A stretch of DNA of 64,000 nucleotides. Origin: a virus. Its lineage: Duplodnaviria > Heunggongvirae > Uroviricota > Caudoviricetes. The notes beneath the pieces were generated by a model. It ran no database searches and was not told the DNA's origin. It saw only the letters and a program-made list of their open reading frames with translations. The stretch is taken from the IMG/VR virus record IMGVR_UViG_3300009983_000002. One strand, given 5' to 3'. The translations under genes were made by a program, and so were the position numbers. Of this stretch, positions 1-64,000 are shown piece after piece (within the stretch, counting starts at the first letter, position 1; the number at the start of each line of letters is the position of its first letter).

Positions 1-1801
1 CTTCGCTTGGGTCGTAGCTGATCGTGATCGACGTGTTGTGATCGACGTAGTTCTCCATCGTCAGCTTGTAACGCTCAAGTTGCGAGACCGCTGGTTCAAG
101 GTTCACTTCGACTTCGGTTTCGCGACCGTTGATCACCATCTTCGCTTTGTCGAAACTGATGTTGGAATATTCGACGGGAACGCGAGCCAAGACGCCCGTG
201 GGATCGAATGGATTGTCGAAGACGTGATAGCCCGCACGCTTCAGCTTCTTGACCAGCGGGTCGTGCTTTCCAAACCCGATGTTGTTGAAGATGAAACGGC
301 CAAGCGGCTTGTGAATGCCTTCAGGGATTTCGAGCCCTTCGATGCTGAGCGCCTTCGATTGCGTGCCGCTGGGCTTGATCGTCGTCACGGCCTTGGCCCG
401 GGGCAGGCCGAGTTCGTCGGCCATGCTGTGAGCGCCTTGCACCGCGACTTCACGAAGGGCGGCCCAGGCTTCAGCTTCGTCGGCCAACTCCCACGCGACG
501 ACGCCGGTAACGCCGACTCCGCAGAGACGCAGGAACTGATTGAGTTCGTGCCAGCCGCGTTGGAGCACGCCGTCGTCGAGGTTGACGCAAGTCTGGCGAT
601 AATTGGCGCGGGCCACGAGGTAGTGAGCGCGATGCAGCGCTTTCTCGTCGCCGTTGAAGCGGAACACCACGGTCTCGACGAGATTGCAGAAGCTGCGGTT
701 GCCGAGCAGGATTTCCGCACAAGGGTTCAGGCCCTTATACCACGGAGCACGGCGACGAGCGGCGGCCCCGTTGACAAAGCCGGGCTCACTTCCACCGGCA
801 TCGAGCATCATCTCGAAGACCTTGCGGAGCTTGTAGCGTGTGGGCTTGTCGTAGAAGACGAGGCTGTTGTTCGACTGGGCACGCTGGACGTTGCCCGTGG
901 CCCAGAAGTCTTTCTTCGCCGTCGCGAACTCGCGCCACTCCGGCGACCCGTATTCGACGAGCGCGATCTGCGCTGACCGGCGCGTGCTGAGAATGGTCCC
1001 CAGCCAGTTGACGATGTCGAGGATGTCGATCTTCGTCAGCAACTGACCGGCGCGGCGGTTCATGATCGCGAAGATGTTGCGGTAGGCTTCGATGATGGGC
1101 CCCGGCCCACTGCTGATCCAGCCGTAGCCCTTCAGGCGCTGGCCCGCTGGGCGAATCTGAGAGGTATCGAGAACGAAGCGCTTCGCCGGATACTTCCCGG
1201 CCATGATCTTCCCGATGGACTTCGCCCAGGCTTCAGCGCTGTCGCCGATTTGGATGATCCAGGTCCCCGTCGTCGGATCGTAGTGCTCGCCGTTGTCTTC
1301 GCTGCCGCGATCTCCGTATTCCCAAAGCGTGCGATCATACCCAGCTTCGCCCTGGACGATGAACTCCGGGATTTCGCACTGGAACCCATTGAGGCTGCCG
1401 ACGACGGGAGTGAACCCAACGCCACAACCCTGGAGAAGCAGCCATAGCACATCGACCATGTCATGCACGGTCTCGACTTCGACGTGAGAGCAGTTGAATT
1501 GCGAGGATTCGCGGCGCTTGGCGATCTCGGTGCCGCCGAGCCAACGTGTGCGGCCCGACACCGTCACCTTGTGCTCCAGCATCAGCGTCCGTAGCTCTTC
1601 AAGTTCTTGCTGCTGTGCGGGTTCAAGTGTTTTGTGCTGAGCACGCTCCCAGAGCCACCGCTGATGCTTGATCACGCGGTCGATGGCCTGTTCTGGGGTC
1701 TCGAAGGTCTTGCCCTGTTCGTCGAGAGGCCGGAGATAGGTGCGGTGGGTGACGATTTGAGCACGCACACTGGGGCGTGCTTCGTTTGGGCGAAGCTTCA
1801 C
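1..1801 (-). CDS. ribonucleotide reductase, class II-like (B12-type); N-terminal ~600 aa, C-terminus lies beyond window start
   Basis: Hand translation of minus strand from GTG at 1801 (GGAGA SD 6 nt upstream) is stop-free down to nt 1 (VKLRPNEARPSVRAQIVTHR...). Contains GLNPCAEILLGNRSFCNLVETVVF, matching the NPCxE...CNL active-site cysteine motif of class II RNR. Track ORF 38..976(+) is the antisense shadow. Not in ORF track because there is no in-window stop. Confidence 0.75.
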   Translation of the reverse strand, partial: MKLRPNEARPSVRAQIVTHRTYLRPLDEQGKTFETPEQAIDRVIKHQRWLWERAQHKTLEPAQQQELEELRTLMLEHKVTVSGRTRWLGGTEIAKRRESSQFNCSHVEVETVHDMVDVLWLLLQGCGVGFTPVVGSLNGFQCEIPEFIVQGEAGYDRTLWEYGDRGSEDNGEHYDPTTGTWIIQIGDSAEAWAKSIGKIMAGKYPAKRFVLDTSQIRPAGQRLKGYGWISSGPGPIIEAYRNIFAIMNRRAGQLLTKIDILDIVNWLGTILSTRRSAQIALVEYGSPEWREFATAKKDFWATGNVQRAQSNNSLVFYDKPTRYKLRKVFEMMLDAGGSEPGFVNGAAARRRAPWYKGLNPCAEILLGNRSFCNLVETVVFRFNGDEKALHRAHYLVARANYRQTCVNLDDGVLQRGWHELNQFLRLCGVGVTGVVAWELADEAEAWAALREVAVQGAHSMADELGLPRAKAVTTIKPSGTQSKALSIEGLEIPEGIHKPLGRFIFNNIGFGKHDPLVKKLKRAGYHVFDNPFDPTGVLARVPVEYSNISFDKAKMVINGRETEVEVNLEPAVSQLERYKLTMENYVDHNTSITISYDPSE

Positions 1802-1890
1802 GGTTGTCTCCGGTGATCTGATTTTGAAGGGGGAGGATAAGCGAAAATCGAGGGCCCGGGCAAGTTCTAAACTGGGCCCACCGCGCCAAA

Positions 1891-2250
1891 TTATTTTTTG
1901 GCTACCGGATACTCGACTTTGGCTGCTTCCATGAGGTCGGACAAGTTGCAGGGCTTCCCATCAAGGGTATAGCCGTTCTTGTTTTCCCCCAAACGGTCGC
2001 CCAAGCGATAGGCAACGATGTCCATAATCGTATAGCCTTCGGCCAAGGTCGGCTCTTTCTTGACCTTGGGGTTCTTCTTGACGATGCGGGCCTTGCGGGG
2101 CCCGACGCCCAGAATCTTGATCCAGCGTTTGACCGTGGACAACCCAACGCCGTAGTGTTCGGCGATCTCTTCACGCGACCATCCCTGGTCACGGAAGCCC
2201 TCAAGTTCGTCTTTAGTTGGCGGCTGTTTTGCCAGCTTCTTCTTCGTCAT
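1891..2250 (-). CDS. small helix-turn-helix DNA-binding protein
   Basis: 119 aa; EIAEHYGVGLSTVKRWIK resembles an HTH (sigma region-4 / small-terminase-like). Basic C-terminal half. Confidence 0.5.
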   Translation of the reverse strand: MTKKKLAKQPPTKDELEGFRDQGWSREEIAEHYGVGLSTVKRWIKILGVGPRKARIVKKNPKVKKEPTLAEGYTIMDIVAYRLGDRLGENKNGYTLDGKPCNLSDLMEAAKVEYPVAKK

Positions 2251-2491
2251 TTTCAGTCTTTGGCGGAGCCAAAGGCGTGAAGAGTTCGGGGCAGAGGCGA
2301 CGAGCGACGCCTTCGATCTGGCCCGAATGAATCAGACGTTGGACGGTGAGAGCGTATTTCAAGGCAAGGGTCGCCGGTTCGTCACCGGAGCCTACGGCCT
2401 CTACGATCTCTTTGTCCAGCGTGATGTTCAACGCGATGGAGGGTTTCTCCGTCACGAAAACATCTTCGATGCTGATCACGACTTTGGTCAT
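2213..2491 (-). CDS. hypothetical protein
   Basis: 92 aa ORF with genuine-looking composition. Overlaps next gene by 38 nt, so the downstream start may be later. Confidence 0.4.
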   Translation of the reverse strand: MTKVVISIEDVFVTEKPSIALNITLDKEIVEAVGSGDEPATLALKYALTVQRLIHSGQIEGVARRLCPELFTPLAPPKTENDEEEAGKTAAN

Positions 2492-3414
2492 GGTTGTGTC
2501 CTCTCATATTTCGTAATGCGTTCGTTGTCGAAGAGCTTCCGGTATTGCACCCAGCCCTCCGCCAAATTTCCGTTCTTCCCCACCCCTGCGTTCCAGCGCA
2601 TGGCGCCGCGCTTCAGGAGTTCGATGTCGAGCCAGTCAGCCATCGCCTGATGTTCGGCGGGGCTGGCGTGCAGCGGCGTCATCTGCATCAGCTTGTCGTG
2701 CAGGGCAGCGTCCTCGGCCAGCGTTGGGTCTTTCCCATCGTGCAGCTTATAGCTGGTCCGGGCGCAACGCGCAACGCTCTTCTTCAGGAGGTCGCCGGGG
2801 TGTGGCCGCAGGACGTGTTCGGCGGGGTGGACGTAGGGCAGGTGCCATTGGCCGCGCTTCAACGTCACCGGGGCACTCGCGAGCCGCGCCTGATACATGG
2901 CTTCGGCCAGAACCTGCATCTCCGGCAGCGCGTCCTTGTGGATGCGGAGCCCGAAGAAGTTCTCGTAGTCTGACGACGTGATGACGACCGTGATATGGGC
3001 CCAGGGCTCCAGCAAGCGGTTGACGATTTGCTTGTGATAGCCGCTCTTCGCGAACCCTTCTGCGGTCTCGATGGCGCGATCCATTGCATTCAACCAAGCG
3101 CTCACGGGCTTGTTGAAGACCACGGCGCGATGAATGTCTTGGCGAATGACCTCGACGCTCTCTTCGATCTCGGCCCCGGCCTGCATCCCCGGCTGGTTGG
3201 AGCCCCACGATAGGGGGATCGCGGGATCGCGCCGCATGTCCTCGATCATCTTCTTCACGGGGATCGCGCGTGAGCTTGAAGCATTCCGCGAGAACACGCG
3301 GTGCGTCATGACTTCGGCGTGAGCGAAGCGAGGATACCGGACTTCGAAGGTGGTGAGGCGGTCGCCCGTGTGATAGTGTTTGCTATCAGCGAGCACCTTA
3401 GCGGTGATCGTCAT
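2488..3414 (-). CDS. thyX: flavin-dependent thymidylate synthase ThyX
   Basis: 308 aa; THRVFSRNASSSRAIP matches the ThyX RHRxxSxxxxSxR signature. Start ATG overlaps upstream stop (ATGA). Confidence 0.8.
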   Translation of the reverse strand: MTITAKVLADSKHYHTGDRLTTFEVRYPRFAHAEVMTHRVFSRNASSSRAIPVKKMIEDMRRDPAIPLSWGSNQPGMQAGAEIEESVEVIRQDIHRAVVFNKPVSAWLNAMDRAIETAEGFAKSGYHKQIVNRLLEPWAHITVVITSSDYENFFGLRIHKDALPEMQVLAEAMYQARLASAPVTLKRGQWHLPYVHPAEHVLRPHPGDLLKKSVARCARTSYKLHDGKDPTLAEDAALHDKLMQMTPLHASPAEHQAMADWLDIELLKRGAMRWNAGVGKNGNLAEGWVQYRKLFDNERITKYERTQP

Positions 3415-4322
3415 TGGCGGATGGGCGCGAGGTATTCGATTTCGTAGATCGCACGAGCGGCTTCAGCGTCGTGCTTGCTGGAGATGATACGCTGAGCGTA
3501 GCGCATCTCCGGGTGATCCATGATATGCGGATACTGGATCGCCGAGTTCTTGTCGATGTTGATGACCTTGACCCCGGCCTTCTGGTTGTTGGCCGCGAGT
3601 GTCGTGTGGTTCTGCAACTTCTCGATCCCGCCGTCGTTGAGAAGTTCGTGATCAACAACGAGGTCGTCGATGGCCGTCTCTGACGGGTGATCGCTGCGTT
3701 GGCCGTTGGTGAGCATCGGGCGCTTCACGCGAAGGAGCAGAGCACCCATGCCCGCCATCTCGTCGCGTTCGTTGACGAAGCGCATGTCGGTGACGACGAC
3801 GGGACCCGCAATCGACTTGATGCGCCCGCGAGTCGCGGTCGTCCAAATCTTGTCGCCCAGGCTCACGCGACCGTATTCGGTGCCAAGCTCTTGCATGATC
3901 AGACGCGGCGTCACGTCGGCGTTGTCGCGCCACTTGATGATGAAGTCGGCGAGGACTTCGATTGCATACGCGGCGCTGCGGCCCTGCAACGTGTCCTGCG
4001 GTTCGTCGAGATTCTTCTTCGTCGGATACTTCGCGCCCTGATATTCCATCAGGAACGCGACCATCTTCTGCGCCGTCTTCTCGACATCCAGCTTTTCGAG
4101 GAAGCGGCCTTCGAGATACTTGATCGGCTCTTCTTTCTGGCCGCCATCGACCATTTCCTGAATCGTGGCCTTGTCCAGCCCTTCCTCGGCCAGGAGGACG
4201 CGGAACATGCCCTTCAGGGCGTCCGCGAACTTGACGTTGGTGTAACCCTTGGCGACCAGAGCGGCCCCGGCGGTATCCTTACCGTGGCCCTTGCGCCCGG
4301 CGATAGCGATTAGCTTATACAT
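3411..4322 (-). CDS. deoxynucleoside monophosphate kinase (T4 gp1-like)
   Basis: N-terminal P-loop IAIAGRKGHGKDT resembles phage dNMP kinases (T4 gp1 MKLIFLSGVKRSGKDT). 303 aa. Confidence 0.55.
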   Translation of the reverse strand: MYKLIAIAGRKGHGKDTAGAALVAKGYTNVKFADALKGMFRVLLAEEGLDKATIQEMVDGGQKEEPIKYLEGRFLEKLDVEKTAQKMVAFLMEYQGAKYPTKKNLDEPQDTLQGRSAAYAIEVLADFIIKWRDNADVTPRLIMQELGTEYGRVSLGDKIWTTATRGRIKSIAGPVVVTDMRFVNERDEMAGMGALLLRVKRPMLTNGQRSDHPSETAIDDLVVDHELLNDGGIEKLQNHTTLAANNQKAGVKVINIDKNSAIQYPHIMDHPEMRYAQRIISSKHDAEAARAIYEIEYLAPIRQ

Positions 4323-4366
4323 GGTTAATGTCCTAGCTTATGGTAAAGGGAATGTCAAGCGAAAAG

Positions 4367-5722
4367 TTAACCAGAAACGACGGTCAACCGTTCGGCGGCC
4401 CGGGTCACGGCGGTGTAGAGCCAGCGGTCGGCGTCGTCGCGGAAGCTCCGCGACTCGTCGTGAACCACGACTTCATCCCATTGCGAGCCCTGGGACTTGT
4501 GGCAGGTGAGAACCCAGCCGAAGTCTGCGTGCTGATACTTCTTGCGGGCATCCCAGAGCTTGTGATCGGCAATCGTGGCCGCGTTCAGGCGCTGGAAGAC
4601 GTGCTCTTCGAAGGGGGCTTGGAGCAATGTCAGGGCGTATTCGACATCCTCTTCGTCGATGACCTTGATGGGGAACGACTCTTCGCCTTCGACGAGTGGC
4701 GTCACCGACTCCATACACGTCACGATGCTGCCGTTGACGAGCGCCGGGTGCTGCCTGGAGTTCCGAGTGATCAGGATCGGTTCGTTGGCCTGCGGCGCCG
4801 AGAACGCCGCGTAACCCAACGCACGGCGGATTTTGGCGGTCAGGGCCCAGCGCGTCTTATGTGTGCCGCAGATGACTTGGAGGTCCCGTGTCAAATCCGT
4901 GGTGACGTTGTCGGCCTTGCGGGGGATGATCTTCACGAGCCCACCGTATTCGCCGTGCTGCACCCGGTTGCCCTGGCGCACTTGCGCCGACAACCAGATG
5001 ATGGGATTGTCTGCGGCTTGACGGTGGATTTCGGTGAGGAAGAAGTCGGGCGTGTGTTGGGTGAAGCCCGGCTTCTCGCTGACAGGCGGAAGCTGGCCGG
5101 GGTCGCCAATGGCGAGCACGGGGATGCCGAAGCTCAGAAGATCGTTGGCGATGTCGATGCCCACCATCGACGCTTCATCGACGACGACGAGGCGCTTGCT
5201 GCGGACCATAGATTCTTCGTTGAATTCGAAGGTGAGCCCCGACTTGCGGTCGTTGAGGGCCTTGCGGAGTTTCGCGCTGGCCTTCGTCTCTGCGGCTTCG
5301 ACTTCTTTCAGCCGCGCTTCTTTTGTTGCGATTTCATCAACGGGCGTAGGGTCGCAGGCGCGCAAGCGCATGAGGTCGGCGGAGAGTTGTGCGACTTCGG
5401 CGTGGCAGGCCGCAACCTCTTGGCGGATGCGTTCTGCGGCTTCGCCGGGCTTGCGATAAATCAGCTTGTGGATTGTCGTCGCCGTGACATCCCAGCCCTG
5501 GGCTTTGAACTTCTGCATCATGACCTTCGCGGCCTTGCCCGTTGGGGCGCAGAACGCGACTTGGCTGGGCGTCAGCCCGCATTGGTCGATGATGTCGGGG
5601 AGGATTGTGGACTTGCCGGTGCCCGCGTAGCCCGCGAGATAGAAGAAGGGCTTCGAGCGGTCGCCGAACCAGCGAGAGACTTTGCGAACTGCGTCCGCTT
5701 GCATATCAGAGAGAGTTGGCAT
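4367..5722 (-). CDS. SF1 DNA helicase, RecD/Dda-like
   Basis: Walker A AGYAGTGKST, Walker B VVVDEASM, and C-terminal WLYTAVTRAAERLTVV typical of RecD/Dda/Pif1-type helicases. Confidence 0.8.
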   Translation of the reverse strand: MPTLSDMQADAVRKVSRWFGDRSKPFFYLAGYAGTGKSTILPDIIDQCGLTPSQVAFCAPTGKAAKVMMQKFKAQGWDVTATTIHKLIYRKPGEAAERIRQEVAACHAEVAQLSADLMRLRACDPTPVDEIATKEARLKEVEAAETKASAKLRKALNDRKSGLTFEFNEESMVRSKRLVVVDEASMVGIDIANDLLSFGIPVLAIGDPGQLPPVSEKPGFTQHTPDFFLTEIHRQAADNPIIWLSAQVRQGNRVQHGEYGGLVKIIPRKADNVTTDLTRDLQVICGTHKTRWALTAKIRRALGYAAFSAPQANEPILITRNSRQHPALVNGSIVTCMESVTPLVEGEESFPIKVIDEEDVEYALTLLQAPFEEHVFQRLNAATIADHKLWDARKKYQHADFGWVLTCHKSQGSQWDEVVVHDESRSFRDDADRWLYTAVTRAAERLTVVSG

Positions 5723-5787
5723 GGCACCGTGCCTATGAAGTGGCCCGGGTGTTACCCCGGGCCAGTGCTTTCAACTTGGGTGGAGGA

Positions 5788-6510
5788 TTAGAAGCGACGC
5801 GAGCCGCGCTTCACTTCCTGCGCCGGAGGCGGCGGCGGGGCCGCTTCTTCGGCTTCTTGCGCCGCAGCGGCTTCAGCTTCGAGCGCGTCGAGCTTGGCGC
5901 CGAGTTCGGCTTCGTCGGCCCAGCCCACGATCTTCAGGACCGGCGCATACTTCGTCGGTTGGCCGCGAACATTCTTCAGGACGAAGCTGTTGCTGCCGAG
6001 TTCGACGACCGGCACTTCGCCGTCGTGACGCGCCATTTCCTTCGCGAAGTCGCGGAGCAGGTTGCCCATCGCGATCTCGCCCGACTTGTTGCTGACCTGG
6101 AATTCGTAGGTCACGCCGGTTTCCACGTCGCGCATCGTCACCGTGCGCTGCGCCGACCAGCCGTCTTTCGTGCCGTCGTCATACGTCTTATACGGGCCGT
6201 GGTCCGGGAGTTCCGACGCCGGAGGCGGATTGCCAGCGATGACCGGCACCATGATCTTCTCGATCATCTCGCCTTCTTTCCAGCAGATGTAGCCGACGCT
6301 GTAGTCGTTCATGTTCACGGCGAGTTGCGTGCCGAGCGGCAATTCTTCTTTGTCTTTGCCGTAGATGTAGACGCCGTCGTTCCCGTTGAACTTCAGGAAC
6401 TGGGCGCCGGAGAATTCGGCGCTGCCGTGTTGACCGGCAATGGCGGCCCACTTTTCAGCGTTGGCAGTAGCAACTGCGCCACCTTGGGCGGCTTTTACGA
6501 GAGCGTTCAT
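5788..6510 (-). CDS. hypothetical protein; possible ssDNA-binding or annealing protein
   Basis: 240 aa. Sits between helicase and exonuclease genes. Ala/Glu-rich C-terminal tail with Pro5 stretch. No motif recognised, so functional guess rests on synteny only. Confidence 0.3.
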   Translation of the reverse strand: MNALVKAAQGGAVATANAEKWAAIAGQHGSAEFSGAQFLKFNGNDGVYIYGKDKEELPLGTQLAVNMNDYSVGYICWKEGEMIEKIMVPVIAGNPPPASELPDHGPYKTYDDGTKDGWSAQRTVTMRDVETGVTYEFQVSNKSGEIAMGNLLRDFAKEMARHDGEVPVVELGSNSFVLKNVRGQPTKYAPVLKIVGWADEAELGAKLDALEAEAAAAQEAEEAAPPPPPAQEVKRGSRRF

Positions 6511-6615
6511 GTCTGTTCTTTCTGTTCAGGCTGCTTTAGTTGTTCAAGCTGCGTTAGTTTGTTGAGGCTACCCGATGTTCATTATGAACACAAGGGGGTT
6601 CGCCCATCGGGCGAA

Positions 6616-7686
6616 TTAGTAATCGAGGTTGACGGTCAGTTTTTCGTAGGGCAGGCCCTCCGTTTCGTAGTCGGCGATGTTGATCTCTGGATAGTCTTCG
6701 GCGAGGCGCTTGAGGTCGGTGGTTTTCCGGCCCGCGATCTTCACCCAAGACGCCTTGCCCCAGTCGCCGCTAACGCGGTTCTCTTTGAGTTCACGCATCC
6801 GTTCTTTGATGCCATTCTTCGCGAGTTCGAAAGCGTATTCCGCTTTGTCGTGTGCGGCCTTCGCTTCGTCGTAGGCTTTCACGAGGCGCGTCATCTCGAT
6901 GTCTTCGAGAGGAATGTGCTTCTTCCCGCTGTCGGGGATGCTGCCGGTTTGCACCTTCGCACACGCGGCCTTGAACGGGCAGTATTCGCAACTGCCGTCG
7001 AACTTGCCTTCTGGGGCAAACTTCGTTGGGTCGTCGATGGCCCAGACGTTGGTCGCGCGCTTCTTCGCGGTGTTCCAAAGCTTCTCTTCGAACTTGACGA
7101 CGAAGACCTTGATGTTGTCGAGGAAGGAGGCATCGACGTAGAGGATCACCGCGTAGTTCGGCTTGTGCTCCGTGAGTTCGCGAACGAGGCCCATTTGGAC
7201 TTGGGTCTGGCCGTGGTGGATGGCCTTCTCTTCACGCAAGCCCACGCGGGGGTCGATACTCTTGATTTCGAGCATCACGCAGTTGCCGCCGATGTCTTCG
7301 ATGCCATACTTCTCCAGCGCGTTGCGCTTGAGCCCGGTGAGAAGACCGTCAGGGGTCGCGGAGTTCTTGCCGCTGACCAGCGTGTGTTGATCGGAGCCCG
7401 CGTAAAGGGCCTTGATGCCCTTCGGCAGATATTGAAGCGCGGGGACCACGAAGTGATTTTCGATGATGTCACCACGGCGCGTCGCGCCCCAGGTCTCTTC
7501 GTAGTCCTCGTCCTTGGTGTAGCCGAATTCGGCGCCGCGCTTGGCGAACCAGCCTTTGCGGAGACAGCCGAAGACTTCGGAGGCACCCAACGTAGTCGAG
7601 CGGTCGTGCGCCCAGACCTTTTGGGAATCGGCGATGTAGGCCTTGAACATGGCCTCAAAGTCAAGTGGTTCGTTGGCCTTCGCCAT
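6616..7686 (-). CDS. PD-(D/E)XK nuclease, Cas4/RecB-like (phage exonuclease)
   Basis: TPDGLL...VMLEIKS gives the PD...ExK core. N-terminal Cys plus C-terminal CEYCPFKAAC gives a Cas4-type Cys cluster. Confidence 0.7.
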   Translation of the reverse strand: MAKANEPLDFEAMFKAYIADSQKVWAHDRSTTLGASEVFGCLRKGWFAKRGAEFGYTKDEDYEETWGATRRGDIIENHFVVPALQYLPKGIKALYAGSDQHTLVSGKNSATPDGLLTGLKRNALEKYGIEDIGGNCVMLEIKSIDPRVGLREEKAIHHGQTQVQMGLVRELTEHKPNYAVILYVDASFLDNIKVFVVKFEEKLWNTAKKRATNVWAIDDPTKFAPEGKFDGSCEYCPFKAACAKVQTGSIPDSGKKHIPLEDIEMTRLVKAYDEAKAAHDKAEYAFELAKNGIKERMRELKENRVSGDWGKASWVKIAGRKTTDLKRLAEDYPEINIADYETEGLPYEKLTVNLDY

Positions 7687-8306
7687 TATGCAGCTTCCTT
7701 GAAGGCGTCCATTTTCAGGAGTTCGTCGTAGACACGGATTGTCATCCGCACGTCAACGAGAGCATCGTGAGCACCGACGACCGATTCCTTGAAGAAGTAT
7801 TGAGCGCACTCTTCGAGCTTCGGCCATTTGAAGTCGGCGGGGTGACGGGGACGCTTGTGCGGGACCCTCACGATAGGCACCGAAGTTAGCATAGTGCAGC
7901 GAGGTTGACAACTTGCGAAGCGGTCCTTCACGTCTTCTTCGCTGACCCCGGCACGCCACATTGCGCGCTTCATGATCAGGGCGTCGAAGTTGATGTTGTG
8001 GGCGACGATGGTGTCCGCGACGGACATCATGTTGCCAAAAAGGTAGGCCGCGTTGTCGATGGCGACCCCGAACTTCTCCGCGTATTCCTGTTTGATCCCG
8101 TGGACGTTCGCGGCGCCCGGCGTGATCACCCAGCCCTCGGGCTTGACGATGACGTTGACCGTCGAGATTTCGAGCTTCGTCGTGTCGTCGCGGAGGATTG
8201 CCGCAAGCTGGACAACGTCGGGGTGCGTTGGGTCGCTGATGGGAGCGCCCCACTTCGCCACGGTGCCCGTGGTCTCGGTGTCGAAGAAGAGTGTCGCGCC
8301 AGACAT
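7686..8306 (-). CDS. DEDDh 3'-5' exonuclease (DnaQ-like)
   Basis: FFDTETTG (Exo I), HNINFDALI (Exo II), HDALVDVRMT (Exo III with His). Confidence 0.8.
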   Translation of the reverse strand: MSGATLFFDTETTGTVAKWGAPISDPTHPDVVQLAAILRDDTTKLEISTVNVIVKPEGWVITPGAANVHGIKQEYAEKFGVAIDNAAYLFGNMMSVADTIVAHNINFDALIMKRAMWRAGVSEEDVKDRFASCQPRCTMLTSVPIVRVPHKRPRHPADFKWPKLEECAQYFFKESVVGAHDALVDVRMTIRVYDELLKMDAFKEAA

Positions 8307-8689
8307 TAGTTGAGCTTCGAATTGACGGCGTTGCGCTTCAGCGCCGCTTGTGCCATGAGCTTCGCGGCCAGCGCGTTCGTCGATTGGTTTGAACGCGACG
8401 CAGCGATCAGCAATTCTTGGATGACCGTGCGCCCCGCAGCGACCGTCGCGTTGTAGACGATGAACCAGAGAAAGATGGAGCCGAAACAGAGGATGTAGGG
8501 CAGCCAGAGCACGAAGTAGGAGAGGCCGATAGCGACCCCAGCGAGCTTCGCGACGGTCAGGACCGGCGGCCCGAAAGTCAGGGCCAGGATGACGAAGATC
8601 ACGCCGAGCCCCAAGAGGCGGGTCCCCACGGGGACCTTGGGCTTCTCCGCCGCTTGTTCGGCGGCTGTTTGCTCTTGTTCGGAGGACAT
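8306..8689 (-). CDS. membrane protein (hypothetical)
   Basis: 127 aa; three hydrophobic helices (LLGLGVIFVILALTF, VAIGLSYFVLWLPYILCFGSIFLWFIV). Confidence 0.5.
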   Translation of the reverse strand: MSSEQEQTAAEQAAEKPKVPVGTRLLGLGVIFVILALTFGPPVLTVAKLAGVAIGLSYFVLWLPYILCFGSIFLWFIVYNATVAAGRTVIQELLIAASRSNQSTNALAAKLMAQAALKRNAVNSKLN

Positions 8690-8731
8690 GGTCGTCGTTT
8701 ACCTTCTCTTTTTACCAAAGTCAAGCGGAAA

Positions 8732-10807
8732 TTAGTGGGTCTCCGCCCAGGTGTGGCCGATCTTCGAGGCCACGGCCACCGGGGGAATGAACTTGAAGTG
8801 ATCGCCAGCGGCTTGTGCGGCCTTTGCCTGGAGATGTTTGGCGACTTCGACGTGCTTGGGGAGGATCGCAATCTGATCTTCGTCGTGAATCCACAGAAGC
8901 TGGACCCAGTCGCCACCCCAGCCCTTCGATAGGCCTTCGGCATACATCTCTTCGCGGAAGTTCAGCAGCCACTTCTTCGCGAGGATCGCGGCGTCGCTTT
9001 GGAGTTTGAGGTTGAGGGCAGCGTGCTTGCCGCGAACCATGAGGCGGCGACCGTCTAGGCCTTCGATGCTGCCCGAACGCGCTTGCTTGCCGATGTCTTT
9101 CACGACCTTGCCGAGCGCGGGGATGCGTTCTTCGAAGGTGCGGCGGAGATTGCGGCCCAACAAAATCTTTTCGTGATCGTTGAGCAGCGGGTTCGCAATG
9201 TGGCCGAGTTTCCAATCGCCCGCGCCGTAGATGTAGGCGTAGATGAAGGTCTTCGCTTGATCGCGTGTGGCGAGGCCCGCAGCCTCTTGGTTCATCGTGT
9301 GGATGTCGCCGTGGAGCACGACATCGAGCAACGCGCCGTCATCGTATTTGTGCGTGAGGTTTGCTAGACAGCGGAATTCGATCCCTTCCATGTCGGTGCC
9401 GAGCATGACATAAGGATCAGGAACGTAGAAGAGATTGCGGCACTCCCAGCCGTAGTCGCCGACGCGGCCCTTCTTGATCACGCTGATCTTCGAGCCATCG
9501 GGCTGGAGTTCTTTCCCGGTGACGACACGCGGCACCTGCGCCAAGTTCGGCCCGTTGTGCGACGCACGGCCAGAGATGGTTCCGCCGACGTTGCAGTAGT
9601 GGCGAATCATGTCGTCGTCTTCGACGTTGTTCAGCCATGACTCCGCGCCATCCTGGACTTGGCCCAGGAGTTTCTTGTGGAAGAAGATTTCGGCCAACTC
9701 TTCGGCCATCGGGATTTTCCCGATCAGAGTCCGCAGCACGTCATCGTTGACGCTTGGGCGGCCCTTCTCCGTGAAGTCTTGCGGCACCCAGTCGTGGATG
9801 GTGATGAAGCGGTCGATGATTTGTTCGCGGCTGAGAGGATTGAATTCCTTCAACTGAATCGGGGTGTAGGCGCAGCCCTCAGTCCGCGACGCCTTCATCG
9901 GGTCCTTGTAGTTCAGCGTCTTCTTCGGGACCACGACTTCGCCCCAAACCGCACGCGACTCATCTTGGCCGTGCTCGACATCAGGGGCCGGATATTTCTT
10001 GGCCTTGTTCACGCCGTCAGGATCATCCCAGCGCGGCGCGATCACGCGCTTCTTTGCCGGGGCATACCAGAAGCCGTAATGCTTGCTCGCTTGCTCGACG
10101 AGCTTCTTCATCTCCGCTTGCACTTCCTGCGCAAGCGCTTGCGCGCCTTCACGGTCGAAGGGAATGCCGTCGCGTTCCTGTTCGCCCATGTAGTCGTGAA
10201 TCTGGTGCTCAAGAATGATGGCTTCTTCGCTGTAGTTCTCGCGGAGAATCTTCTGCCACAGTGCGTTGAGGACGAAGTTGTCCTGATCGCAGTAGTCTTC
10301 CATGTCCTGGTTCCACTCGGCCCAGACGTAGGCCGAGATTTCGTCAGGATCAGTGAGCCCTTTTTCGCGTGCTTCCGCTTCTTTCTTGGCTTTGTAGTCG
10401 CCCTTGAACATCTTCAGGCGGTGGCCCCAAGCATCCAAGGTGTGCCGCCCGATCAGTTGGCCGGGGAGCCTGCCACGCTCGAAAAGCATGAAGTCTTTTT
10501 GCTTCTGGTCGGCGTAGATCAGGCGCGTGCAGACCATCGAGTCGCGGATGCGGCCCTTGGGCTCCCAGCCCGGGTAGACTTTCTGGATCGCGGGGATGTC
10601 GAAGTGCAGGCCGTTGTGTGCGACGATCATCTCCGCAGACGCCAGGAATTCCAGGCCCTGCTCGATGTTGTTCATCAGCTTGTTGCGGCGGAACGTGTAG
10701 ATTTCCTGCGTCTCGTATTCCAGGATCGAGAGCACATGGATGCGGTCGAGCTTTTGGAGAAGCCCGTTGGTTTCAGTATCGAAGAGAAGAGTCTTCGGTG
10801 CGTCCAT
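8732..10807 (-). CDS. family A DNA polymerase (Pol I-like) with N-terminal 3'-5' exonuclease
   Basis: 691 aa; LLFDTETNGL exo motif. Pol motif A TDMEGIEFRCLANL, motif B RDQAKTFIYAYIYGAG, motif C LWIHDEDQIA. Confidence 0.85.
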   Translation of the reverse strand: MDAPKTLLFDTETNGLLQKLDRIHVLSILEYETQEIYTFRRNKLMNNIEQGLEFLASAEMIVAHNGLHFDIPAIQKVYPGWEPKGRIRDSMVCTRLIYADQKQKDFMLFERGRLPGQLIGRHTLDAWGHRLKMFKGDYKAKKEAEAREKGLTDPDEISAYVWAEWNQDMEDYCDQDNFVLNALWQKILRENYSEEAIILEHQIHDYMGEQERDGIPFDREGAQALAQEVQAEMKKLVEQASKHYGFWYAPAKKRVIAPRWDDPDGVNKAKKYPAPDVEHGQDESRAVWGEVVVPKKTLNYKDPMKASRTEGCAYTPIQLKEFNPLSREQIIDRFITIHDWVPQDFTEKGRPSVNDDVLRTLIGKIPMAEELAEIFFHKKLLGQVQDGAESWLNNVEDDDMIRHYCNVGGTISGRASHNGPNLAQVPRVVTGKELQPDGSKISVIKKGRVGDYGWECRNLFYVPDPYVMLGTDMEGIEFRCLANLTHKYDDGALLDVVLHGDIHTMNQEAAGLATRDQAKTFIYAYIYGAGDWKLGHIANPLLNDHEKILLGRNLRRTFEERIPALGKVVKDIGKQARSGSIEGLDGRRLMVRGKHAALNLKLQSDAAILAKKWLLNFREEMYAEGLSKGWGGDWVQLLWIHDEDQIAILPKHVEVAKHLQAKAAQAAGDHFKFIPPVAVASKIGHTWAETH

Positions 10808-11376
10808 CAGACGTAGGTGATGATTGCCGGGCCACTATGGCGCCAGTCCCAGATATACCACGCATAGCAGTGACGTGGCGAGCCTTTTGTGCCCTTGATC
10901 CAGCGCGGACGCCCGGGCGGGTGAACGATCTTCTGAGCGAACGGCGCTTTCTCGAAGAGGTCGCGGCGCGTCTTCGCCATGTCGTATTCGTTGCGGAGGA
11001 ACATCATCACTGAGCCCTTGCTGGGCTTCGTCAGCAGCAGCGCGTGACGGATGAATTCTTCAGCCTTCGAGTAAGGCGGATTGGTGATGATGATGTTGGC
11101 CTTGACGCCGTCCATCTCCGGGAGTTCTGTTTGCTCCAGGAAGTTGACGCCGGATTTGATTTCGGGATGCCCGCGATCTTCGAGATCGGTTCCGATCACG
11201 TCGAAGGCGTTGCGCTCCAAGACAGTGAGGATCGCACCGGCACCGGCAGCGCATTCCCAGACGACTTCGTCGAGAGTGAGCATGTGGTTCGCGATGAAAG
11301 GCACTAGGCCCTGCGTCCACTTCTCTTCAGTCTCGTAGAAGTCGCCCTCGATACGCTCATGGCCGCTGGGGCCCAT
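10807..11376 (-). CDS. N6-adenine (or N4-cytosine) DNA methyltransferase
   Basis: Real start taken at Met72 of track ORF 10807..11589 (ATG 4 nt after upstream stop; first 71 codons are S/R-rich junk). Motif I ECAAGAGAIL and motif IV IIITNPPY. Confidence 0.7.
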   Translation of the reverse strand: MGPSGHERIEGDFYETEEKWTQGLVPFIANHMLTLDEVVWECAAGAGAILTVLERNAFDVIGTDLEDRGHPEIKSGVNFLEQTELPEMDGVKANIIITNPPYSKAEEFIRHALLLTKPSKGSVMMFLRNEYDMAKTRRDLFEKAPFAQKIVHPPGRPRWIKGTKGSPRHCYAWYIWDWRHSGPAIITYV

Positions 11377-11380
11377 TGCT

Positions 11381-12070
11381 TTATCCGTTCGGGGCATAGA
11401 ACATCCGGTAGAAATGATCGAGGAAGAATTGCTTCGCTTGGCGCGGAAGCATCGGCGTGAAGTTCGGATCAATCTCTTCGATCTTCTTGATCGCTTCGGG
11501 CTTTTGCTTCCACGAAGAGAGAATGTCCGGGTGTGCGTGTAGTGCGTAGCCCTCCGCGTAGAGCAAGCGACGGTCGGCGCGTTTGACAACGTCGTCGATC
11601 AGTTGCGAGCGTTCCACGTTGTATTTGCCGACGATGCAGCGTTCAACACCATTCTCCATTTCGATGAAGTCAGGCATGTGGCGCTTGATGGGAGTGACGA
11701 GATCGCCGATCACGCTCTCCGGCGTGTCGTGCATAAGGCCCCACGGCTCTGCCGGTGCGTATTCGAGTTTGGACTCCCAGCCGACGTAGACGCTATGCTG
11801 CGCCACGCTGTAGAAGATGTCGTCGCGAAGGTGGCCGTTGAACCGAACTTGCTTGCTCAGTGAGTTCGCAATGTGCTCGATATGAAACTCTTCGGGGCGT
11901 GGATTGAACGGGTGGACGTTGCCCATCCCCGTCGTCATATACGCCTCTTCTTTGGTGGCCCCGGTGTTCGCCGTGTAGGCGACCCCCGAGCCCGGGTCCA
12001 CGAAGCCGCCGGGACGGACGACCGCGTTAACGAGTTTCATTAAGCCTAACATGGAAGCGGAGAACATCAC
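11381..12070 (-). CDS. HD-domain 5'-deoxynucleotidase (YfbR-like)
   Basis: HSVYV...LMHDTPESVIGDLVTPIK parallels E. coli YfbR MYHDASEVLTGDLPTPVK. H...HD...D metal-ligand pattern. Confidence 0.65.
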   Translation of the reverse strand: MMFSASMLGLMKLVNAVVRPGGFVDPGSGVAYTANTGATKEEAYMTTGMGNVHPFNPRPEEFHIEHIANSLSKQVRFNGHLRDDIFYSVAQHSVYVGWESKLEYAPAEPWGLMHDTPESVIGDLVTPIKRHMPDFIEMENGVERCIVGKYNVERSQLIDDVVKRADRRLLYAEGYALHAHPDILSSWKQKPEAIKKIEEIDPNFTPMLPRQAKQFFLDHFYRMFYAPNG

Positions 12071-13689
12071 GAATCGGCTGGCTTGTCAAGCGTCTTCGCT
12101 ATATTCTCCATCCGCTCCAGGAGCTTCACAACCATTTGGGCGTCGCTAGACCCTTCGACCACTAGGTGTTGCGATACGCATTCATTCTTCTGGCCGATGC
12201 GCCAAATCCGGTCTTCCGCTTGTTCGACATCGCGGGGGACCCAAGACAGTTCGAAGAAGTTGACGAACCGAGCGGCGGTCAGCGTCCACCCCACGCCCAT
12301 CGCTCCGATGTTGCCGAGGATCACGCGACACGTCTCGTCCTCTTGAAACGCATCGACATACTCTTGCCGCCGTGAGTTGGGTGTTCCCCCGGTGATGACG
12401 CGGGGGTTCCACTTCTTGAGCAACGCCGCCGCCTTCTCGATGACTTCGGTGTGGACGGCGAAGATCACAAGCTTCTCACCGGCTTTGAGCAGCGACTCCG
12501 CGTGCTCGATGCACATGGGAAGCTTCGCCAAAGCGAGTTCGACGCGGGCCTTTGAGATGGCTTCGAATGCGATCTTCTCGTCGAAGTTATTGAGTTGGTC
12601 GGCAGCCTCTTCGTAGCTGAGCCCCATGAGATGCCCGTATTTGGCCTCGATGGCGGCTTCCAGGCTTTCCCACGTCCATTCTTCCTCTGGGGTGATGGAG
12701 ATGCCTGCCGTGCCCTCATAGTGCGCCAGCGCCTTCTCAAACGCCGTCATCTCGGCTTCGTTCTTTTTCAAGAGACCGGCGCGGGGAAGGGGAATGATTT
12801 GGCGACGCTTATCCGGCAAGTCTTTCAAGACTTCGCGTTTGTTGCGGCGGACCATGAACGTCGCACGCATCCGCTGTTGGAGTTCGTCGGTGTTTGATGC
12901 GCCCGTGGTGTCGAGTCCGAACCCGTTGTGCTTGGCATCGCAGTAGCGGCGGGCGAACGTGATCCAGTTGGCCCCGAGCCCCTTGGGATCGAGTTGACGG
13001 CAGAATTCCCAAAGGTCTTGCGTCTCCTTTGGCTCTGGGGTCCCCGTGAGGAAGATACGGAATTTCGATGGCGGGCGGAGAATGCGCTTCGCAACGATCC
13101 CCTTCTTTTTGTTGGCGCGTTGGTTGTGGCCCCAGCAATACTTCGAGCGTTCGGCTTTGATGTTGCAAATGTAGTCGGCTTCGTCGAAGACCGTGAGGTC
13201 CCATTGCCGTGCTTGGATTTGCGTGTAGAAGCGTTTCAGGAGTTCGTAATTGATGATCACGATGTCGGTGTCGGGCCAATAGTCCGTCACCTTCTCCAGC
13301 ACCTTGTAGCGGGGCTTCCCCTTGTTCTTGCCGGTCTTGAAGACGCCGACTTGCTCGCGGACAATCTCTGTGCCGCTGGCGATGCCCCAAGTGAGGTCGG
13401 CGGTCAGCCAGCGATCAATCTCGCGGCTCCAGTTGATCTTCAGGAACGCCGGGCACACGATCAGCACCTTCGAGATGCGTTCGTCGGCATTGATGCGGAG
13501 GATGGCCTGGATCGTCTTACCCAACCCAGGTGGGTCGGCGATCAATGTGTCTGGGGTGTAGAGCGAGTATTCGGCCCCCGCGACTTGGTAGCCGTAGGGC
13601 GTCTTACCCGGCGGGGTCGGAATCTCCAGCGAGCTTGTCGCCGCGCAAGAGAGCGCCAACCTCTGCTGCCGTGTAAGTGCGACTTGCAT
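12067..13689 (-). CDS. SNF2-family helicase/ATPase
   Basis: DPPGLGKT (motif I), DEADYI (DEAH-box variant), C-terminal helicase domain QEDETCRVILGNIGAMGVGWTLTAA...QAEDRIWRIGQ. Start uncertain (overlaps next gene by 86 nt at ATG). Confidence 0.8.
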   Translation of the reverse strand: MQVALTRQQRLALSCAATSSLEIPTPPGKTPYGYQVAGAEYSLYTPDTLIADPPGLGKTIQAILRINADERISKVLIVCPAFLKINWSREIDRWLTADLTWGIASGTEIVREQVGVFKTGKNKGKPRYKVLEKVTDYWPDTDIVIINYELLKRFYTQIQARQWDLTVFDEADYICNIKAERSKYCWGHNQRANKKKGIVAKRILRPPSKFRIFLTGTPEPKETQDLWEFCRQLDPKGLGANWITFARRYCDAKHNGFGLDTTGASNTDELQQRMRATFMVRRNKREVLKDLPDKRRQIIPLPRAGLLKKNEAEMTAFEKALAHYEGTAGISITPEEEWTWESLEAAIEAKYGHLMGLSYEEAADQLNNFDEKIAFEAISKARVELALAKLPMCIEHAESLLKAGEKLVIFAVHTEVIEKAAALLKKWNPRVITGGTPNSRRQEYVDAFQEDETCRVILGNIGAMGVGWTLTAARFVNFFELSWVPRDVEQAEDRIWRIGQKNECVSQHLVVEGSSDAQMVVKLLERMENIAKTLDKPADS

Positions 13690-14071
13690 ACTTGGTCTTC
13701 AGAATTCCGATAGCGCCTTCGAGGAAGGCATTTATTCTCGGCGCGCGCTTCGGGAGTTCGGAGAGGCCGGTCCCCAAGCCGTCTTCGGGGAAGACCACGA
13801 TCTTCCCGCTGTCGAGCGCCGCTGTCACCGCCGCGAGGTCGTTGCTGATCATCCGCGTCGCCACGACGTAGTTGAGGTCGGAGAAGAAAGAGGCGGGGCG
13901 CATGTCGGGCTTCCACTTCGTGCGGACCCCGATGGCGTTGGGTTCGCCGCGAGCTTCCCCAGCTTGGCCGCCCAGGCCCTCGCGTTCGTCGTTGTCCCCG
14001 AAGACGTAGATCACGTTGGGGTTGTTGCGGAGGTCAGAACGGTAGTATCTCTTCTGGGTGATCAACGGCAT
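13604..14071 (-). CDS. hypothetical protein, possible LOG/SLOG-family Rossmann-fold protein
   Basis: VIYVFGDNDEREGLGGQAGEARGEPNAIGVRT and VVFPEDGLGTGLSEL loosely parallel the LOG family VFGGG...GLMG and PGGxGTxEE motifs. Weak call. Confidence 0.3.
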   Translation of the reverse strand: MPLITQKRYYRSDLRNNPNVIYVFGDNDEREGLGGQAGEARGEPNAIGVRTKWKPDMRPASFFSDLNYVVATRMISNDLAAVTAALDSGKIVVFPEDGLGTGLSELPKRAPRINAFLEGAIGILKTKYASRTYTAAEVGALLRGDKLAGDSDPAG

Positions 14072-14282
14072 CCGGGTCTCCTATCGTGTCCCAGAACCGA
14101 AAGATGTCGGCCTGGGTGTAGTTGGGCACAAAGTAGTCGGCGAGTTCGGGGTCCATCCCACAGTCCTCGCACCACGCGGGACCATAGATCATTCCCGCGC
14201 CCACGTCAACTGATTCCTGCCAGATGATGCCGCCGCAGCACCGGCAGGGCTCTAAGTCCTGGCGGCCCCGGATGTATGTCAC
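14034..14282 (-). CDS. Cys-rich small protein (putative Zn-binding)
   Basis: 82 aa; CRCCGG...CEDCGMD cysteine pairs. Confidence 0.4.
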   Translation of the reverse strand: MTYIRGRQDLEPCRCCGGIIWQESVDVGAGMIYGPAWCEDCGMDPELADYFVPNYTQADIFRFWDTIGDPDAVDHPEEILPF

Positions 14283-14737
14283 TTCTTGGCCTTCTCCGCC
14301 GCCCGGTCGTGCATGGTGATGCCGTCCAGGTGGTCAACCTCGTGGGCGATGCAGCGGGCGAGCAAGCCCGTGGCCCGCAGCTTCTGGCGGTTCCAGGCGC
14401 GGTCTGTGTAGGCCACGGTGAGGCTCACGGGCCTGCTGACGGGCACCTGATCCATTGGGTAGGAAAGGCAGCCCTCGGCCATCGTGGCGCGAATGGCGGC
14501 CTTGAATTCGATGATGGGGTTGATCATGAAGTGGAGGTCGCGGCCAACGGCGACGACGCACATGCGCTTCGCGATCCCCACCTGCGGCGCCGCGATCCCG
14601 ATTGCCATGCGAGCCTTCATGGTCTCATACATGGCCGTGAGTTGGGTCAGGGCTTCCTTGTCGCCGATTTCGACGGCAGGGGCGGGCGTGTGGAGGATGG
14701 GGTCGTTGTGGGGAACGAGCTTCAGTGAGAGTGCCAT
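14279..14737 (-). CDS. def: peptide deformylase
   Basis: Start at Met68 of track ORF (ATG 14737, SD CTGGAG). Three PDF motifs: GIAAPQVG, EGCLS, HEVDHLDG. Upstream 67 codons of the track ORF are low-complexity. Confidence 0.8.
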   Translation of the reverse strand: MALSLKLVPHNDPILHTPAPAVEIGDKEALTQLTAMYETMKARMAIGIAAPQVGIAKRMCVVAVGRDLHFMINPIIEFKAAIRATMAEGCLSYPMDQVPVSRPVSLTVAYTDRAWNRQKLRATGLLARCIAHEVDHLDGITMHDRAAEKAKK

Positions 14738-14748
14738 GTTGGCTCCAG

Positions 14749-14786
14749 AAAAGGGACGGGCCCGGGGAAGGAGATAACCCGGGCCC
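14749..14786 (-). terminator. candidate rho-independent terminator after rIIB-like gene
   Basis: Perfect 9-bp palindromic stem GGGCCCGGG/CCCGGGCCC (14758-14766 / 14778-14786) with 11-nt loop. On the minus-strand transcript it is followed by CCCUUUUCU. Confidence 0.45.
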
Positions 14787-14852
14787 GTCGTCGCGTCGGC
14801 GGAGGAAGGAGATGACTCCGCTTCGCTAGCGGGGATTATCAGGCCCCCGATT

Positions 14853-16418
14853 TCAGCCCCGGATTTCCTTGATCCAGCCCCGCAGGGTGGATTCAGAGAT
14901 GCCGGAGATACGTTGGCCGCCGCGATAGCCGTGTTCATCCACGATCTTCGTCACTTCGTCAGCGGTGAATTGGCGACCGTCCTTGGTCTTGAAGACCAGA
15001 GCGGTCTCGACGGTGTCAACGGCGTCCTCTTGGGAGTCGCGGCGCAGCCAGAATTCGAGGATCGCACGCGGCTCTTCCGCGAGTTCGACCCCAGCTTCAA
15101 GCTGGTCGTGATGGGGCTCCCAGTATTCGTCGCCCTGGACAGTCGAGACCCACTCGAAGGCGTAGAGCAGGCCGCGAGCGCGCTTGCGGAACGAGAGGCT
15201 GGTGTCCAGCGCACGCTCCAGGTCGGCACGCTTCAGGTCGCCCGGGACATCGCCGTAGAGTTCCAGGCGCTCTTCTTCCGTGAGTTCGGTGCGAGCGTCT
15301 TCGGCGTCGGCCTCCGGCGCCGCAGTGGCGGCAGCGGCTTCGGCGCGTTCGACTTGCGCGATCCAGAATTCGAGGACCGGCAGGGCGTCGTCGGGCTCAA
15401 CCTCGTTGTTGAGGCTGGTGTCGGCGTCGTCCCAGTAGCTCCAGCCCTGGATCGTGTCTTCCCAGTCGAATGCCGCTTGCAGCGCATCGAGACGGTCGCC
15501 GTTGTCGTTCGTGGAGTCCACGACGATGCGGGCTTGGTCGATGTCGAAGCCTTTCGGCACCGGGCCGTATTCCGCGAGCTTGCGGTCGATTTCTTCCTGG
15601 GTGTCGCCGTCGCCATCTTCGAGCGTGCGGCGGTAGTAGTCTTCGCTGGCCGTGGCGACGCCGCCGAAGTAGGACTTCGCTTCGTCTTCCGGCACTTCGC
15701 CAACGACTTCATACGTCCACGCCCGGCCCTTCGCGTTGTTGTAGTCGCTGGGGATCGAGACCACGTCGGCGGGGTTGATCTTCACGATCACCACGCGACC
15801 TTGGCCGCCGTGATAGTGGTCGAGATACGAGTAGGAGCAGAAGTGGAGGCCCCGCGAGCAGGTGGCGTTGCGGTTTGGGTCCACGTCTTCGCGGCGCATC
15901 GACGGCTTCTCGCCGATCTTGTTCGACACGACTTCGCCGCCGTAGCCACGGTGGAACGAAGTGTAGTCGTCCGCGACCTTCTTGAAGGCCAGGATGTCGC
16001 CGTCGTCGGTGAGCACGAATTGGCCGCTTTCGAGGAAGAGGTCGATTTCCTGGCGGGCCTTCACAGACGGGTTCTGTTCGCGCTTCGCCAGATAGTTGGC
16101 GAGGGCGTCGATGCTGTAGCCGCCCTTGAGCAACGTCAGCACTTGCGTGACGTAGACGCCTTCGATGGCGATGCCGTCGAAGCGGACTTCGCTGTCGCCG
16201 ACCTGGACGCGGCCAAAGCTGGCGCGCGTGATGAAGCCCGGGAGGTCCGCGAGATCGCGGATCAGATCGAGGTTGTAATCCTTGGCCTTCGCGCCGCGCT
16301 GGAGTTCGGCCTTCAGGGCGTCGAAGTTCGGATGGCTGTTGTCGATGGCGCGGGGGCGACCGTCGAGAAGCAAGTTAATGCTTCGGGGGGTGATGGTTAC
16401 TGCGAGGGTAAGTGACAT
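14853..16418 (-). CDS. large hypothetical protein, possible rIIB-like
   Basis: Start at Met93 of track ORF (ATG 16418, SD GAAGGAG 5 nt upstream; upstream codons are S/T/R junk). 521 aa, acidic. Lies immediately downstream of the GHKL-ATPase (rIIA-like) gene, as in T4 rIIA-rIIB. No motif confirmation. Confidence 0.3.
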   Translation of the reverse strand: MSLTLAVTITPRSINLLLDGRPRAIDNSHPNFDALKAELQRGAKAKDYNLDLIRDLADLPGFITRASFGRVQVGDSEVRFDGIAIEGVYVTQVLTLLKGGYSIDALANYLAKREQNPSVKARQEIDLFLESGQFVLTDDGDILAFKKVADDYTSFHRGYGGEVVSNKIGEKPSMRREDVDPNRNATCSRGLHFCSYSYLDHYHGGQGRVVIVKINPADVVSIPSDYNNAKGRAWTYEVVGEVPEDEAKSYFGGVATASEDYYRRTLEDGDGDTQEEIDRKLAEYGPVPKGFDIDQARIVVDSTNDNGDRLDALQAAFDWEDTIQGWSYWDDADTSLNNEVEPDDALPVLEFWIAQVERAEAAAATAAPEADAEDARTELTEEERLELYGDVPGDLKRADLERALDTSLSFRKRARGLLYAFEWVSTVQGDEYWEPHHDQLEAGVELAEEPRAILEFWLRRDSQEDAVDTVETALVFKTKDGRQFTADEVTKIVDEHGYRGGQRISGISESTLRGWIKEIRG

Positions 16419-16461
16419 AGGGTCTCCTTCTCTGTCGTGTTTCAAAGTTGGCGCGATTAGA

Positions 16462-18645
16462 TCACGCCTTCTTCGCGTTGTCAACAAGCAAAATGTAGTC
16501 CAACAATTTTTGCATCGTCTCTTCGTCGGCGTGGTAGCGCCACGAGTTGCCGACGATGACCTGGAGCAGCGGGTAGGCTTCGACGACGGCCTTGGCCTCT
16601 TCCACGGGGCCCGGGTGGGCCGCCGGGAGTTCGATGCTGCCCCGCAGGACTTCGAGAACGCGGAAGCGTTCAAGGATGTCCTTGGTGTCTTCATCTTCCG
16701 CGAGTTCCCGATAGAAGCGCACTTCGTTAAGAAGCTTCTTCAGCGGCGAGTCGTCGCCGAGGATCACCGACTTGTCGAGCCCGCTTTCGATCAGGTTCAC
16801 CGCGAACTTCCAGCCGAGTTCGTCAGTGACGTTCTCTTCGTAGTTCTTGAAGGCCGCGACGAAGTCGAGATCGACCGTGAGATCGGTGGCGGCGGCCACG
16901 ATGTCCCAGAAGCTTTCCCAGCCTTCGTGCTTGTTCGGGATGTTCTTGTAGGTCGCGGGAATGCCCAAGAGTTCGAAGTCGGCGTCGAGCTTCTTGAACT
17001 TCTTCAGGGCCTCGATCAGCGAGTTGATGTAGGAGATCGAGACTTCCTGGCCCGCGTTCATCGGGCAGTTCTTCGACAGGTGGACGTAGACGCCGCCGTC
17101 TTCGGGCTGCACGTCGGCCTCTTCGAACTTGTAGCCTTCGAGCACCTTGACCTTCGGAGCGGCCTTGCGGTCGAGCACCGACTGCGGAATCGGAAGGTCT
17201 TCGAGCTTCACGAATTCCGACGCCGGAGGACGCCCGAGTTCGACCAGGAGCTTAGCGAAGCTGCGCTTGCCGAATTGTTCGGTGGTCTGAATCCAAACCA
17301 AGTCAGCACGTTCGCTGTAGCTGAATTGTTCGAAGTATGCGGCGATGCGCGCCGCAATGTGCTTCACCGGAGTGTTCATGTCCTGGATCAGGAAGACCGT
17401 CTTCTGGCCGACTTCCAGGTCAATGTGGTTGCGGTGTTCGAACTTGATCTTCGGGCGCTTGTTGCACACGTCATAGCTGCTGACGAACGCCAGCGAGCAG
17501 CCCAAGCGCGACTTGATGCGCGTGCGGGTGTCGAGTTTCTTCGAGCGCCACACTGCATTCTTGCGGGCGTATTCGCGGAACGAAGTCGGCAGGTTGTAGG
17601 TGTTGAGCACTTCGTTCAAGCGCTTGCGGGCCGTCCAGCGCGTCTTCGCCGTCGAGATCGACTGTTCGATCTTCGCCAGGATTTCGGCCTCGACGAGCTT
17701 CAGATAGCGCGCGATGCTCTTCTTCGTGAGGTCGGTATATTCCAGGTGTTCACGCGAAGGCGTGATGCTGAAGTCGCCGATTTCGCCTTCGATGAAAAGC
17801 GGAGCGCCAAGGAGTTCGCGTTGGTGCTGCGAGAACGAGCCGTCGAGCGCGTGAGTGTCGATGGGATAGATCACGCAGCCTTGCTTCACGGCAGCGCGTT
17901 GCACGAGTTGGTTGGGCTTCACGAGCTTCCAGTTCGTGCCCTCAATCGACGATTCCAGCGGTTCGCCTTCGACCTTCGAGCCCGAGAGAACGGGGAAAAC
18001 ATCGAAGCCCGGCAGCGTCATGCGAGCGGCGCGCTTGAAGTGCTCGACATCCTCGACCTTAACCGAGAACGAGACTTCAAGGCCTTGCTCTTCGTCCGTG
18101 ACCTCATTCGAGAACAGGACGATCTTCGGCTTGCCTTCTTCATTGATGAAGCAGTTGTAGATGCGCTTGCGGCCTTCGAAGCGCACGATGACGTTGAAGC
18201 TGTCGGTGTAGGCGAACGGGGTCTTCGAGCCCAGGCCGAACTTACCGACTTGCTTGTCAGCGGCGTCGAGAATCTTGGCCTTCTGGGCCTGCGTCGCGCC
18301 CTTGGGGACAGCGCCGTCTTTCGTGGATTCGAAGACGCGGGTGTAATTACGCATCACGAATTCGTGGGTCATGGAGACGCCGAAGTCGCGGACGCTGAAG
18401 TAGGGCTCCCATTGCGTCGGCAGGTGGCATTCGAACGGACGCTCCGGGGTGCCGCGCATGGCGTGGGCGTCGAAAGCGTTCGACCACAGTTCTCGGATGA
18501 TCGCTCGCGGCTTGTCCGAATAGATGCCGTCGATCAGAAGGCGGAAGGCCTTCGCGGTCGCGGCAATCGTGAATTCGCCTTCTTCTTCCACGCCATCGAC
18601 GAAAACGTCGCGACCGGAATCGAGGGTATTGGCTTCGGCTCTCAA
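16462..18645 (-). CDS. rIIA-like protein (N-terminal GHKL/HATPase_c-type ATPase domain)
   Basis: 727 aa; RAIIRELWSNAFDAH resembles the Bergerat-fold N-box (ELxxNAxDA) found at the rIIA N-terminus. TTG start with SD AAGGAG 6 nt upstream. Confidence 0.5.
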   Translation of the reverse strand: MRAEANTLDSGRDVFVDGVEEEGEFTIAATAKAFRLLIDGIYSDKPRAIIRELWSNAFDAHAMRGTPERPFECHLPTQWEPYFSVRDFGVSMTHEFVMRNYTRVFESTKDGAVPKGATQAQKAKILDAADKQVGKFGLGSKTPFAYTDSFNVIVRFEGRKRIYNCFINEEGKPKIVLFSNEVTDEEQGLEVSFSVKVEDVEHFKRAARMTLPGFDVFPVLSGSKVEGEPLESSIEGTNWKLVKPNQLVQRAAVKQGCVIYPIDTHALDGSFSQHQRELLGAPLFIEGEIGDFSITPSREHLEYTDLTKKSIARYLKLVEAEILAKIEQSISTAKTRWTARKRLNEVLNTYNLPTSFREYARKNAVWRSKKLDTRTRIKSRLGCSLAFVSSYDVCNKRPKIKFEHRNHIDLEVGQKTVFLIQDMNTPVKHIAARIAAYFEQFSYSERADLVWIQTTEQFGKRSFAKLLVELGRPPASEFVKLEDLPIPQSVLDRKAAPKVKVLEGYKFEEADVQPEDGGVYVHLSKNCPMNAGQEVSISYINSLIEALKKFKKLDADFELLGIPATYKNIPNKHEGWESFWDIVAAATDLTVDLDFVAAFKNYEENVTDELGWKFAVNLIESGLDKSVILGDDSPLKKLLNEVRFYRELAEDEDTKDILERFRVLEVLRGSIELPAAHPGPVEEAKAVVEAYPLLQVIVGNSWRYHADEETMQKLLDYILLVDNAKKA

Positions 18646-18813
18646 GTGTGTCTCCTTCGTTGATGCACCCTTCTACCCAACGCAGGTGGGGCAGTCAACA
18701 ACAATCGTGCTTAATGTCATAAAATAATTTCTGTTGACAGCCCCAACCAGTGTGGTAGAGTCGGGATTGGCTCGACTAAGGGCCCCGGTGACGGGCTTCA
18801 AACGCCTGTTGAT
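18646..18813. promoter_or_regulatory. divergent intergenic control region (leftward promoter for rIIA block, rightward promoter for plus-strand block)
   Basis: 168 bp non-coding between divergent gene blocks. Contains TTGACT, 25 nt, then TGCATCAACGAAGGAG leader (minus strand), CACCTGCGTTGGGT motif, and a second TTGACA (plus, 18747). Confidence 0.5.
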
Positions 18814-19113
18814 ATGCTGGGGCCCTTCAGCGGCCTCGTTAACCTTGGAAAGGGACCATCAGTGTTGAAATTCCTCGCCGCCATCGGCGCAATCGTCTTA
18901 GGTGCGTTGGGTGTTGCCGCCCTCGTTGTCCTCGGCGTGCTGCTCGGCATCATCGGCGGCGTGATCGCCGCCTCGATCTTCGCCTTCTTCTTCCCCGCGA
19001 CCGTGGCCGCGCTTCTCAGCGTGACCCCGTTCACCGCCGCGTATCAACTCGGCGCCGCACTGGGCTTCGTCGGCGGCTTCTTCAAGGCCACGCTGACGAC
19101 GAAGAAAGACTAA
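18814..19113 (+). CDS. small membrane protein
   Basis: 99 aa, almost entirely hydrophobic (Gly/Ala/Val/Leu-rich helices). First gene of plus-strand block. Confidence 0.5.
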   Translation: MLGPFSGLVNLGKGPSVLKFLAAIGAIVLGALGVAALVVLGVLLGIIGGVIAASIFAFFFPATVAALLSVTPFTAAYQLGAALGFVGGFFKATLTTKKD

Positions 19114-19116
19114 GCG

Positions 19117-19437
19117 ATGACGCCCTGGGGCGTCTTCCGCTATAAGAAACGCATCGCCATCGTCGCCTTCAAGGACGACGATGGCGCTGTCGTTGCCTGT
19201 AGAGCCTTGGGGACCAGAGAGTCCACCTTCGAAGACGGCCTGGGCTATATCGAACGTCAGTATGGGACGCGGCCAATCGTTGGCAAGGACATGAAGTCCG
19301 AGTGCGTCACCGAAGAAGATTGCTATGCCTACCTCGAAGCGCACCCAAGGCACGGACCCAAAAAATCGCCCCGAGTGGATGAATCGGACTTGCATTTGCC
19401 GGGACACTCCGGTAAAGAGGGCGATGACGTTCCATGA
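19117..19437 (+). CDS. hypothetical protein
   Basis: 106 aa; ATG 3 nt after previous stop. Good GC3 bias in first two thirds. Confidence 0.45.
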   Translation: MTPWGVFRYKKRIAIVAFKDDDGAVVACRALGTRESTFEDGLGYIERQYGTRPIVGKDMKSECVTEEDCYAYLEAHPRHGPKKSPRVDESDLHLPGHSGKEGDDVP

Positions 19438-19505
19438 CAAGAATGGTCAGTTAGTTTATTGGGCACACATGGACTGCCCAGAACACGGAGTGAAGGAGAT
19501 TCCGA

Positions 19506-19736
19506 ATGAGCGTGACGACACTGAACACAACGAGCCCGGCGGACCTCGTGAGAGCGAAGGTCAAGGAAGCCCTCGCCTTCTTCCAGGGCCAAGCAAACAC
19601 GAATGAGCTTTACGCGAGCACGCTCGCCGACGCTCCTTTCGATGACCTCCCACGTTCCGGCATCTACGCCGATGGTGCCCGCGTTGGCCGCGATGAAGTT
19701 GTCGCTGCTGTCTTAGCTGCGTTGGGTGCCGAGTGA
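19506..19736 (+). CDS. hypothetical protein
   Basis: 76 aa; strong SD GAAGGAG 7 nt upstream. Confidence 0.5.
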   Translation: MSVTTLNTTSPADLVRAKVKEALAFFQGQANTNELYASTLADAPFDDLPRSGIYADGARVGRDEVVAAVLAALGAE

Positions 19737-20359
19737 TCTACGCGACTTCGATGCCGCTCCGGCGGCGCCGGGCTCGACGCAAACCCTCACGGCCACGCGA
19801 TAGCCAGAAGCGTAAGGTTTACGCTGCGGAGAGCGTGCTGAAGGGGAAGATGCCGCTGGCCGACATCGACGCTGCGGCCAAACTCGTCGGCAAGCTCTTG
19901 AACGCTGCGGTCTTCAAGCATCGCTACGATCTCCGGCTTGAACACTCTCCGGTTCACGTTGGCTTGACGCGCCGCGATAGCGGCCACTCCTGGGGCTCGG
20001 TGAAGGGCATCAGGCTGCATCCCGAATGGGGCCTAGACGGCTACATCGTCTGCCACGAGATGGCGCACGTCGTGGCCCTCCGCATCTACGGGCGCGAGAA
20101 CATCGCAGCCCACGGGTGGCAGTGGGCCGAAATCTATCTGATCCTCGTCCTCGCGGGGATGGGTCGCGCCGCCCACGACGAATTGAAGGCGAGCTTCAAG
20201 GCCGCAGGCATCCGGTTTACCAAACCCCGGCAGGGCCGCGTGCTCACCCAGGATCAGCGGAAAGCGCTGGCCGAAAGGCTCGAAGCGGCACGGAAGATGC
20301 GTATTGTCGGCAGCGGAGAAAACCGCTTGACAGGCGCTACGGCTATGGTAGAGTCCTGA
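19733..20359 (+). CDS. putative zinc metallopeptidase (HExxH)
   Basis: 208 aa; YIVCHEMAHVVAL HExxH motif. Basic N-terminus. Exact start (GTG 19733 or ATG 19751) uncertain. Confidence 0.45.
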   Translation: MIYATSMPLRRRRARRKPSRPRDSQKRKVYAAESVLKGKMPLADIDAAAKLVGKLLNAAVFKHRYDLRLEHSPVHVGLTRRDSGHSWGSVKGIRLHPEWGLDGYIVCHEMAHVVALRIYGRENIAAHGWQWAEIYLILVLAGMGRAAHDELKASFKAAGIRFTKPRQGRVLTQDQRKALAERLEAARKMRIVGSGENRLTGATAMVES

Positions 20360-20376
20360 CATCGAAAGGAGACAAC

Positions 20377-20688
20377 ATGAACACCCGTCAAAAGAACATT
20401 CGCGATCTCATTAACTCTGCGAGAGGCCGCTTCGCCTCCGTCGAGTTCGTGAAGAAGGATGGCACTGTGCGCGTTCTGCAAGTCCAACCGGCTGCCGCGA
20501 AGTTTCACGTCAAGGGCGACAAGGCCAGCGCCGCCGCCCAGCAGGCGACGAAGACCCGCAAGGAAAACAATCCTAACCATCTAGCGGTTTGGGATGTCGT
20601 CGATCAGTGCTTCAAGACCGTCGATCTCGACACCGTTTTCGCGGTGACGGTTGACAAGACGCGCTATTCGGTGTCTGCTCGGGGCTGA
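20377..20688 (+). CDS. hypothetical protein
   Basis: 103 aa; real start is ATG inside track ORF 20026..20688, preceded by CATCGAAAGGAGACAAC (strong SD). Confidence 0.55.
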   Translation: MNTRQKNIRDLINSARGRFASVEFVKKDGTVRVLQVQPAAAKFHVKGDKASAAAQQATKTRKENNPNHLAVWDVVDQCFKTVDLDTVFAVTVDKTRYSVSARG

Positions 20689-20698
20689 CCCATGAGAC

Positions 20699-21118
20699 AT
20701 GACTACGCCCACCGCCTTCCAGATGATGATCGCTGAACGCATTCTCAGCGAGCCCTTTCCGCGTCCCGGGCAGGATATGTCCAACTCGGAGAAGTGGGCT
20801 TTCGTTCACGCCGTCCTCGACGACAGTGACGACGAAGATTTGGACCCGGAGACCCCGTGGACCCCAACGCTCAACATCTTCGAAGGGCTCGACTGGCAGG
20901 CGGTCTACGACGAGTGGACGGACGAAGACCTCTTCGCCGCCGTCCTCTTCGCCGACCTCCTGAACGATGTCTACTTCGCGATCTTCACGCAAGGCGATGG
21001 AAGCGAGGCCGATCACCTGAACTATCAGACGAGCTTCGTCTGGTGGAAGAAGCTGAAGGACAAGCACGACTCTGATCAGGGCCACGGCCCGTTCAATCAC
21101 AAGGGATGGCTACATTGA
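20699..21118 (+). CDS. hypothetical acidic protein
   Basis: 139 aa, excellent GC3 bias, Asp/Glu-rich. Confidence 0.5.
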   Translation: MTTPTAFQMMIAERILSEPFPRPGQDMSNSEKWAFVHAVLDDSDDEDLDPETPWTPTLNIFEGLDWQAVYDEWTDEDLFAAVLFADLLNDVYFAIFTQGDGSEADHLNYQTSFVWWKKLKDKHDSDQGHGPFNHKGWLH

Positions 21119-21744
21119 AAACGAAGAGAGCGAAAATCCTCGACGACACGCAGTTTCGCGAAATCCTGGGCCGCTTGGGCGAAGCCCAGCATCCAGAACG
21201 CGACCGCGTTATCTTCATCCTCTCCTTCAAGGCCGGGCTGCGCTCGCAAGAAATTGCGGGGCTCGACTGGGAAGACGTGACGGACGCCAAGGGCAACATC
21301 GGGGCCCCGGCCCCTGGCTACGACTCCCGTGGCCGCCAAGTCAACGTGCCGTCGCTCTTCATCCCCGGCGACATCGCGAAGAAAGGCCGTGAGCGCTCCG
21401 TGGCGCTTCACCCAGACCTGATCAAGGCCCTGCGGGCCCTCCAGGCCGTCAGCGAAAAGACGGGCCCCAAGGACCCTGTAATCACGGGAGAGGCGGGGCA
21501 GCGCCTGACCCCTAACTACCTCGCCCAGTTCTTCCTCCGGCGCTTCCGCAAGTTCGGGATGCAGGGCGCTTCCTCTCACTCTGGCCGCCGCACGTTCATC
21601 ACCAAGGCCGCCCAGATGTCGCGTGAAAGCGAAGGCGTCAGCCTCCGCGACGTGCAGCAATGGGCGGGGCACGCCTTCCTCTCGACGACAGAGGCCTACA
21701 TCGAGCCCAGCCCCAGCGCTCACGCCCTGATCTCGCGGCTATAA
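21106..21744 (+). CDS. tyrosine recombinase, catalytic domain only (short integrase-like)
   Basis: 212 aa; R in ILSFKAGLRSQE, HSGRRTFIT (H-x-x-R), GHAFLSTTEAYIE (His...Tyr nucleophile). This is the R..H-R-H..Y pentad order of phage integrase/XerD. No N-terminal core-binding domain. Confidence 0.65.
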   Translation: MATLKTKRAKILDDTQFREILGRLGEAQHPERDRVIFILSFKAGLRSQEIAGLDWEDVTDAKGNIGAPAPGYDSRGRQVNVPSLFIPGDIAKKGRERSVALHPDLIKALRALQAVSEKTGPKDPVITGEAGQRLTPNYLAQFFLRRFRKFGMQGASSHSGRRTFITKAAQMSRESEGVSLRDVQQWAGHAFLSTTEAYIEPSPSAHALISRL

Positions 21745-21755
21745 AAGAGCCGCTT

Positions 21756-21784
21756 GACAACGGAACGGCAGCGGGGTATGGTCG
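21756..21784 (+). promoter_or_regulatory. sigma70-like promoter candidate upstream of HAD/RNA-repair genes
   Basis: TTGACA - 17 nt - TATGGT, about 25 nt upstream of SD AAGGGGGAGG and ATG 21810. Confidence 0.4.
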
Positions 21785-21809
21785 GTTCCATAGAAAGGGG
21801 GAGGCGATC

Positions 21810-22247
21810 ATGAAAACTGCGATCTTCGACATCGACGGCACGATTGCCGACCTCACGCATCGTCGCCAATACATCGCGACGAAGCCCAAGAATTACGCGG
21901 CCTTCCACAAGGGCGTGACCAACGATCTCCCGATCTGGCCGGTCATCAACGTCCTGTTGGCGATGAAGGCCGCTGGTTACAAGATCGTCCTCTGCTCTGG
22001 CCGCGATGGCGACTTCCGGCAGCGCACGGTCGATTGGCTGGCGCGTTTCGGCGTCCCCTATGACGCCCTCTACATGCGGGCCGGTAAGGACTACCGCGCC
22101 GACGACATCATCAAAGAGGAATTGCTTGACCAAATCCTCGCCGATGGCTACAAGCCCGAAATCGTCTTCGACGACCGGGACCGCGTCGTCGCCATGTGGC
22201 GCCGCCGGGGGCTGAAATGTGCTCAAGTCGAACCAGGAGATTTTTGA
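21810..22247 (+). CDS. HAD-superfamily phosphatase (polynucleotide 3'-phosphatase-like)
   Basis: Start at ATG inside track ORF 21660..22247 (SD AAGGGGGAGG). N-terminal FDIDGTIAD is the HAD motif I (DxDGT). 145 aa. Confidence 0.6.
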   Translation: MKTAIFDIDGTIADLTHRRQYIATKPKNYAAFHKGVTNDLPIWPVINVLLAMKAAGYKIVLCSGRDGDFRQRTVDWLARFGVPYDALYMRAGKDYRADDIIKEELLDQILADGYKPEIVFDDRDRVVAMWRRRGLKCAQVEPGDF

Positions 22248-22483
22248 TGCGGAGAAACTTCTACTTCAACTTCTCCAGGTTCGGCCAAGCCGTCGCCGCT
22301 GGCGCCGGGGCCGTGTTCCTCTACGCGCTCGCCAACTGGCTCTATCTCGCATCGCCGACGTGCAGCGACCCCAATGAGGGCAACTTCCTCATGGCCTTGG
22401 CCTGGGGTGTCGGCGGCGCTCATGCCTGGGCCGCCTACTCGACGCTGGTGCTCGTAGGCCGCTCCTTCTCGCGGGAGCACTGA
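22247..22483 (+). CDS. small membrane protein
   Basis: 78 aa; ATG with SD AGGAG, overlaps previous stop. Two hydrophobic helices. Confidence 0.4.
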   Translation: MRRNFYFNFSRFGQAVAAGAGAVFLYALANWLYLASPTCSDPNEGNFLMALAWGVGGAHAWAAYSTLVLVGRSFSREH

Positions 22484-22569
22484 TGAAGCGTGAAGCCGCT
22501 CTCGTCCTCGCTTTCATTTTCTGCCTTTACGGGCTGCCGATTCTCGTCTATGGGCTGGGCCTGAAATGA
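22483..22569 (+). CDS. tiny hydrophobic peptide (28 aa)
   Basis: MKREAALVLAFIFCLYGLPILVYGLGLK. Translationally coupled at both ends (TGATG upstream, ATGA downstream). Confidence 0.3.
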   Translation: MKREAALVLAFIFCLYGLPILVYGLGLK

Positions 22570-23804
22570 CGCTCCACTATCCATTCCCGCAAATCACCCA
22601 TATCGACCAAGTCCGCAAGGCGATCTTCAATCGCCCGGAATACATCGTGGTCGAGAAGGAAGGCGGCTACACCGTCGTCAATTACGTCTACAGCGGCGAA
22701 GACACGTTCCCGCCTGTGATCGACCGCGAGGTCTCGCAGACCGACTATCTGACTGGGCTCCGCGACGCCACGGACGCCGCGATCTTGCGCGAGTGCCGGG
22801 GCTTGATCTTCTGCTCCGAGACCGGCGTCGTGATCTCGCGGCGCTTCCACAAATTTTTCAATGCCGGTGAGCGTGCTGACGTGGTCCCCGAGGCTATGAT
22901 CGGAGCCGAATACGACGTGCTGGAAAAGCTCGACGGCTCGATGATCACACCAATCCCTCTCAAGGGCGGCTTCTGGCGCTGGGGCACGAAGATGGGCGTC
23001 ACCGACGTTGCCCTGCCCGTCGAAGAATTCGTGCTCGACAACAGCCAGTATGTCGAACTCGCCGACTATTGCAAACAAACAGACTGGACGCCGATCTTCG
23101 AGTGGTGCTCGCCGCTCAACCGCATCGTGCTTCAACACACGACGCACAATTTGATCCTAACCGCCATCCGCCACAACGTCACTGGCGAATATATGTCCTA
23201 TGCGCGCATGTCGGCGCTCGCTGGACGGTTCGACATCCCGGTTGTGCGCCGCGTGAACGCTGACATCTTGGCGAACTATCGCGAAAGCGAAGGGGTCGAA
23301 GGCTACGTCTTGCGTTTCGCCAACGGCCACATGATGAAATTCAAGACCGAGTGGTATGTTCGTCTGCACAAGACGAAGGACAAGATCGCTCGCGAAGTCG
23401 ATGTCGCTCAACTCGTGTTCGACGATCAGGCGGACGACTTGCTGCCGCTGCTCGACGAAGACGACAAGGCGCGTTTGATCGAATATCGTGCTGCCTTCTG
23501 GCGGCGCTTCGAAGACGTGAAGAACGGCATCAGCCTCATGCTCGACCAGTGGCGTGGCGAAGGCGACCGCCGCAACTTCGCGATCCACACGGACCCTTGC
23601 GCCTCACAACCGCGTCGCGATCTCACCTATCCGTCGCCGTGGGCTCGCACCATCATGTTCACGGCATGGGACGGCAAAGTTCCTGTTGACACCGCAGTGA
23701 GGATTGCGGTATCGAAGGGGCTTGTGAACAACCGCAAGTTCGCGGAACTCAAAGAAGGCCTGTTGCAGGGCCTGCGCTGGAAGGAAGCCTGGGAAGTTGA
23801 GTAA
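22566..23804 (+). CDS. ATP-dependent polynucleotide ligase, RNA ligase 1-like
   Basis: 412 aa; nucleotidyltransferase motif I VLEKLDGSM (KxDG). Flanked by phosphatase and kinase genes as in RNA-repair cassettes. Confidence 0.5.
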   Translation: MTLHYPFPQITHIDQVRKAIFNRPEYIVVEKEGGYTVVNYVYSGEDTFPPVIDREVSQTDYLTGLRDATDAAILRECRGLIFCSETGVVISRRFHKFFNAGERADVVPEAMIGAEYDVLEKLDGSMITPIPLKGGFWRWGTKMGVTDVALPVEEFVLDNSQYVELADYCKQTDWTPIFEWCSPLNRIVLQHTTHNLILTAIRHNVTGEYMSYARMSALAGRFDIPVVRRVNADILANYRESEGVEGYVLRFANGHMMKFKTEWYVRLHKTKDKIAREVDVAQLVFDDQADDLLPLLDEDDKARLIEYRAAFWRRFEDVKNGISLMLDQWRGEGDRRNFAIHTDPCASQPRRDLTYPSPWARTIMFTAWDGKVPVDTAVRIAVSKGLVNNRKFAELKEGLLQGLRWKEAWEVE

Positions 23805-24300
23805 GCCGATTCTTCTTGTCCTCGTGGGCTTGCCGTATTCCGGCAAGTCAACCTACCGCGCCAAGGCCTTGAAGAGCCTCGTGCTCGCGGGACCGACTAT
23901 CGTCCTCTCCAGCGACGACAAGATCGACGAAGTCGCTGCGGCGCTGGGCAAGCGCTACGACGAAGTATGGTCGGAGGCCAAGGACGCCGCCGACGCCTAC
24001 GTCAAAGAGAATTTCCGCAACGCCGTAGAGGCCGGGCTCAACATCATCTGGGATCAGACGAACCTCGGGCTCAAGAAGCGCCGCTCGATCTTGGCGCAGG
24101 CTCCGGGCTACACGAAGATGGCCGTCTACTTCGATCTCGACGAAGAGACGGAAGACGCCCGCCGTGCGGCGCGTCCCGAACGCTTCATCCCCAAATCAGT
24201 CACCGCTCAAATGCGTGCTTCCTACGTTGTGCCGACGCTGGAAGAAGGGTTCGACTACGTCGGACCCAGCACCGACACGGCTTTCCCGGAGACCGCATGA
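23797..24300 (+). CDS. P-loop polynucleotide kinase (Pnk kinase-domain-like)
   Basis: 167 aa; Walker A VGLPYSGKST at N-terminus. Size and position fit a 5'-OH polynucleotide kinase domain. Confidence 0.5.
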   Translation: MSKPILLVLVGLPYSGKSTYRAKALKSLVLAGPTIVLSSDDKIDEVAAALGKRYDEVWSEAKDAADAYVKENFRNAVEAGLNIIWDQTNLGLKKRRSILAQAPGYTKMAVYFDLDEETEDARRAARPERFIPKSVTAQMRASYVVPTLEEGFDYVGPSTDTAFPETA

Positions 24301-24755
24301 CCACAATCGCTTATGACGGCCACGAGATGACCGGCGACCGCCGCGTCACCGAAGGCGGCGTGATCTTGGGCTCGATGACGAAGGTCTTCAAAATCCAAGC
24401 GGAGTTTGAAGGCGAAGGCCCTTGGTTCCTCGTGGGGATCGTCGGCAATTCCTCCTACATGGGGGCCATGCTCAACTACGTTCGCTCGCACTTCCGCCCC
24501 GGCGACAAGCCGAAGATCGCTGAAGGCGAGCCCGATGTCGAAGCCCTTGTCGTCTACGAAGATGGCCGCGTGGCCTACTTCGAGGCCCCGGACTACAATC
24601 CCCAGTTCATCGACGCGGGCTTTCACGCCCTGGGCTCTGGGGCGAAGTTCGCGAAGACCGCCATGTATCTCGGGCGGCCCGCGAAGGCAGCGGTCTTGAC
24701 AGCCGCCGAATTCGATGTCTACACAGGCAAAGAAACAGACACCGTTCGTTTTTGA
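24297..24755 (+). CDS. Ntn-hydrolase, HslV/proteasome beta-like
   Basis: Start at ATGA inside track ORF 23967..24755. MTTIAYDGHEMTGDRRVTEGGVILGSMTKVFKI parallels HslV MTTIVSVRRNG...GNTVMKGNARKV, with Thr right after Met as candidate nucleophile. Confidence 0.45.
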   Translation: MTTIAYDGHEMTGDRRVTEGGVILGSMTKVFKIQAEFEGEGPWFLVGIVGNSSYMGAMLNYVRSHFRPGDKPKIAEGEPDVEALVVYEDGRVAYFEAPDYNPQFIDAGFHALGSGAKFAKTAMYLGRPAKAAVLTAAEFDVYTGKETDTVRF

Positions 24756-25099
24756 TGCCCTCCGGGGCGAAGGAGAGCCCCATGATCAACTGCACCGTCG
24801 AATTCATGTGCCAGGGGCAGCCCGCCCGTGGCCGCGTTGTCGGGCGTGAAGGTGCAGATTTATTGATTTTAATCGGCCACAAGGTCTACCGCGAACTCGT
24901 CGGGAATGTGGTGTTAACCAATCTCGTTAACCACCAAATCTTGTATACCGACTACGATCTCGTCCAGAAAGTGGGCCGCGTAGTCGAGCACGACACCGTC
25001 ACCTGCGCCATCTTCGTTGAGAATTCGCTTGACAAAAAGCGAACTCTCATTGATAAACCTCGTGTTAACTTTCTATTGAAGGGCGGCCAGCGTGCGTAG
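24752..25099 (+). CDS. hypothetical protein
   Basis: 115 aa; region has locally lower GC. Confidence 0.35.
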   Translation: MMPSGAKESPMINCTVEFMCQGQPARGRVVGREGADLLILIGHKVYRELVGNVVLTNLVNHQILYTDYDLVQKVGRVVEHDTVTCAIFVENSLDKKRTLIDKPRVNFLLKGGQRA

Positions 25100-25292
25100 G
25101 TTCGAAGTCACCCTCACCTTTAGGAAGACCAACGGCGACACCTGGAACGAAGCCTATGGCCGTGATGCCGTGAGCCTTCCAGACGCCATCCAACTCGTTA
25201 CCGGGGACCTTCCCCTCCATCAGCGTGCGTGGCTTGTCCACGTCAACGCCGTGGACCCGACTCCAATCGCCCGTCTTCAAGCCGTAGCATGA
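25092..25292 (+). CDS. hypothetical small protein
   Basis: 66 aa; coupled ATGA into next gene. Confidence 0.35.
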   Translation: MRRFEVTLTFRKTNGDTWNEAYGRDAVSLPDAIQLVTGDLPLHQRAWLVHVNAVDPTPIARLQAVA

Positions 25293-28200
25293 ACCGCCTC
25301 ACCAACGAAGAATCGTTCTTCGAAGTTTTGTCCAACGTATTCGGTGACGCCAAAGGCGACGCCGTCTTTTTCGCTGACGGCGACAACCGTCTGGAGTCGC
25401 GTGACTACGATGAAATCGTAGAGGCGCTAGGCGACGGCGCGTCCCTCACCCTCGTAACTTCCAAGATGGAAATTCTTGGGATCGCCGCCGAGAGTATCGG
25501 CGAATTCCCGACTCCTACGTTCATCGTCGGCCACGAAGAGCGCGACTTCGAATTCAACGTCTGGCTCTTCAAGACGCCGGTCGATTTTACTTTCGGCTCG
25601 AAGCTGTCGCTGGGGCTGGAAGCTGCGGCGAAGAAGCTCGACGAGAACTCGCACATTGGTTCGCAATTCCCAGTGCCTGGGGTGAATGGCTGGGACTTCA
25701 TTGGCGATGTCGGCCCGCGTTGGGATGTCGCTGAATTTCTCGATGCCGTTGGGATCGACGCCGACTCCGTCCAGTCGCAAGTCGAGAAGGTATTGTTCCC
25801 GAGCGGGAGCAATAACGCGGAATCCGACGAAAACCCGCCTGATGTTACCGTTCGGGAACAATCGAGCGCTGAAGCCACAAATGTTACCGATGGGGAACAA
25901 CTGAAGATCGGCGACGCGCTGATCTACGGTGACTTCGACGACGCCTTCTTGGCGACGAAGTTGAAACTCGGGGTCAGCGTCAAAGGCGCGAAGACGAAGC
26001 CCGGCGAGTGGCAGAACGCCGAACTCACAGTCACCGATTTGCTCCTGCTGCTCTCCGAACATGAGCAAGGGGCGAAGGACGGAAAGTGCATCCTTCAAGG
26101 CGAAGTCATCGACGGCGAGCGCAAGGCCCAAAGCGTTCGCGCGTGTCACATTCTCATGCTCGACCTCGATACCGGCGAGGACTTGCAGGACACGATCAAG
26201 AAGCTCCAGCAACTGGGGCTGGCCGCTGCCGTGTGGACTACGCACAGTCACTTGAAGCCCTCGACGAGCATTCGCAAGGATGCCGTGGTCCGGTTCATCA
26301 AGGAGAAGCGCGAGCCTAACCTGGATGACGTGAAGCGGTATCTGCTCGAAGTCAAGCGGTATCGTCCGTATATTATCGACTCGGCTGCGTTGGGTCCAGC
26401 AGAGCACACGAAAGAAGGTCTTCAGTTGGTGGTCAACCACCTGCCGATGCCAAAGTTCCGTGTGATGTTCTTTTTGTCCAAGCCTTTTGTGTTTGCCGAC
26501 TTCCTCGACAACCGCACGGCCAACGAAGCCTGGAAAGCTGCCTATGAGCGCACGTCGGACATGCTTGGCGCGTTCTACGACAAGGCTTGCACCGACCCGT
26601 CGCGTCTCATGTATACGCCGCGACACGGCGAGGGCGCGAAGGGTTACAGCATCCACTTCATCGCAGGCAAGCCCCTCGATCTCGACGCGGCCCCGGCGCC
26701 CGCCGACGCCCGGCAAGCGGCCTTCTCTGCGGCTGCTGCCCAAACCTCTGTCATCGACAAACGCGACGTAAAGTCAAGCGACTATCAAACGTCGTGGCTT
26801 CGCGGCTTCTTGGCGAAGAACAGCGACGTGTTCCAGGTCGCCGACTTCTTTGAAGCCTACGGCGAACCCCGTGGCCCACGCAATGGGGCCGGGGCTCACT
26901 ACCGCTGCCCGAACGATGACGAGCACACGAACGCAGGCGACCCCGAAGACAAAGGCTTCTACTGCGTGAACGCAGGCGAAGGCGACTATGTCGAGGGCTT
27001 CATCGCTAAGTGTATGCACGCTTCCTGCGCCGAGAAGCATCGCGGCCACATGCTCGACTTGATGGTCGTCGAACACGATCTCAGCGAAGAAGACCTGAAT
27101 CAGTTTTGCGACGAAGCGCTACGTCCCGATCAAGAACCGGCGAAGCAAGAGGCTCCTAAGCAACAGGCCCCCATCGTTCTCGAAGCTGAAGAAGGCGACG
27201 AAGACCAGACAGACAGCGATGACGACTATACGGCTTCGTCGGCCTACGACGAGCCACATATCAAGCGCGCCATGCAGACCATGAATAAAGAATGGGCTGT
27301 TGTTACGCTTGGAACAGACGTTCGTATTATGCGGGAGCCGAAGCAAGCTGGTAAAATGCCGAGCTTCCACGGTATCGAAGCCTTCCGCAATCTCTATTCA
27401 AATAAGAAAATCAACGTCCCTGTAGAGGGTGGCTACAAAGCTGTTCCAGTGACCAAGTTGTGGCTTGAATGGCCGCAGCGGCGCACGTTCTTTGATGGCG
27501 TGATCTTCGAGCCAGAAGAGCAAAATCCTGACGCCTATAATTTGTGGCGGGGATACCCCACGCAAGCTAAGCGTGGCTCTTGGTCTATGCTGCGTGAGCA
27601 CGTCTACGACAACATCTGCGCTGGCGATGAAGAGCGCTTCAACTGGTTCATGACGTGGTTGGCGCAGATCGTCCAGTTCCCGGGCCGCAAGATGGGTTCG
27701 GCGGTCGCGATCAAGGGCTTGAAGGGCACGGGCAAATCTAAGCTCTTCGAGTGGGTGAAGAAAGGCCTCGGCAATCACGCGATCAAAGTCAGCCAGAAGA
27801 AACACATTGTCGGCGACTTCAACGGCCACCACAAAGGTGTGACGTTGATGGTCTGCGAAGAAGCCTTCTGGGCTGGTGATCACGCTGCGGGCAACGCCCT
27901 GAAAGACCTGATCACCAGCGACACCATGATGTTCGAACAGAAGGGCATCGACGCGGTTCCGATCTCAAACTATGTGCGGCTGGCTTTCATCTCCAACGAA
28001 CACTGGATTGTCCCCGCCGGACTCGAAGACGAGCGTCGCTATTTTGTGATGGAGTGTAAGGACACCCGTCGCGGTGATATTCCTTTCTTCATCGCTATCG
28101 ACGAGCAAATGGAGAATGGCGGGCTTGAGGCCATGTGGTATGAGTTGTCCAACTGGGACGCTCACGAACTCTATCCCGAGAAGGGCTGGAACATTCTCCG

Positions 28201-28606
28201 CACGCCTCCTATGACGGAAGAGCTAGTCGATCAGGCTATGGAAACGATTGAAGCCTGGGACAAATTCTTCATCGGCTTCATTGAAGACGGCAAACTCGAA
28301 GCATCTTCTCACCCTGATCTCCCGGAAATCATTCTCGAAGACGACGAAACAAACCATGTCAGCATCACCGCGTTGCGCCTTCACTTCGAAGCGTATCTCA
28401 CCCATCTTGGCGGCAACGCTCGCCACAAGCTTGGCAATCGTGGCTTCCTTAAAAAGCAAGCCATTAAATACCTCGGTATCGAGGACAAGTCGGTTGCCCA
28501 TCGTTTCGGAGGCGAGGTCGTTCGCTGCTACAAATGTCCTCCCCTTCCCGAAATCCGCGCGCGTATCACGCAAAAGCTGAAGATCAAACTTGACTTGCCA
28601 GATTAA
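25289..28606 (+). CDS. DNA primase/helicase (prim-pol N-terminal region, Zn-binding segment, SF3/D5-like helicase C-terminal)
   Basis: 1105 aa from ATG 25289. Cys/His cluster HYRCPNDDEH...CVNAG...CMHASCAEKH. C-terminal Walker A AIKGLKGTGKSKL and Walker B LMVCEEAFW typical of P4/D5-type primase-helicases. Confidence 0.65.
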   Translation: MNRLTNEESFFEVLSNVFGDAKGDAVFFADGDNRLESRDYDEIVEALGDGASLTLVTSKMEILGIAAESIGEFPTPTFIVGHEERDFEFNVWLFKTPVDFTFGSKLSLGLEAAAKKLDENSHIGSQFPVPGVNGWDFIGDVGPRWDVAEFLDAVGIDADSVQSQVEKVLFPSGSNNAESDENPPDVTVREQSSAEATNVTDGEQLKIGDALIYGDFDDAFLATKLKLGVSVKGAKTKPGEWQNAELTVTDLLLLLSEHEQGAKDGKCILQGEVIDGERKAQSVRACHILMLDLDTGEDLQDTIKKLQQLGLAAAVWTTHSHLKPSTSIRKDAVVRFIKEKREPNLDDVKRYLLEVKRYRPYIIDSAALGPAEHTKEGLQLVVNHLPMPKFRVMFFLSKPFVFADFLDNRTANEAWKAAYERTSDMLGAFYDKACTDPSRLMYTPRHGEGAKGYSIHFIAGKPLDLDAAPAPADARQAAFSAAAAQTSVIDKRDVKSSDYQTSWLRGFLAKNSDVFQVADFFEAYGEPRGPRNGAGAHYRCPNDDEHTNAGDPEDKGFYCVNAGEGDYVEGFIAKCMHASCAEKHRGHMLDLMVVEHDLSEEDLNQFCDEALRPDQEPAKQEAPKQQAPIVLEAEEGDEDQTDSDDDYTASSAYDEPHIKRAMQTMNKEWAVVTLGTDVRIMREPKQAGKMPSFHGIEAFRNLYSNKKINVPVEGGYKAVPVTKLWLEWPQRRTFFDGVIFEPEEQNPDAYNLWRGYPTQAKRGSWSMLREHVYDNICAGDEERFNWFMTWLAQIVQFPGRKMGSAVAIKGLKGTGKSKLFEWVKKGLGNHAIKVSQKKHIVGDFNGHHKGVTLMVCEEAFWAGDHAAGNALKDLITSDTMMFEQKGIDAVPISNYVRLAFISNEHWIVPAGLEDERRYFVMECKDTRRGDIPFFIAIDEQMENGGLEAMWYELSNWDAHELYPEKGWNILRTPPMTEELVDQAMETIEAWDKFFIGFIEDGKLEASSHPDLPEIILEDDETNHVSITALRLHFEAYLTHLGGNARHKLGNRGFLKKQAIKYLGIEDKSVAHRFGGEVVRCYKCPPLPEIRARITQKLKIKLDLPD

Positions 28607-28624
28607 AAATGGAAGCGTGTAAGA

Positions 28625-29002
28625 ATGCTTACGCTCCCTGCGATCCTCAAGGGCCGGGTCCTTTATCGCAAGGTGCTCTGCACACTGCCGGAGAAAGCGT
28701 ATTCGCCGCTTATCCAGCTAGTGGGCTCCGTGCTGGCCGACAAAGATGGAGTCTACATTGTAGCTGAAGGCCATCCAACGGTGATGCTGCGACGTGAGGT
28801 CAACGAAGCTGACTTCCGCGTTCGCTGGAACCACGCGATGCACGCGCCAACACGTCGTCTGTTGATGCAGGCTCTGCAAATTGGAAAGCTGGATTCCTGC
28901 ACGGTCTCCGACGTATTGTTCAACCCCGCGACGAAGAGGGTCGTTCTCGACGAGAACATCCCCAACGTCCTCTTCATTGGAATGGAACGCAAAGATGCCT
29001 GA
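28625..29002 (+). CDS. hypothetical protein
   Basis: 125 aa. Confidence 0.4.
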   Translation: MLTLPAILKGRVLYRKVLCTLPEKAYSPLIQLVGSVLADKDGVYIVAEGHPTVMLRREVNEADFRVRWNHAMHAPTRRLLMQALQIGKLDSCTVSDVLFNPATKRVVLDENIPNVLFIGMERKDA

Positions 29003-29297
29003 TGCTCCCGAACAAGAATTCGAGCACGCATTTCTCGACCAGTCGCAAAGCTTCATGAATGGCTTCGCCCTGGGCTCTCTGTGGGAGCAATTCGACCGTC
29101 ATGTGCCTGTCTTCTGCATCCTCCATCCTTCGTGTCTCACCGACGCCCTGAAGCTCGCCAGCTATTGCGGCTACGACATCAAGCACCGCGAGACCATCGA
29201 CACCGGGACCGGCGAAGTCTGCATTGTATTCCACGGCGAGCCCGGCGCGGCACCTGCAAGGACAAAGCTGACCCTGATCCAAGGTGGCAGGAACTGA
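28995..29297 (+). CDS. hypothetical protein
   Basis: 100 aa; internal ATG of track ORF 28881..29297 overlapping upstream stop. Confidence 0.4.
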   Translation: MPDAPEQEFEHAFLDQSQSFMNGFALGSLWEQFDRHVPVFCILHPSCLTDALKLASYCGYDIKHRETIDTGTGEVCIVFHGEPGAAPARTKLTLIQGGRN

Positions 29298-29322
29298 ACA
29301 ACTTTCTCCCGGCGAGCGTGGT

Positions 29323-29760
29323 ATGGAAAAACTGATCCCCTACGAGCAGGCGTTGCGGCTGGCCCGCAAGTCTACAATCGACTCGCTGCTGCGCTACCTG
29401 TTGCAGCCCGACCTCCTTCCCCAAGGCCACGCCTTCTACGTCGTCGTCGTTCCCAAGGTCTCTGGCGTCATCCTCCCCGCGACGTGGATGGACAAAGACG
29501 AGGTCACTCTGGTGCTCCAGCATCAGTGGAAGAATGCCAGGATCGAGAACGAAATCCTTTTTATCGACCTCTGCTTCTCCGGCAAGTGGTCGCGCTGCGT
29601 GATTCCCTTCGAGTCCATTCAGACCTTCAGCGACTACCATGCAGGCTTCGCCGTCCACAAGCGCGTGACCTTCACGGAAACACCGCCGCCCCCGCCGGAG
29701 CCCGAACCCGCTCCCGACACCACGGTCGTGAGCCTCGATAGCTTCAGGAAAAAGACTTGA
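29323..29760 (+). CDS. hypothetical protein
   Basis: About 145 aa (MEKLIPYEQ...). Pro-rich C-terminus. Confidence 0.4.
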   Translation: MEKLIPYEQALRLARKSTIDSLLRYLLQPDLLPQGHAFYVVVVPKVSGVILPATWMDKDEVTLVLQHQWKNARIENEILFIDLCFSGKWSRCVIPFESIQTFSDYHAGFAVHKRVTFTETPPPPPEPEPAPDTTVVSLDSFRKKT

Positions 29761-29791
29761 CGCCGGGGCCCGCTTCTGTTAGCCATACAGA

Positions 29792-30277
29792 ATGCGTATC
29801 GCGGTAACAGGCTCCCGGCTCTTTGCCGACACCAAGATGGTGGGCAAGGCGATGACGAAGCTCCAGGCCAAGCTCACAAGGGATGCCCCGGCGGACAAGC
29901 TGCCGGGGATCACGAGCATCGTCCACGGGGACGCTCGCGGCGCCGACACCTTAGTCCACAACTGGGCCGTCCGCCACGGCTTCCATCACGTTCGCGACGG
30001 CGACTGGACGAAGCTCCAGGACCCCGCGCTCGCCTATCACATTTGGGGCAAGCATGTGATCCCCGTCGAAGCCAACTGGGATCAATTCGATCTCAAGGCC
30101 GGGCGCATTCGCAACGAGTTGATGAAAAACATGGGGATCGAACTCTTGTTCGCCTTCCCCGGCAACGCTGGCACGCTTGACATGGTTCGTCGCTGCCGCC
30201 GTGCGAAGATCAGGATCATTTTTGCCGAGGACTTTCTTCTCGACGACTACGAGGCCGGAGCCCAATATGAACTCTGA
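29792..30277 (+). CDS. DprA-like SLOG-fold protein (DUF2493-like)
   Basis: 161 aa; IAVTGSR and ITSIVHGDARGADTLVHNWAV parallel the DprA/Smf GSR ... SGxARGIDxxAH motifs. Confidence 0.45.
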   Translation: MRIAVTGSRLFADTKMVGKAMTKLQAKLTRDAPADKLPGITSIVHGDARGADTLVHNWAVRHGFHHVRDGDWTKLQDPALAYHIWGKHVIPVEANWDQFDLKAGRIRNELMKNMGIELLFAFPGNAGTLDMVRRCRRAKIRIIFAEDFLLDDYEAGAQYEL

Positions 30278-30908
30278 CCTGCAAGGGCAAGACGCTATGC
30301 GGTTCAAACAATTCGAAGCCATGATCGAAAAGAAGATCGCGGACGAGAACCCCGGCTGGTCCGATCTCCAGACCGGCATCTCGACGTGGGCTTTCGACAG
30401 TTTCGGCCCCACGACGGCATTGGTGACGGCCCGCCGTGCGAACACGGAGATGGCCGAACTCCAGAAGGAATTGGTCAAGGGCGTCAAAGACGAGATTTGC
30501 GCCGAAGCCGCCGACGTTGCCATCGTCGCGATTCGCATCTTCCACCTTCTCGAAAGCGACATGCGCCGCGAACTCGCGCTGCTGCCGCATGAGTATCGCA
30601 AGCAAATCTTGGACGCCCCTCTCGACGTGAAAGTCGCGATGGCGAACTTGGCGATGGCCGAACTCATTCGCGATACCACTATCTGGGCGGGGTCCGTCGA
30701 GGGATCGCAAGAGGCAAAGGCCTTGCGCGCCGCCGTGCTTTCGCGTAATGCTATCCTCTTCGTGCGGCTGATGGACATCACGCTGCACTTCAACGAACCG
30801 CTGATCGACATGGTCGCAGCGAAAATGATCATCAACTACAAACGGAAGTGGCTCAAAAATGGCGACGGGACTGGGCACCACGTCAGGGTTTCCGAAGGCA
30901 CCGAGTAA
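30267..30908 (+). CDS. MazG-like nucleotide pyrophosphohydrolase (all-alpha NTP-PPase)
   Basis: About 213 aa from ATG overlapping upstream stop. EMAELQKEL...EICAEAADVAIVAIRIF resembles the MazG EExxE/D helix pair. Confidence 0.4.
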   Translation: MNSDLQGQDAMRFKQFEAMIEKKIADENPGWSDLQTGISTWAFDSFGPTTALVTARRANTEMAELQKELVKGVKDEICAEAADVAIVAIRIFHLLESDMRRELALLPHEYRKQILDAPLDVKVAMANLAMAELIRDTTIWAGSVEGSQEAKALRAAVLSRNAILFVRLMDITLHFNEPLIDMVAAKMIINYKRKWLKNGDGTGHHVRVSEGTE

Positions 30909-31308
30909 GGCCGGGCGGTTCTTCATCTCCAGCGACGACGACGGGCACCGCTATTTGGTCCCCGCTGATAAGCGCGAAGAGTGGAACCTCTGGCGTAACA
31001 TCCCGAGCGAAGACGAGCGCTCATGGGAAGTGCCGTCGTTCGCGACGGAAATCGGCATGGCTCCGAGTAATGTCGAATTCGAACTCCCGCGTTTCTCCGA
31101 CGAGACCCCGGTCTTGGACGTGGACGAGACTCGCCCGCCGTTCAACCGCGAACTCACGCGCCATGCGCTCGAAGAGCCGATTTGTCTCCGCGACGGTCGC
31201 CGCTGGTGGGCCGCAGGCACGTCGGCGTGCGACGAAAACGGCATCATCACGATCCTTAAGAAGGACGAGGGCGGCCACTACTACGCGGAGAGTTTCGGCC
31301 CCGCGTAA
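30859..31308 (+). CDS. hypothetical protein
   Basis: 149 aa; overlaps previous gene by 50 nt, so true start is probably downstream. Confidence 0.35.
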   Translation: MATGLGTTSGFPKAPSKAGRFFISSDDDGHRYLVPADKREEWNLWRNIPSEDERSWEVPSFATEIGMAPSNVEFELPRFSDETPVLDVDETRPPFNRELTRHALEEPICLRDGRRWWAAGTSACDENGIITILKKDEGGHYYAESFGPA

Positions 31309-31919
31309 TGGAGAAATACACCGCCCTCCGTCTTTGCGATCTCGCAATCCCTTGGCTCCGCGCCAAGCACCCTGACGGGATAATCGTCAAGGAGTTTGTC
31401 TGCGGCTCCGCTGGCGACCCTCGCATCGACATCGCGTGCATCACTCCGAAGGGCATCATCGGGGTCGAGAACAAGAGCGACACCGACAGCATCGACCGCT
31501 TGGCCTCGCAGGGCACAACGTATTCCAGCGTCTGCGCCTACACCTATCTCTTCGCCAGCCCCAACCTCATGGTCGCGGAGAAGAACAAACAGAAGTGGTG
31601 GCGGGCGGCTCCCGCTTGGTGGGGGATGATGGGTCACACCGAAGGGCGTGGCGTCTATCTTATGCGGGAAGCCCCATATTCGAAGTTCCTCGCGCCTCAC
31701 GCCATCGTCGGCCTCTTGTGGAAGAATGAGCTTCACAAACTCGCGAAGGACAAGGGCTTGGAGCCCAAGGCCTCTTGGAATCGCGAGAAGCTTGGCAACT
31801 TGCTGGTAGACAACATTCCGCTTCCCGTGCTGCACCTTGCGGCGATGGAAGTGCTTCGGGCCCGCGACTGGGTCTCACCTTGGACAATGACATCGAGGCT
31901 TGTAGATGCAACCGACTGA
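31308..31919 (+). CDS. PD-(D/E)XK-superfamily protein (MmcB-like)
   Basis: 203 aa; RIDIACITPKGIIGVENKSD gives D...E-x-K. Confidence 0.4.
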   Translation: MEKYTALRLCDLAIPWLRAKHPDGIIVKEFVCGSAGDPRIDIACITPKGIIGVENKSDTDSIDRLASQGTTYSSVCAYTYLFASPNLMVAEKNKQKWWRAAPAWWGMMGHTEGRGVYLMREAPYSKFLAPHAIVGLLWKNELHKLAKDKGLEPKASWNREKLGNLLVDNIPLPVLHLAAMEVLRARDWVSPWTMTSRLVDATD

Positions 31920-32139
31920 CTTCACGGGAACGAACCTGACACTGGGAAAGCCGCCGGGCTGGGACGAAGAGAAGTTCGGCCCCTGCATCGACATCCGCGT
32001 CATGCAGCGCGGCTCCTATGTGATCTCCGGCTGGCTGCCGTCACCGGAGGAAATCGAACGCATCGTCGCGGGCAAGCCCGTCTTCGTTCACGTCGTCGGT
32101 CATTCGATGCCGCCTATGTGGGTCGATGTCGGTGACTAA
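31906..32139 (+). CDS. hypothetical small protein
   Basis: 77 aa. Confidence 0.35.
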   Translation: MQPTDFTGTNLTLGKPPGWDEEKFGPCIDIRVMQRGSYVISGWLPSPEEIERIVAGKPVFVHVVGHSMPPMWVDVGD

Positions 32140-32935
32140 GATCGCGCTTGACCTCTACTGTAAGGCCGGTGTCTCTGGGCGTGGGCTCGCACAAGCGGGC
32201 TACACGGTCATTGGTATCGACATCGAGCCCCAGCCAAACTACCCCTACGAATTCATTCAAGGTGACGCACTTCGCATTTTGAAGGAATTAGTGCAGACCG
32301 GATGGACTACCATTGGCTACGCCATCGGCGAGACCCGCTATTCCCGCACGCTCTATCTTTCGGAAATCGACTTCATCTGGGCGAGCCCTCCGTGCCAAAA
32401 GTTCTCGCGGATGCAAGCCGCGAACAAGGGCCGGGTCAAGCGTAAGAAGAAGCACAAGGACTTGCTGACCCCGACCTTGCGCGTCCTCCGCAAACTCGAC
32501 AAGCAAAACGGCGGAGCAATCCCCTGGTGCGTCGAAAACGTCGAAGGTGCGCCGATGAAAGACGCCTTCGTTCTCTGCGGCTCTCGCTTCGGCTTGGGCG
32601 TCAGTGTCGGTGGCGTCTGGTATCAGCTTCAACGTCACCGCCAGTTTGTCACCAACTTCGACGTTGCCTTGGAGCATCGTTGGAAGCATAAGCACAAACC
32701 CGGGCCCGTGATCGGCATCTACGGCGGGCACGTCAGGGTCAGGGCCGCACAATACGGCGGCAGGCAGGCAACGGAGAACGGCGTCTTCGGGAAGACCGAC
32801 AAGAAGCTGATCGCGTTGCTGGCGATGGGGCTCCCGCGTGACACGAAGATCACGATGGAAGAGCTAAGCAACGGCGTTCCTCCGGCGTATTCTCAGTTCA
32901 TCGCATCTCACGTTAACCGTTGGGTTAAACCTTAA
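32126..32935 (+). CDS. DNA (cytosine-5)-methyltransferase
   Basis: 269 aa; motif I DLYCKAGVSGRG, catalytic motif IV SPPCQKFS (Pro-Cys), motif VI VENVEG. Confidence 0.8.
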   Translation: MSVTKIALDLYCKAGVSGRGLAQAGYTVIGIDIEPQPNYPYEFIQGDALRILKELVQTGWTTIGYAIGETRYSRTLYLSEIDFIWASPPCQKFSRMQAANKGRVKRKKKHKDLLTPTLRVLRKLDKQNGGAIPWCVENVEGAPMKDAFVLCGSRFGLGVSVGGVWYQLQRHRQFVTNFDVALEHRWKHKHKPGPVIGIYGGHVRVRAAQYGGRQATENGVFGKTDKKLIALLAMGLPRDTKITMEELSNGVPPAYSQFIASHVNRWVKP

Positions 32936-33028
32936 TACGGCTGCCGCACCTGCGTTGGGTGTCATAAAATAGTGCTTGACTTCGTGGCCCGGGACTGGCA
33001 TAACCAGGGCATCGAAGGAGATTTGGAA
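32936..33028 (+). promoter_or_regulatory. promoter/leader region with conserved elements
   Basis: CACCTGCGTTGGGTGTCATAAAAT, then TTGACT, then 25 nt, then GGGCATCGAAGGAGATTTG immediately before ATG 33029. The same leader occurs at 55358-55376 on the minus strand. Confidence 0.5.
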
Positions 33029-34573
33029 ATGACCGTCACGTTGAGCATCCAGCAGGCAGCCGCCATTGATTGGGCGGAAAACGGCGAAGGTAACGCCGTG
33101 GTCGAAGCCGTCGCTGGCGCGGGTAAGACCTTCACGCTGGTTGAAATCCTGGAGAGACTGAGCCGTAAGGGCCTGACCACGGCGATGGTCGCCTACAACA
33201 AGTCGATCACCGTCGAAATCAAAGAGCGCACGGACGCCCGTGGCCTCGACACCGAAGTCGGCACGGCGCACAGCTTCGGCTTCAAGGGCGTGCAACGCGC
33301 TCTGGGCTTCCCGCAAGTGGAAGCCAAGAAGAACCGCGACATCATCCAGAAGCTTGCGATCCCCGGCTGGTATGCCGAGGTCGTGGACAAGCTCGTCAGC
33401 CATGCGAAGAACGCTGGCATCGGCATCGCCCGCCTTGGCGGCGACATCGACGACAACGCGAAGTGGATCGAAATCTTCGACCGCCACGATCTGATCGCGG
33501 CCCTGCCCGAAGAATTCCGCTACGGCGTGAACGCGATGGAAATCGCGATCAACGACGCGAAGCGCGTGCTCCGCAAGTCGAACGAAATCATCCGCGACGT
33601 GATCGACTTCGACGATATGTGCTACCTGCCGCTGCTGCTCGACATCCCGATGCCGCAATACGACTTCGTCCTTCTCGACGAAGCCCAGGACACCAACGAG
33701 ACGCGCCGTGCGCTCGTCGCGAAGATGGTGAAGCCTACTGGCCGCCTCGTGGCCGTTGGCGACCCCCACCAAGCCATCTATGGCTTCACCGGCGCCGACA
33801 ACGACTCTTTGGATCGCATCAAGCGCGACTTCAACGCCGTGACGCTGCCGCTGACCGTCACCTATCGCTGCCCGAAGGCCGTCGTCGCCGTCGCTCAGCA
33901 GTGGGTGTCGCACATTCAAGCGCACGAAAGCGCGCCGGAAGGCGAATACGACGCCGTCAGCTACGAAGACTTCATGGCGATGGACTTGGTCAAGACCGAC
34001 GCCATCCTCTGCCGCAAGACCGCGCCGCTGATCAAACTCGCGTATGCCTTGATCCGTCGCGGCACGCCGTGCAAGGTCGAAGGTCGCAACATCGGCAACG
34101 GCTTGCTGAAGATCATCCGCAAGTGGAAGAAGGCGAAGACGATCTCGGCTCTGCTCGACAAGGTTCGCGAGTGGGGTGATCGCGAGACCAAGAAGGCGCA
34201 GGCCGTGAAGGCCGAAGCCCGCATCGCCGCCATCGAAGACCTCGTGGAGTGCATCTACGAACTCGCCGCTCCGTTCTCGGGCCGCGACCCCGTCGCCCTG
34301 CTCGAAGAGCGCGTCAACGTCATGTTCGGCGACGACGTGACGGCGGCTGGCCTGATCACGCTGGCGACGATCCACCGCTCGAAGGGCCGCGAATGGAAGC
34401 GCGTCTTCTGGCTTGGCCGTGAAGCTTGGCAGCCGTCGAAGATGGCGAAGCAACAATGGCAGCTTGATCAGGAAATCAACCTGATGTATGTTGCCGCCAC
34501 TCGTGCGAAGGAAACGCTGATCGAAGTCAGCGCTCCGCCGGAGAACGAGAAGCCGAAACAGGAGCGCTTCTGA
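33029..34573 (+). CDS. UvrD/PcrA-like SF1 DNA helicase
   Basis: Start at ATG following the conserved leader (track ORF 32972 begins earlier at a GTG inside the promoter). GAGKTFTLV (Ia), DEAQDT (II), VGDPHQAIYGFTGA (III), TIHRSKGREW (VI). Confidence 0.8.
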   Translation: MTVTLSIQQAAAIDWAENGEGNAVVEAVAGAGKTFTLVEILERLSRKGLTTAMVAYNKSITVEIKERTDARGLDTEVGTAHSFGFKGVQRALGFPQVEAKKNRDIIQKLAIPGWYAEVVDKLVSHAKNAGIGIARLGGDIDDNAKWIEIFDRHDLIAALPEEFRYGVNAMEIAINDAKRVLRKSNEIIRDVIDFDDMCYLPLLLDIPMPQYDFVLLDEAQDTNETRRALVAKMVKPTGRLVAVGDPHQAIYGFTGADNDSLDRIKRDFNAVTLPLTVTYRCPKAVVAVAQQWVSHIQAHESAPEGEYDAVSYEDFMAMDLVKTDAILCRKTAPLIKLAYALIRRGTPCKVEGRNIGNGLLKIIRKWKKAKTISALLDKVREWGDRETKKAQAVKAEARIAAIEDLVECIYELAAPFSGRDPVALLEERVNVMFGDDVTAAGLITLATIHRSKGREWKRVFWLGREAWQPSKMAKQQWQLDQEINLMYVAATRAKETLIEVSAPPENEKPKQERF

Positions 34574-34854
34574 TGGGCACACGCAACGTCCGGGCACACT
34601 TCCAGTCAGGGTGCAACGGCACCCTGATCTGGGCCATCGACGCCGACGACGGCGCGGCCTCGATCACAAACGACGCCGAAGCCGTCACCGAGTTTCTGGT
34701 CGCAGCCTACGGCGACAAGCCCATCATCTACCGCGACACCGAAGGCCGCTGGGACTTCCTCGCCCATCGCGGCGGGCGGTTCACGGGCTTCGCGGTCTTC
34801 AACTTCGAAGGCGATGTCGCGAGCGCGCTGGCCGCCGCCGAGTCCTTCCTGTGA
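34573..34854 (+). CDS. hypothetical protein
   Basis: 93 aa; ATG overlaps upstream stop. Confidence 0.4.
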   Translation: MGTRNVRAHFQSGCNGTLIWAIDADDGAASITNDAEAVTEFLVAAYGDKPIIYRDTEGRWDFLAHRGGRFTGFAVFNFEGDVASALAAAESFL

Positions 34855-35045
34855 GCGACTACGGCGAGCAAGCGAAGGGCTTGACCGGCCAAGCCGACCA
34901 ACTGGACGCTGCGGCTCTCCAGGCCTCGACCTTGGCGATGTCTCGTGCGGCGTCAGACGCCGCCCGGGCCTGCCGCGATCTCGCCGACGCCTTCATGAAG
35001 CTCGACATCCAAATCAAGGCAATGGCGAAGAAAGCCAAGAAATGA
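34853..35045 (+). CDS. hypothetical small protein (GTG start)
   Basis: 64 aa; GTGA coupling. Ala-rich, basic C-terminus. Confidence 0.3.
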
Positions 35046-35299
35046 GCGAACCAGTCATCGGAAAATTCTACCGCCACTTCAAGGGCGGCCTCTACACAGT
35101 TCTCTTCATCGGAACCCACACGGAGTCCGAGGAAGTGCTTGTCGTCTACCGGCACGTCTCGGGCAACGTCTACTGCCGCCCTATCGACTCCTGGCGGACC
35201 CCGGCGAGGGTCGAAGGCGAACCCGTGGCCCGTGGCGGGCCTCCAGTCGCCAAGCAAGTCGAACGCTTCACGTTGCTGCCCGATGACTTCAAACTCTAA
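35042..35299 (+). CDS. DUF1653-like protein
   Basis: 85 aa; GKFYRHFKGGLYTVL...EEVLVVYRH resembles the DUF1653 YRHYKGG core. Confidence 0.45.
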   Translation: MSEPVIGKFYRHFKGGLYTVLFIGTHTESEEVLVVYRHVSGNVYCRPIDSWRTPARVEGEPVARGGPPVAKQVERFTLLPDDFKL

Positions 35300-35492
35300 G
35301 GCCCAGCCCGGTGCCCGCGTGGTGCTCGCCTGCGCCTTGTCCGAAGTCCCGGCGGGGCTCCGGCGCGGAGAGGTCTACGTCATCGACGCCGTCGAGCCTC
35401 CGCTGATCCCCCAGTTCCCGACGCGGTTGATCCTTCTCGGCCAGCCCTTCAGCTACGACGCAATTTTGTTTGACATCGCCGCCGGAGTGTGA
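35289..35492 (+). CDS. hypothetical small protein
   Basis: 67 aa. Confidence 0.3.
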   Translation, partial: SNSKAQPGARVVLACALSEVPAGLRRGEVYVIDAVEPPLIPQFPTRLILLGQPFSYDAILFDIAAGV

Positions 35493-35504
35493 TTAAGGTT
35501 AGGG

Positions 35505-36071
35505 ATGCTGGTTAAAACAGTGTCCCCGCCCTTCTTCACCGTCGCCGATCTCGAAGACAGGTTCGCGATCTCCGATCAGCGTCACCGCTTCTGGCTCCGC
35601 CGGGGGCCGCAGGACTACAAGAAGACGAGCCCCGAGGGCCCGCCAAAGCGCCTGCTCTTCGTCATGCTCAATCCCTCGACCGCCGACGCCAGCATTGACG
35701 ATCCGACCATCCGCCGCTGCCGCCAACTCGCCTTCGACAACGGCTACGGCGTCTTCGGCGTCGTTAACCTTTTCAGCTTCCGCGCCACGAGCCCCGACGA
35801 TCTGATCGCCGCAGAGTATCCGAACGACGAGAAAAGCGACGACGCCATCAAGGCCGCGCTTGACTGGGCCGACGAAGTGTGTTTTGCTTTCGGCGTGGAA
35901 CGCAAAGGCCTGAAGGGCCGCGACACATGGAAAGAGCGCGTGCAATGGGTGGCCGATCAGGTGGCAGCGAAGGGCAAGGTTCCGACCTGTCTGGGTCAGA
36001 CCAAGGACGGCTGGCCGCGTCATCCCCTGTATCTGAAGGCCGACTCGAAACTTCAAGCGTGGACGGGATGA
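35505..36071 (+). CDS. DUF1643-like protein
   Basis: 188 aa; LFVMLNPSTAD...NLFSFRATSP resembles the DUF1643 signature. Confidence 0.45.
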   Translation: MLVKTVSPPFFTVADLEDRFAISDQRHRFWLRRGPQDYKKTSPEGPPKRLLFVMLNPSTADASIDDPTIRRCRQLAFDNGYGVFGVVNLFSFRATSPDDLIAAEYPNDEKSDDAIKAALDWADEVCFAFGVERKGLKGRDTWKERVQWVADQVAAKGKVPTCLGQTKDGWPRHPLYLKADSKLQAWTG

Positions 36072-36400
36072 CCGACAAGTCGCCGCAGACAGTTTACAAC
36101 GAGAAGCCGCGAGCGCCGGAAGGCGCTGTCGTGCAAATGCTTCTCGTGCTCCCCAACTCCCGCCGTCGCGACGCCGTCTGGAATGCACTACGGACCTCGA
36201 TCATCAAGGGCAACGTCAACTGCCAAGCCAACATGAAGGTCATACGCTACGGCGACGCCATCATGGCCCATCGGTTCAACTTCATCATGTGCGTCGATGA
36301 TCCGCTCGACACCATCGAGACCCGGCGCCGCAATGACCAATATGTCCACGAGTCGCTTCGGTGTCGCCTCGTCCCCGGTGGAGAATTGGTGTGGATGTAA
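36068..36400 (+). CDS. hypothetical protein
   Basis: 110 aa; internal ATG of track ORF 35879..36400 overlapping upstream stop. Confidence 0.4.
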   Translation: MTDKSPQTVYNEKPRAPEGAVVQMLLVLPNSRRRDAVWNALRTSIIKGNVNCQANMKVIRYGDAIMAHRFNFIMCVDDPLDTIETRRRNDQYVHESLRCRLVPGGELVWM

Positions 36401-36790
36401 ATGAGCAAGTCGTTCGCTCCCTCTCCCGAATTGCTAGCAGTCTTGAGTCGCTGGCCTCTACCGCAAGCTGGTGCGCCGTCTGGCTCTTCTTCCTCATGCT
36501 CGCAACCTGCGACATCGCCAGCCCCGGATGATCTCGTAGTCTTCAATGGGATGCGGGTCATCTGCAATCCCGATCTTCCCGACAACACTTGGATTATATG
36601 TGATGCCAACGGACGACCCTGCGCTGGAGAAGAGAACGGTCAGCGCTTTGTTATCAACCGCGAGCGGTGGGATCATTTCTCAGCCAGCCGCGAAATCTAT
36701 GCCTACCTTCGCGGAGAGCTTGCGGACGCCGGAGGTAATCCTGCCGTTGCGGCGGAGGCAATCGTCGATCAAATACGACGAAGCGATTGA
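36401..36790 (+). CDS. hypothetical protein
   Basis: 129 aa. Confidence 0.4.
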   Translation: MSKSFAPSPELLAVLSRWPLPQAGAPSGSSSSCSQPATSPAPDDLVVFNGMRVICNPDLPDNTWIICDANGRPCAGEENGQRFVINRERWDHFSASREIYAYLRGELADAGGNPAVAAEAIVDQIRRSD

Positions 36791-37478
36791 CACCGTCGTC
36801 AGGTTCGACATCGAGACCAGGAGCCCAGACGGGCTCGAAGCCGCCTACGTTGACGTGAAGACCGAACTTTCAAAGCGCATCGAACGCCAGCTAGCGCAAG
36901 CGATCAACAAAGGCGTGGCCGACGCCACGTCTATCATGAGCGGCACAGTTGCCAGCAGCAACAAGGCCGACGCCGTCTTCGACATCGGCAAGCTCAAGAA
37001 GCTCATGGCCGACATGGGGCTTCCCGCTCAAGGCGGCCCCGCCCATCAAATCTACGATCTCAAGTCGCTGCCGATGGGCGGCGGCAAGTGGGCAATGGGT
37101 GGCAAGTTCGACATGCCGCTCTTACGCGGCGGCATCTTGGGCATGGCCGGGCTTGAGCCCCTGAACATCAAGCGCACAAGGAAGAAGAGCGAGAAGCCTT
37201 TCTTCTATCGCACGCACGATGGCACGGTGACGGTCTTCCCCATCACTCGCGAAATCATGGCGCTGGCTTCGCAACATTGCCGAGCGACAAACACCGACAC
37301 CTTTAAGTTCGCGCTGAAGCGTGAGTTCAAGGCCACCGACACCATCGACACGATTATCGAGCCCTTCTACGTCACGGTTCGCGTCCAATGGCGGAAGGGT
37401 AAGGGGCTGAAGGCTCCAGCCTTCCTCTACTTCGCTACCCAACGCGACCTAGAAACTTTCGTCGAGGCCATCCAATGA
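36747..37478 (+). CDS. hypothetical protein (start uncertain)
   Basis: Strong GC3 bias in the frame of track ORF 36546..37478 from about 36770 onward. No in-frame ATG before 36936. Candidate TTG 36747 (SD GGAGG 11 nt upstream) or GTG 36855. Confidence 0.3.
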   Translation: MRRRQSSIKYDEAIDTVVRFDIETRSPDGLEAAYVDVKTELSKRIERQLAQAINKGVADATSIMSGTVASSNKADAVFDIGKLKKLMADMGLPAQGGPAHQIYDLKSLPMGGGKWAMGGKFDMPLLRGGILGMAGLEPLNIKRTRKKSEKPFFYRTHDGTVTVFPITREIMALASQHCRATNTDTFKFALKREFKATDTIDTIIEPFYVTVRVQWRKGKGLKAPAFLYFATQRDLETFVEAIQ

Positions 37479-37777
37479 GCAAGCGCATCGAAAAGTCGAT
37501 CTACGGCCAGCGCATCTTGGAGACCGTTGCGAAGTTTCAGGGGGCATCCGCTGTCTTCGGCAAGGCCTCGAAGCACAACTTCGTCACCCTGTCCTACGGC
37601 GGGAAGTCCCGCGACGTGATATTCCCCGCGTCTCCCAGCGATCACCGTGGGGCCTTGAATTGCGCCTCAGACTGTGCGAAGGTCTTGACTGCGTTGGGTG
37701 CCGTTCGCGTCAAGAGCGAAAAGGGTGGACAACAGAAGGCGTCCGAGCAACAACGGAATATGGAGAAGGCCTCGTGA
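37475..37777 (+). CDS. hypothetical protein
   Basis: 100 aa; ATGA coupling. Confidence 0.4.
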   Translation: MSKRIEKSIYGQRILETVAKFQGASAVFGKASKHNFVTLSYGGKSRDVIFPASPSDHRGALNCASDCAKVLTALGAVRVKSEKGGQQKASEQQRNMEKAS

Positions 37778-38286
37778 AGAACACGAAGAACCGCTATTTG
37801 ATTCCCGATGGACTGCGCCGCCGCCTGCGGAAGATCATCCATATCTCCACGATCTATGGGCGAGATGACACGACGGCTTACATGCTGCGGATCATCTTCT
37901 TCCAGCGCTTCCGCATCCACGTCATGTATCGCGCCGACGAGGACCGCGATCCCCATGATCACCCGTTCTCCTTCACGACGTTCCCTCTCAACGGCTACTT
38001 CGAAGAGGTCTTCGACCCGAAGACCGGGAAGTTCAACACGCAAGTCGTGCGGCCCTTCCGCTTCCACTATCGCCCGGCGGAATACGCTCACCGCATCTTG
38101 GGGCCAGCGCTGCTCACCCTCGACGGCTGGAAGCTCGACACTCGTGAGGCTCCGAAGAAGGTCACGACGTTGGTCTGGGCGTCAGCGTTCGTGCCGCGTA
38201 AGTGGGGCTTCTGGATCGAGCCCAACGATGCGGGCATCCGGCGTTGGGTGCCGTCTCGTGAATATCTCGGCGACTACGGAGAGTAA
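37774..38286 (+). CDS. hypothetical protein (GTG start)
   Basis: 170 aa; GTGA coupling with SD GGAGAAGG. Contains EDRDPHDHPFSF (His-rich). Confidence 0.4.
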   Translation: MKNTKNRYLIPDGLRRRLRKIIHISTIYGRDDTTAYMLRIIFFQRFRIHVMYRADEDRDPHDHPFSFTTFPLNGYFEEVFDPKTGKFNTQVVRPFRFHYRPAEYAHRILGPALLTLDGWKLDTREAPKKVTTLVWASAFVPRKWGFWIEPNDAGIRRWVPSREYLGDYGE

Positions 38287-38287
38287 G

Positions 38288-38563
38288 ATGCCGACGATGA
38301 AGAAGCCAACCGACCACACGCAAAAGTGGATCGTCATCGACCGCACCACGGGCAAGATGCTCGCCGGGCTCTACGAAGAGACGGCGCAGGAGCGTTGGCG
38401 CGGCCAGCCGCGCTGGGGCGAGCACGGCCAGATTTGGGAAGCCGCGAAGTTCGACGATCTCGACGAAGCCCGCGACTTCATGAAACCCTTCGCTCACTTC
38501 GATCTCGAATACAAGCCCGTGATCGCAATGTGGAGCTACGACGGATCGAGGATGCCCCGGTGA
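38288..38563 (+). CDS. hypothetical protein
   Basis: 91 aa. Confidence 0.4.
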   Translation: MPTMKKPTDHTQKWIVIDRTTGKMLAGLYEETAQERWRGQPRWGEHGQIWEAAKFDDLDEARDFMKPFAHFDLEYKPVIAMWSYDGSRMPR

Positions 38564-38787
38564 AGCATGAAGCGATTTACATCGTCAGTTACGCCAGCAG
38601 CCGTCTTGGCTGCCGTCGCACCTACGCTTTCACGCCGTTCGACGACTCGATGCTTTCTAGCGTCAAGCAACTTCTCGCTGACGAAACCGTCGATCCCGAC
38701 AGCATTGAAATTGAGGTCTACGAACCGGCCAGGGTTCTCAAGGCCCAAGATTTGCTTGGAGTCGGGGCTGGTGTCCTGGTCGGGTAA
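38560..38787 (+). CDS. hypothetical small protein (GTG start)
   Basis: 75 aa; frame chosen on GC3 bias over the alternative ATG frame (38567). Confidence 0.35.
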   Translation: MKHEAIYIVSYASSRLGCRRTYAFTPFDDSMLSSVKQLLADETVDPDSIEIEVYEPARVLKAQDLLGVGAGVLVG

Positions 38788-38797
38788 GGAGAAGGAA

Positions 38798-39835
38798 GTG
38801 GACGAAGATTTGACACGCGGCGACTTCACGGCGTTCCCCAGCATCCGGGGCTTTGCGAACATCTGCAAAGAAATCGCGATTGTCTACCCGTTCCCCAACC
38901 GCCCAACGATCCCCTTCAACTCGAAGGTGAAGCTCCACGGCACGAACGCCGGGGTCCGCATTTACGCCGATGGTCGCGTGGTGGCCCAGAAGCGCACCGA
39001 CGACGTGACGCCTGAAGACGACAACGCGGGGTTCGCGGCCTGGGTCGCGACCATGCGTGACTACTTCGGCTCCCTCGCCATCGCGCTGCCGCCGAACACC
39101 TACGTCGTGATCCACGGCGAATGGGCGGGCCCTGGGGTCCAGAAGAAGGCCGCAGTCGCGAGCATCCCCGAGAAATCTTTCTTCGTGTTCTCCATCGAGA
39201 CCAGCGAAGGCCACATTGTCGAGCCCGACGAAATCCTGGCATTCATGAGCGACGACGGCAAGCTCCCGGCGCGTGTCTACGTCCTGCCGTGGTTCTCGCG
39301 TCTCTCCGTCACCATCGACTTCAACGACCGCGAAGGCACGGAAGCCGTCGCCGCGACCATGAACGAAGTCGTCGGCGAAATCGACAAGGTCGATCCCTAC
39401 ATCCAAGAAGTGTTCGGGGTCGAAGGCGTTGGCGAAGGCCTCGTTTTCTATCCTCGCGGGCCCGGCTACGAAAAGCTTCGCGGTGATCGCGGCTTGTCTC
39501 TGCTCTTCAAGGTCAAGGGCGCGAGCCACGGCGAGAAGGGTGCGGGCAAAGCCGCACGCACGTCGGCGATCCCCAGCAACACCGCAACGGAATTCGCGAA
39601 GACCCACGTCCACGAAGATCGCCTTGAACAAGGCCTGAAGGCCGTGTGCGGCAACGATCTCCCGACGATGAAGCATATCGGCCCGTTCCTGGGCTGGATT
39701 GGCCGCGACGTTGAGAAAGAAACAGTGGACGAGCGTGAAGCGTCTGGGCTTGATTGGCGCTCGCACTGTGCGGGGCCCGTGGCCTTGATTGCACGCGAAT
39801 GGCTGTTCAAGAAGATCAACGCGGTGACGTTGTGA
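38798..39835 (+). CDS. RNA ligase 2-like nucleotidyltransferase
   Basis: GTG start with SD AAGGAGAAGG. Motif I SKVKLHGTNAG (K-x-H-G-x-N as in T4 Rnl2). 345 aa. Confidence 0.5.
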   Translation: MDEDLTRGDFTAFPSIRGFANICKEIAIVYPFPNRPTIPFNSKVKLHGTNAGVRIYADGRVVAQKRTDDVTPEDDNAGFAAWVATMRDYFGSLAIALPPNTYVVIHGEWAGPGVQKKAAVASIPEKSFFVFSIETSEGHIVEPDEILAFMSDDGKLPARVYVLPWFSRLSVTIDFNDREGTEAVAATMNEVVGEIDKVDPYIQEVFGVEGVGEGLVFYPRGPGYEKLRGDRGLSLLFKVKGASHGEKGAGKAARTSAIPSNTATEFAKTHVHEDRLEQGLKAVCGNDLPTMKHIGPFLGWIGRDVEKETVDEREASGLDWRSHCAGPVALIAREWLFKKINAVTL

Positions 39836-40005
39836 TCGCCGACGATCTCGTCTTCAGGATGGAAGAGCGGGCGCGCATCCGGCGCCAAATCACGACGCGG
39901 AAGTCCGTTCAAGAAGGGAAGCCCGATAGGATCGCCGATCTCCTAGAAGAAGGCGCACGGGCAATTCGTGAGCTTCAGGGCAAAGAGCCTGCGTCGTCTG
40001 GGTGA
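39832..40005 (+). CDS. hypothetical small protein (GTG start)
   Basis: 58 aa; GTGA coupling. Last gene of plus block, converges on ligase gene. Confidence 0.3.
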   Translation: MIADDLVFRMEERARIRRQITTRKSVQEGKPDRIADLLEEGARAIRELQGKEPASSG

Positions 40006-40919
40006 CGCCACCCGAGCCACACGGGAATCCGTGGCTTCTCCTTAGAGCCTTCGCGCTGGAACTTATACTTCGCGAGCTTGCCCATGACCACGGCCTCGTT
40101 ACCGGCCATGATCTCATTCCAAATCGCGATACGTTCGTCTTCACTCCAGCCGTTGCCGAGCTTGAAGTGCTCTGCGGGCCAGCCGTGTAGGCGCACGACG
40201 ACGCCGCCCAGCATCCCCGCCTTCGTCTTCCCCGCTTTGTGCGTGCTGCGCTTCGCGTAGCCGCGTTCGTCGCGGGTCTGTTCGTTCTCGTTGTGCTCGC
40301 GTTCGTAGTAGCCGATGACTTCGCCTTCAGCGTCTTCGAAGGGCTTGAGCTTGATCAGAATCTGCTCTTTCTCCGTGCTGCGTCCAAACTTGTAGAGCGC
40401 TGCGGGGTCGCGGAGCATCAGGCCTTCGTAGCCGTCAGCGATATAAGCGTGCATCATTGCCTCCGCCTCTTCCCATGTGTAGACTGGGAAGTGCTGCACG
40501 AGTTGCACATGCGGGCCGATAGCCGCACACTTGTCGGCGGCGATGCTCAGGCGGTCGAGGTAGCTCAGGGTCGGGCGGTCGAAGTCATCGACGTAGTCGA
40601 AGACGTGGAAGACAACGCCATCGGCAACGGCATCGTGCGTGGAGAATGCGGACATCGTTGTCTGCATCGCATCTGCGGCGTTGCAGGGACCGGCGACGAT
40701 CTCGCCGTCGAGCCCTGAGAGTCGGGGGTCGGAGAAGAGGGCTGATAGGGCTGCGTTGGGTATGGGCTTCAGGGTCCGGGACAGGGCTTGGCCGTCCCTG
40801 ACGATCATGCGGATGCCGTCGAACTTCGGGCTCGCCCAGAAGGGAAAGCGTAGCGGGTGTTTCTCCCGGTCTGGGTGTTCGGCAAGGAGGGGCTTGAACC
40901 CCAGGACGCGCTTAGCCAC
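39975..40919 (-). CDS. ATP-dependent DNA ligase
   Basis: GTG start (SD GGAG 6 nt upstream); 315 aa. Motif I SPKFDGIRM (KxDGxR), motif IV GYEGLMLRD, motif V LIKLK. Confidence 0.8.
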   Translation of the reverse strand: MAKRVLGFKPLLAEHPDREKHPLRFPFWASPKFDGIRMIVRDGQALSRTLKPIPNAALSALFSDPRLSGLDGEIVAGPCNAADAMQTTMSAFSTHDAVADGVVFHVFDYVDDFDRPTLSYLDRLSIAADKCAAIGPHVQLVQHFPVYTWEEAEAMMHAYIADGYEGLMLRDPAALYKFGRSTEKEQILIKLKPFEDAEGEVIGYYEREHNENEQTRDERGYAKRSTHKAGKTKAGMLGGVVVRLHGWPAEHFKLGNGWSEDERIAIWNEIMAGNEAVVMGKLAKYKFQREGSKEKPRIPVWLGWRHPDDAGSLP

Positions 40920-41403
40920 CGGAACGCTCCCGGTAGCGTTGGAAGCGGCGGTCGGCGGCCTCCCGGCGGGCCCGGGCCATTGCCTCGTGGCCGGGGCTGG
41001 CGCGGCCCACGTCGGCGGCAGCGGGCGGCACAAGGGCCAGGACGCGATAGGAGGCGGCTAGGCAGCCGTGGCGCTCCAGGGCCAGCACGGTAAGGCCAGC
41101 GGCCTCGGTGAGCCTCCAGCCCGCCTCGTGAGCGGCAGCGGGGTCCATTTGCTCGATCCCCAGCACCACACGGCGGCCATCGCGGCGGGCGGCCAGGACC
41201 GGCGCCGCATAGACGCCCCATTGGCCGCCAAGGGCGAAGTATTGGTCGATGATCGGGGCCACGGCGGCGCAGTCGCCGCCAGCGGCTTCCCAGGCGATGG
41301 TGTCGGCGATGACATCCCCGACGCCGCCGGTCAGCGGCTGGGCTTGAACGGGGGTCGCCAGCAGGGCGGCCACGACGGCCAGGGTAAGGTTAAGACGGTT
41401 CAA
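40912..41403 (-). CDS. secreted protein (signal peptide)
   Basis: 163 aa; MNRLNLTLAVVAALLATPVQAQP is a classic signal peptide. Confidence 0.5.
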   Translation of the reverse strand: MNRLNLTLAVVAALLATPVQAQPLTGGVGDVIADTIAWEAAGGDCAAVAPIIDQYFALGGQWGVYAAPVLAARRDGRRVVLGIEQMDPAAAHEAGWRLTEAAGLTVLALERHGCLAASYRVLALVPPAAADVGRASPGHEAMARARREAADRRFQRYRERSGG

Positions 41404-41668
41404 ATTGGCGCTCCTTCACGCCACCCTCTGCAAATTCGACGCCGTAGCGTTCGGCGTAGATTTGACCGGCGAGTTCGCGCCCGGCGTCCGTGATGTCGAA
41501 GGTGGCGCGTGTCAGGAAGCCCCGACCGGCCAGGAATTGGGCGCATGTCATGAGGGCCGCGCCGTAGATCACGCCGCCCTTCTCCATCCCCGCAACGTCG
41601 AGAAGCACGTCCTCGTCATACTTCGTCATCTGCGCTTGCATCAGCGCTTCATGCAGCTTCTGCGACAT
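41390..41668 (-). CDS. hypothetical protein
   Basis: 92 aa. Confidence 0.4.
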   Translation of the reverse strand: MSQKLHEALMQAQMTKYDEDVLLDVAGMEKGGVIYGAALMTCAQFLAGRGFLTRATFDITDAGRELAGQIYAERYGVEFAEGGVKERQFEPS

Positions 41669-42911
41669 CGGTGTCCTGCTCTTTCTTGATCAAGATGCCT
41701 TGAATGGCGGCGGTGCTCATGGGGAGTTGCGGCGCGATCTCTTTGCGGAACGCTTCACGATCTCCCTCGGGGAAGAAACGGTCGAACATGCGGAGCGCGA
41801 TGTTGATGTCCTTGGCCTTGATATGGTCGAGGAAGTAGCTGCGGTCAACGCGGCCCGGACGCTTGAGTGCGGCGTCGAGTTTGTCGGCGTGGTTGCTGGT
41901 GATGAAGAGAATGCGGCCCTCTTGGGCGGCGATGCCGTCAATGGCGTTGAGGAAGCCCGACAACGTCAAGCCGCGTTCGGCCTTCTCTTTCTTGTCGCCC
42001 TTCTTCGCCGTCGCCGCTGCGGCGGTGCGTTCTTCGAGGATGGTGATGCTGTCGATGTCTTCGATCACGACGATCCCCGCGCCAGCGCTGTTGATCGCGT
42101 CCTGGAGGCTGTTGTCGTCGAGCAACGTCGCGGGGTTGATGATGTAGATCGGCTTGTTCAGAAGCGACGCGAGAGCGAAGATCAGCGAGGTCTTGCCGGT
42201 CCCCGGCGGGCCTTCGAGCATGTAGCCACGGCGCCACGGAATCCCACGGGCAGCATACCACTTGCGGCGGGTCAAGAACTTTTGGAGGTCGCGAACGATC
42301 TCGGCCTTCTGCGCCTCGTCCATGTAGATGGTGTCGAGTTCGCGCTTAGCGCGACGACCAGCGAGTTCGTAGTGTCCGCTCGACCAGAAGAAGACCGACA
42401 CCGTGTTTTGATCTTCGATGACAGACAGGGCTTCGTCCATGAGTCCGCGAAGCACAGATTGATCACGCCCCAGCGTCTGAATCGTGATCGTCTCGTTGCG
42501 CTTCACGAGCCACGAGTTGTCTTTGTCGCCTTGCTTCTCGATGTTGCGATGAATGAGAAAAGGGCGCTTGTTGTTGAAAATAATGTGGTGGCCTGGACCG
42601 GGGATCAGGCTGAACTTCTGTTGTTCGGTGGACTCGTCCCACTCGGAAGTCACGCTCAAGTTGCGGCTGCGGCGAGGGTTCATCTTCTTGCCCATCCACA
42701 CAGTGATGTAGCGATAGAAGTTGTCGTCGGCATAGACGGTCATCGTCAGCACGAATTGCGACTTGAACAAATTCCAGATATAGCCGGGGAGGGCGCGGCA
42801 CTGATAGCCGATGGCGCCGAGCACGGCGAGGACAAACATCCCGTGGCTGACTTCGCTGCCCAGGATCGCTTGAACTTGTTCTTGAACGAAGGGCAGGAGT
42901 TCGGGGATCAC
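41649..42911 (-). CDS. AAA+ ATPase, BCS1-like
   Basis: 420 aa; Walker A GPPGTGKTS, Walker B VVIEDIDS, arginine finger region KRPGRVD. Long N-terminal domain with one TM helix like BCS1. Confidence 0.75.
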   Translation of the reverse strand: MIPELLPFVQEQVQAILGSEVSHGMFVLAVLGAIGYQCRALPGYIWNLFKSQFVLTMTVYADDNFYRYITVWMGKKMNPRRSRNLSVTSEWDESTEQQKFSLIPGPGHHIIFNNKRPFLIHRNIEKQGDKDNSWLVKRNETITIQTLGRDQSVLRGLMDEALSVIEDQNTVSVFFWSSGHYELAGRRAKRELDTIYMDEAQKAEIVRDLQKFLTRRKWYAARGIPWRRGYMLEGPPGTGKTSLIFALASLLNKPIYIINPATLLDDNSLQDAINSAGAGIVVIEDIDSITILEERTAAAATAKKGDKKEKAERGLTLSGFLNAIDGIAAQEGRILFITSNHADKLDAALKRPGRVDRSYFLDHIKAKDINIALRMFDRFFPEGDREAFRKEIAPQLPMSTAAIQGILIKKEQDTDVAEAA

Positions 42912-43234
42912 CGCGTCGTAGCCTTTGCGTCGTGAATGAGTTTCAGGGCTGTTTCGATTTCTTCGAGGAAGCGGACGTTGTCGTTCTCTGTGGCGCGCGC
43001 AGCGGCTGCGAGAAGACGATGACTTGCTGCTGTTAGAGCGTTGGCGCTCATGGGGTGAATGTGATTCTTGTCGCGCTTCATGTAGAGCGTGAAGTGCGCG
43101 GCGTCGAAGACCTTCAGCGTTCCGCTAATGCGGACCTTGATCCAAGGCTGATCGTCTTTCACGCCGCGCCAGTCAATCTCTTCGACGACGTAGGCGTGTC
43201 CGATTTTCATTCCCGGCATGTGCTCGCCGAGCAT
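42908..43234 (-). CDS. hypothetical protein (start uncertain)
   Basis: Internal ATG chosen to avoid 137-nt overlap with the next gene. Confidence 0.3.
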   Translation of the reverse strand: MLGEHMPGMKIGHAYVVEEIDWRGVKDDQPWIKVRISGTLKVFDAAHFTLYMKRDKNHIHPMSANALTAASHRLLAAAARATENDNVRFLEEIETALKLIHDAKATTR

Positions 43235-43265
43235 TGCGAGGTCGCCGGGACGGAAGGGATGAATT

Positions 43266-43556
43266 TTAGTAGCCACGAGCTTTCCGCATCTTCTCAAGAT
43301 TTTTGTTGTGGCCGCTGCGTTCGTATTGCTCGCGCTTGCGTGCAAGCTTCTCTTGGCGACGGCGTTCTGCACGGGCATACTTCGGAGTGATGACGGTGTC
43401 AACCTGCGGAGTCACAACATCATCGACGACGGTAACGCGATCATCGTTCTTGTCGTCGTCTTCGACTTTTTCGAGCTTCGCGCCTGCGGCCATGAGCGCA
43501 GCCATCGCCAGCATCGCGGGGGCGCCGATCATCACGCGGCGTTTGTCGTTGATCAT
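43266..43556 (-). CDS. small membrane-anchored protein
   Basis: Start at Met35 of track ORF. N-terminal hydrophobic helix, Asp-rich middle, basic C-terminus. Confidence 0.4.
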   Translation of the reverse strand: MINDKRRVMIGAPAMLAMAALMAAGAKLEKVEDDDKNDDRVTVVDDVVTPQVDTVITPKYARAERRRQEKLARKREQYERSGHNKNLEKMRKARGY

Positions 43557-43954
43557 TTCTTCTCCTTCTCGGTTTCTTTGATCTCTTCGATCTCGCTGAC
43601 TTCGCGGACGAAGATCACACGCTCGACCGGGACATGGCCGAAGCCCCACGGGCTCCACGGCTTCTTCGCGGTCCCAAGGAATTCGCTGACCATGCCAACG
43701 TAGGCTTCGGTCTGGCCGACATCGTAGACCTGATCTTCGAGTCCGCCCTTCTCCAAGGTCCGCATCCTGACCTTGTGGCTGTAGTTGTTCTCCCCGTAGA
43801 CATCCAGGAACGTGAGTTCGAAGACGCGACCGACCTTGGCGTAGTTGGGGTCAATTTTGTTCGTCCCCTTCAGGGCGGGGACGCGCTTCTTTCCTGCGGC
43901 GGTTTTCTTTCCGTCAACGGAGGCGAGGCGCACGGCTGGCTTGGCTTGAGGCAT
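43553..43954 (-). CDS. hypothetical protein
   Basis: 133 aa. Confidence 0.4.
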   Translation of the reverse strand: MPQAKPAVRLASVDGKKTAAGKKRVPALKGTNKIDPNYAKVGRVFELTFLDVYGENNYSHKVRMRTLEKGGLEDQVYDVGQTEAYVGMVSEFLGTAKKPWSPWGFGHVPVERVIFVREVSEIEEIKETEKEKK

Positions 43955-43985
43955 CCGTCTTCACTATCACAGGGTTAAAAGGGCG

Positions 43986-44660
43986 TCAACGCTTTTCGGG
44001 GCGGGTCATGTAGGCTTCGAGGGCCTTTTTCAGGACCGGGGCCGTCTCGTCGTCGATGGCGATCATCTGGCGAACGACGCCGCCGGAGTTCGTGCCGATG
44101 AAGAGGAATCCCGAATCAGGAGGCAGCGCAAATTTCAGGTGTCCCCGGCCCTGGAGGTTCGCCTTGTCAGCGATCTCATACTCGCGGGCGGGCATCACGG
44201 CTTCGAGCCTTTGGGGGTAGAATTGCTCGACGAGTTCGATGAAGGCCTCGGCCAGCGGGGTCGCCCAATAGACGTTGGCCCCGTGAGCGCTGGTGTAGAC
44301 GTGGCCGCAGAGGCGATCCTCGGTGCCGTGGAGGGAGGTCGGGACGCCCTTGATGCGGGAGTATTGCATCATGTCCATCGACGCCCCGGTGCGTCCGAGT
44401 TGCGTGGCCGTGAACTTCGGGTCGGGCTCGCCGCCGCGCCGTGCGGCATGGGTGCGCTTGACCAATGTGTAGATCGACGCCAGCGCCGAATCAGTGATCG
44501 TGTGGGCCTTCACATACAGAAGGTGATCGAAGTGCGGAAGGCTGCTCTTGAAGCTGCCCTTCACCGTGTCCCACGGCGGTTGCTTCTTCCGGGAGTTCCA
44601 CGAACGCTTGCGTTGGGTTTGCATGGGGTGGGTTATTCCACCAAATCCAAATCGCGTCAA
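43986..44660 (-). CDS. hypothetical protein
   Basis: 224 aa. Confidence 0.4.
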   Translation of the reverse strand: MTRFGFGGITHPMQTQRKRSWNSRKKQPPWDTVKGSFKSSLPHFDHLLYVKAHTITDSALASIYTLVKRTHAARRGGEPDPKFTATQLGRTGASMDMMQYSRIKGVPTSLHGTEDRLCGHVYTSAHGANVYWATPLAEAFIELVEQFYPQRLEAVMPAREYEIADKANLQGRGHLKFALPPDSGFLFIGTNSGGVVRQMIAIDDETAPVLKKALEAYMTRPEKR

Positions 44661-44665
44661 GCATT

Positions 44666-44977
44666 TTATCGCACGTCTTCGGTGCTGCGGGTCACGCGGC
44701 GGCGCTGCCCCGGCCAGCTAACGGTGACGGTGCTGCTGCGGTGACGCACGATGTCGTCGGCGAGCGCCGTCAGCGAGGTCGCACGGCGGACCAGCATAGC
44801 GTGGAAGTAGCGGGCGCGGCTGCCGTTGGCGTCTTTGGGCTTGCGATACCGTGCGGCATCGGCGGCGGCGATGATCTTGTCCACGGTGCTCGAAGAGAGC
44901 GCGTGAAAGTCTTCTTGGCCGGTGAGCCCGATGGCACGGAGTTGGGCGCGGGCCGCTTCTGCGGAGAGCATTGGCAT
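44666..44977 (-). CDS. hypothetical protein
   Basis: 104 aa from Met100 of track ORF (upstream part is Arg/Pro-rich junk). TGATG coupling. Confidence 0.35.
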   Translation of the reverse strand: MPMLSAEAARAQLRAIGLTGQEDFHALSSSTVDKIIAAADAARYRKPKDANGSRARYFHAMLVRRATSLTALADDIVRHRSSTVTVSWPGQRRRVTRSTEDVR

Positions 44978-45315
44978 CAGAACCACTTCCTCAAACGATG
45001 ATCGAGAACGACGTGAACCCCGGCGTCGCGGGCGTCGCGGTGAAACCTGCGGGCCTCGCCTTCGGTGGCGAAGTAGAGCTTGCAGGGGAAGTCGGTCCCG
45101 GCTTCCGTCGTGCCGATCACAAACGGCGCCTGCGGATAGTAGAGCGCGTCCTTGATCAGGCACACGCCAGCGATGAAGCTCGCGATGCAGGCCAGGAAGC
45201 TCAGGGCCCCGACGTAGTAGAGGTCGCTGTAGATCAGCCAACCACCAGCGTGGAGGGGGACGGCGAGGGCGCACAAGGCGGCCCCCGCGAAGCCGATGGC
45301 GAGGCGCTTAATCAA
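44977..45315 (-). CDS. membrane protein (TTG start)
   Basis: Two TM helices (AIGFAGAALCALAVPL, SFLACIASFIAGVCLI). TTG overlapping upstream stop. Confidence 0.35.
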   Translation of the reverse strand: MIKRLAIGFAGAALCALAVPLHAGGWLIYSDLYYVGALSFLACIASFIAGVCLIKDALYYPQAPFVIGTTEAGTDFPCKLYFATEGEARRFHRDARDAGVHVVLDHRLRKWF

Positions 45316-46000
45316 GGCGTGACCCCGCGTAGGCGTTGATCCCGTGGCGCTTGAGGACCGCGACGAAAGCGGCGGCGCCAGCTTCTTTGATGTCAACACG
45401 CTGGCCGACATAGTCGCCGGGGTTCCAGAATTCCCAGCCCACGTCCCAGGCGCGTTCGCCGAAGGGGCGGGGATTGACGGCGTTCTTCGCGGCCTTCTTC
45501 AGATAGGCAACGAAGGGGCCCTGGGCTTTCGGAAGACGGGCCCAGGCGAACCCGCAAGCGCCGACGTGATCGACTGGGCCCGGGCCTTTGTGAGCGGCGA
45601 CGATGGCCTGACACGCGGCTTGTGCGGCGGCCTTGGCTTCGACGAAGATCGCAGCGTAGTCGCGATTGTCTTCGACCTTCGGGGCACGCGGCTTCTTCGC
45701 CGCGACGGGCTTGATGGGGAACGCGAACTTGGTCTGCGTGGCGATGTAGTTGTAGACCGGCGCGAGTTCGTCGCCGTAGAGGCCGACCGCGACCTTCCGG
45801 TAGCTCTTGGGGATGCCGATATGGAACGACTTCGACCAACGCGGCTGGATGCGGCTGACCTTCGCGGGCACGCCGTTGGTCTCTCTCACGAAGACACGGT
45901 AAATGCGGCGCGCATAGTTACTCTCGGCGCCGACATCGAGTTCGATGTCGAAGACGGTGAAGCCCGTGATATTCGTGCGCTTGAGTTCAGTAACGTCCAT
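45308..46000 (-). CDS. hypothetical protein
   Basis: 230 aa from Met14 (SD AAGGAG 6 nt upstream). Confidence 0.45.
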   Translation of the reverse strand: MDVTELKRTNITGFTVFDIELDVGAESNYARRIYRVFVRETNGVPAKVSRIQPRWSKSFHIGIPKSYRKVAVGLYGDELAPVYNYIATQTKFAFPIKPVAAKKPRAPKVEDNRDYAAIFVEAKAAAQAACQAIVAAHKGPGPVDHVGACGFAWARLPKAQGPFVAYLKKAAKNAVNPRPFGERAWDVGWEFWNPGDYVGQRVDIKEAGAAAFVAVLKRHGINAYAGSRLD

Positions 46001-46063
46001 GTGGGTCTCCTTTGATGGAGAGACCATAGCACATTCCATACCGGGCGCAAGCGCTTTTCGTGG

Positions 46064-46603
46064 TTAAGACGAGAAGCGCATCCGCTGGGATTTCGGCAGC
46101 GTGCCGTCATTGGGGATGAAGGGCTCGACGACGAGTTCGCCGCTGTTCATCAGGGTCACGATGACGTAGGACGAAGAGGGGTTGCCCCGGTCGCTGACGG
46201 CGGTGCGGCACCAGTTGTAGGCCTGCCAGGGATGACCGAAGATGCCGCAGTAGTTGAGCTTGCCGTAGTCGGCGCAGAAGTCGCCGAGGATCACGGCGCT
46301 CGCCGTGACGCCGAAACTGTCATGACCTTCGCGTTCGAAGACGCCGGTCTTCGCGCAATCGCTCAAGTGCTTGCCGACCTGGAGAACGGTGTTCGTGAAT
46401 TCGAACTTGCGGACCACGCCTTCCTTGCGTTCGGTGATGGCCTTTTGTTCGGCCTTCTGGTGAAGTAGTTCGGTCTGGCCCAGCTTCTCCTTCAACTCCG
46501 CGATTTGATCGTGAAGAAGTTCGTTCTTGTGTTCGGCGTAATGCCGCTTGCCTTCCTCTTCTTCGAGAAGAGCCTGAAGATCAGCTTTTGTTTGGCGGGG
46601 CAT
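46064..46603 (-). CDS. hypothetical protein with coiled-coil N-terminus and Cys/His-rich C-terminus
   Basis: 179 aa from Met37 (SD AAGGAAAAG). EGHDSFGVTASAVILGDFCADYG could be a degenerate metallophosphoesterase-like segment. Confidence 0.35.
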   Translation of the reverse strand: MPRQTKADLQALLEEEEGKRHYAEHKNELLHDQIAELKEKLGQTELLHQKAEQKAITERKEGVVRKFEFTNTVLQVGKHLSDCAKTGVFEREGHDSFGVTASAVILGDFCADYGKLNYCGIFGHPWQAYNWCRTAVSDRGNPSSSYVIVTLMNSGELVVEPFIPNDGTLPKSQRMRFSS

Positions 46604-46740
46604 CTTGCTTTTCCTTCTTCTCATAATGAGCGATGGCGTGTTCGTAGCGCCCGGGATACAGGTGGCCGTCAACGTAGACGTGCGAGGACTTTCCGTCCCT
46701 ATACTCTTCAATCCTCACGCCGTCAACGGTCTTGAAGCGA

Positions 46741-46845
46741 TTAAGAGCGGCCACGGTTCCTCCACCACGCGATGATGGCGTCGTCCCAGCGCAGCGCCCA
46801 GCCCGTCACCAGCAACAGGATGATGATCCCCGGAAGCGCGCTCAT
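46741..46845 (-). CDS. tiny TM peptide (34 aa)
   Basis: MSALPGIIILLLVTGWALRWDDAIIAWWRNRGRS; ATGA coupling to upstream gene. Confidence 0.25.
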   Translation of the reverse strand: MSALPGIIILLLVTGWALRWDDAIIAWWRNRGRS

Positions 46846-47192
46846 GGCCGATACCCATACACGTCTGGGACTTTGTAGACGAGTTCGTTGTTGAGTTCAG
46901 TGCGGTCGATCCGCGTCTCCTTCATCCCGCCCTTCTCGTGGTCGGGTTCATGAAGCGTCGCGTAATTGCTGGGCCATGAGGACGCCGACTCTTCGCGTCC
47001 GCAGACTAGGCAGATGCGGCGGGGCGGGTAGTAGCATCCGCCGCCGCGATACGGCTGTTCAGCGACGTGGGGGTGCGTGCATTCCTCTTGGATTTCAGCG
47101 ACGACGTTGGCTTTGCTCTCTTCGGCTTTCTCGATCCGCTTCTGAGCGAGCTTGATCCTGCGGTGAGCGAATTGATGGAGGTCAGCGGGCAT
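46842..47192 (-). CDS. Zn-ribbon protein
   Basis: 116 aa from internal Met. CTHPHV...CYYPPRRICLVCGRE. Confidence 0.4.
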   Translation of the reverse strand: MPADLHQFAHRRIKLAQKRIEKAEESKANVVAEIQEECTHPHVAEQPYRGGGCYYPPRRICLVCGREESASSWPSNYATLHEPDHEKGGMKETRIDRTELNNELVYKVPDVYGYRP

Positions 47193-47565
47193 CGGCGAGG
47201 CTCTTCGTGATCTGATCGGCAATGTGTCGCGCCAAGTCGGCATCGTAGATGTCGTAGGTCTTGTAGTCGAGTTCGTCACGCCCGCGATTGGTGACGAAGC
47301 CTCCGCCGATGACTTCGCTGACTTCGTAGTGCCGAAAGCTGCGGAGTTCGGTGACGCGCCACGCGGAACCCCCGTGTATTTCGACGATGCTCTCATAGCG
47401 CTTGAACCGGCCCTTGGCGCGCTCGCGGCGCTTGTCCATGCGTGCGCGCTCGCGGTTGGCCTTGGGGTCGCCGCCCGGCGGGCCCAAGATGTCGAAGCTC
47501 TTGGCGACGCCGAACACGTCGTCAAAGTCTCCGTGGCGCCAGTTGATGCGATCCCTCACGGCCAA
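47182..47565 (-). CDS. hypothetical protein
   Basis: 127 aa. Confidence 0.4.
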   Translation of the reverse strand: MAVRDRINWRHGDFDDVFGVAKSFDILGPPGGDPKANRERARMDKRRERAKGRFKRYESIVEIHGGSAWRVTELRSFRHYEVSEVIGGGFVTNRGRDELDYKTYDIYDADLARHIADQITKSLADAR

Positions 47566-48101
47566 ACCTCATACCAGAATTTGACAAGCCCGTCCTTCTT
47601 CTCGTCGAAGATCGCGATGATGTCAACCGCACAGTTCTGGCGTTCGATCTTCTTCGAGAGCTTGCGGATGGTTTTGCCCGTCCATATCGCGGTGTCGATG
47701 ACGAGGACGGTGCCGTTGATCCTGTCGAAGTTCTCGGCAGTCGGAGGGATGTAGGGGACGTGTAGAAAGTGCGACGCATATACTGCGGCTACTGCACCGC
47801 TACGTCCAGGACCCGTCACTGCCGCGTATTGTCCGTGTAGGAGCTTCAGCCTATCGGCTAGGGCAGTGCGGAATTCCGTCTCTTCGACGACACGCCACTT
47901 GCGGTTCGGGGTCTCGACGACGCTGGGGATGCCTGGATTTGCACGCATGATCCCTTCCCACGCGCCTGGGGGAAGGATATTTGGGTTCGCATCAGCGCGT
48001 TTCGAACCCTTGCGCCGCTCCGTGCCGCCGCAAGTGCATTCGTGGTCGTATTGATCGACATGCCATTCGCAGTCGATGGTATGATCGGACACATACGTCA
48101 T
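47556..48101 (-). CDS. phosphoribosyltransferase-domain protein
   Basis: 181 aa; GTVLVIDTAIWTGKTIRKL matches the type I PRT PRPP-binding motif (hydrophobic-D-D/T-x-x-x-TG-x-T). N-terminal CxxxH...CTCGG cluster. Confidence 0.5.
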   Translation of the reverse strand: MTYVSDHTIDCEWHVDQYDHECTCGGTERRKGSKRADANPNILPPGAWEGIMRANPGIPSVVETPNRKWRVVEETEFRTALADRLKLLHGQYAAVTGPGRSGAVAAVYASHFLHVPYIPPTAENFDRINGTVLVIDTAIWTGKTIRKLSKKIERQNCAVDIIAIFDEKKDGLVKFWYEVWP

Positions 48102-48643
48102 GAGGTTACGATAGGAGGCTCCCCTCCCTGCTGATACAGCGGCTGTCCGTCTTCAGGAGCGACGGGGAACGGCCATAGCGTGCGGCCATAGGCCTTGGCT
48201 ATCAAGTCGTGCGCCTCTGCTAGCGCGCGATAGCGGCAGCCCACCATGTGATAGTGGGGCTCCGGGCTCTTCGTCGAGCAAGTGCATGAGCCGACGCTGG
48301 CGAGCGTGATCTGCATGAGAACCGCATCGACCTTCTCGATCTCTTCGGCCTTGATTCGCGCTTGAATGGCTTCCAGCCACTCGATGTCTTCGTCGGGATG
48401 ATTACACAGGCGATATTCCTGCGCGACCGCGCCCTGTTCGTGGAGATGGGCGACGATCTCGCCGCGTTGGATGTCGCGCGTCGTGGCGACGGGGATGAAG
48501 ATCACGCGGGCGATCATGATCACCGTGGCGATGACGCCGCAGACGACGGCGATCATCGGCGCGTAGTAGATGCTGTCCTCCAGCACCCGGCCACACGCCA
48601 AAGCCATCTGCATTGTATCGCCGAGTCCCATCAGTATCCCCAA
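48098..48643 (-). CDS. membrane protein with Cys cluster
   Basis: 181 aa; two N-terminal TM helices. CTCSTK...HYHMVGC. Confidence 0.4.
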   Translation of the reverse strand: MGILMGLGDTMQMALACGRVLEDSIYYAPMIAVVCGVIATVIMIARVIFIPVATTRDIQRGEIVAHLHEQGAVAQEYRLCNHPDEDIEWLEAIQARIKAEEIEKVDAVLMQITLASVGSCTCSTKSPEPHYHMVGCRYRALAEAHDLIAKAYGRTLWPFPVAPEDGQPLYQQGGEPPIVTS

Positions 48644-49164
48644 AGCATAAGCGGATTGTCGTTGCGGATGCTTTCAAGATGCGGAGGAAGCACGCGCTTA
48701 TCAAAGCCGTGCGTGATCAAGTGCTCTCCGTTCTTGGTCGCATAGTGATAGCTTGCCGTTCCCGCTGGAAGCAAGCGCATGATCTCCGGCGCTTCGCCGT
48801 TATCGCAATCGAAGAGCCAGAGCTTCGCGCCAGCGGCGCGGCTCGTGGGCTGCATCAATGCGGATTCCCAGCGGCGTTCAAGGCGCTCCCAGAAGAGAGG
48901 GTCGCCGCCGTGATCGGCTTCGACAATCGCCATCTTGAAGTGCTTCGCGGCGGCGTTGAGGTCGCGGGCTTCGGCGCTCCCATAGATGCGTTCGTTCGGT
49001 GCCGCCATGTCGCGGAGTTCGCGGAGCGCACGATCATGTGCTGCGATGTCGTGCGTGATCTTCGTGATCGTCCTTTGCTTTTCGATGCCGTCCTTGTAGC
49101 GCCCCTTCAAGAAAAGGACTCGGGTCCCTTCTTGGAAGGCCGGAGAGTGATTGAGTAAGTTCAC
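48631..49164 (-). CDS. hypothetical protein (GTG start)
   Basis: 177 aa; GTGA coupling with SD GAAGG. Confidence 0.35.
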   Translation of the reverse strand: MNLLNHSPAFQEGTRVLFLKGRYKDGIEKQRTITKITHDIAAHDRALRELRDMAAPNERIYGSAEARDLNAAAKHFKMAIVEADHGGDPLFWERLERRWESALMQPTSRAAGAKLWLFDCDNGEAPEIMRLLPAGTASYHYATKNGEHLITHGFDKRVLPPHLESIRNDNPLMLWGY

Positions 49165-49592
49165 AGAAGCACCTTCAATTCCGAGAGCCACGGCGGCGCA
49201 TCTTCGCGACGGATGGGGCCAATCCCCAGGCACGTCACAGTGGGTTCGGGAAACACGGTGCGGCCCGCATCCTTCACCAGAGAGTGAGGGAGCCCGGCTT
49301 TCTCGCACAGAATCTTCATGGCTTCAAGGTGGTCGGCATTGGGAGCCATGACCGCGATCTTCACGGCGACGCCGCTGTATTTGTATTCCATCGCCGCAGC
49401 GGGATGGCTTTCTTCTGCGGCCCAGAACGTGTGAAGGAATGCGTGGCCCGCCTGGGCCAGCATCTTCCCGCGATTGCCGCCGCAGGCCTTGATGGCTTCC
49501 ATGCTGACAACGGCGTAGAGCCGCAGTTCACTCGCCACAGAAGTAGCTCCGACCTTGCGGTGCTTCTCGATGTTCAGCGTTACACTCGGCAT
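49161..49592 (-). CDS. peptidyl-tRNA hydrolase, PTH2 family-like
   Basis: GGNRGKMLAQAGHAFL parallels the PTH2 GKIAAQCSHA motif. Start at ATG 49592 (SD GGAGAAGG) or alternatively Met at about 49502, which gives the archaeal-size 113-aa form. Confidence 0.5.
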   Translation of the reverse strand: MPSVTLNIEKHRKVGATSVASELRLYAVVSMEAIKACGGNRGKMLAQAGHAFLHTFWAAEESHPAAAMEYKYSGVAVKIAVMAPNADHLEAMKILCEKAGLPHSLVKDAGRTVFPEPTVTCLGIGPIRREDAPPWLSELKVLL

Positions 49593-49722
49593 CGAACCTT
49601 GCCTTCTCCCAGGCACGGAAGTTCTTGGGTTCCGTGTGATCGTAGGGATTGTCTTCAGCGGTGAGCCCGGCGCGGCCATCGGCCTTGCCTTTGCGCTTCG
49701 CGTCTTTCACGCTGTCTGGCAT
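49528..49722 (-). CDS. hypothetical small protein
   Basis: 64 aa, good GC3. Overlaps the long form of the PTH2 gene. Confidence 0.3.
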   Translation of the reverse strand: MPDSVKDAKRKGKADGRAGLTAEDNPYDHTEPKNFRAWEKARFDAECNAEHREAPQGRSYFCGE

Positions 49723-49961
49723 TGCGGTCGTGCTCCCCAGTTGGCGTAGTCGGCGACAAAATGGTCGCGGGCGTCTTCGTCGGTGAACCCGTAGATAACA
49801 TCATTGCTGATGTCTTCGCAATAGAAAACTTCACCGTAGGCATCATGCTTCACCGTCGTCGGGCTCACAAGCCGCGTCAGGAATGCACGATACGGAAATT
49901 TCTTGATGATGGCGTCGAGGGTCGCCGCGTGGCTCAAATCGCGCTGGGTATATTGCTTCAC
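49707..49961 (-). CDS. hypothetical protein
   Basis: 84 aa. Confidence 0.4.
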   Translation of the reverse strand: MKQYTQRDLSHAATLDAIIKKFPYRAFLTRLVSPTTVKHDAYGEVFYCEDISNDVIYGFTDEDARDHFVADYANWGARPQCQTA

Positions 49962-50028
49962 GGTGTCCCTCCTTCTTTCTCGCGTTAGTGCGTTGGGTCC
50001 CGCCGGAGCGGGACCCTTCGCGTTCGTA

Positions 50029-51405
50029 TCAGGCCGACTTGTCGGTCTGGGTGGCCGCCGGAGCGTTGGTGTTCACGCCCAGACGGGCGAGAGCCGCAGC
50101 ACCTGCGTCGGTGTTGGCGAAGCCTTCGAGCAGCGCGCCGAAGGCGAGACCGCCCTTGGAGCCCAGCAAGTCGCCGATGCTCGCGATGCCCGAGGCCGCG
50201 TCGCCGGAGTTGGCGATGACCTTGATGTTCGCGGCTTCGAGCGCGCCAGCGTTCGCGATGCCGACAGCTTGCGCCGCCTTCACTTTCTCGATGCTGACGA
50301 GATAGGCTTGGTATTCCGGCAGAGCCGCGATCTTCTCGGCGAGAGTGATCTGGGCTTCGACCGGCGCCAAGAGCAGCAGACGTTGCGCGTCGGCAGTGGC
50401 GACACCGTTGACCTGGGTCGCTTCGGCCTTGCGCTTTTCTTGTTCCAGCACGCCTTCGGCGGTCAGGATCGTCTTTTGCTTTTCGCCTTCAGCGAAGATG
50501 ATGTCGGTCGCTTTGACCTGATCGGCTTCGACGATGGCGGCGTTCTTCGCGATTTCGGCCTTGCGTTGGGTCTCGACGCCGAGAACATCCATTTCGCGCT
50601 CTTTCGTCACGCGGGCTTGCGCCTGGATTTCTTGCTTCGAGACTTCGTTCGCGATGCCGACCGCTTGCAGTTGTTGAGCTTGGCGCTCGCCGACCGCTTG
50701 CTTCGCTTGTTCGTTGCGAAGATCAACTTCTTGCTTCGCCGCAATTTCTGCGGTTTCGGCAGCCTGCCGGTTCTTCGCGACTTCGAGACGCGATTCCATG
50801 TCGATATGGCTGATCTTCTTCGCCATGATGTTGGCGATGACCTTCGAGCCATCGGCGTCGCGGATGTCCATGAGTTCCAGGTTCTTCACGGGCTCGACGC
50901 CCCAGTTCTGGAGTTCAGTGCGGACTTCGTTGGTGAAGGCATCGCCGAAGGTTGAGCGGTCGCCCATGATCTTCGAGATTTCTTCGTTCGCCAGAATTTT
51001 ACGCACCGCGCCCTGCACGACGGCCTGAAGTTGTTGCTTCAGTTCGTTGAAGTTGGCGACGCGCTTGGCGGCGACGTTGGTGTCGGCGATGCGGAAGAAC
51101 GCGACGAGGTCGAGTTCAAACGGCACGCGATCTTTGTCATACGCTTTGTAAGCGTGCAGCGAAAGATCGAAGTTGTTCACCGGCAGTTCGATGACGGTCA
51201 CGCCGAAGATCGGAATGAACGACGGGATTTTGTAGTAGACGTTGCCATCCGGCATGTTCGCGCCGTATGACGTGGTCTTCCGCGCCGACTGCACGATATG
51301 CACGGTGTTGGTTTCGACGACCACGCGCCACGCGAAGGCGAGGAACAGGCCGACGATGACGAGCAGAGCGAGCACGCCAACAACGATGGGGATCAAGAGG
51401 TCCAT
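50029..51405 (-). CDS. SPFH/Band-7 (flotillin/prohibitin-like) membrane protein
   Basis: 458 aa; N-terminal TM helix, SPFH-like core, then very long Ala/Glu/Gln/Lys-rich coiled-coil (AEIAAKQEVDLRNEQAKQAVGERQAQQLQ...). Confidence 0.7.
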   Translation of the reverse strand: MDLLIPIVVGVLALLVIVGLFLAFAWRVVVETNTVHIVQSARKTTSYGANMPDGNVYYKIPSFIPIFGVTVIELPVNNFDLSLHAYKAYDKDRVPFELDLVAFFRIADTNVAAKRVANFNELKQQLQAVVQGAVRKILANEEISKIMGDRSTFGDAFTNEVRTELQNWGVEPVKNLELMDIRDADGSKVIANIMAKKISHIDMESRLEVAKNRQAAETAEIAAKQEVDLRNEQAKQAVGERQAQQLQAVGIANEVSKQEIQAQARVTKEREMDVLGVETQRKAEIAKNAAIVEADQVKATDIIFAEGEKQKTILTAEGVLEQEKRKAEATQVNGVATADAQRLLLLAPVEAQITLAEKIAALPEYQAYLVSIEKVKAAQAVGIANAGALEAANIKVIANSGDAASGIASIGDLLGSKGGLAFGALLEGFANTDAGAAALARLGVNTNAPAATQTDKSA

Positions 51406-51415
51406 TTATTTCCTT

Positions 51416-51547
51416 TCAGATTGCTTGGATGTCGGAGATGGCGGATCGAATCCGCTCTATGTTGGACGCATGTTCGTCCTCTTTCCCCAGCGCCAGGAGA
51501 AAGAAGTGTAGTAGCCCAAAAGCGACGAGGCCGCCCAGGATTTCCAT
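51416..51547 (-). CDS. tiny TM peptide (43 aa)
   Basis: MEILGGLVAFGLLHFFLLALGKEDEHASNIERIRSAISDIQAI; start overlaps upstream stop. Confidence 0.3.
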   Translation of the reverse strand: MEILGGLVAFGLLHFFLLALGKEDEHASNIERIRSAISDIQAI

Positions 51548-52425
51548 CAAAGCCTCCGCACCTTGTTGTTGAAACGCGATGCAGAGGGATAATGCTTTTC
51601 GAGAACTTTGGCGATGTCGGCCATGACTTCGCGGTCGTTGGCCCCGAAGGTCCCCCGACCATCGACGACGATCTTGATCTCGATGTTGTGTTGTGATGCC
51701 GCATGATAGGGCCGCATCGGGGCCGGGGTGATCATCCGGTCGATGTCCATGCTGATCATGCGCGGGCAAATGGCAACGGGCGTGAAGTGACGAGAGTTCG
51801 GGTCTTCGCACTCTTCTTTCGAAGGCAGCACATATTCGCCCATGTAAAGGGCTTGCCAATCGCGGCGCCCGTGGCGCGGTTCATCGGCGTAGTTGGGCGC
51901 ATCGTGGCGCACGCGCCCCGTCACGCTGCCCATGTGAGCGAGGACGCGGAGTTCGGCATCGCCGAAGTCCATCTTCTCCAGGGCAAACCCGCCTTCGTTG
52001 ACGTAGGCGTCGATGGCCCTAGCGTCTTCGGTATCGGTGATCCCCAGGTGTTCACTGATGGGAAACCAGCGGCGTTCGCCGTCGATCTCGCGGCGGCCCA
52101 TGATCAGAGCCTGTTCTGGAGTGGTCGCGCCGCAGATGTCGCCGAGATAGAAGTTGTGGCCGTCGTCTTCGAGGACGCCCCAGGGGGGCTTCGTGTTGTT
52201 GACCGTGCGAACAAACGCGCCTTGTTTGAGTTGTTTGATCTCGCTGAAGTAGTGGCCGAAGGCGTCCTTGCTGCCATCGGTGCGAACCCGCACCCAGGGA
52301 GAGGCGCCCGTCAAATCGTATTCCATGACCCCGGCAACGGCTTGGCCGTCCACGGTCACGACTTCATAGCCGTTGTCCGTGGCGAGGGCGTCGCCGAAGT
52401 CCTTAACGAGGGGCATGGTGCTCAT
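51547..52425 (-). CDS. hypothetical protein
   Basis: About 293 aa from Met13 (or 304 aa from 52461). Confidence 0.4.
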   Translation of the reverse strand: MSTMPLVKDFGDALATDNGYEVVTVDGQAVAGVMEYDLTGASPWVRVRTDGSKDAFGHYFSEIKQLKQGAFVRTVNNTKPPWGVLEDDGHNFYLGDICGATTPEQALIMGRREIDGERRWFPISEHLGITDTEDARAIDAYVNEGGFALEKMDFGDAELRVLAHMGSVTGRVRHDAPNYADEPRHGRRDWQALYMGEYVLPSKEECEDPNSRHFTPVAICPRMISMDIDRMITPAPMRPYHAASQHNIEIKIVVDGRGTFGANDREVMADIAKVLEKHYPSASRFNNKVRRL

Positions 52426-52457
52426 TCTCTGGCCTTTATCATGACGGTGGTTTACCG

Positions 52458-52556
52458 TCAATTAGAAATCGTGGTTAACCCGCCGCCGAAGAGGGAGACG
52501 AGAATGATGACGAGGGCGGCGACGAAGCACAGCCCAGCGATTGTCCCTTGCTTCAT
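52458..52556 (-). CDS. tiny TM peptide (32 aa)
   Basis: MKQGTIAGLCFVAALVIILVSLFGGGLTTISN; ATGA coupling with upstream gene. Confidence 0.3.
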   Translation of the reverse strand: MKQGTIAGLCFVAALVIILVSLFGGGLTTISN

Positions 52557-52771
52557 GGGAAAAGAATCCTCACGCTGTAGTTGGGAAAGAAATAGGCGTC
52601 GAGCATGATCGCGGTTGCGAATGCCGATGCCCAGAGCACGAGGTAGAATAGGCGCTTCACGCGCCGTCCATCGCCGCGAGCCTGCCGGAGTTTGATCTCC
52701 GCTGCCCACCGCTCTTCCTCCGTCTGGAGTTCAAGCTGTTCGTTGTCTACGAGGGGGTCGTAGTTTTTCAT
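52553..52771 (-). CDS. small membrane protein
   Basis: 72 aa; C-terminal TM helix LFYLVLWASAFATAIMLDAYFF. Confidence 0.4.
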   Translation of the reverse strand: MKNYDPLVDNEQLELQTEEERWAAEIKLRQARGDGRRVKRLFYLVLWASAFATAIMLDAYFFPNYSVRILFP

Positions 52772-53385
52772 GCGGCCTTATTCTTCCTCCGCTGATCTTC
52801 GATGTAAGAGGGGCCGGGGGTGAAACCCGGGTCTACCCACGCGGCCAGCCGCTTGCGTTGTTCGGCAAGGTGGCGCTCACGTTGCTTCTTCTCTTGATCC
52901 AGACGGGCAAGGAAGTCGGCCTTGAAGCTCTCGTAGGTCTTGGTCGCCCAGCCAGCATAGGCCCAGGGAAGGGCGTTGCGGCCCTTCTCATTGATCATCT
53001 CGGTTCGCATGGCGTCGAGATGTTGTTGGTTCTCGACAATCAGGGTCATGGGGATCGTGTGGCGGGTGGCGCGGAATTGTTGGCGCTCTTCCCAAGCGAT
53101 GACGACGTTGGCGTTCGCGTCGTTCGTCACCTGATGGATGCGGGCATAGAGTTCGGTGAGGCGTGTGGAGCAGGCATCGACGTGGGCTTCCAGCACCTTC
53201 TTCGAAACCTCATACGGGAGTTCGCGGGCGCCAAAGCACGATGACGTTTGTTCGCCCCAACCGAAGGGACGCTGATAGCCGTGGTGAGCGATGACCGCGT
53301 TCTTCACGCCGATCTCGCGACCGCAGGCTTGGCAGGTGCCTCTCTTCGTGGCTTCCATAGCCAGAAATTGTTGGCTGTAGGTCAA
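52768..53385 (-). CDS. hypothetical protein (TTG start)
   Basis: 205 aa. CQACGRE...HHGY...C cluster. SD AAAGGAGAG upstream. Confidence 0.4.
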   Translation of the reverse strand: MTYSQQFLAMEATKRGTCQACGREIGVKNAVIAHHGYQRPFGWGEQTSSCFGARELPYEVSKKVLEAHVDACSTRLTELYARIHQVTNDANANVVIAWEERQQFRATRHTIPMTLIVENQQHLDAMRTEMINEKGRNALPWAYAGWATKTYESFKADFLARLDQEKKQRERHLAEQRKRLAAWVDPGFTPGPSYIEDQRRKNKAA

Positions 53386-53533
53386 ACGTCTCTCCTTTCG
53401 ATCTGACGACGCTAGCAGTGTCCTATGCTAATCGCAAGCCACATTCGTAGTTAACACGCATTTTCTTTGGGAACGCCTTTACGTTGAGTGACTTAGAGCT
53501 ACATCCCCATTGGGATTAGAAAAAGGAAATGAG
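53386..53533. promoter_or_regulatory. divergent intergenic region
   Basis: 148-bp non-coding between divergent starts (minus 53385, plus 53534), lower GC. Both flanking genes have strong AGGAG-type SDs. Confidence 0.35.
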
Positions 53534-53767
53534 ATGCAACACCATGTCCCCGAGAAAGATGGAGACGGCGTTAAGTTGGTGCCGATCTCTGAAGTCATTC
53601 GTCGCGCTCGCGGGTATCGCGATGACTCTCCGATGTTGGGCGGCCCTATCTCTGTTCTCGATCAGCGCGAGAAAACATGGAAGGAGCAACTGGCGAAGGT
53701 CAAGCAAAGGTTCGCAGAGGACGCGGAACGTGAGCGGCTTCAGCGCCTGATCGACGACGCCGCTTAA
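53534..53767 (+). CDS. hypothetical small protein
   Basis: 77 aa from internal ATG with SD AAGGAAATGAG. Lone plus-strand gene inside minus block. Confidence 0.35.
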   Translation: MQHHVPEKDGDGVKLVPISEVIRRARGYRDDSPMLGGPISVLDQREKTWKEQLAKVKQRFAEDAERERLQRLIDDAA

Positions 53768-54003
53768 TTCCAATCGGGGTAGAGAACGATACCCTGACCG
53801 TCTTTCAATACTTCTGCGGCGGCGAGGTCGGCGCCCAGCGCGGCTTCGAGGGCTTCAAAGATCGCGGCCTTCGTCGCCCGGCCCTCGATCATGCCCAAAG
53901 CCACACAGACGCGGAGATGTCGCGCTTCTTCGACATCGGTGTCGTAGCTGGTCACGGTGCTCCACACGCGGACAACGAGGTCGTCGATTTCGACCCGCGT
54001 CAT
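53764..54003 (-). CDS. hypothetical protein
   Basis: 79 aa from Met42. Confidence 0.35.
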   Translation of the reverse strand: MTRVEIDDLVVRVWSTVTSYDTDVEEARHLRVCVALGMIEGRATKAAIFEALEAALGADLAAAEVLKDGQGIVLYPDWN

Positions 54004-54019
54004 GACTTCGATGACGCGA

Positions 54020-54154
54020 TTAGCGGATGATGGAGAAGACATAGTCGGGCCCCAGTTGGCGGATGATCTCGACGCACTGCATCGAATAGTAATACGGTGG
54101 CGCAAGTGCGTTGGGTTCTTCCCCACGCTTGTGGATGACGTAGTAGGGGATCAT
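54020..54154 (-). CDS. tiny protein (44 aa)
   Basis: MIPYYVIHKRGEEPNALAPPYYYSMQCVEIIRQLGPDYVFSIIR; ATGA coupling. Confidence 0.25.
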   Translation of the reverse strand: MIPYYVIHKRGEEPNALAPPYYYSMQCVEIIRQLGPDYVFSIIR

Positions 54155-54411
54155 GCGAACCTCCGGGCCATGAGTTGACGAACGGTGAGAAAGCGCGTCC
54201 AATAGGGCTCGCTTTGATCAGTGAGCCAGCAGCGTTGGCCTTGATCATTGATCTCGTAGATGCCGATTTCTCGGCGTGTGGTGAAGGCCTCGCCGACGCT
54301 CAAGCCGTAGGCGCGGAGCCTCGCGTATTTCTCGTTCCCAGTCGGGGGTTCGCCGGGGACATCGACGTAGACGCCGTCTTCGAGGCGAACGATTTGGTAT
54401 CTGTCGGCCAT
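54151..54411 (-). CDS. hypothetical protein
   Basis: 86 aa from Met36. Confidence 0.35.
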   Translation of the reverse strand: MADRYQIVRLEDGVYVDVPGEPPTGNEKYARLRAYGLSVGEAFTTRREIGIYEINDQGQRCWLTDQSEPYWTRFLTVRQLMARRFA

Positions 54412-54668
54412 CACACTTCCTCCACGTTGATATTGTGCTCTTCGTAGTTCGCGAATTCGTCCTTGGTCGCGCCCATCCCCAGATAGGTGTCGAGAGGGAT
54501 TTGGCTGTAGCTCCACTCGCGTTCCTTGCGTTGCTTCGCTGTCCGCGAGCGTGCGTCCCTGACCGCGAATTGCATCGCCTTCTGTTTGCTTGAGGCAACG
54601 GCGACGACATCCACGTCAGTGGACTCGAATTCGTAGTGGGTGCAGAAAACGACGTAGAGTAACATCAC
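54411..54668 (-). CDS. hypothetical protein
   Basis: 85 aa. Confidence 0.35.
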   Translation of the reverse strand: MMLLYVVFCTHYEFESTDVDVVAVASSKQKAMQFAVRDARSRTAKQRKEREWSYSQIPLDTYLGMGATKDEFANYEEHNINVEEV

Positions 54669-54895
54669 GCCCTCTCAAAATCTTTGGTGGACCCACGGCC
54701 CCAGATAACCGGGCCGTATCCGTTTTCCGTGACTTCGCGGACGACGACGCCGATGAACCCATCGCTGCGGGAGAGGACGCGGGCTAGGGTCTCGGCCTCC
54801 GCGTAATTCGTGAGCCGGAATTCAACGTCTTCGAACCCCAAGGCCTGCCCGCCGGGCAACCTGCGGATGGTAACGGCGTGGCGGTGATAACTCAC
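54665..54895 (-). CDS. hypothetical protein (GTG start)
   Basis: 76 aa; GTGA coupling to the tiny TM peptide upstream. Confidence 0.3.
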   Translation of the reverse strand: MSYHRHAVTIRRLPGGQALGFEDVEFRLTNYAEAETLARVLSRSDGFIGVVVREVTENGYGPVIWGRGSTKDFERA

Positions 54896-54987
54896 AGGAG
54901 TGCTCCTAAAACGAGGATCAAGAGAATGAGGTCGGCAATCGCGAAGAGCGCGAGTAGCCGCCAGCCGGGGGTCCATTCGATTTTCAT
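54892..54987 (-). CDS. tiny TM peptide (31 aa)
   Basis: MKIEWTPGWRLLALFAIADLILLILVLGALL. Preceded by another 24-aa hydrophobic ORF (MRTIYVMGLFDIAFIEALILWNLA, about 54985-55058) with ATGA coupling. Confidence 0.3.
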   Translation of the reverse strand: MKIEWTPGWRLLALFAIADLILLILVLGALL

Positions 54988-55096
54988 GCCAAGTTCCAGA
55001 GGATCAGGGCCTCAATGAATGCGATGTCGAAGAGGCCCATGACGTAGATGGTCCGCATGAAATAGCATCTGGGGAGGAAGAGGTTGGCGAGGGCGT

Positions 55097-55357
55097 TCAA
55101 AACGGGATGTCTCCATCGGCTTCGTAGCTGATGTATGGGCGTGGGGCGTTCGTCACCATCCGCCCATCTTCCCAGTGGATGCGGATGTCGAGTTCGCCCT
55201 GCACCGGCTCTTCGTAGTCGGCATCGAGCCCAAATCGGCTGTCGTCGTGTTCCCTGCGGAGTTCGGCAACGTAGTCGTAACGCGCGTTCTCTTCGTAGGC
55301 GCGGTTCTCCGCCTCTTGGTCGCCGTCAAACCATTCGCCATCAAGTCTGGTAAGCAT
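55097..55357 (-). CDS. hypothetical acidic protein
   Basis: 86 aa from Met18. Preceded by the conserved leader GGGCATCGAAGGAGATTTG. Confidence 0.45.
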   Translation of the reverse strand: MLTRLDGEWFDGDQEAENRAYEENARYDYVAELRREHDDSRFGLDADYEEPVQGELDIRIHWEDGRMVTNAPRPYISYEADGDIPF

Positions 55358-55420
55358 CTCAAATCTCCTTCGATGCCCCAAGGTGCCACACCTGCGTTGG
55401 GTGGTCAAGCAAATTCGTGC
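55358..55420 (-). promoter_or_regulatory. promoter/leader (minus strand) with conserved elements
   Basis: On the minus strand: TTGACC, then 25 nt containing ACCCAACGCAGGTG, then GGGCATCGAAGGAGATTTG, then ATG. The leader is 19/19 identical to the one at 32996-33014. The -35 overlaps the 3' end of the CoiA-like gene. Confidence 0.45.
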
Positions 55421-56199
55421 TTAACAAAATCTCCACGGAGGAAATCGACGTAATCAGCGGAGCGCCGATGGTAGAAATAGCCCTGTCCCCTGATGTCGCC
55501 GGGTTCGATCCAGCCGGGATTGACGGGCCCGATGACAGAGGTCGGCCATAGCCCCCTTTTCTTCACCGGCCTATCGTGGAGCTTGACGAGCCAGAATGTT
55601 TGATCTTCATGAGCGTAGAAGAGGATGGTGTTGTCGGGGCTGCTGGCGAAGGCATAGCGCTGCCAGAGGGAGAGGCGGAGGTAGACGAAATTGTGGACGT
55701 AGGAGCCGGAGATGAACTGTCGGGGGCTGAGCCCGGTCAGGGAGTAGCCGTCTTTGAGGAAGTTCCGCGTGGCCCGGGGGAGGATGAAAATCCAAATACA
55801 AGGCACCCCATTGTCGAGGTAGGCGCGGGTCCTGGAGTCGATCTCTTCCCAGGTCTGTGAGGATCGCTGGACTTCGAGAGCCCAACGGCGCCCGGATTTG
55901 GCGATGAGGATGTCGGCCCTGCGGTCGGTCCCGGGGAGAAAGCCCATGACCGCTTCCTCCTTGACTTCGAACCCCCTACGGCGGTAGTTCTGTGCGAGTA
56001 ACATCTTCGCCGTCATGTGTTCGACGGTCTCCCCATAGGAACACCCCTGGGGATCGTGGTGATGGGCGAAGTGGGGGACGATGGCCTTGGGGAGGCGGAG
56101 GTTGACGCGGGCCCCACAACCCGGGCAGGTGTAATCGTCTCTACGCTCTTCAGTGAGGTAGGCGACGCGGGGTTCGGTTCCGAGGTTGGCGACGAGCAT
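55405..56199 (-). CDS. CoiA-like competence-family protein (putative nuclease)
   Basis: 264 aa; N-terminal CPGCGARVNLRLPKAIVPHFAHHH...C matches the CoiA CxxC...HFAH signature. Confidence 0.45.
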   Translation of the reverse strand: MLVANLGTEPRVAYLTEERRDDYTCPGCGARVNLRLPKAIVPHFAHHHDPQGCSYGETVEHMTAKMLLAQNYRRRGFEVKEEAVMGFLPGTDRRADILIAKSGRRWALEVQRSSQTWEEIDSRTRAYLDNGVPCIWIFILPRATRNFLKDGYSLTGLSPRQFISGSYVHNFVYLRLSLWQRYAFASSPDNTILFYAHEDQTFWLVKLHDRPVKKRGLWPTSVIGPVNPGWIEPGDIRGQGYFYHRRSADYVDFLRGDFVKHEFA

Positions 56200-56279
56200 C
56201 AGACCCTTCTACCCAACTCAGGTCGAGCCGTCAACGCCTGATTTACGGTGAGAGAGGGAGTCCTCATTTTCGTGAATAA

Positions 56280-56560
56280 CCGTGGGTCTCCCCAGTTGAG
56301 AACGGTTCGCATGTAACAATGTAACGCATGTAACGCAGAAAAAGTCGCGCTAAGGAAAATCAGGGGGTAAAAGCGAGTGACACCTTGGGTCTTCGTGTGT
56401 TAGGTGAGTTGGGTGAGGGAAAAAAGGTCAGAGGTCGAAAAGTTGGGTTACATCGGTTACATCGGTTACATCGTTGATTTTATTGGGATTTGACGGTTAC
56501 ATTTTGTTACATATTCTTCTTTTAAGTATAGTTAAATGTTACATTCTTGTGTTGGGTGTA
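56280..56560. repeat. iteron array: GTTACAT / ATGTAAC 7-mer repeated about 10 times in an AT-rich 280-bp stretch
   Basis: ATGTAAC at 56299, 56309, 56319. GTTACAT in GGTTACATCGGTTACATCGGTTACATCG (56441-56470), GGTTACATTTTGTTACAT (56484-56505), AATGTTACATT (56533). Local GC far below window mean. Confidence 0.7.
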
Positions 56561-56727
56561 TTGGGTTTCCGACCGTGCGTTGGGTATTCGGCCCTCTCCC
56601 AAGCCGAAATCGCTCATTCGTAACCGAGCGCCCCGCCGTGTAACCGAGATGGTTAACGGCTGGGTTACAGGTAAGGTTGACGAAAATGGTTGACATTAAC
56701 CATTTCCTGGAGTAGCGTTTAACCTTA

Positions 56728-57039
56728 ATGGAACAGTCCGTAATCAACGCTACAGTCGCTGCCGAATTGCTGCCCAGCATCATCCGCTGGTTCGGCGCCG
56801 AGCCCCTTGAAAGTCAGGACGCTCTTCGGACATCGCTGACCCTCTCTCTGGAACACTCAGCCGACGCCTATGAGCGGGCGAAGTTCCTCGACACCGTCCG
56901 GGGCTGGCCCGCCGATGCCAACCTCGTCACCATCCTCTCCCGCGCCGAAGGCATCGAGTCTCGCGTGCGGCAGGGCCCAATCTTGGCCGCCGCCGACAAT
57001 GTCCGCTCCATCTTCTCCGCCCGTCGTTTTGGGGATTGA
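56728..57039 (+). CDS. hypothetical protein (first gene of packaging operon)
   Basis: 103 aa. ATG immediately preceded by GTTTAACCTTAATG, which contains the reverse of the TTAAGGTTAA iteron. Confidence 0.45.
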   Translation: MEQSVINATVAAELLPSIIRWFGAEPLESQDALRTSLTLSLEHSADAYERAKFLDTVRGWPADANLVTILSRAEGIESRVRQGPILAAADNVRSIFSARRFGD

Positions 57040-57514
57040 CCCCGGGCTCGAAGGGGCCCTTGCCTTTCTCGATCCCAGCGGCGTCCTCGAAATCCACGAC
57101 ATGCCTACCTTCGCTGTGACCAAGTCGAAGCGGAAGGAGTATGTCGATCTGTGGGCCGTTCGCGATCTTGTTCGTGGCCGGGCCATCGTGCATACCTATC
57201 TCGAAGAAGTCGGCTCTTCACCACAAATGGGCGTCGTGTCAGCTTTCAGCTTCGGTGGCGGCTACTTCGGGGTCCAAGGCGTGATCATCAGTCACGACAT
57301 TGCCCTGACGACCGTGCGGCCCGGCATCTGGAAGACCCGGATGCGAGCCCCAGCCGACAAGAAACAAAGCGTCTCTCGCGCCAAAGCTTTGTTCCCGCAT
57401 TGTTCTGAACTGATCGGGAAGAAAGATGGCCGGGCCGAGGCCGCGATGCTCGCCCTATTTGGGGCCCTTGAATTGAACATGACGCCGGGGATCATTCGTC
57501 CATGCCAGTGCTAG
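57031..57514 (+). CDS. RuvC-like Holliday junction resolvase
   Basis: Real product begins near TTG 57031 inside track ORF 56870..57514. VLGIDPGLEGALAFLD matches the RuvC/YqgF N-terminal catalytic motif (GIDPG...G). About 160 aa. Confidence 0.6.
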
Positions 57515-58053
57515 CCAACGAACGCCAGGAGAAGGCGTGCCAACTCCGGGCCAAGGGCCTGACCCAAGCCGAAGCCTACGAGCTTGCCGGTTATACGCCG
57601 TCGCGTTCGAACGCCTCCGCCCTATTTTCACAGCCGGAGATCAAGCAGCGGCTGGCCGAAATCAAGGAAGAGCGGGAGAAGCTGGAAGCCCGGCGCCGCG
57701 CCGCCCACGAAGAGCTTCAGAAGACCCAAGGCGAACTTGGGATCGAAGACCTTGAGACCGAGAACCACGGCATCACCCGCGAGTGGATCATTCTCCAATA
57801 CAAGGAGGTCATCAAGAACGCTCAGCAGGAGGGCAAACACGCCGCAGCGGCGTCGGCGCTCCGCGAGGTCACGAAGCTTTTGGGGCTCGACAAACCACCG
57901 CCGGGCGACCCCAACAAGGCCGGAGCCCCGCAAGGCCCGGCACAACCCAAGCGTTCAACGTCGGGGCTCATGGATGCCCTGACCGAAGAGGCGGACGAAG
58001 AAGTCGCCCAAGAGGAAGCTGCCGAAGATGGCGATCATCCTACCACGGCCTGA
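57502..58053 (+). CDS. terminase small subunit
   Basis: 183 aa; N-terminal HTH QLRAKGLTQAEAYELAGYTP typical of TerS. Acidic C-terminus. Immediately upstream of TerL with 26-nt overlap. Confidence 0.6.
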   Translation: MPVLANERQEKACQLRAKGLTQAEAYELAGYTPSRSNASALFSQPEIKQRLAEIKEEREKLEARRRAAHEELQKTQGELGIEDLETENHGITREWIILQYKEVIKNAQQEGKHAAAASALREVTKLLGLDKPPPGDPNKAGAPQGPAQPKRSTSGLMDALTEEADEEVAQEEAAEDGDHPTTA

Positions 58054-59695
58054 GCGCGACCGTTATCGTAAAGCGATAAAGCGGGCCGAAGGCTATCTGG
58101 TCAAAATCGAAGACGCGATCCGCCGGGGGACCCCTCTCGGCGAGGACATCCGGCCCCATATCGAGCGGCTGACGCAGACCATTGACCCACATCAGGCCCA
58201 TCGGAGCCTCGAAGACGATCTGATCAGGATCAAAGTCGAGTATGAGCAAAAGCTGCTCGACGCCGCAGAGACTGACTTCTCTGCATTCTGCGAATACATG
58301 ACGCCGGAGGAGCCTCCGGCTGCTCACCATTATTTCCTCTGCGATAATCTTGAGGCCATGTCTCGGGGCGACATCCTGCGCCTCATGATTTCTATGCCGC
58401 CAGGACATGCCAAATCGACGTATTCCTCGCACAAATTCCCCGCATGGTGGATGGGCAAGAATTCACGCAAGCGCTTCATCCAGGCAGGCCACACCCAAAA
58501 CTTCTGCGAGAACCAACTCGGCAAGCCCGTGCGGAACATCGTCAAAGACGAGCGCTATGGGAAAGTTTTCCCAGACATCAGGATCAGTTCTGAATCTAAC
58601 GCGGCGGGCTTCTGGGCCCTCGTGACCGGCGGCAGCTATCTCACCAAAGGCGTCGGCCAAGGCATCGCGGGCTTCCGGGCCCACTGCGCCGGGGTCGATG
58701 ACCCGTTCGCCAGCCGCGAAGACGCTGAATCCGAGGTCATTCGCGAGAAGACTTTCAACTGGTTTAGCGCCGACTTCACAACGCGATTGCTCCCCCGGTG
58801 CCCCATGTATATTGTGGCAACACGGTGGCACCCCGACGACCTGTGCGCCAGGGTCGAGCAACTGAACAAAGACGGCAAGGGCTACCCCTGGACGATCATC
58901 AACCTCCCGGCCATCGCTGGGGCAAATGACCCTATGGGGCGTGCGCCGGGCGAAGCACTCTGGCCCGAGCTTTTTGATGTAGAATACTTGCTACATTTGA
59001 AGGCCACTCTCCCACCACGCGACTGGAATTCACTATACCAGGGGACCCCGACAAATGCTGAAGGGGGTATGGTTAATGGCGACAGCGTTCATCGTTACCA
59101 GGAGCGCCCGGTTAACCTTATCGACGAATATGGCCGGATTACGAAGTGGAACGTCAAGCGCCTGACGATCTCGGCGGACACGGCCAGCAAAGATCAGCAG
59201 CGGCACGACCCGACCGCGATTACCGTCTGGATCGAGACCGTTGATCGGCGCCATTACCTGATCGACGTGGTGGTCAAGCGCGTTCAGTTTAACGACCTCG
59301 TAACCTTAATCGAGGACACCTGCCGCCGCTGGCAGTTGGAGTATCCGGGCACCCCCACGGCCATCCTCGTCGAAGACAAGGGCTCGGGGACCCAGTATAT
59401 TCAAGCCCGGCAGCACCTTGCACCTGCGGTTGTGATCCCCATCGCCGTGACCAACGTCTCGAAGGAGTTCCGCTTCGACGGCGTGAGCCCGATGTTCACC
59501 ATCGGCGAAGTCCTGCTGCCTGAGCGGGCGATCTGGCTGCCCGACTACGAGAAGGAAATCTTCGAGTTCGACGGCAAGGGCACGGCCACCCACGACGACC
59601 AAGTCGATAGCACCAGCCAATACCTGTCCTGGGCCCGTCAAGGCCGTGGCCGGGGCTCGAAGAAGCTGAAGGGCACGGGCTACTCTCGCCGGTAA
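58028..59695 (+). CDS. terminase large subunit
   Basis: 555 aa; ATPase Walker A-like MPPGHAKST, Walker B/coupling YIVATRWHPDDL. C-terminal RNaseH-like nuclease with ISADTA...D and ATHDDQVDS acidic residues. Confidence 0.8.
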   Translation: MAIILPRPERDRYRKAIKRAEGYLVKIEDAIRRGTPLGEDIRPHIERLTQTIDPHQAHRSLEDDLIRIKVEYEQKLLDAAETDFSAFCEYMTPEEPPAAHHYFLCDNLEAMSRGDILRLMISMPPGHAKSTYSSHKFPAWWMGKNSRKRFIQAGHTQNFCENQLGKPVRNIVKDERYGKVFPDIRISSESNAAGFWALVTGGSYLTKGVGQGIAGFRAHCAGVDDPFASREDAESEVIREKTFNWFSADFTTRLLPRCPMYIVATRWHPDDLCARVEQLNKDGKGYPWTIINLPAIAGANDPMGRAPGEALWPELFDVEYLLHLKATLPPRDWNSLYQGTPTNAEGGMVNGDSVHRYQERPVNLIDEYGRITKWNVKRLTISADTASKDQQRHDPTAITVWIETVDRRHYLIDVVVKRVQFNDLVTLIEDTCRRWQLEYPGTPTAILVEDKGSGTQYIQARQHLAPAVVIPIAVTNVSKEFRFDGVSPMFTIGEVLLPERAIWLPDYEKEIFEFDGKGTATHDDQVDSTSQYLSWARQGRGRGSKKLKGTGYSRR

Positions 59696-59754
59696 GCTGT
59701 CATAAAAGACATGAATCGTGACACCTGCGAAAAAGCGTGTCTAATCAATGACAT

Positions 59755-59865
59755 CCGGGGACCCTGCGCTTTTTATGACAGGGACCCTAGCGTTTTATGA
59801 CAGGGCAGGGACCCTCGGGTTTTCGACCTGGGGCCGGTCGGGGACCCTGGGCTTTTCGGCATGGG
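59755..59865. repeat. four tandem imperfect about 24-bp repeats: GGGACCCT-N3-5-TTTT-N7
   Basis: GGGGACCCTGCGCTTTTTATGACA / GGGACCCTAGCGTTTTATGACA / GGGCAGGGACCCTCGGGTTTTCGACCT / GGGGACCCTGGGCTTTTCGGCATG. Confidence 0.7.
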
Positions 59866-60469
59866 CCGGGGCCTAAATCCTGGGCGGGAGGGGCCAGATA
59901 TGGCCCATTAAGGTTCAAAAACGGGGCTAATGGGCCATTTATGAGCCATTAGGCATGACCCAAAACAGGGTCAATTTCTGCGACTGACCCAATTCAGGTT
60001 CACACCCAATTTCACCCGATTGGCCGGTTTCAGCAGCCGGTGAAAGCCCGCCGTCCAGTGAAAATCGGCGCCGTCATCGTTTCTCGACCCAACTCACCTG
60101 CGACCCTCGATTTTGGACGCTCGTCATCGCTTTTGGACACCAAATGCTTGTGATGGCCCAGCAGAATAGGCTTGAAATGGCCCGGCCACGTCCTGCAAAT
60201 TTGCACGGAGCGGTGAAGGTTTTGCGCAGCGGCGATCTCGCGGTTTTCTCCAACGAGGCGACCTTAATGCGTCATATATGATGCCTTAAGTCGGTTAATG
60301 TCCTTTATATGCACCATAAACGACGTTTGTGACCTCAGTCACACTCGCCTACATGGTTAATTTGGGCTGCATAGCTCGACGTGGAGGCCTACGACCGTTT
60401 CTGACGTATGATCATGAGCGGCCTGACGCTTATCTGACGATTACCCCGCTGCCCGTCGCGATCTCGGGC

Positions 60470-60600
60470 TCGGCCAACTCTGAATCAATCGAATTTTGGC
60501 TCTGACTCTTTTCGATTTTGGCACTCTGAATCAATCGCTTTTTGGCGCGCGCCCACTCTGAATCTTTTCGTTTTTGGCACGAATCGATTCGATTTTGGTT
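60470..60600. repeat. 4-5 tandem about 26-bp repeats: CTCTGAATC-N6-ATTTTTGGC
   Basis: CTCTGAATCAATCGAATTTTGGC / TCTGACTCTTTTCGATTTTGGCA / CTCTGAATCAATCGCTTTTTGGCG / CTCTGAATCTTTTCGTTTTTGGCA / CGAATCGATTCGATTTTGG. Confidence 0.7.
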
Positions 60601-60609
60601 AATGTGAAT

Positions 60610-60900
60610 TTGCGTTAAGGTTAACCCAGGTTAAGGTTAACAGCCGTTAAGGTTAACGCGGCATTAAGGTTAACGCCCGGCGGCGGCCCGTTAAGGTTAA
60701 CGCCACACGCGGTTCCGTTAAGGTTGAAAATTAAGGTTAACCCGGGAGGCCGCCGCGTTAAGGTTAACGCAGGCCGGGAACGTGTTAAGGTTAACCGGGC
60801 GGGGCGCCGCGTTAACCCTAACCCAACGCAGGGCCGCGTTAACCCTAATGGATCACGCCGCCGCGTTAACCATGATGGGCGGCTGTGCCAAAATGAGGCG
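60610..60900. repeat. iteron array: 11 copies of TTAAGGTTAAC, then 3 copies of GCGTTAACC(C/A)T(A/G)A, with irregular GC-rich spacers
   Basis: Direct reading of 60613-60890. The core GTTAAC is palindromic. Track ORFs 60724..61011 and 60782..61129 are artefacts of this repeat. Confidence 0.8.
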
Positions 60901-61034
60901 GAGCATTGCGCCCCGCCTCCCTTTGAGCCCGTTAGCGAATTCGAGCAACCTAGCGGCCTTGGCTTGCGCCTCCCGCTCGGCGAGGGCCTTAGCGAGGGCG
61001 AGCCCCGCTAAGATTCCCTCTTTCGCTTGCGCGT

Positions 61035-61286
61035 TCACGCTGTCACCGTTCCGGCTGGCGCGTGCGCCAGCGTGGTCTCGGCGAAAAGAGTCAGGGCTTG
61101 CGCCGCCTTCTCATATTCGCCGCGCTTGAACTTCAAGCCCGTGATGCTTTCCGCAGTCTTAAGCATCGCGGTGGGCGTCCAAGCCCGATTGGGTTTCATG
61201 CCGGTTTTGGCATAAAGACGCAGCCCCGACGCCAGCGCCGTAGCGCGGAAAATCGAGACTCCAGCAGGTCCGTTAAACGTGGTCAT
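61035..61286 (-). CDS. small protein with hairpin-TIR (83 aa)
   Basis: Start at the Met encoded by ...ATCGGAAGGAGAAACCGATATG (translated SEGETDM inside track ORF 61035..61355). Confidence 0.45.
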   Translation of the reverse strand: MTTFNGPAGVSIFRATALASGLRLYAKTGMKPNRAWTPTAMLKTAESITGLKFKRGEYEKAAQALTLFAETTLAHAPAGTVTA

Positions 61287-61405
61287 ATCGGTTTCTCCTT
61301 CCGATGCGCCGACAATAGCACGCGCCGCGCTGGCGTCAAGCGAAAAAGTTGGCAACGCTTTGTTAAGACCTTGGCTCTATAGTCGGCGCATCAAAGGAGT
61401 CGGCT

Positions 61406-61603
61406 ATGCCTGATTTAATTCGCTGGCGCTACTACATGCGGGAAGCGCAAAAGTCCGTTGACATCGCGAGCGCCGCGAAGGCGCGAGGCGATAAGCCGGG
61501 CGCCCGCCGCTGGCTAGAGCAAGCATCAAGCGAGCTTGACCAAGCGGCCTTTTGGCGCTCTAATGAAGCGCCGCAAATCGAGCCGCAAGGATTCATGTTA
61601 TGA
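61406..61603 (+). CDS. small protein (65 aa)
   Basis: SD AAAGGAGTCGGCT upstream. Confidence 0.4.
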   Translation: MPDLIRWRYYMREAQKSVDIASAAKARGDKPGARRWLEQASSELDQAAFWRSNEAPQIEPQGFML

Positions 61604-61815
61604 ACGCTTTCGCAAAGCGCCCTATTGAGTTTCCGCCGCGCCCCATGACGCAAGGCCGCTTTAGAATCGAAACGATTCTATTGGCGCGAGCAATGGCCGC
61701 GAGCATGAAGCGAGACGGCGCGAAAGGCGCCGCGCTTATGCGCCGCGTCGCATGGGACAAGTTACGCGACGCGCAAGCCTGGAAACGCGGGCTTGACATC
61801 GCGGGCGCCGCCTGA
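61600..61815 (+). CDS. small basic protein (71 aa)
   Basis: ATGA coupling. Confidence 0.4.
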   Translation: MNAFAKRPIEFPPRPMTQGRFRIETILLARAMAASMKRDGAKGAALMRRVAWDKLRDAQAWKRGLDIAGAA

Positions 61816-61846
61816 TAGTCTCGCTAAATCGGAAGGAGAAACCGAT

Positions 61847-62185
61847 ATGCGAATCGCTCAAATCGTAATGCCTAAGCAAGGCAACGCGGGCGAAGACTTG
61901 CAAGCCGTGCATTACAGCTTGCGCCGCGAGCTTGCCAAAAGATTCGGCGGATATACCGCGCTAGAGTCGCATGGCGGATGGATTGACGAGTCCGGGAAGC
62001 TTTACGATGAGCCCGGAATCACCTATCAATGCGCCTGCGATGATTGCGAAGCAAACCGCGAAGCGCTGCGCCAGATTGCAAAAATTCATGGCCGCGCCGC
62101 CGCTCAATTAGCGGTTTTCGTAACGTATCCGTGCGGAACCGCTGAAATTATTGACATCTCGCATCACATGGAGAAACGCGCATGA
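61847..62185 (+). CDS. small protein with hairpin-TIR (112 aa)
   Basis: ATG preceded by ATCGGAAGGAGAAACCGAT. CxCDDCE cysteines. Confidence 0.45.
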   Translation: MRIAQIVMPKQGNAGEDLQAVHYSLRRELAKRFGGYTALESHGGWIDESGKLYDEPGITYQCACDDCEANREALRQIAKIHGRAAAQLAVFVTYPCGTAEIIDISHHMEKRA

Positions 62186-62463
62186 CCACGCAACCACGCT
62201 GCGAAACTTCCAAGCTAACCCAACGCGCGGCGCACGCTAAAGACGCTGGGAAGCTTGCGCCGTTGCAGCATCGGCATTTTGCGACAATCGCCACAATCAT
62301 CAAAGCGCTCGGCGCCGATGATTTTAGCAACGTGCGCGACCATTGCGTCAGCCTCGCCGACGCTGAAAATCTCCGCGCCGACATCGCGGAACACTTCGCG
62401 GCGAAACTCGCGAAGACTAACGATAAATTCGACCGCGCCCGCTTTCTTGCCGCTTGCAAATAG
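62182..62463 (+). CDS. small protein (93 aa)
   Basis: ATGA coupling. Confidence 0.4.
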   Translation: MTTQPRCETSKLTQRAAHAKDAGKLAPLQHRHFATIATIIKALGADDFSNVRDHCVSLADAENLRADIAEHFAAKLAKTNDKFDRARFLAACK

Positions 62464-62504
62464 CGGCAAAGCCTGCTAGGCTCACTAAATCGAAGGAGTC
62501 GCAA

Positions 62505-62735
62505 ATGCCTAGACCATTGTCAGAGATTGCACGCGAGATTCGCGGCGACTGGAAAAACGTCAACTTCGCGGCCAAGCCCTACCTTGACGCGATGGGCGAG
62601 CTAAACGCGATTACCGACTCTTACTATCAGGACTCGGCTAAATCCGTTGTGCTCTATTTCCTGAGCAACGCGAGCGCATGGCGCGGCGAAAACGCCAAGC
62701 GCATCAAAGCTGAGCTTAAGGCGCTGGCGAAGTAG
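62505..62735 (+). CDS. small protein (76 aa)
   Basis: ATG preceded by AAATCGAAGGAGTCGCAA. Confidence 0.45.
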   Translation: MPRPLSEIAREIRGDWKNVNFAAKPYLDAMGELNAITDSYYQDSAKSVVLYFLSNASAWRGENAKRIKAELKALAK

Positions 62736-62753
62736 GAGTCGAACATGCCGAAC

Positions 62754-62914
62754 CTTGACGATATTATCGCCTGGGAAAATGGCGAGCTTGACGCGGAAGC
62801 GGAAGCCGAATTTTTTCAAGGCATGATCAACACGGGAGTCGTGTGGACTCTTCAAGGCATGTATGGCCGCCGCGCCTTCGCCTTGATCGAAGCGGGAGTC
62901 TGCACTCGTGCTTA
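62754..62914 (+). CDS. small protein (about 53 aa)
   Basis: SD AGGAGTCGAAC. Confidence 0.3.
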
Positions 62915-63144
62915 AGGCCTTCTCAACCTTTTGCGCGCTAGCCGCGCTGGCGTTGTGTCTTTTCGTGATAGACCGCGCCAGCGCGCCACGCTTCGCCCTT
63001 GTGAGCTATTACGCAAGCGGCGGGGCGCTGGAAAGCGAGACGCTGGACTCTGGCCTAAGCGCCAGCGATTGCGCCTTTGCCCTGGAGCAAGGCCGAGTCG
63101 TCGCGGCATCGGCTGAAATTCTGCTAACGTGCGAGCGCGACTAA
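62908..63144 (+). CDS. small secreted/membrane protein (78 aa, GTG start)
   Basis: N-terminal hydrophobic segment AFSTFCALAALALCLFVI. Confidence 0.35.
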   Translation: MLKAFSTFCALAALALCLFVIDRASAPRFALVSYYASGGALESETLDSGLSASDCAFALEQGRVVAASAEILLTCERD

Positions 63145-63281
63145 TGCGAGGCCTTCCCGCAATCCTGCTAGTTTTGTTGGCGGGCTTGCTGGCGCCGCTT
63201 TTCTTGGGGCGCGATTGAAAAAAGCGCTTGCAATGCGCCGCGCTTGTGCTATTCTCCTTTGCATCGGAAGGAGAAACCGAT

Positions 63282-63518
63282 ATGAACGGCTATCAAATCC
63301 AAGCGAAACTTGACGAAGCGCTGCAAGCGGGCCGCGTTGCCTCGCGCGCTCATTACATTGTCAAGGCCGCGATTCGTCACGCTCAAATGACTGGCCGCCC
63401 CGTTCGCGATGTCGCGGACCTTGAACGCGCGATTAACGAATATCGCACAAGCGGCAAGAAAATTTATCCCCATTTCAGCGAAGATTTTGCTTGCGCGCGT
63501 CGCGAGCTTGTGCAATAG
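63282..63518 (+). CDS. small protein with hairpin-TIR (78 aa)
   Basis: ATG preceded by ATCGGAAGGAGAAACCGAT. Confidence 0.45.
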   Translation: MNGYQIQAKLDEALQAGRVASRAHYIVKAAIRHAQMTGRPVRDVADLERAINEYRTSGKKIYPHFSEDFACARRELVQ

Positions 63519-63544
63519 TCTTTTCATCGGAAGGAGAAACCGAC

Positions 63545-63697
63545 ATGAGACCGATCCACGAAGTTATCCGCGCCAGCGCCCAGACCGCTCAAACCGAGCG
63601 CGCCAACTGGGAAGGCCGCACGGCGCAAGCCAAGTTTGAAGGCGCTGCCGCCGCTGATCGTCAAGCGGTCGCCTTTGGCAAGCGCAAGGCTCGCTAA
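63545..63697 (+). CDS. small protein with hairpin-TIR (50 aa)
   Basis: ATG preceded by ATCGGAAGGAGAAACCGAC. Confidence 0.35.
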   Translation: MRPIHEVIRASAQTAQTERANWEGRTAQAKFEGAAAADRQAVAFGKRKAR

Positions 63698-63876
63698 TGT
63701 ATCGCGTCATTCATAACCAATTCGCGAGCGCGTTAAAAGACGCCTCGCGGCCTTGGCTGGTAATCAGCCCCTACCGCGTAGCAGGCCGCTACGCCACGCA
63801 AGCCCAAGCGAACCGCCGGGCCCGCGATTTGAACAAGGAGTCAGGTCATGGGGAAGTCACGGCGCGGCGATGAGGG
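63697..63876 (+). CDS. small protein (59 aa)
   Basis: TAATG coupling. Confidence 0.3.
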
Positions 63877-64000
63877 ACGCGAAAAGGCCGCCAAGCTAGC
63901 CGCACGCGAGCTAGAGCGGCGCGAGAAACAAAAGCAACGCGAGCCCCGCGACTAACTCCCGCGCTAGGCTCAACTCCCGGGAAGGCCGCGCCGCAAGGTG

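What the first reader, a model, noticed from the sequence alone, without database searches (positions are those of the whole stretch)
60610..60900. TTAAGGTTAAC iteron array also found inverted at the start codon of the first packaging gene
The 11-mer TTAAGGTTAAC (core GTTAAC palindrome) occurs 11 times in 290 bp with variable GC-rich spacers.

Its reverse complement (GTTTAACCTTAATGG) sits exactly at the ATG of gene 56728, the first gene of the RuvC/TerS/TerL operon. GGTTAAC also occurs at 56653.

This suggests one DNA-binding protein both marks the array and autoregulates or gates expression of the packaging operon. The protein is a candidate pac-site recogniser or replication initiator.
Basis: seen in the sequence. 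Interest (0 to 1): 0.7.

Follow-up and report, generated by a model that had tools for sequence, protein, structure and literature searches.

The report
Host CtrA-type box array in phage
The repeat array is real and conserved, but it is most likely a landing pad for the host cell-cycle regulator CtrA, a feature already described in related phages of Alphaproteobacteria, rather than a phage-specific iteron or packaging site.

Summary
The array is real. It has 12 units at 60614-60876: 8 exact TTAAGGTTAAC, one degenerate copy and three GTTAACC-type variants. No exact copy lies elsewhere in the window, and chance predicts none.

The unit is a doublet of TTAA half-sites, GTTAAG-GTTAAC. The same 11-mer recurs in distantly related phages of Alphaproteobacteria. 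In the phiCbK, Lacusarx and DSS3P8-like lineages it sits at the same place, just after terL in the terminal-repeat block.

It also occurs in unrelated Brevundimonas Delta-like phages. A published Delta probe made of such doublets was shifted by purified phosphorylated CtrA.

In a relative with 85% identical TerL, units are 97% identical and spacers 62%. Partner half-sites lie 11 or 21 bp away, which is CtrA-type phasing.

A TTAA-CC-TTAA box overlaps the -10/+1 and ATG of the first packaging-operon gene. The relative keeps it with the centre flipped.

Best reading: a host CtrA-binding cluster that couples phage control to the host cell cycle. A phage-specific iteron or pac role is unlikely, and GGGACCC repeat clusters are better terminal-repeat or pac candidates. 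Binding is inferred, not shown. This is a new member of a known kind.

The parts
60614..60876 (.). Array 1. Twelve 12-bp units made of two abutting TTAA half-sites (GTTAAG-GTTAAC). Nine are of the TTAAGGTTAAC type and three are GTTAACC variants; the last contains TTAACCAT. The period is 16-17 bp for the first four units and 27 bp afterwards.
   Evidence: Between the window and L080, units are 97% identical and spacers 62%.
56719..56728 (.). TTAA-CC-TTAA doublet overlapping the predicted -10/+1 and the ATG (56728) of the first gene of the packaging operon. Candidate repressing operator.
   Evidence: Conserved in L080 as TTAAGGTTAA one base before the ATG, with the centre flipped, while the flanks diverge.
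56690..56703 (+). TTGACA (-35) directly followed by TTAACCAT (the CtrA half-site consensus). Seventeen bp downstream is TAGCGT (56713-56718). No Shine-Dalgarno sequence lies at a usable distance, so the mRNA is probably leaderless.
   Evidence: The 14-mer TTGACATTAACCAT is identical in L080.
56651..56657 (.). Isolated GGTTAAC half-site upstream of the packaging promoter.
59908..59918 (+). Degenerate doublet TTAAGGTTCAA in the left part of the gap.
   Evidence: Kept in L080 as TTAAGGTTGAA.
60477..60613 (+). Five T-rich repeats of 22-32 bp ending in TTTTGG(C), of the form ACTCTGAATCAATCGATTTTGGC, abutting the array. Candidate sites for a phage-specific protein (context, not the finding itself).
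   Evidence: L080 has a different repeat at the same place, GAGTCATGACACGG.CGAGTTTTGGC; this segment is 55% identical. Analogous T-rich repeats abut the doublet array in Lacusarx, Karma, L022 and Leszy.
60211..60352 (.). AT-rich block conserved far above its flanks. It contains the near-palindrome GCGTCATATATGATGC and the hairpin GTGACCTCAGTCAC (context).
   Evidence: 88% identity to L080 against 47-52% in the flanks. No Rfam match.
59758..59870 (+). Four GGGACCCT repeats (GGGACCCT-N6-8-TTTT...) immediately after terL. Candidate left boundary or pac element of a terminal repeat (context).
   Evidence: A second cluster lies 5.25 kb downstream on the same genome (L164). In Lacusarx the two clusters are 10.47 kb apart, which matches its 10.5-kb double-coverage region.
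60895..60919 (-). Hairpin GAGGCGG...CCGCCTC followed on the - strand by ATTTTGG. Likely terminator of the leftward gene or genes, so the array lies in a convergent, promoter-less zone.
   Evidence: 84% conserved in L080.
61035..61286 (-). Gene A, an 83-aa protein of unknown function with a strong ribosome-binding site. It is the nearest gene to the array.
   Evidence: 89 homologues, no Pfam domain. The two homologues checked on other contigs (L167, L168) have no motif nearby.

Best explanation
**What it is**
- The array is a dense cluster of binding boxes for a conserved host transcription factor.
- The most probable factor is the alphaproteobacterial response regulator CtrA, which recognises TTAA half-sites (canonical site TTAA-N7-TTAA; preferred extended half-site GTTAAC or TTAACCAT).
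- Each 12-bp unit, GTTAAG-GTTAAC, is two abutting half-sites. Successive units are phased so that the second half-site of one unit lies 10-11 bp or 21 bp, one or two helical turns, from the first half-site of the next.

**Where it sits**
- The array lies in the non-coding gap just after terL. By synteny with phiCbK-like phages and Lacusarx, this is the terL-proximal end of the direct terminal repeat.
- It is next to phage-specific T-rich repeats and an AT-rich block.
- A smaller second array lies 3.1 kb downstream, just past the end of the window. It has the arrangement seen in relatives: terminator, array, promoter, gene.

**Inferred mechanism**
- Phosphorylated CtrA occupies the arrays. It also occupies the TTAACCAT and TTAA-CC-TTAA boxes that flank the -35 and cover the -10/+1 of the packaging-operon promoter.
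- That layout resembles the CtrA-repressed hemE Ps and ctrA P1 promoters of Caulobacter.
- Phage early-block and packaging expression would then follow the host's CtrA state.
- Arrays on replicating genomes may also compete with the single promoter box for CtrA.

**Shown versus inferred**
- Shown here: the array, its conservation, its phasing, its synteny and the conserved promoter box.
- Inferred: that CtrA is the binder, and the direction of regulation.
For: **Non-random and localised**
- 8 exact copies against 0 expected.
- 25 of the window's 80 TTAA lie in one kilobase, 60-61 kb.

**Selection acts on the boxes**
- Against L080 (TerL 85% identical), units are 140/144 identical while spacers are 74/119, with a further 71 gap columns.

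**The same 11-mer in distant lineages**
- 75 IMG/VR stretches carry paired copies. They include contigs whose lengths match CcrSC and Lacusarx, and phiCbK-sized contigs.
- Arrays lie at the syntenic terL-gap position in Lacusarx, the DSS3P8-like contig L022 and Karma.

**CtrA-type geometry**
- At 136 isolated sites, partner half-sites occur only 11 or 21 bp from the nearest TTAA. Their frequency is 10-26% at those offsets and at most 8% at every other offset.
- The TTAA-to-TTAA offset histogram peaks at 6, 27, 21, 17, 13 and 11.
- Isolated sites sit between a terminator and a promoter and are often followed by GTTAACCAT.

**Published evidence**
- phiCbK-cluster and Lacusarx terminal repeats are rich in predicted CtrA sites (PMC9437464).
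- Array junctions such as GTTAACGGGCCTTAAGG are among the sites predicted in CcrSC.
- Purified CtrA~P shifted a Delta probe composed of TTAAGGTAAAC, TTAACCTTAAT and GTTAACCTTAC, and CtrA regulates phage promoters.
- The gap of the Delta-like phage Leszy holds exact GTTAACCTTAAC and GTTAAGGTTAAC units.
- CtrA also uses N6 sites and single half-sites at -10. The hemE Ps promoter has cooperative -35 and -10 sites (PMC11264516).

**Promoter box**
- The box is conserved between the window and L080 with its centre flipped.

**Chromosomal pairs**
- Paired copies are enriched in Alphaproteobacteria.
- One pair lies between a DUF1465 gene and a TrcR cell-cycle regulator gene. From my own knowledge, DUF1465 is the RcdA family.

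**No phage candidate found**
- No response regulator or other obvious candidate binder is encoded among the window's ORFs screened. One HTH protein is the only DNA-binding hit.
Against: - Only one canonical TTAA-N7-TTAA and two N6 sites exist in the array. Most units are 27 bp apart with GC-rich spacers, so CtrA binding to this geometry is untested.
- The strict conservation of the central GG/CC and the flanking G and C exceeds what the published CtrA consensus requires. It could reflect a different dimeric protein that reads the 12-bp palindrome.
- The host of this phage is unknown.
- The closest TerL relative, Mwe-JY26 (54% identity), has a different repeat, CTCCAGGCT, at the syntenic place and no copy of the motif.
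- Array 1 lies between convergent transcription units with no recognisable downstream promoter. Its direct transcriptional target is therefore unclear.
- The published Delta EMSA used no doublet-specific mutants.
Confidence: 0.55

Rival explanations
1. The 12-bp palindromic unit GTTAA-SS-TTAAC is the operator of another conserved dimeric DNA-binding protein. This could be a phage-encoded global regulator shared by this supergroup of phages, or a different host factor such as SciP. Arrays would be high-occupancy operator clusters.
For: - The G and C flanks and the central GG/CC are conserved beyond the TTAA cores.
- The 6-bp half-site offset is unusual for OmpR-family regulators (own knowledge).
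- Array periods of 17, 27 and 38 bp keep a constant helical phase between units, as in arrays bound by ParR- or omega-type proteins.
- The window covers only part of the genome, so a regulator could be encoded outside it.
Against: - Phage regulators normally change specificity quickly. Here the box is identical in phages with 37-46% TerL identity and in the unrelated Delta-like lineage.
- Partner half-sites at 11 bp reproduce the CtrA N7 rule.
- CtrA~P shifted a Delta probe made of doublets.
- Mascolo et al. found no positional skew for SciP, GcrA or DnaA motifs.
- No candidate was found among the window ORFs screened.
Confidence: 0.2
2. The array belongs to a phage replication origin. In this reading the TTAAGGTTAAC units are iterons for a phage initiator. 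A variant is that the units are CtrA boxes gating an origin formed by the neighbouring 22-bp repeats and AT-rich block.
For: - The gap has origin-like anatomy: direct repeats, an AT-rich conserved block and host-factor boxes. The same trio recurs in Lacusarx, L022, Karma and the unrelated Leszy.
- The Caulobacter chromosomal origin carries five CtrA sites that silence initiation (own knowledge).
Against: - As initiator iterons the units fail the specificity test, because they are invariant across diverged phages.
- No initiator gene is adjacent. The primase-helicase gene lies 32 kb away, at 25229-28606.
- GC skew follows gene orientation and gives no origin signal.
- Nothing here tests origin activity.
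Confidence: 0.1
3. The array is the pac, or TerS-recognition, site for packaging initiation.
For: - It lies 0.9-1.2 kb downstream of terL.
- In phiCbK-type phages packaging starts within or just after terL (PMC3556154).
- Near-copies of the motif lie inside the 3' part of terL and are conserved in L080.
Against: - The motif is invariant although TerS and TerL diverge.
- In relatives it lies dispersed upstream of promoters throughout the small-gene block.
- In Karma the mapped left terminus is 1.9 kb from its array and has no TTAA.
- GGGACCC clusters flank the putative repeat. In Lacusarx their spacing equals the measured repeat length.
Confidence: 0.07
4. The array is a neutral tandem-repeat expansion with no function.
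For: - Perfect microsatellite-like arrays that contain the same 11-mer occur by chance in unrelated bacteria such as Bacteroidales and Moorena.
- The spacer motif CCAACGCAGG is shared by units in arrays 1 and 2, which shows duplication.
Against: - Spacers have diverged while units have not.
- Position and motif are conserved across lineages.
Confidence: 0.03

Closest known systems
High-density CtrA-binding-site regions of phages infecting Alphaproteobacteria, the 'LPEG' signature (Mascolo et al. 2022, PMC9437464)
   Same: - TTAA half-sites are concentrated in one intergenic gap or terminal-repeat region of an alphaproteobacterial-type phage.
- The phages belong to the same broad cluster (phiCbK, Lacusarx).
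- The same TTAA-N2-TTAA doublets are present in the EMSA-positive Delta probe.
- Boxes lie next to promoters.
   Different: - Here almost all units are 27 bp apart, and only one canonical N7 site exists.
- The main array lies between convergent genes rather than upstream of a gene.
- The doublet, its 11/21-bp phasing rule and its conserved pairing with T-rich repeats were not described in that paper's main text as searched.
- No binding data exist for this phage.
CtrA sites of Caulobacter promoters and origin: hemE Ps, ctrA P1/P2 and pilA sites 1-4
   Same: - There are multiple half-sites with N6/N7 spacing.
- Boxes lie at -35 and at -10/+1, an arrangement associated with repression.
- Closely abutting sites occur; pilA sites 2 and 3 are 3 bp apart.
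   Different: - The host examples have 2-5 sites, not 12 phased doublets.
- No host example of a 27-bp periodic array is known to me.
Plasmid or phage iterons and ParR/omega-type centromere arrays
   Same: Tandem short repeats in direct and inverted orientation with constant helical phasing, next to an AT-rich region.
   Different: - The sequence does not co-vary with the phage.
- No rep or par genes are adjacent.
- The units also occur singly at promoters and in host chromosomes.

Membership tests
CtrA-binding-site cluster of alphaproteobacterial phages (LPEG-type) | Strongly localised concentration of CtrA-type half-sites or sites in one region of the genome | tested here: met
   25 of 80 TTAA in the window lie in 60-61 kb. 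All 8 exact 11-mers lie in 181 bp.
CtrA-binding-site cluster of alphaproteobacterial phages (LPEG-type) | Sites match the canonical TTAA-N7-TTAA dyad | tested here: inconclusive
   - The window holds only one exact N7 site (60653-60667) and two N6 sites; the rest are N2 doublets spaced 21 bp apart.
- In relatives, partners lie at 11 or 21 bp.
CtrA-binding-site cluster of alphaproteobacterial phages (LPEG-type) | Intergenic location, in a gap or terminal-repeat region | tested here: met
   - The array lies in the 1.2-kb non-coding gap after terL.
- This is syntenic with the terminal-repeat start in Karma and Lacusarx.
CtrA-binding-site cluster of alphaproteobacterial phages (LPEG-type) | The host encodes CtrA (an alphaproteobacterium) | not testable with these tools
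   - The host is unknown.
- TerL relatives infect Ruegeria, Sphingobium, Erythrobacter, Caulobacter and Brevundimonas. The best hit is labelled a Microcystis phage.
CtrA-binding-site cluster of alphaproteobacterial phages (LPEG-type) | CtrA~P binds the sites | not testable with these tools
   Only indirect evidence exists: published EMSA on a Delta probe made of the same doublets.
Replication iterons | The repeat sequence is specific to the replicon and co-varies with its initiator | tested here: not met
   - The 11-mer is identical in phages with 37-85% TerL identity and in unrelated Leszy.
- The adjacent 22-bp repeats do co-vary.
Replication iterons | Adjacent AT-rich unwinding region and initiator gene | tested here: inconclusive
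   A conserved AT-rich block is present at 60211-60352. No initiator gene is adjacent.
pac / TerS recognition site | Located at the packaging initiation point or genome terminus | not testable with these tools
   - No reads are available for this phage.
- By synteny the repeat starts near the terL end. In Karma the terminus is 1.9 kb from its array.
pac / TerS recognition site | The sequence is specific to the cognate TerS and not dispersed in the genome | tested here: not met
   The motif is invariant across lineages. In relatives it is dispersed between terminators and promoters.
Partition centromere (parC or omega-type array) | Adjacent parA/parM and centromere-binding protein genes | tested here: not met
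   No such families were found among the window proteins scanned.

The most novel reading that the evidence does not exclude
- The conserved module is made of phage-specific T-rich repeats, an AT-rich block and a phased array of CtrA doublets, present twice per genome in the terminal repeats.
- In this reading it is not a simple operator cluster. It would be a CtrA-gated cis element: a phage origin silenced by CtrA~P as the Caulobacter chromosomal origin is, or a DNA sponge or timer.
- As genomes replicate, the growing number of arrays would titrate CtrA~P. That would release the CtrA box on the packaging-operon start and push the host out of the swarmer-type state.
Probability: 0.15. Interest if true: 0.75.

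Novelty: new member of a known kind. Interest (0 to 1): 0.45.

Why it matters
- If CtrA binds here, this uncultured phage joins the phages that read the host cell-cycle regulator.
- It adds three concrete, testable features to that idea:
  - a defined 12-bp doublet with an 11/21-bp phasing rule;
  - a conserved position at the terL-proximal end of the terminal repeat, beside phage-specific repeats;
  - a CtrA-type box on the start of the terminase operon, which would tie DNA packaging to host state.
- The analysis also separates this array from the likelier packaging signals, the GGGACCC clusters. That helps annotation of this large, poorly understood phage group.

Tried and rejected
- Near-identity searches of 56000-62500 against the phage and plasmid collections found nothing.
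- Literature searches for the 11-mer and for the 10-mers found no relevant paper.
- Rfam and tRNA scans of the gap and window found nothing.
- The ORF reading through the array (60724-61011, repeated RVKVN) was rejected as coding. It has no start context, the spacers differ from L080 by indels that do not preserve the frame, and the first units have 16-17 bp periods.
- CRISPR was rejected, because the units are 12 bp with 4-16 bp spacers.
- Gene A next to the array was tested as a candidate binder. It has no domain, no solved relative and no similarity to the Mwe-JY26 'immunity repressor'. The two homologues checked elsewhere have no motif nearby.
- Non-alphaproteobacterial genome hits were examined. 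They proved to be perfect microsatellite-type repeats, probably chance matches.
- A sigma-70 consensus scan found no rightward promoter after array 1.
- The doublet at the packaging-operon start is not present in Lacusarx, Karma or L022, so that part is lineage-specific.
- The XRE/TgrL paper gives its motif only in a figure, so it could not be compared.

Full report
**1. The observation**

- The 11-mer TTAAGGTTAAC occurs exactly 8 times, all on the + strand between 60615 and 60795. It occurs nowhere else in the 64-kb window, and 100 shuffles gave 0 matches.
- Read in register, the array has 12 units at 60614-60876:
  - nine are (G/A)TTAAGGTTAAC, one of them degenerate;
  - three are GTTAACCCTAAC, GTTAACCCTAAT and GTTAACCATGAT.
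- Unit starts are spaced 16, 16, 17, 27, 27, 13, 27, 27, 27, 27 and 27 bp, with GC-rich spacers.
- The unit is two abutting TTAA half-sites, GTTAAG-GTTAAC.
- The site at the ATG of the 56728 gene matches 10 of 11 positions. It is a perfect TTAA-CC-TTAA doublet at 56719-56728.

**2. Genomic context**

- The window is part of a large phage genome of about 60% GC. It encodes rIIA/rIIB, PolA, helicases, ligases, a thymidylate synthase, and the operon gp(56728)-RuvC-TerS-TerL.
- TerL is 54% identical to that of 'Microcystis' phage Mwe-JY26. It is 43-46% identical to DSS3P8-type, Lacusarx and Erythrobacter phages, and about 37% to phiCbK-like phages.
- terL ends at 59695. A 1.2-kb non-coding gap follows. 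In order it contains:
  - four GGGACCCT repeats (59758-59870);
  - a conserved AT-rich block (60211-60352);
  - five T-rich repeats of about 22 bp (60477-60613);
  - the array;
  - a hairpin that terminates leftward transcription (60895-60919).
- After the gap comes one leftward gene, with a possible second one, and then a run of small rightward genes.
- Contig L164 is 100% identical to the window over 12,966 bp and extends 7.3 kb beyond it. It shows three further features:
  - a second, smaller array at about 64017-64170, arranged terminator, boxes, promoter, RBS, 211-aa gene;
  - a second GGGACCC cluster at about 65004-65249;
  - the portal gene after that.

**3. Comparative evidence**

- *Close relative.* IMG/VR contig L080 has a TerL 85% identical to this one. 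Its gap has the same order of elements.
  - Array units are 97% identical (140/144 columns).
  - Spacers are 62% identical, with 71 further gap columns.
  - The 22-bp repeats are a different sequence in L080.
  - Array 2 and its promoter are also conserved.
- *Distant relatives.* A scan for two copies of the motif 4-30 bp apart found 75 IMG/VR stretches. They include contigs whose lengths match Caulobacter phage CcrSC and Sphingobium phage Lacusarx, and phiCbK-sized contigs.
- *Synteny.* Lacusarx, a DSS3P8-like 151-kb contig (L022) and phage Karma all have a doublet array after terL, each abutted by T-rich repeats.
- *Isolated copies.* In relatives, isolated copies sit between a rho-independent terminator and a promoter, and are often followed by GTTAACCAT.
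- *Phasing.* Across 136 such sites, further half-sites occur only 11 or 21 bp from the nearest TTAA of the doublet. Their frequency is 10-26% at those offsets and at most 8% elsewhere. The TTAA-to-TTAA offset histogram agrees.
- *Unrelated phages.* The same exact units fill the intergenic gap of Brevundimonas Delta-like phages, which belong to an unrelated lineage.
- *Bacterial genomes.*
  - About 35 of 83 hits are alphaproteobacterial pairs with differing spacers.
  - The hits examined from other phyla are perfect microsatellites, probably chance matches.
  - One alphaproteobacterial pair lies between a DUF1465 gene and a trcR cell-cycle gene. From my own knowledge, DUF1465 is the RcdA family.

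**4. What binds it**

- A box kept identical across phages whose own proteins have diverged this far, and shared with an unrelated phage and with host chromosomes, points to a conserved host protein.
- CtrA recognises TTAA-N7-TTAA. GTTAAC and TTAACCAT are its preferred extended half-sites.
- Published work (PMC9437464) supports the link:
  - phiCbK-cluster and Lacusarx terminal repeats are rich in predicted CtrA sites;
  - purified CtrA~P shifted a Delta probe made of TTAAGGTAAAC, TTAACCTTAAT and GTTAACCTTAC;
  - CtrA represses or activates phage promoters.
- Junctions between doublets, such as GTTAACGGGCCTTAAGG in CcrSC, are among that paper's predicted sites.
- CtrA also uses N6 spacing and single half-sites at -10. 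It acts cooperatively at the -35 and -10 sites of hemE Ps (PMC11264516).
- No response regulator is encoded among the window ORFs screened.
- The caveats are real:
  - only one N7 and two N6 sites exist in this array;
  - the 27-bp geometry is untested;
  - the G/C flanks and the centre of the unit are more conserved than the CtrA consensus requires;
  - the host is unknown;
  - Mwe-JY26 carries a different repeat at the same place.

**5. The packaging-operon site**

- The promoter reads TTGACA (56690-56695), then TTAACCAT, then after a 17-bp spacer TAGCGT, then TTAACCTTAATG. No usable Shine-Dalgarno sequence is present, so the mRNA is probably leaderless.
- In L080 the upstream region is largely unalignable, but two elements survive:
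  - TTGACATTAACCAT is identical;
  - the doublet is kept as TTAAGGTTAA next to the ATG, with its centre flipped.
- Boxes beside the -35 and over the -10/+1 resemble CtrA-repressed promoters.
- The feature is absent from Lacusarx, Karma and L022.

**6. Packaging site and origin**

- In phiCbK-type phages the left genome end lies in terL codon 652, or just downstream of terL in Colossus (PMC3556154).
- Lacusarx has a 10.5-kb double-coverage block right after terL (PMC5648845).
- GGGACCC repeat clusters bracket this block:
  - 10.47 kb apart in Lacusarx, which matches its repeat length;
  - 5.25 kb apart here;
  - 5.3 kb apart in L080.
- In Karma, a cluster follows terL and a single copy lies 44 bp from the right end.
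- These clusters, not the TTAAGGTTAAC array, are therefore the better boundary or pac candidates.
- In Karma the mapped terminus is 1.9 kb from its array.
- The recurrent trio of T-rich repeats, AT-rich block and doublet array looks origin-like. That reading remains untested.

**7. Verdict**

- The array is real, conserved and functional in type.
- It most likely belongs to the already described class of CtrA-binding-site clusters in phages of Alphaproteobacteria.
- It adds undescribed detail: the doublet unit, the phasing rule, the conserved module, and the box on the terminase operon.
- The phage-specific iteron or pac interpretation is not supported.

Noticed in passing
window 59758-59870; same genome (L164) at window-equivalent ~65004-65249: - GGGACCC(T) repeat clusters bracket a 5.25-kb block that holds the gap, the arrays and the small genes.
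- In Lacusarx the two clusters are 10.47 kb apart, matching its 10.5-kb double-coverage terminal repeat.
- Karma has six copies just after terL and one copy 44 bp from the right repeat end.
- These clusters are candidate terminal-repeat boundary or pac elements.
   Followed up: partly
L164 7100-7300 (- strand), equal to window-equivalent ~64017-64170, just past the window end: A second, smaller array, in order:
- a terminator;
- the boxes GTTAAC, 2x GTTAAGGTTAAC, GTTAACC, GTAACCTTAAC, GTTAACCCTAAC and ATTAAC;
- a promoter (TTGCGT/TACTGT), an RBS and a 211-aa gene.

It shares the spacer CCAACGCAGG with array 1 and is conserved in L080.
   Followed up: partly
window 60477-60613: - Five T-rich repeats ending in TTTTGG(C) abut the array.
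- The repeat sequence differs in the close relative L080.
- Analogous repeats abut the doublet arrays of Lacusarx, Karma, L022 and the unrelated Leszy.
- They are candidate sites for a phage-specific protein, such as an initiator or TerS.
   Followed up: partly
window 60211-60352: - AT-rich block 88% identical to L080, with a core that is nearly identical, while the flanks are about 50%.
- It contains the near-palindrome GCGTCATATATGATGC and the hairpin GTGACCTCAGTCAC.
- It has no Rfam match and its function is unknown (promoter, origin or cut site are possible).
   Followed up: partly
window 59111-59121 and 59299-59309 (inside terL): - Two near-copies of the motif, GTTAACCTTAT and GTAACCTTAA, lie in the 3' part of terL.
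- They are identical in L080, including third codon positions.
- In phiCbK-type phages the genome's left end lies in this part of terL.
   Followed up: partly
window 56300-56570: - The divergent region upstream of the packaging operon holds several short tandem repeats: CGCATGTAA x3, GGTTACATC x3 (perfect), and GTTACA and TGGGT repeats.
- The region is largely not alignable with L080.
   Followed up: no
window 29284-29760 (+): Phage-encoded homologue of SspB, an adaptor of the ClpXP protease (Pfam E = 4.8e-13). It is of interest because ClpXP degrades CtrA in Caulobacter (own knowledge).
   Followed up: no
window 61286 (-), 61847 (+), 63282 (+): Three genes share the same translation-initiation context, which reads as SEGETD-M in the upstream reading frame. 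This suggests a repeated ribosome-binding cassette.
   Followed up: no
L001 9049-9224 (Microcystis phage Mwe-JY26): The closest TerL relative has a different 29-bp tandem array, CCCCTGGTCTCCAGGCTCTCCAGGCTG (about 6 copies), in the region after terL. It has no TTAAGGTTAAC. The array motif at this position may therefore be swapped with host lineage.
   Followed up: no
L098 1182-1207 (Hyphomicrobiales MAG): A chromosomal pair, TTAAGGTTAAC-N4-TTAAGGTTAAC, lies in the divergent region between a DUF1465 gene and a TrcR cell-cycle regulator gene. From my own knowledge DUF1465 is the RcdA family, a regulator of CtrA degradation.
   Followed up: partly

What the first reader, a model, noticed from the sequence alone, without database searches (positions are those of the whole stretch)
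61000..64000. Early-gene-like cluster of about 11 tiny ORFs with a conserved hairpin translation-initiation element (SD displayed in a stem-loop)
After the repeat region GC falls, and every gene is 35-112 codons.

Four of them are preceded by the same 22-nt element ATCGGAAGGAGAAACCGATATG: the minus-strand gene at 61286 and the plus-strand genes at 61847, 63282 and 63545. ATCGG and CCGAT form a 5-bp stem whose 9-nt loop AAGGAGAAA is the Shine-Dalgarno sequence. A presented-SD hairpin of this kind is known from a few T4 genes.

Because the element precedes the ATG in frame, it is read as SEGETDM in the six-frame track.

A second family AAGGAGTCG-N3-5-ATG precedes four more genes (61406, 62505, 62754, 63847).

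This looks like a dedicated, co-regulated host-takeover module, possibly under translational control by an RNA-binding protein or a temperature- or structure-sensitive hairpin.
Basis: seen in the sequence. Interest (0 to 1): 0.7.

Follow-up and report, generated by a model that had tools for sequence, protein, structure and literature searches.

The report
Repeated phage promoter and leader cassette
The 22-base sequence repeated before several tiny phage genes is real, but it is a local variant of the short leader that follows all of this phage's host-type promoters. The hairpin it can form is weak, is absent from related phages, and has not been shown to matter.

Summary
ATCGGAAGGAGAAACCGA(T/C)ATG occurs four times in 61-64 kb, where none is expected by chance. 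A fifth, slightly different copy lies just past the window end.

The element is not a free-standing translational device. Each copy starts 6-7 nt after the -10 hexamer of a sigma-70-like promoter, so it is the predicted whole 5' UTR, from +1 to AUG. Twelve such cassettes (gcTTGnnn-N16/17-TAnnnT-N6-ATCGRAAGGAG) are spread over 73.5 kb of this phage, some before 230-514 aa genes. Only the five in the island of small genes between the terminase and portal genes carry the CCGA right arm that makes the stem.

Related phages have the same promoters and the same leader core before orthologous genes (GTCGAAARGGAGTC, or CACAACGGGAG in more distant ones). None of them has the stem.

The hairpin is weak (-4.1 kcal/mol), shows no independent compensatory change, and dominates the predicted fold in only 2 of 5 contexts.

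Best reading: a standard phage promoter, short leader and strong Shine-Dalgarno (SD) cassette, close in behaviour to the T4-type PeSL cassettes. This lineage has a derived hairpin at the 5' end of the transcript, of unproven and probably accessory function.

"Host takeover" and dedicated translational control are unsupported. Interest is low to moderate.

The parts
61284..61305 (-). Leader copy 1 (family F1), ATCGGAAGGAGAAACCGATATG. It is the predicted 5' UTR plus start codon of the 83-aa gene.
   Evidence: Exact match. Coordinates checked.
61312..61339 (-). Promoter-like site for copy 1: TTGACG-N16-(TGc)TATTGT. It ends 6 nt before the leader's first base.
   Evidence: Found by the consensus scan. 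Coordinates and spacing checked.
61793..61821 (+). Promoter-like site: TTGACA-N17-TAGTCT, 6 nt before leader copy 2.
61828..61849 (+). Leader copy 2 (F1), before the 112-aa gene 61847-62185.
   Evidence: Stem pair probability is 0.81-0.95 in 60-nt context.
63228..63255 (+). Promoter-like site: TTGCAA-N16-(TGc)TATTCT, 7 nt before leader copy 3.
63263..63284 (+). Leader copy 3 (F1), before the 78-aa gene 63282-63518.
   Evidence: Stem pair probability is only about 0.25 in context.
63491..63519 (+). Promoter-like site: TTGCGC-N17-(TGc)AATAGT, 6 nt before leader copy 4.
63526..63547 (+). Leader copy 4 (F1 variant …CCGACATG, with an A·C mismatch at the closing pair), before the 50-aa gene 63545-63697.
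61378..61408 (+). Cassette without a stem: TATAGT-N6-ATCAAAGGAGTCGGCTATG, before the 65-aa gene. It is divergent from copy 1.
62454..62507 (+). Cassette without a stable stem: TTGCAA-N17-TAGGCT-N6-ATCGAAGGAGTCGCAAATG, before the 76-aa gene (phrog_13953).
20326..20379 (+). Same cassette far from the island: TTGACA…TAGAGT-N6-ATCGAAAGGAGACAACATG, before a 103-aa ORF.
32975..33031 (+). Same cassette before a 514-aa ORF: TTGACT…-ATCGAAGGAGATTTGGAAATG.
45998..46050 (-). Same cassette before a 230-aa ORF: TTGCGC-N16-TATGGT-N6-ATCAAAGGAGACCCACATG.
53383..53437 (-). Same cassette with a TTG start: TTGCGA-N17-TAGCGT-N6-ATCGAAAGGAGAGACGTTTG.
55355..55409 (-). Same cassette before an 86-aa ORF: TTGACC…-ATCGAAGGAGATTTGAGATG.
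60853..63955 (.). Island of 13 conserved small genes (35-112 aa), two on the minus strand and eleven on the plus strand, plus a possible 24-aa ORF. It lies between TerL (58028-59695) and the portal gene, which is beyond the window.
   Evidence: ORFs. Orthologues, with alignment from residue 1 for 9 of the 13. Synteny with TerL and the portal. No known functions.

Best explanation
**What it is.** The 22-mer is the whole predicted 5' untranslated leader, plus the start codon, of a standard phage expression cassette. It is not a separate translational device.

**The cassette.** The phage carries at least 12 copies of gcTTGnnn-N16/17-(TGn)TAnnnT-N6-A(+1)TCG(G/A)A(A)GGAG-N5-9-ATG. Host sigma-70-type RNA polymerase is inferred to start at the A. 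That gives a 16-19 nt purine-rich leader whose main feature is a strong SD at ideal spacing.

**Inferred function.** This design should give high, coordinated expression of each transcription unit. Placing a ribosome-binding site within a few nucleotides of the 5' end also tends to protect an mRNA.

**The hairpin variant.** Five cassettes in the island of small genes between the TerL and portal genes carry a derived spacer, AAACCGAT, together with G at +5. This spacer is complementary to the first five transcript bases. These mRNAs can therefore form a 4-5 bp hairpin at the very 5' end with the SD left open in the loop.

**Most likely role of the hairpin.** It is an accessory, lineage-specific feature. 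It may give extra 5'-end protection against RppH/RNase E-type decay without hiding the SD, or it may be a neutral variant spread by recombination between cassettes.

**Shown versus inferred.**
- Shown: the repeats, the promoter association and its fixed spacing, the genome-wide distribution, and the absence of the stem in relatives.
- Inferred: the transcription start, the timing of expression, and any effect on stability or translation.
For: **Promoter coupling.**
- All 12 leader copies have a -35/-10-like pair upstream.
- The strict cassette pattern is found 9 times against 0.01 in simulated sequence. That promoter pattern precedes only 0.3% of all positions.
- An nAnnnT hexamer ends exactly 6 nt before the leader's first base in 9 of 12 window cassettes. 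The same holds for 17 of 17 cassettes in relatives L126, L127 and L137.

**Distribution.** Cassettes also precede genes of 103, 514, 230 and 86 aa at 20, 33, 46, 53 and 55 kb.

**Relatives.**
- Orthologous genes in L050/L126, L127 and L137 (TerL 85% identical) carry promoter + GTCGAAARGGAGTC. This is the same core apart from G instead of A at +1.
- L129 and L130 carry CACAACGGGAG.
- Microcystis phage Mwe-JY26 has its own repeated promoter-leader before the orthologue of the 61847 gene.

**Stem energies.** Folding from the predicted +1, only the five F1 copies reach -2.9 kcal/mol or below. The other 7 window leaders and all 11 relatives' leaders are at 0 to -1.8.

**Cassette behaviour.** Between L126 and L127 a gene module is replaced. 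Homology ends at the SD of one gene and resumes at the first base of the next leader.

**Literature.**
- Repeated sigma-70 promoter plus SD cassettes before ORFans in plastic regions of phage genomes are known (PMC2839356).
- 5'-terminal stem-loops and 5'-proximal SDs are described as mRNA stabilisers in work cited by the review PMC3997798.
Against: - No transcription start has been mapped. The promoter assignment rests on consensus and spacing only, and the simple scan tool itself called just one of them.
- Three cassettes have poor -10 or -35 hexamers (33011, 55374, 61390).
- The identical 8-nt spacer at five loci, whose promoters and coding regions differ, is not fully explained by common descent. 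It needs either recombination within very short homology or selection for that exact sequence. This leaves room for a specific reader of the sequence.
- In the five F1 copies, all three substitutions avoid the 4-bp stem core, and the fifth copy shifts register so that 5 bp are kept. That is what a selected stem would show, although it is not statistically significant.
Confidence: 0.68

Rival explanations
1. The hairpin is a selected RNA device that displays the SD in a loop. It places these genes under dedicated translational control, by an RNA-binding protein or by structure or temperature sensing.
For: - A 5-bp inverted repeat flanks the SD in five copies.
- G at +5 occurs only in the copies that carry the CCGA arm.
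- The three substitutions among the copies spare the UCGG/CCGA core. The fifth copy swaps an outer pair for an inner A-U pair.
- The stem is better than right-flank shuffles, with P about 0.01-0.08 per copy.
Against: - The five copies are one sequence family, so they count as one event.
- There are no independent compensatory changes.
- The stem is absent from 7 of the 12 leaders in the same phage and from every leader in four related lineages, including the orthologous genes.
- It is weak, at -4.1 kcal/mol with z -1.6.
- In 60-nt context its pair probability is 0.0, 0.25 and 0.25 in three of the five copies.
- The SD is unpaired in the stem, so melting would not switch translation on. This argues against a thermosensor.
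- No RNA-binding protein was identified, and there is no Rfam match.
Confidence: 0.15
2. The inverted repeat ATCGG-N9-CCGAT acts at the DNA level. It would be an operator at +1 to +19 for a dimeric phage repressor that shuts off the island's promoters together.
For: - It is a perfect 5+5 palindrome directly downstream of the predicted start site, a classical operator position.
- It is confined to one island that has a divergent promoter pair and is flanked by arrays of GTTAAGGTTAAC repeats.
- More distant relatives (L129, L130) show palindromes over the -10 region of their cassettes (GCGTAAG…CTTACGC, read).
Against: - The half-sites are 14 bp apart centre to centre, which is unusual for helix-turn-helix dimers.
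- Two of the five copies break the outer base of the palindrome.
- The central 9 bp are fully explained by the SD.
- No DNA-binding domain was found in the island's proteins. The divergently transcribed 83-aa protein is a confident three-helix fold with no match to any solved structure.
- Close relatives lack the palindrome.
Confidence: 0.07
3. The identity of the copies is a neutral by-product of recent duplication or gene conversion among cassettes. The palindrome is then a chance feature of the one sequence that happened to spread.
For: - A random 8-nt spacer gives a stem of at least 5 bp (G-U allowed) around the SD in about 6% of trials, and at least 4 bp in about 30%.
- Recombination at leaders is seen between relatives.
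- Other phages also show homogenised leaders.
Against: - The identity stops sharply at the leader's edges. The promoters and coding regions of the five copies are unrelated to one another, and the promoters still resemble their orthologues in L127. So this was not a recent duplication of whole cassettes.
- Conversion of a 20-nt patch with almost no flanking homology is mechanistically awkward.
Confidence: 0.1

Closest known systems
PeSL (promoter-early stem-loop) cassettes of T4-type phages (Arbiol et al. 2010, PMC2839356; Comeau et al. 2014, PMC4122927)
   Same: - Many copies of a strong sigma-70-like promoter, ending in an SD and a start codon.
- Placed before small genes of unknown function in a plastic part of the genome.
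- Gene modules are exchanged with breakpoints at the cassettes.
   Different: - In PeSLs the stem-loop is a G/C-rich terminator lying upstream of, within or just before the promoter. Here the only recurrent stem lies downstream of the predicted start and encloses the SD.
- Terminator-like sites are not enriched here (6 found, 7.1 expected).
- The phage is not T4-like. Its TerL is nearest to that of Microcystis phage Mwe-JY26 and to DSS3P8-like roseophages.
Split translation-initiation hairpins of T4 genes 38 and 25 (review PMC3014915)
   Same: A small hairpin in a phage translation-initiation region that is proposed to help ribosome binding.
   Different: - In T4 the hairpin lies between the SD and the AUG. 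It shortens a 22-27 nt gap to 5-11 nt, and it is conserved among the T-even phages.
- Here the SD is in the loop, the linear SD-AUG spacing is already 8 nt, and the stem is not conserved.
5'-terminal stem-loop and 5'-proximal SD mRNA stabilisers (ompA and papA leaders; STAB-SD of cryIIIA; cited in review PMC3997798)
   Same: - A stem that starts at the first transcribed base, leaving no unpaired 5' nucleotides.
- A strong SD within about 6 nt of the 5' end.
   Different: - Those elements were shown by experiment to prolong mRNA life. Here both the start site and any stabilising effect are inferred.
- This stem has only 4-5 bp.
- Whether the host relies on RNase E and RppH is unknown.
Stoperators of cluster A mycobacteriophages (L5 gp71 sites; recalled from my own knowledge, not checked here)
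   Same: A short asymmetric sequence repeated a dozen or more times in short intergenic spaces, always in the orientation of transcription.
   Different: - No repressor was identified, and the lifestyle of this phage is unknown.
- More than half of the conserved core here is simply the SD.
- The core is shared between lineages rather than specific to each.
T4 RegB targets (GGAG in early SDs; PMC3014915)
   Same: Early-type transcripts share a GGAG SD that could be used for coordinated shut-off.
   Different: The strong-site consensus GGAGRAYARAA is not matched: the F1 leader reads GGAGAAACCGA. A search for a RegB homologue was not done.

Membership tests
PeSL cassette | Repeated sigma-70-like promoter | tested here: met
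   12 cassettes with -35/-10-like hexamers. The strict pattern occurs 9 times against 0.01 expected. Identified by consensus only, with no expression data.
PeSL cassette | Stable stem-loop acting as a terminator, placed upstream of, within or just before the promoter | tested here: not met
   Terminator-like sites: 6 found against 7.1 ± 2.4 expected in 59.6-64 kb. None recurs at the cassettes. The only recurrent stem lies downstream of +1.
PeSL cassette | SD and start codon at the 3' end; located before ORFans in a plastic region | tested here: met
   AAGGAG 5-9 nt before the start codon in all 12 cassettes. The island ORFs have no known function. However, 3 cassettes precede larger genes.
PeSL cassette | Recombination between cassettes shuffles gene modules | tested here: met
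   In L126 against L127, homology ends at L126 7577 (an SD) and resumes at 7837 (first base of a leader) around a replaced gene. Only one or two such events were seen.
T4 gene 25/38 split-TIR hairpin | The hairpin lies between the SD and the AUG and shortens a long spacing | tested here: not met
   The SD is in the loop and the linear spacing is 8 nt. Definition taken from PMC3014915.
T4 gene 25/38 split-TIR hairpin | The stem is conserved among related phages | tested here: not met
   All 11 leaders tested from close relatives (L126, L127) fold at 0 to -0.7 kcal/mol. The leaders of L129 and L130 also give at most a 1-4 bp stem around the SD.
5'-terminal stem-loop mRNA stabiliser | The stem starts within 0-2 nt of the transcript's 5' end | tested here: inconclusive
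   The -10 hexamer ends 6 nt before the first stem base in 4 of the 5 copies and 7 nt before it in 1. The predicted +1 is therefore the first stem base, but no start site has been mapped.
5'-terminal stem-loop mRNA stabiliser | It prolongs mRNA half-life against 5'-end-dependent decay | not testable with these tools
   This needs half-life measurements in the unknown host.
RNA thermometer (ROSE or fourU type) | The SD or AUG is base-paired and is released on melting | tested here: not met
   AAGGAG is unpaired in the loop and the AUG lies outside the stem.
Curated RNA families (Rfam 15) | A match to any covariance model | tested here: not met
   No relevant hit with E ≤ 1 in 55-64 kb.
Operator or stoperator for a phage repressor | A cognate DNA-binding protein encoded nearby | tested here: inconclusive
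   No DNA-binding domain was found in 10 island proteins. The 83-aa protein has a new three-helix fold with no PDB match. The remaining proteins were not modelled.

The most novel reading that the evidence does not exclude
The exact 19-nt leader, homogenised at five loci with sharp edges at +1 and the AUG, may be read by a phage-encoded factor specific to this lineage. Candidates are an RNA-binding translational repressor, a RegB-like nuclease acting on the hairpin, or a DNA-binding shut-off protein acting on the palindrome. Such a factor would switch the whole island off or on as a unit. The hairpin would then be the recognition handle that separates the island's transcripts from the phage's other seven transcripts, which share the promoter type.
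Probability: 0.1. Interest if true: 0.6.

Novelty: new member of a known kind. Interest (0 to 1): 0.28.

Why it matters
**Practical value.** The result gives an annotation rule for an uncultured group of roughly 100-kb phages. In this group, transcription units can be found by the signature TTGnnn-N16/17-TAnnnT-N6-RTCGAAAGGAG. The island between the terminase and portal genes can be recognised as a plastic region with its own promoters.

**Evolution.** It also offers a small natural experiment. Two closely related lineages have the same promoters and genes, with and without a hairpin at the 5' end of the transcript around the SD. If the hairpin turned out to matter, it would be a compact case of a leader that protects the 5' end while leaving the SD open. 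Such a design would also be useful for building expression cassettes.

**Overall.** As it stands, the finding is an ordinary regulatory repeat, not a new mechanism.

Tried and rejected
- **Search for the core with free outer stem bases.** I scanned IMG/VR for GGAAGGAGAAACCNNNATG. It gave 49 loci, each with one hit, and none had complementary arms. These are generic SDs, not relatives.
- **Nucleotide search of known phages.** A search with the 3.1 kb region gave only a 3% chance-level overlap with Gordonia phages.
- **Terminase search of bacterial genomes** for prophage relatives or host clues found nothing.
- **Relatives found through the 76-aa protein.** The 74 loci came mostly from unrelated phages (GC 23-64%). 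Only two were close relatives.
- **A conserved SD-enclosing hairpin at the 55357 locus.** Its L126 orthologue initially looked similar (-7.7 and -7.9 kcal/mol). I rejected this because most of the 5' arm lies upstream of the predicted start. Folded from +1, the stems are only -1.8 and -0.7 kcal/mol.
- **An apparent compensatory change** (G-C to A-U) between F1 and the ATCGAAGGAGATTTG leaders. I rejected it because those stems are marginal and have a different loop size.
- **Structure of the 83-aa divergent gene product**, modelled to look for a repressor. The model is confident (pLDDT 91) but has no structural match (best E 0.69).
- **Rfam scan:** nothing relevant.
- **Exact-sequence look-up of protein P0001:** not on record.
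- **Literature search for Mwe-JY26:** no papers held.
- **N4-type hairpin promoters and lambda boxB/nut sites.** I considered these from memory and set them aside: the loop is 9 nt and is the SD, there are five copies, and sigma-70-like hexamers lie upstream.


Full report
**1. The observation**

The 22-mer ATCGGAAGGAGAAACCGATATG occurs at 61305-61284 (-), 61828-61849 (+) and 63263-63284 (+). A one-mismatch copy (CCGAC) lies at 63526-63547 (+). None is expected in dinucleotide shuffles, and there is no further copy in the 64 kb window.

Each copy ends in the ATG of an ORF, so the in-frame reading SEGETDM is visible. The isolated element folds as a 5-bp stem with the 9-nt loop AAGGAGAAA at -4.1 kcal/mol (z = -1.6). 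The CCGAC copy keeps 4 bp at -2.9 kcal/mol.

The small ORFs are genuine genes. All 13 have orthologues in related contigs, and for 9 of them the alignment starts at residue 1.

- The 'second family' as written fits two starts. The looser AGGAGTC-N3-6-ATG fits four, against 0.38 expected.
- Two coordinates are off by a few bases.
- The GC 'fall' is about two points.

**2. What the window is**

The window is phage DNA. It encodes a large terminase subunit (58028-59695), rIIA and rIIB homologues, a family A DNA polymerase, a helicase, a primase and an RNA ligase. The terminase is closest to that of Microcystis phage Mwe-JY26 (54%) and to roughly 100-150 kb phages of Roseobacter, Sphingobium and Erythrobacter hosts.

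A public contig, L132, is identical to the window over 10,719 nt and extends it to about 73.5 kb in window coordinates. In it and in the relatives, the small-gene cluster lies between the terminase gene and the portal gene (DUF4055). So the cluster is an island inside the packaging and head region, not a genome-end early region.

None of the ten island proteins tested has a known function. The only family hits are DUF7417 and three PHROGs of unknown function.

**3. The element follows a promoter**

Aligning the upstream regions shows the same layout before every copy: gcTTGnnn, a 16-17 nt variable spacer, often TGn, then TAnnnT, then 6 nt (7 in one case), then ATCGG….

The same layout precedes two island genes whose leaders lack the stem: 61406 (ATCAAAGGAGTCGGCTATG) and 62505 (ATCGAAGGAGTCGCAAATG). 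It also precedes a fifth stem copy just beyond the window, at equivalent position 64212, ATCGGAAGGAGAATCCGAAATG. Five more cassettes lie far from the island, at 20361, 33011, 46016 (-), 53402 (-) and 55374 (-). Their leaders read ATCGAAAGGAGA…, ATCGAAGGAGATTTG… or ATCAAAGGAGA…, and some stand before genes of 230 and 514 aa.

The statistics support a real association:
- The strict cassette pattern occurs 9 times against 0.01 in simulated sequence.
- The promoter part alone precedes only 0.3% of positions.
- An nAnnnT hexamer ends exactly 6 nt before the first leader base in 9 of 12 cassettes here, and in 17 of 17 cassettes in the relatives.

From established knowledge of sigma-70 promoters, the seventh base after the -10 hexamer is the usual start site. 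The conserved leader therefore begins at the predicted +1, and the 22-mer is the whole 5' UTR plus the AUG. This start site is inferred, not mapped.

**4. Relatives**

Three sets of relatives were recovered:
- L050/L125/L126/L128, with TerL 85% identical.
- L127 and L137. L137 comes from a sample in which this phage was also assembled (L133, ERZ27279440).
- L129 and L130/L131, which are more distant.

The island is collinear with L126 at about 71% nucleotide identity.

In L126, L127 and L137 the orthologous genes (starting MTTF…, MPDLIRW…, MRIAQ…, MPRPL…, MNGYQ…, MFARDC…) have the same kind of promoter. Their leader is GTCGAAA(A/G)GGAGTC followed by 3-6 variable bases. The core RTCGAAA(A)GGAG is therefore shared by both lineages and differs only at +1 (A or G). 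What is new in the window's phage is G at +5 and the spacer AAACCGAT at five island promoters. The island's other two promoters keep the ancestral 'GGAGTC' type.

In L129 and L130 the cassette leader is (CA)CAACGGGAG with a variable spacer. Mwe-JY26 and another contig (L142) have their own repeated, longer leaders.

I searched each leader, from the predicted +1, for the best simple hairpin that encloses GGAG:
- The five F1 copies score -2.9 to -5.1 kcal/mol.
- The other seven leaders of the same phage score 0 to -1.8.
- All 11 leaders from the close relatives score 0 to -0.7.

The stem is thus a derived feature of one lineage, not a conserved property of these initiation regions.

**5. Is the stem selected?**

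The five copies form one sequence family, so they count as one origin.

Three substitutions exist among them. Two hit the closing pair and break it (A·C and A·A). One in the loop (A to T) creates a new inner A-U pair, so the fifth copy keeps 5 bp in a shifted register. All three spare the UCGG/CCGA core. With so few events this is not significant; my estimate is P about 0.06-0.17, depending on which positions are taken as otherwise constrained.

Other measures are also weak:
- A random spacer gives a stem of at least 5 bp (G-U allowed) in about 6% of trials.
- Right-flank shuffles give P of 0.01-0.08 per copy.
- In a 60-nt transcript context the stem's pair probabilities are 0.0, 0.81-0.95, about 0.25, about 0.25 and 0.86-0.98 for the five copies. 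In the first copy an alternative fold buries the SD.
- There is no Rfam match.

The hairpin is therefore possible but unproven, and it is weak.

**6. Mechanism**

The best-supported account is a standard expression cassette: a host-type promoter, a 16-19 nt purine-rich leader, and AAGGAG 5-9 nt before the start codon. It serves the phage's transcription units in general and is dense in the island, with seven promoters in 3.3 kb.

In the F1 variant the first five transcript bases can pair with the bases just before the AUG. This gives a hairpin at the very 5' end with the SD left open.

Work cited in the review PMC3997798 reports two relevant effects. A 5'-terminal stem-loop can stabilise mRNA in E. 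coli, and RNase E decay is governed by 5'-terminal base pairing. A strong SD near the 5' end can also stabilise an mRNA (STAB-SD). Extra 5'-end protection without loss of SD access is therefore the most plausible benefit. This is inference.

A DNA-level reading (the palindrome as an operator at +1 to +19) and a dedicated RNA-binding regulator cannot be excluded. One unexplained point keeps them alive: the same 8-nt spacer sits at five loci whose promoters and coding regions differ and still resemble their own orthologues in L127. Either short-patch recombination or selection for the exact sequence is needed to produce that.

The 83-aa protein encoded divergently from the island was modelled with high confidence (pLDDT 91). 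It is a three-helix protein with no structural match, so it offers no clue.

**7. Comparison with known systems**

The closest known system is the PeSL cassette of T4-type phages. PeSLs are repeated sigma-70-like promoters ending in an SD and a start codon. They sit before ORFans in plastic regions and serve as recombination points (PMC2839356; PMC4122927).

The behaviour matches. Between L126 and L127 a gene module is replaced, and homology ends at an SD and resumes at the first base of the next leader. Membership fails on a defining feature, however. PeSL stem-loops are terminators placed in or before the promoter. Here terminator-like sites are not enriched, and the stem lies after the start site.

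In genes 38 and 25 the hairpin lies between the SD and the AUG and shortens a 22-27 nt gap (PMC3014915). The strong-site consensus for the T4 nuclease RegB, GGAGRAYARAA, is not matched.

**8. Verdict**

The repeat is real and functional-looking. It is best described as a lineage-specific variant of an ordinary promoter-leader cassette. It is a new member of a known kind, with a small chance (about 0.1) that the hairpin or palindrome is the handle of a specific regulator. Interest is low to moderate.

Noticed in passing
window 60597-60880; again at L132 10810-10920 (about 64090-64200 in window coordinates); L126 5870-6230 and 9340-9460: There are arrays of at least 10 copies of GTTAAGGTTAAC, followed by the inverted form GTTAACCCTAAC. 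They flank the small-gene island on both sides and are conserved in relatives. They look like iterons or binding sites for an unknown protein, perhaps at an origin or a partition or packaging site.
   Followed up: partly
window 59756-59856 and 60478-60598: Two more repeat sets lie in the 1.2-kb non-coding gap after the terminase gene. One is CAGGGACCCT…TTTT (4 copies). The other is CTCTGAATC…TTTTGGC (4-5 copies, 22-32 nt apart). Relatives carry different repeat units (GTCATGACACG…TTTTGGC) at the same place.
   Followed up: partly
window 60212-60350: A 140-nt non-coding block is 86-90% identical in L126, L127 and L137, while its surroundings are about 71% identical or cannot be aligned. It holds the palindromes GCGTCATATATGAYGC and TGTGAC-N4-GTCACA; in the latter the 4-nt centre varies while the arms do not. 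There is no Rfam match. It could be a protein-binding site or a small RNA.
   Followed up: partly
L126 7577-7837 against L127 7768-8087; also L126 8081-8344 against L127 8331-8625: Gene modules are replaced between two close relatives. For the first module, homology ends at the SD of one gene and resumes at the first base of the next promoter's leader.
   Followed up: partly
window 61035-61286 (-): The 83-aa protein belongs to a widespread family of small phage proteins with 89 clusters in metagenomes. Its predicted structure is confident (pLDDT 91) and has three helices, with no match among solved structures.
   Followed up: yes
L136 (Microcystis phage Mwe-JY26, PP438418) 11800-13600: This cultured distant relative has its own repeat of about 70 nt: TTGACTGCTAGTGC…GCGCTAG.TTGTCTTTACCGGCGCAATCAAGCCCCGGCGGAGACCAGAC-ATG. 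It occurs 3-4 times before small genes next to the terminase gene, including the orthologue of the 61847 gene.
   Followed up: no
L129 9700-12900 and L130 3500-7700: In the more distant relatives the cassette promoters carry an inverted repeat, GCGTAAG-N5-7-CTTACGC, that spans the spacer and the -10 region. It looks like an operator.
   Followed up: no
window 63144-63218 (+): A 24-aa hydrophobic ORF (MRGLPAILLVLLAGLLAPLFLGRD) is conserved at the protein level in L126 (…LLAPFFLGGRD). It is probably a small membrane peptide, and gene callers missed it in some contigs.
   Followed up: no
window 61287-61405: A divergent promoter pair lies in a 119-nt gap. The minus-strand promoter has the hairpin leader. 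The plus-strand promoter has a good -10 (TATAGT) but no clear -35. The layout resembles a regulatory switch region.
   Followed up: no
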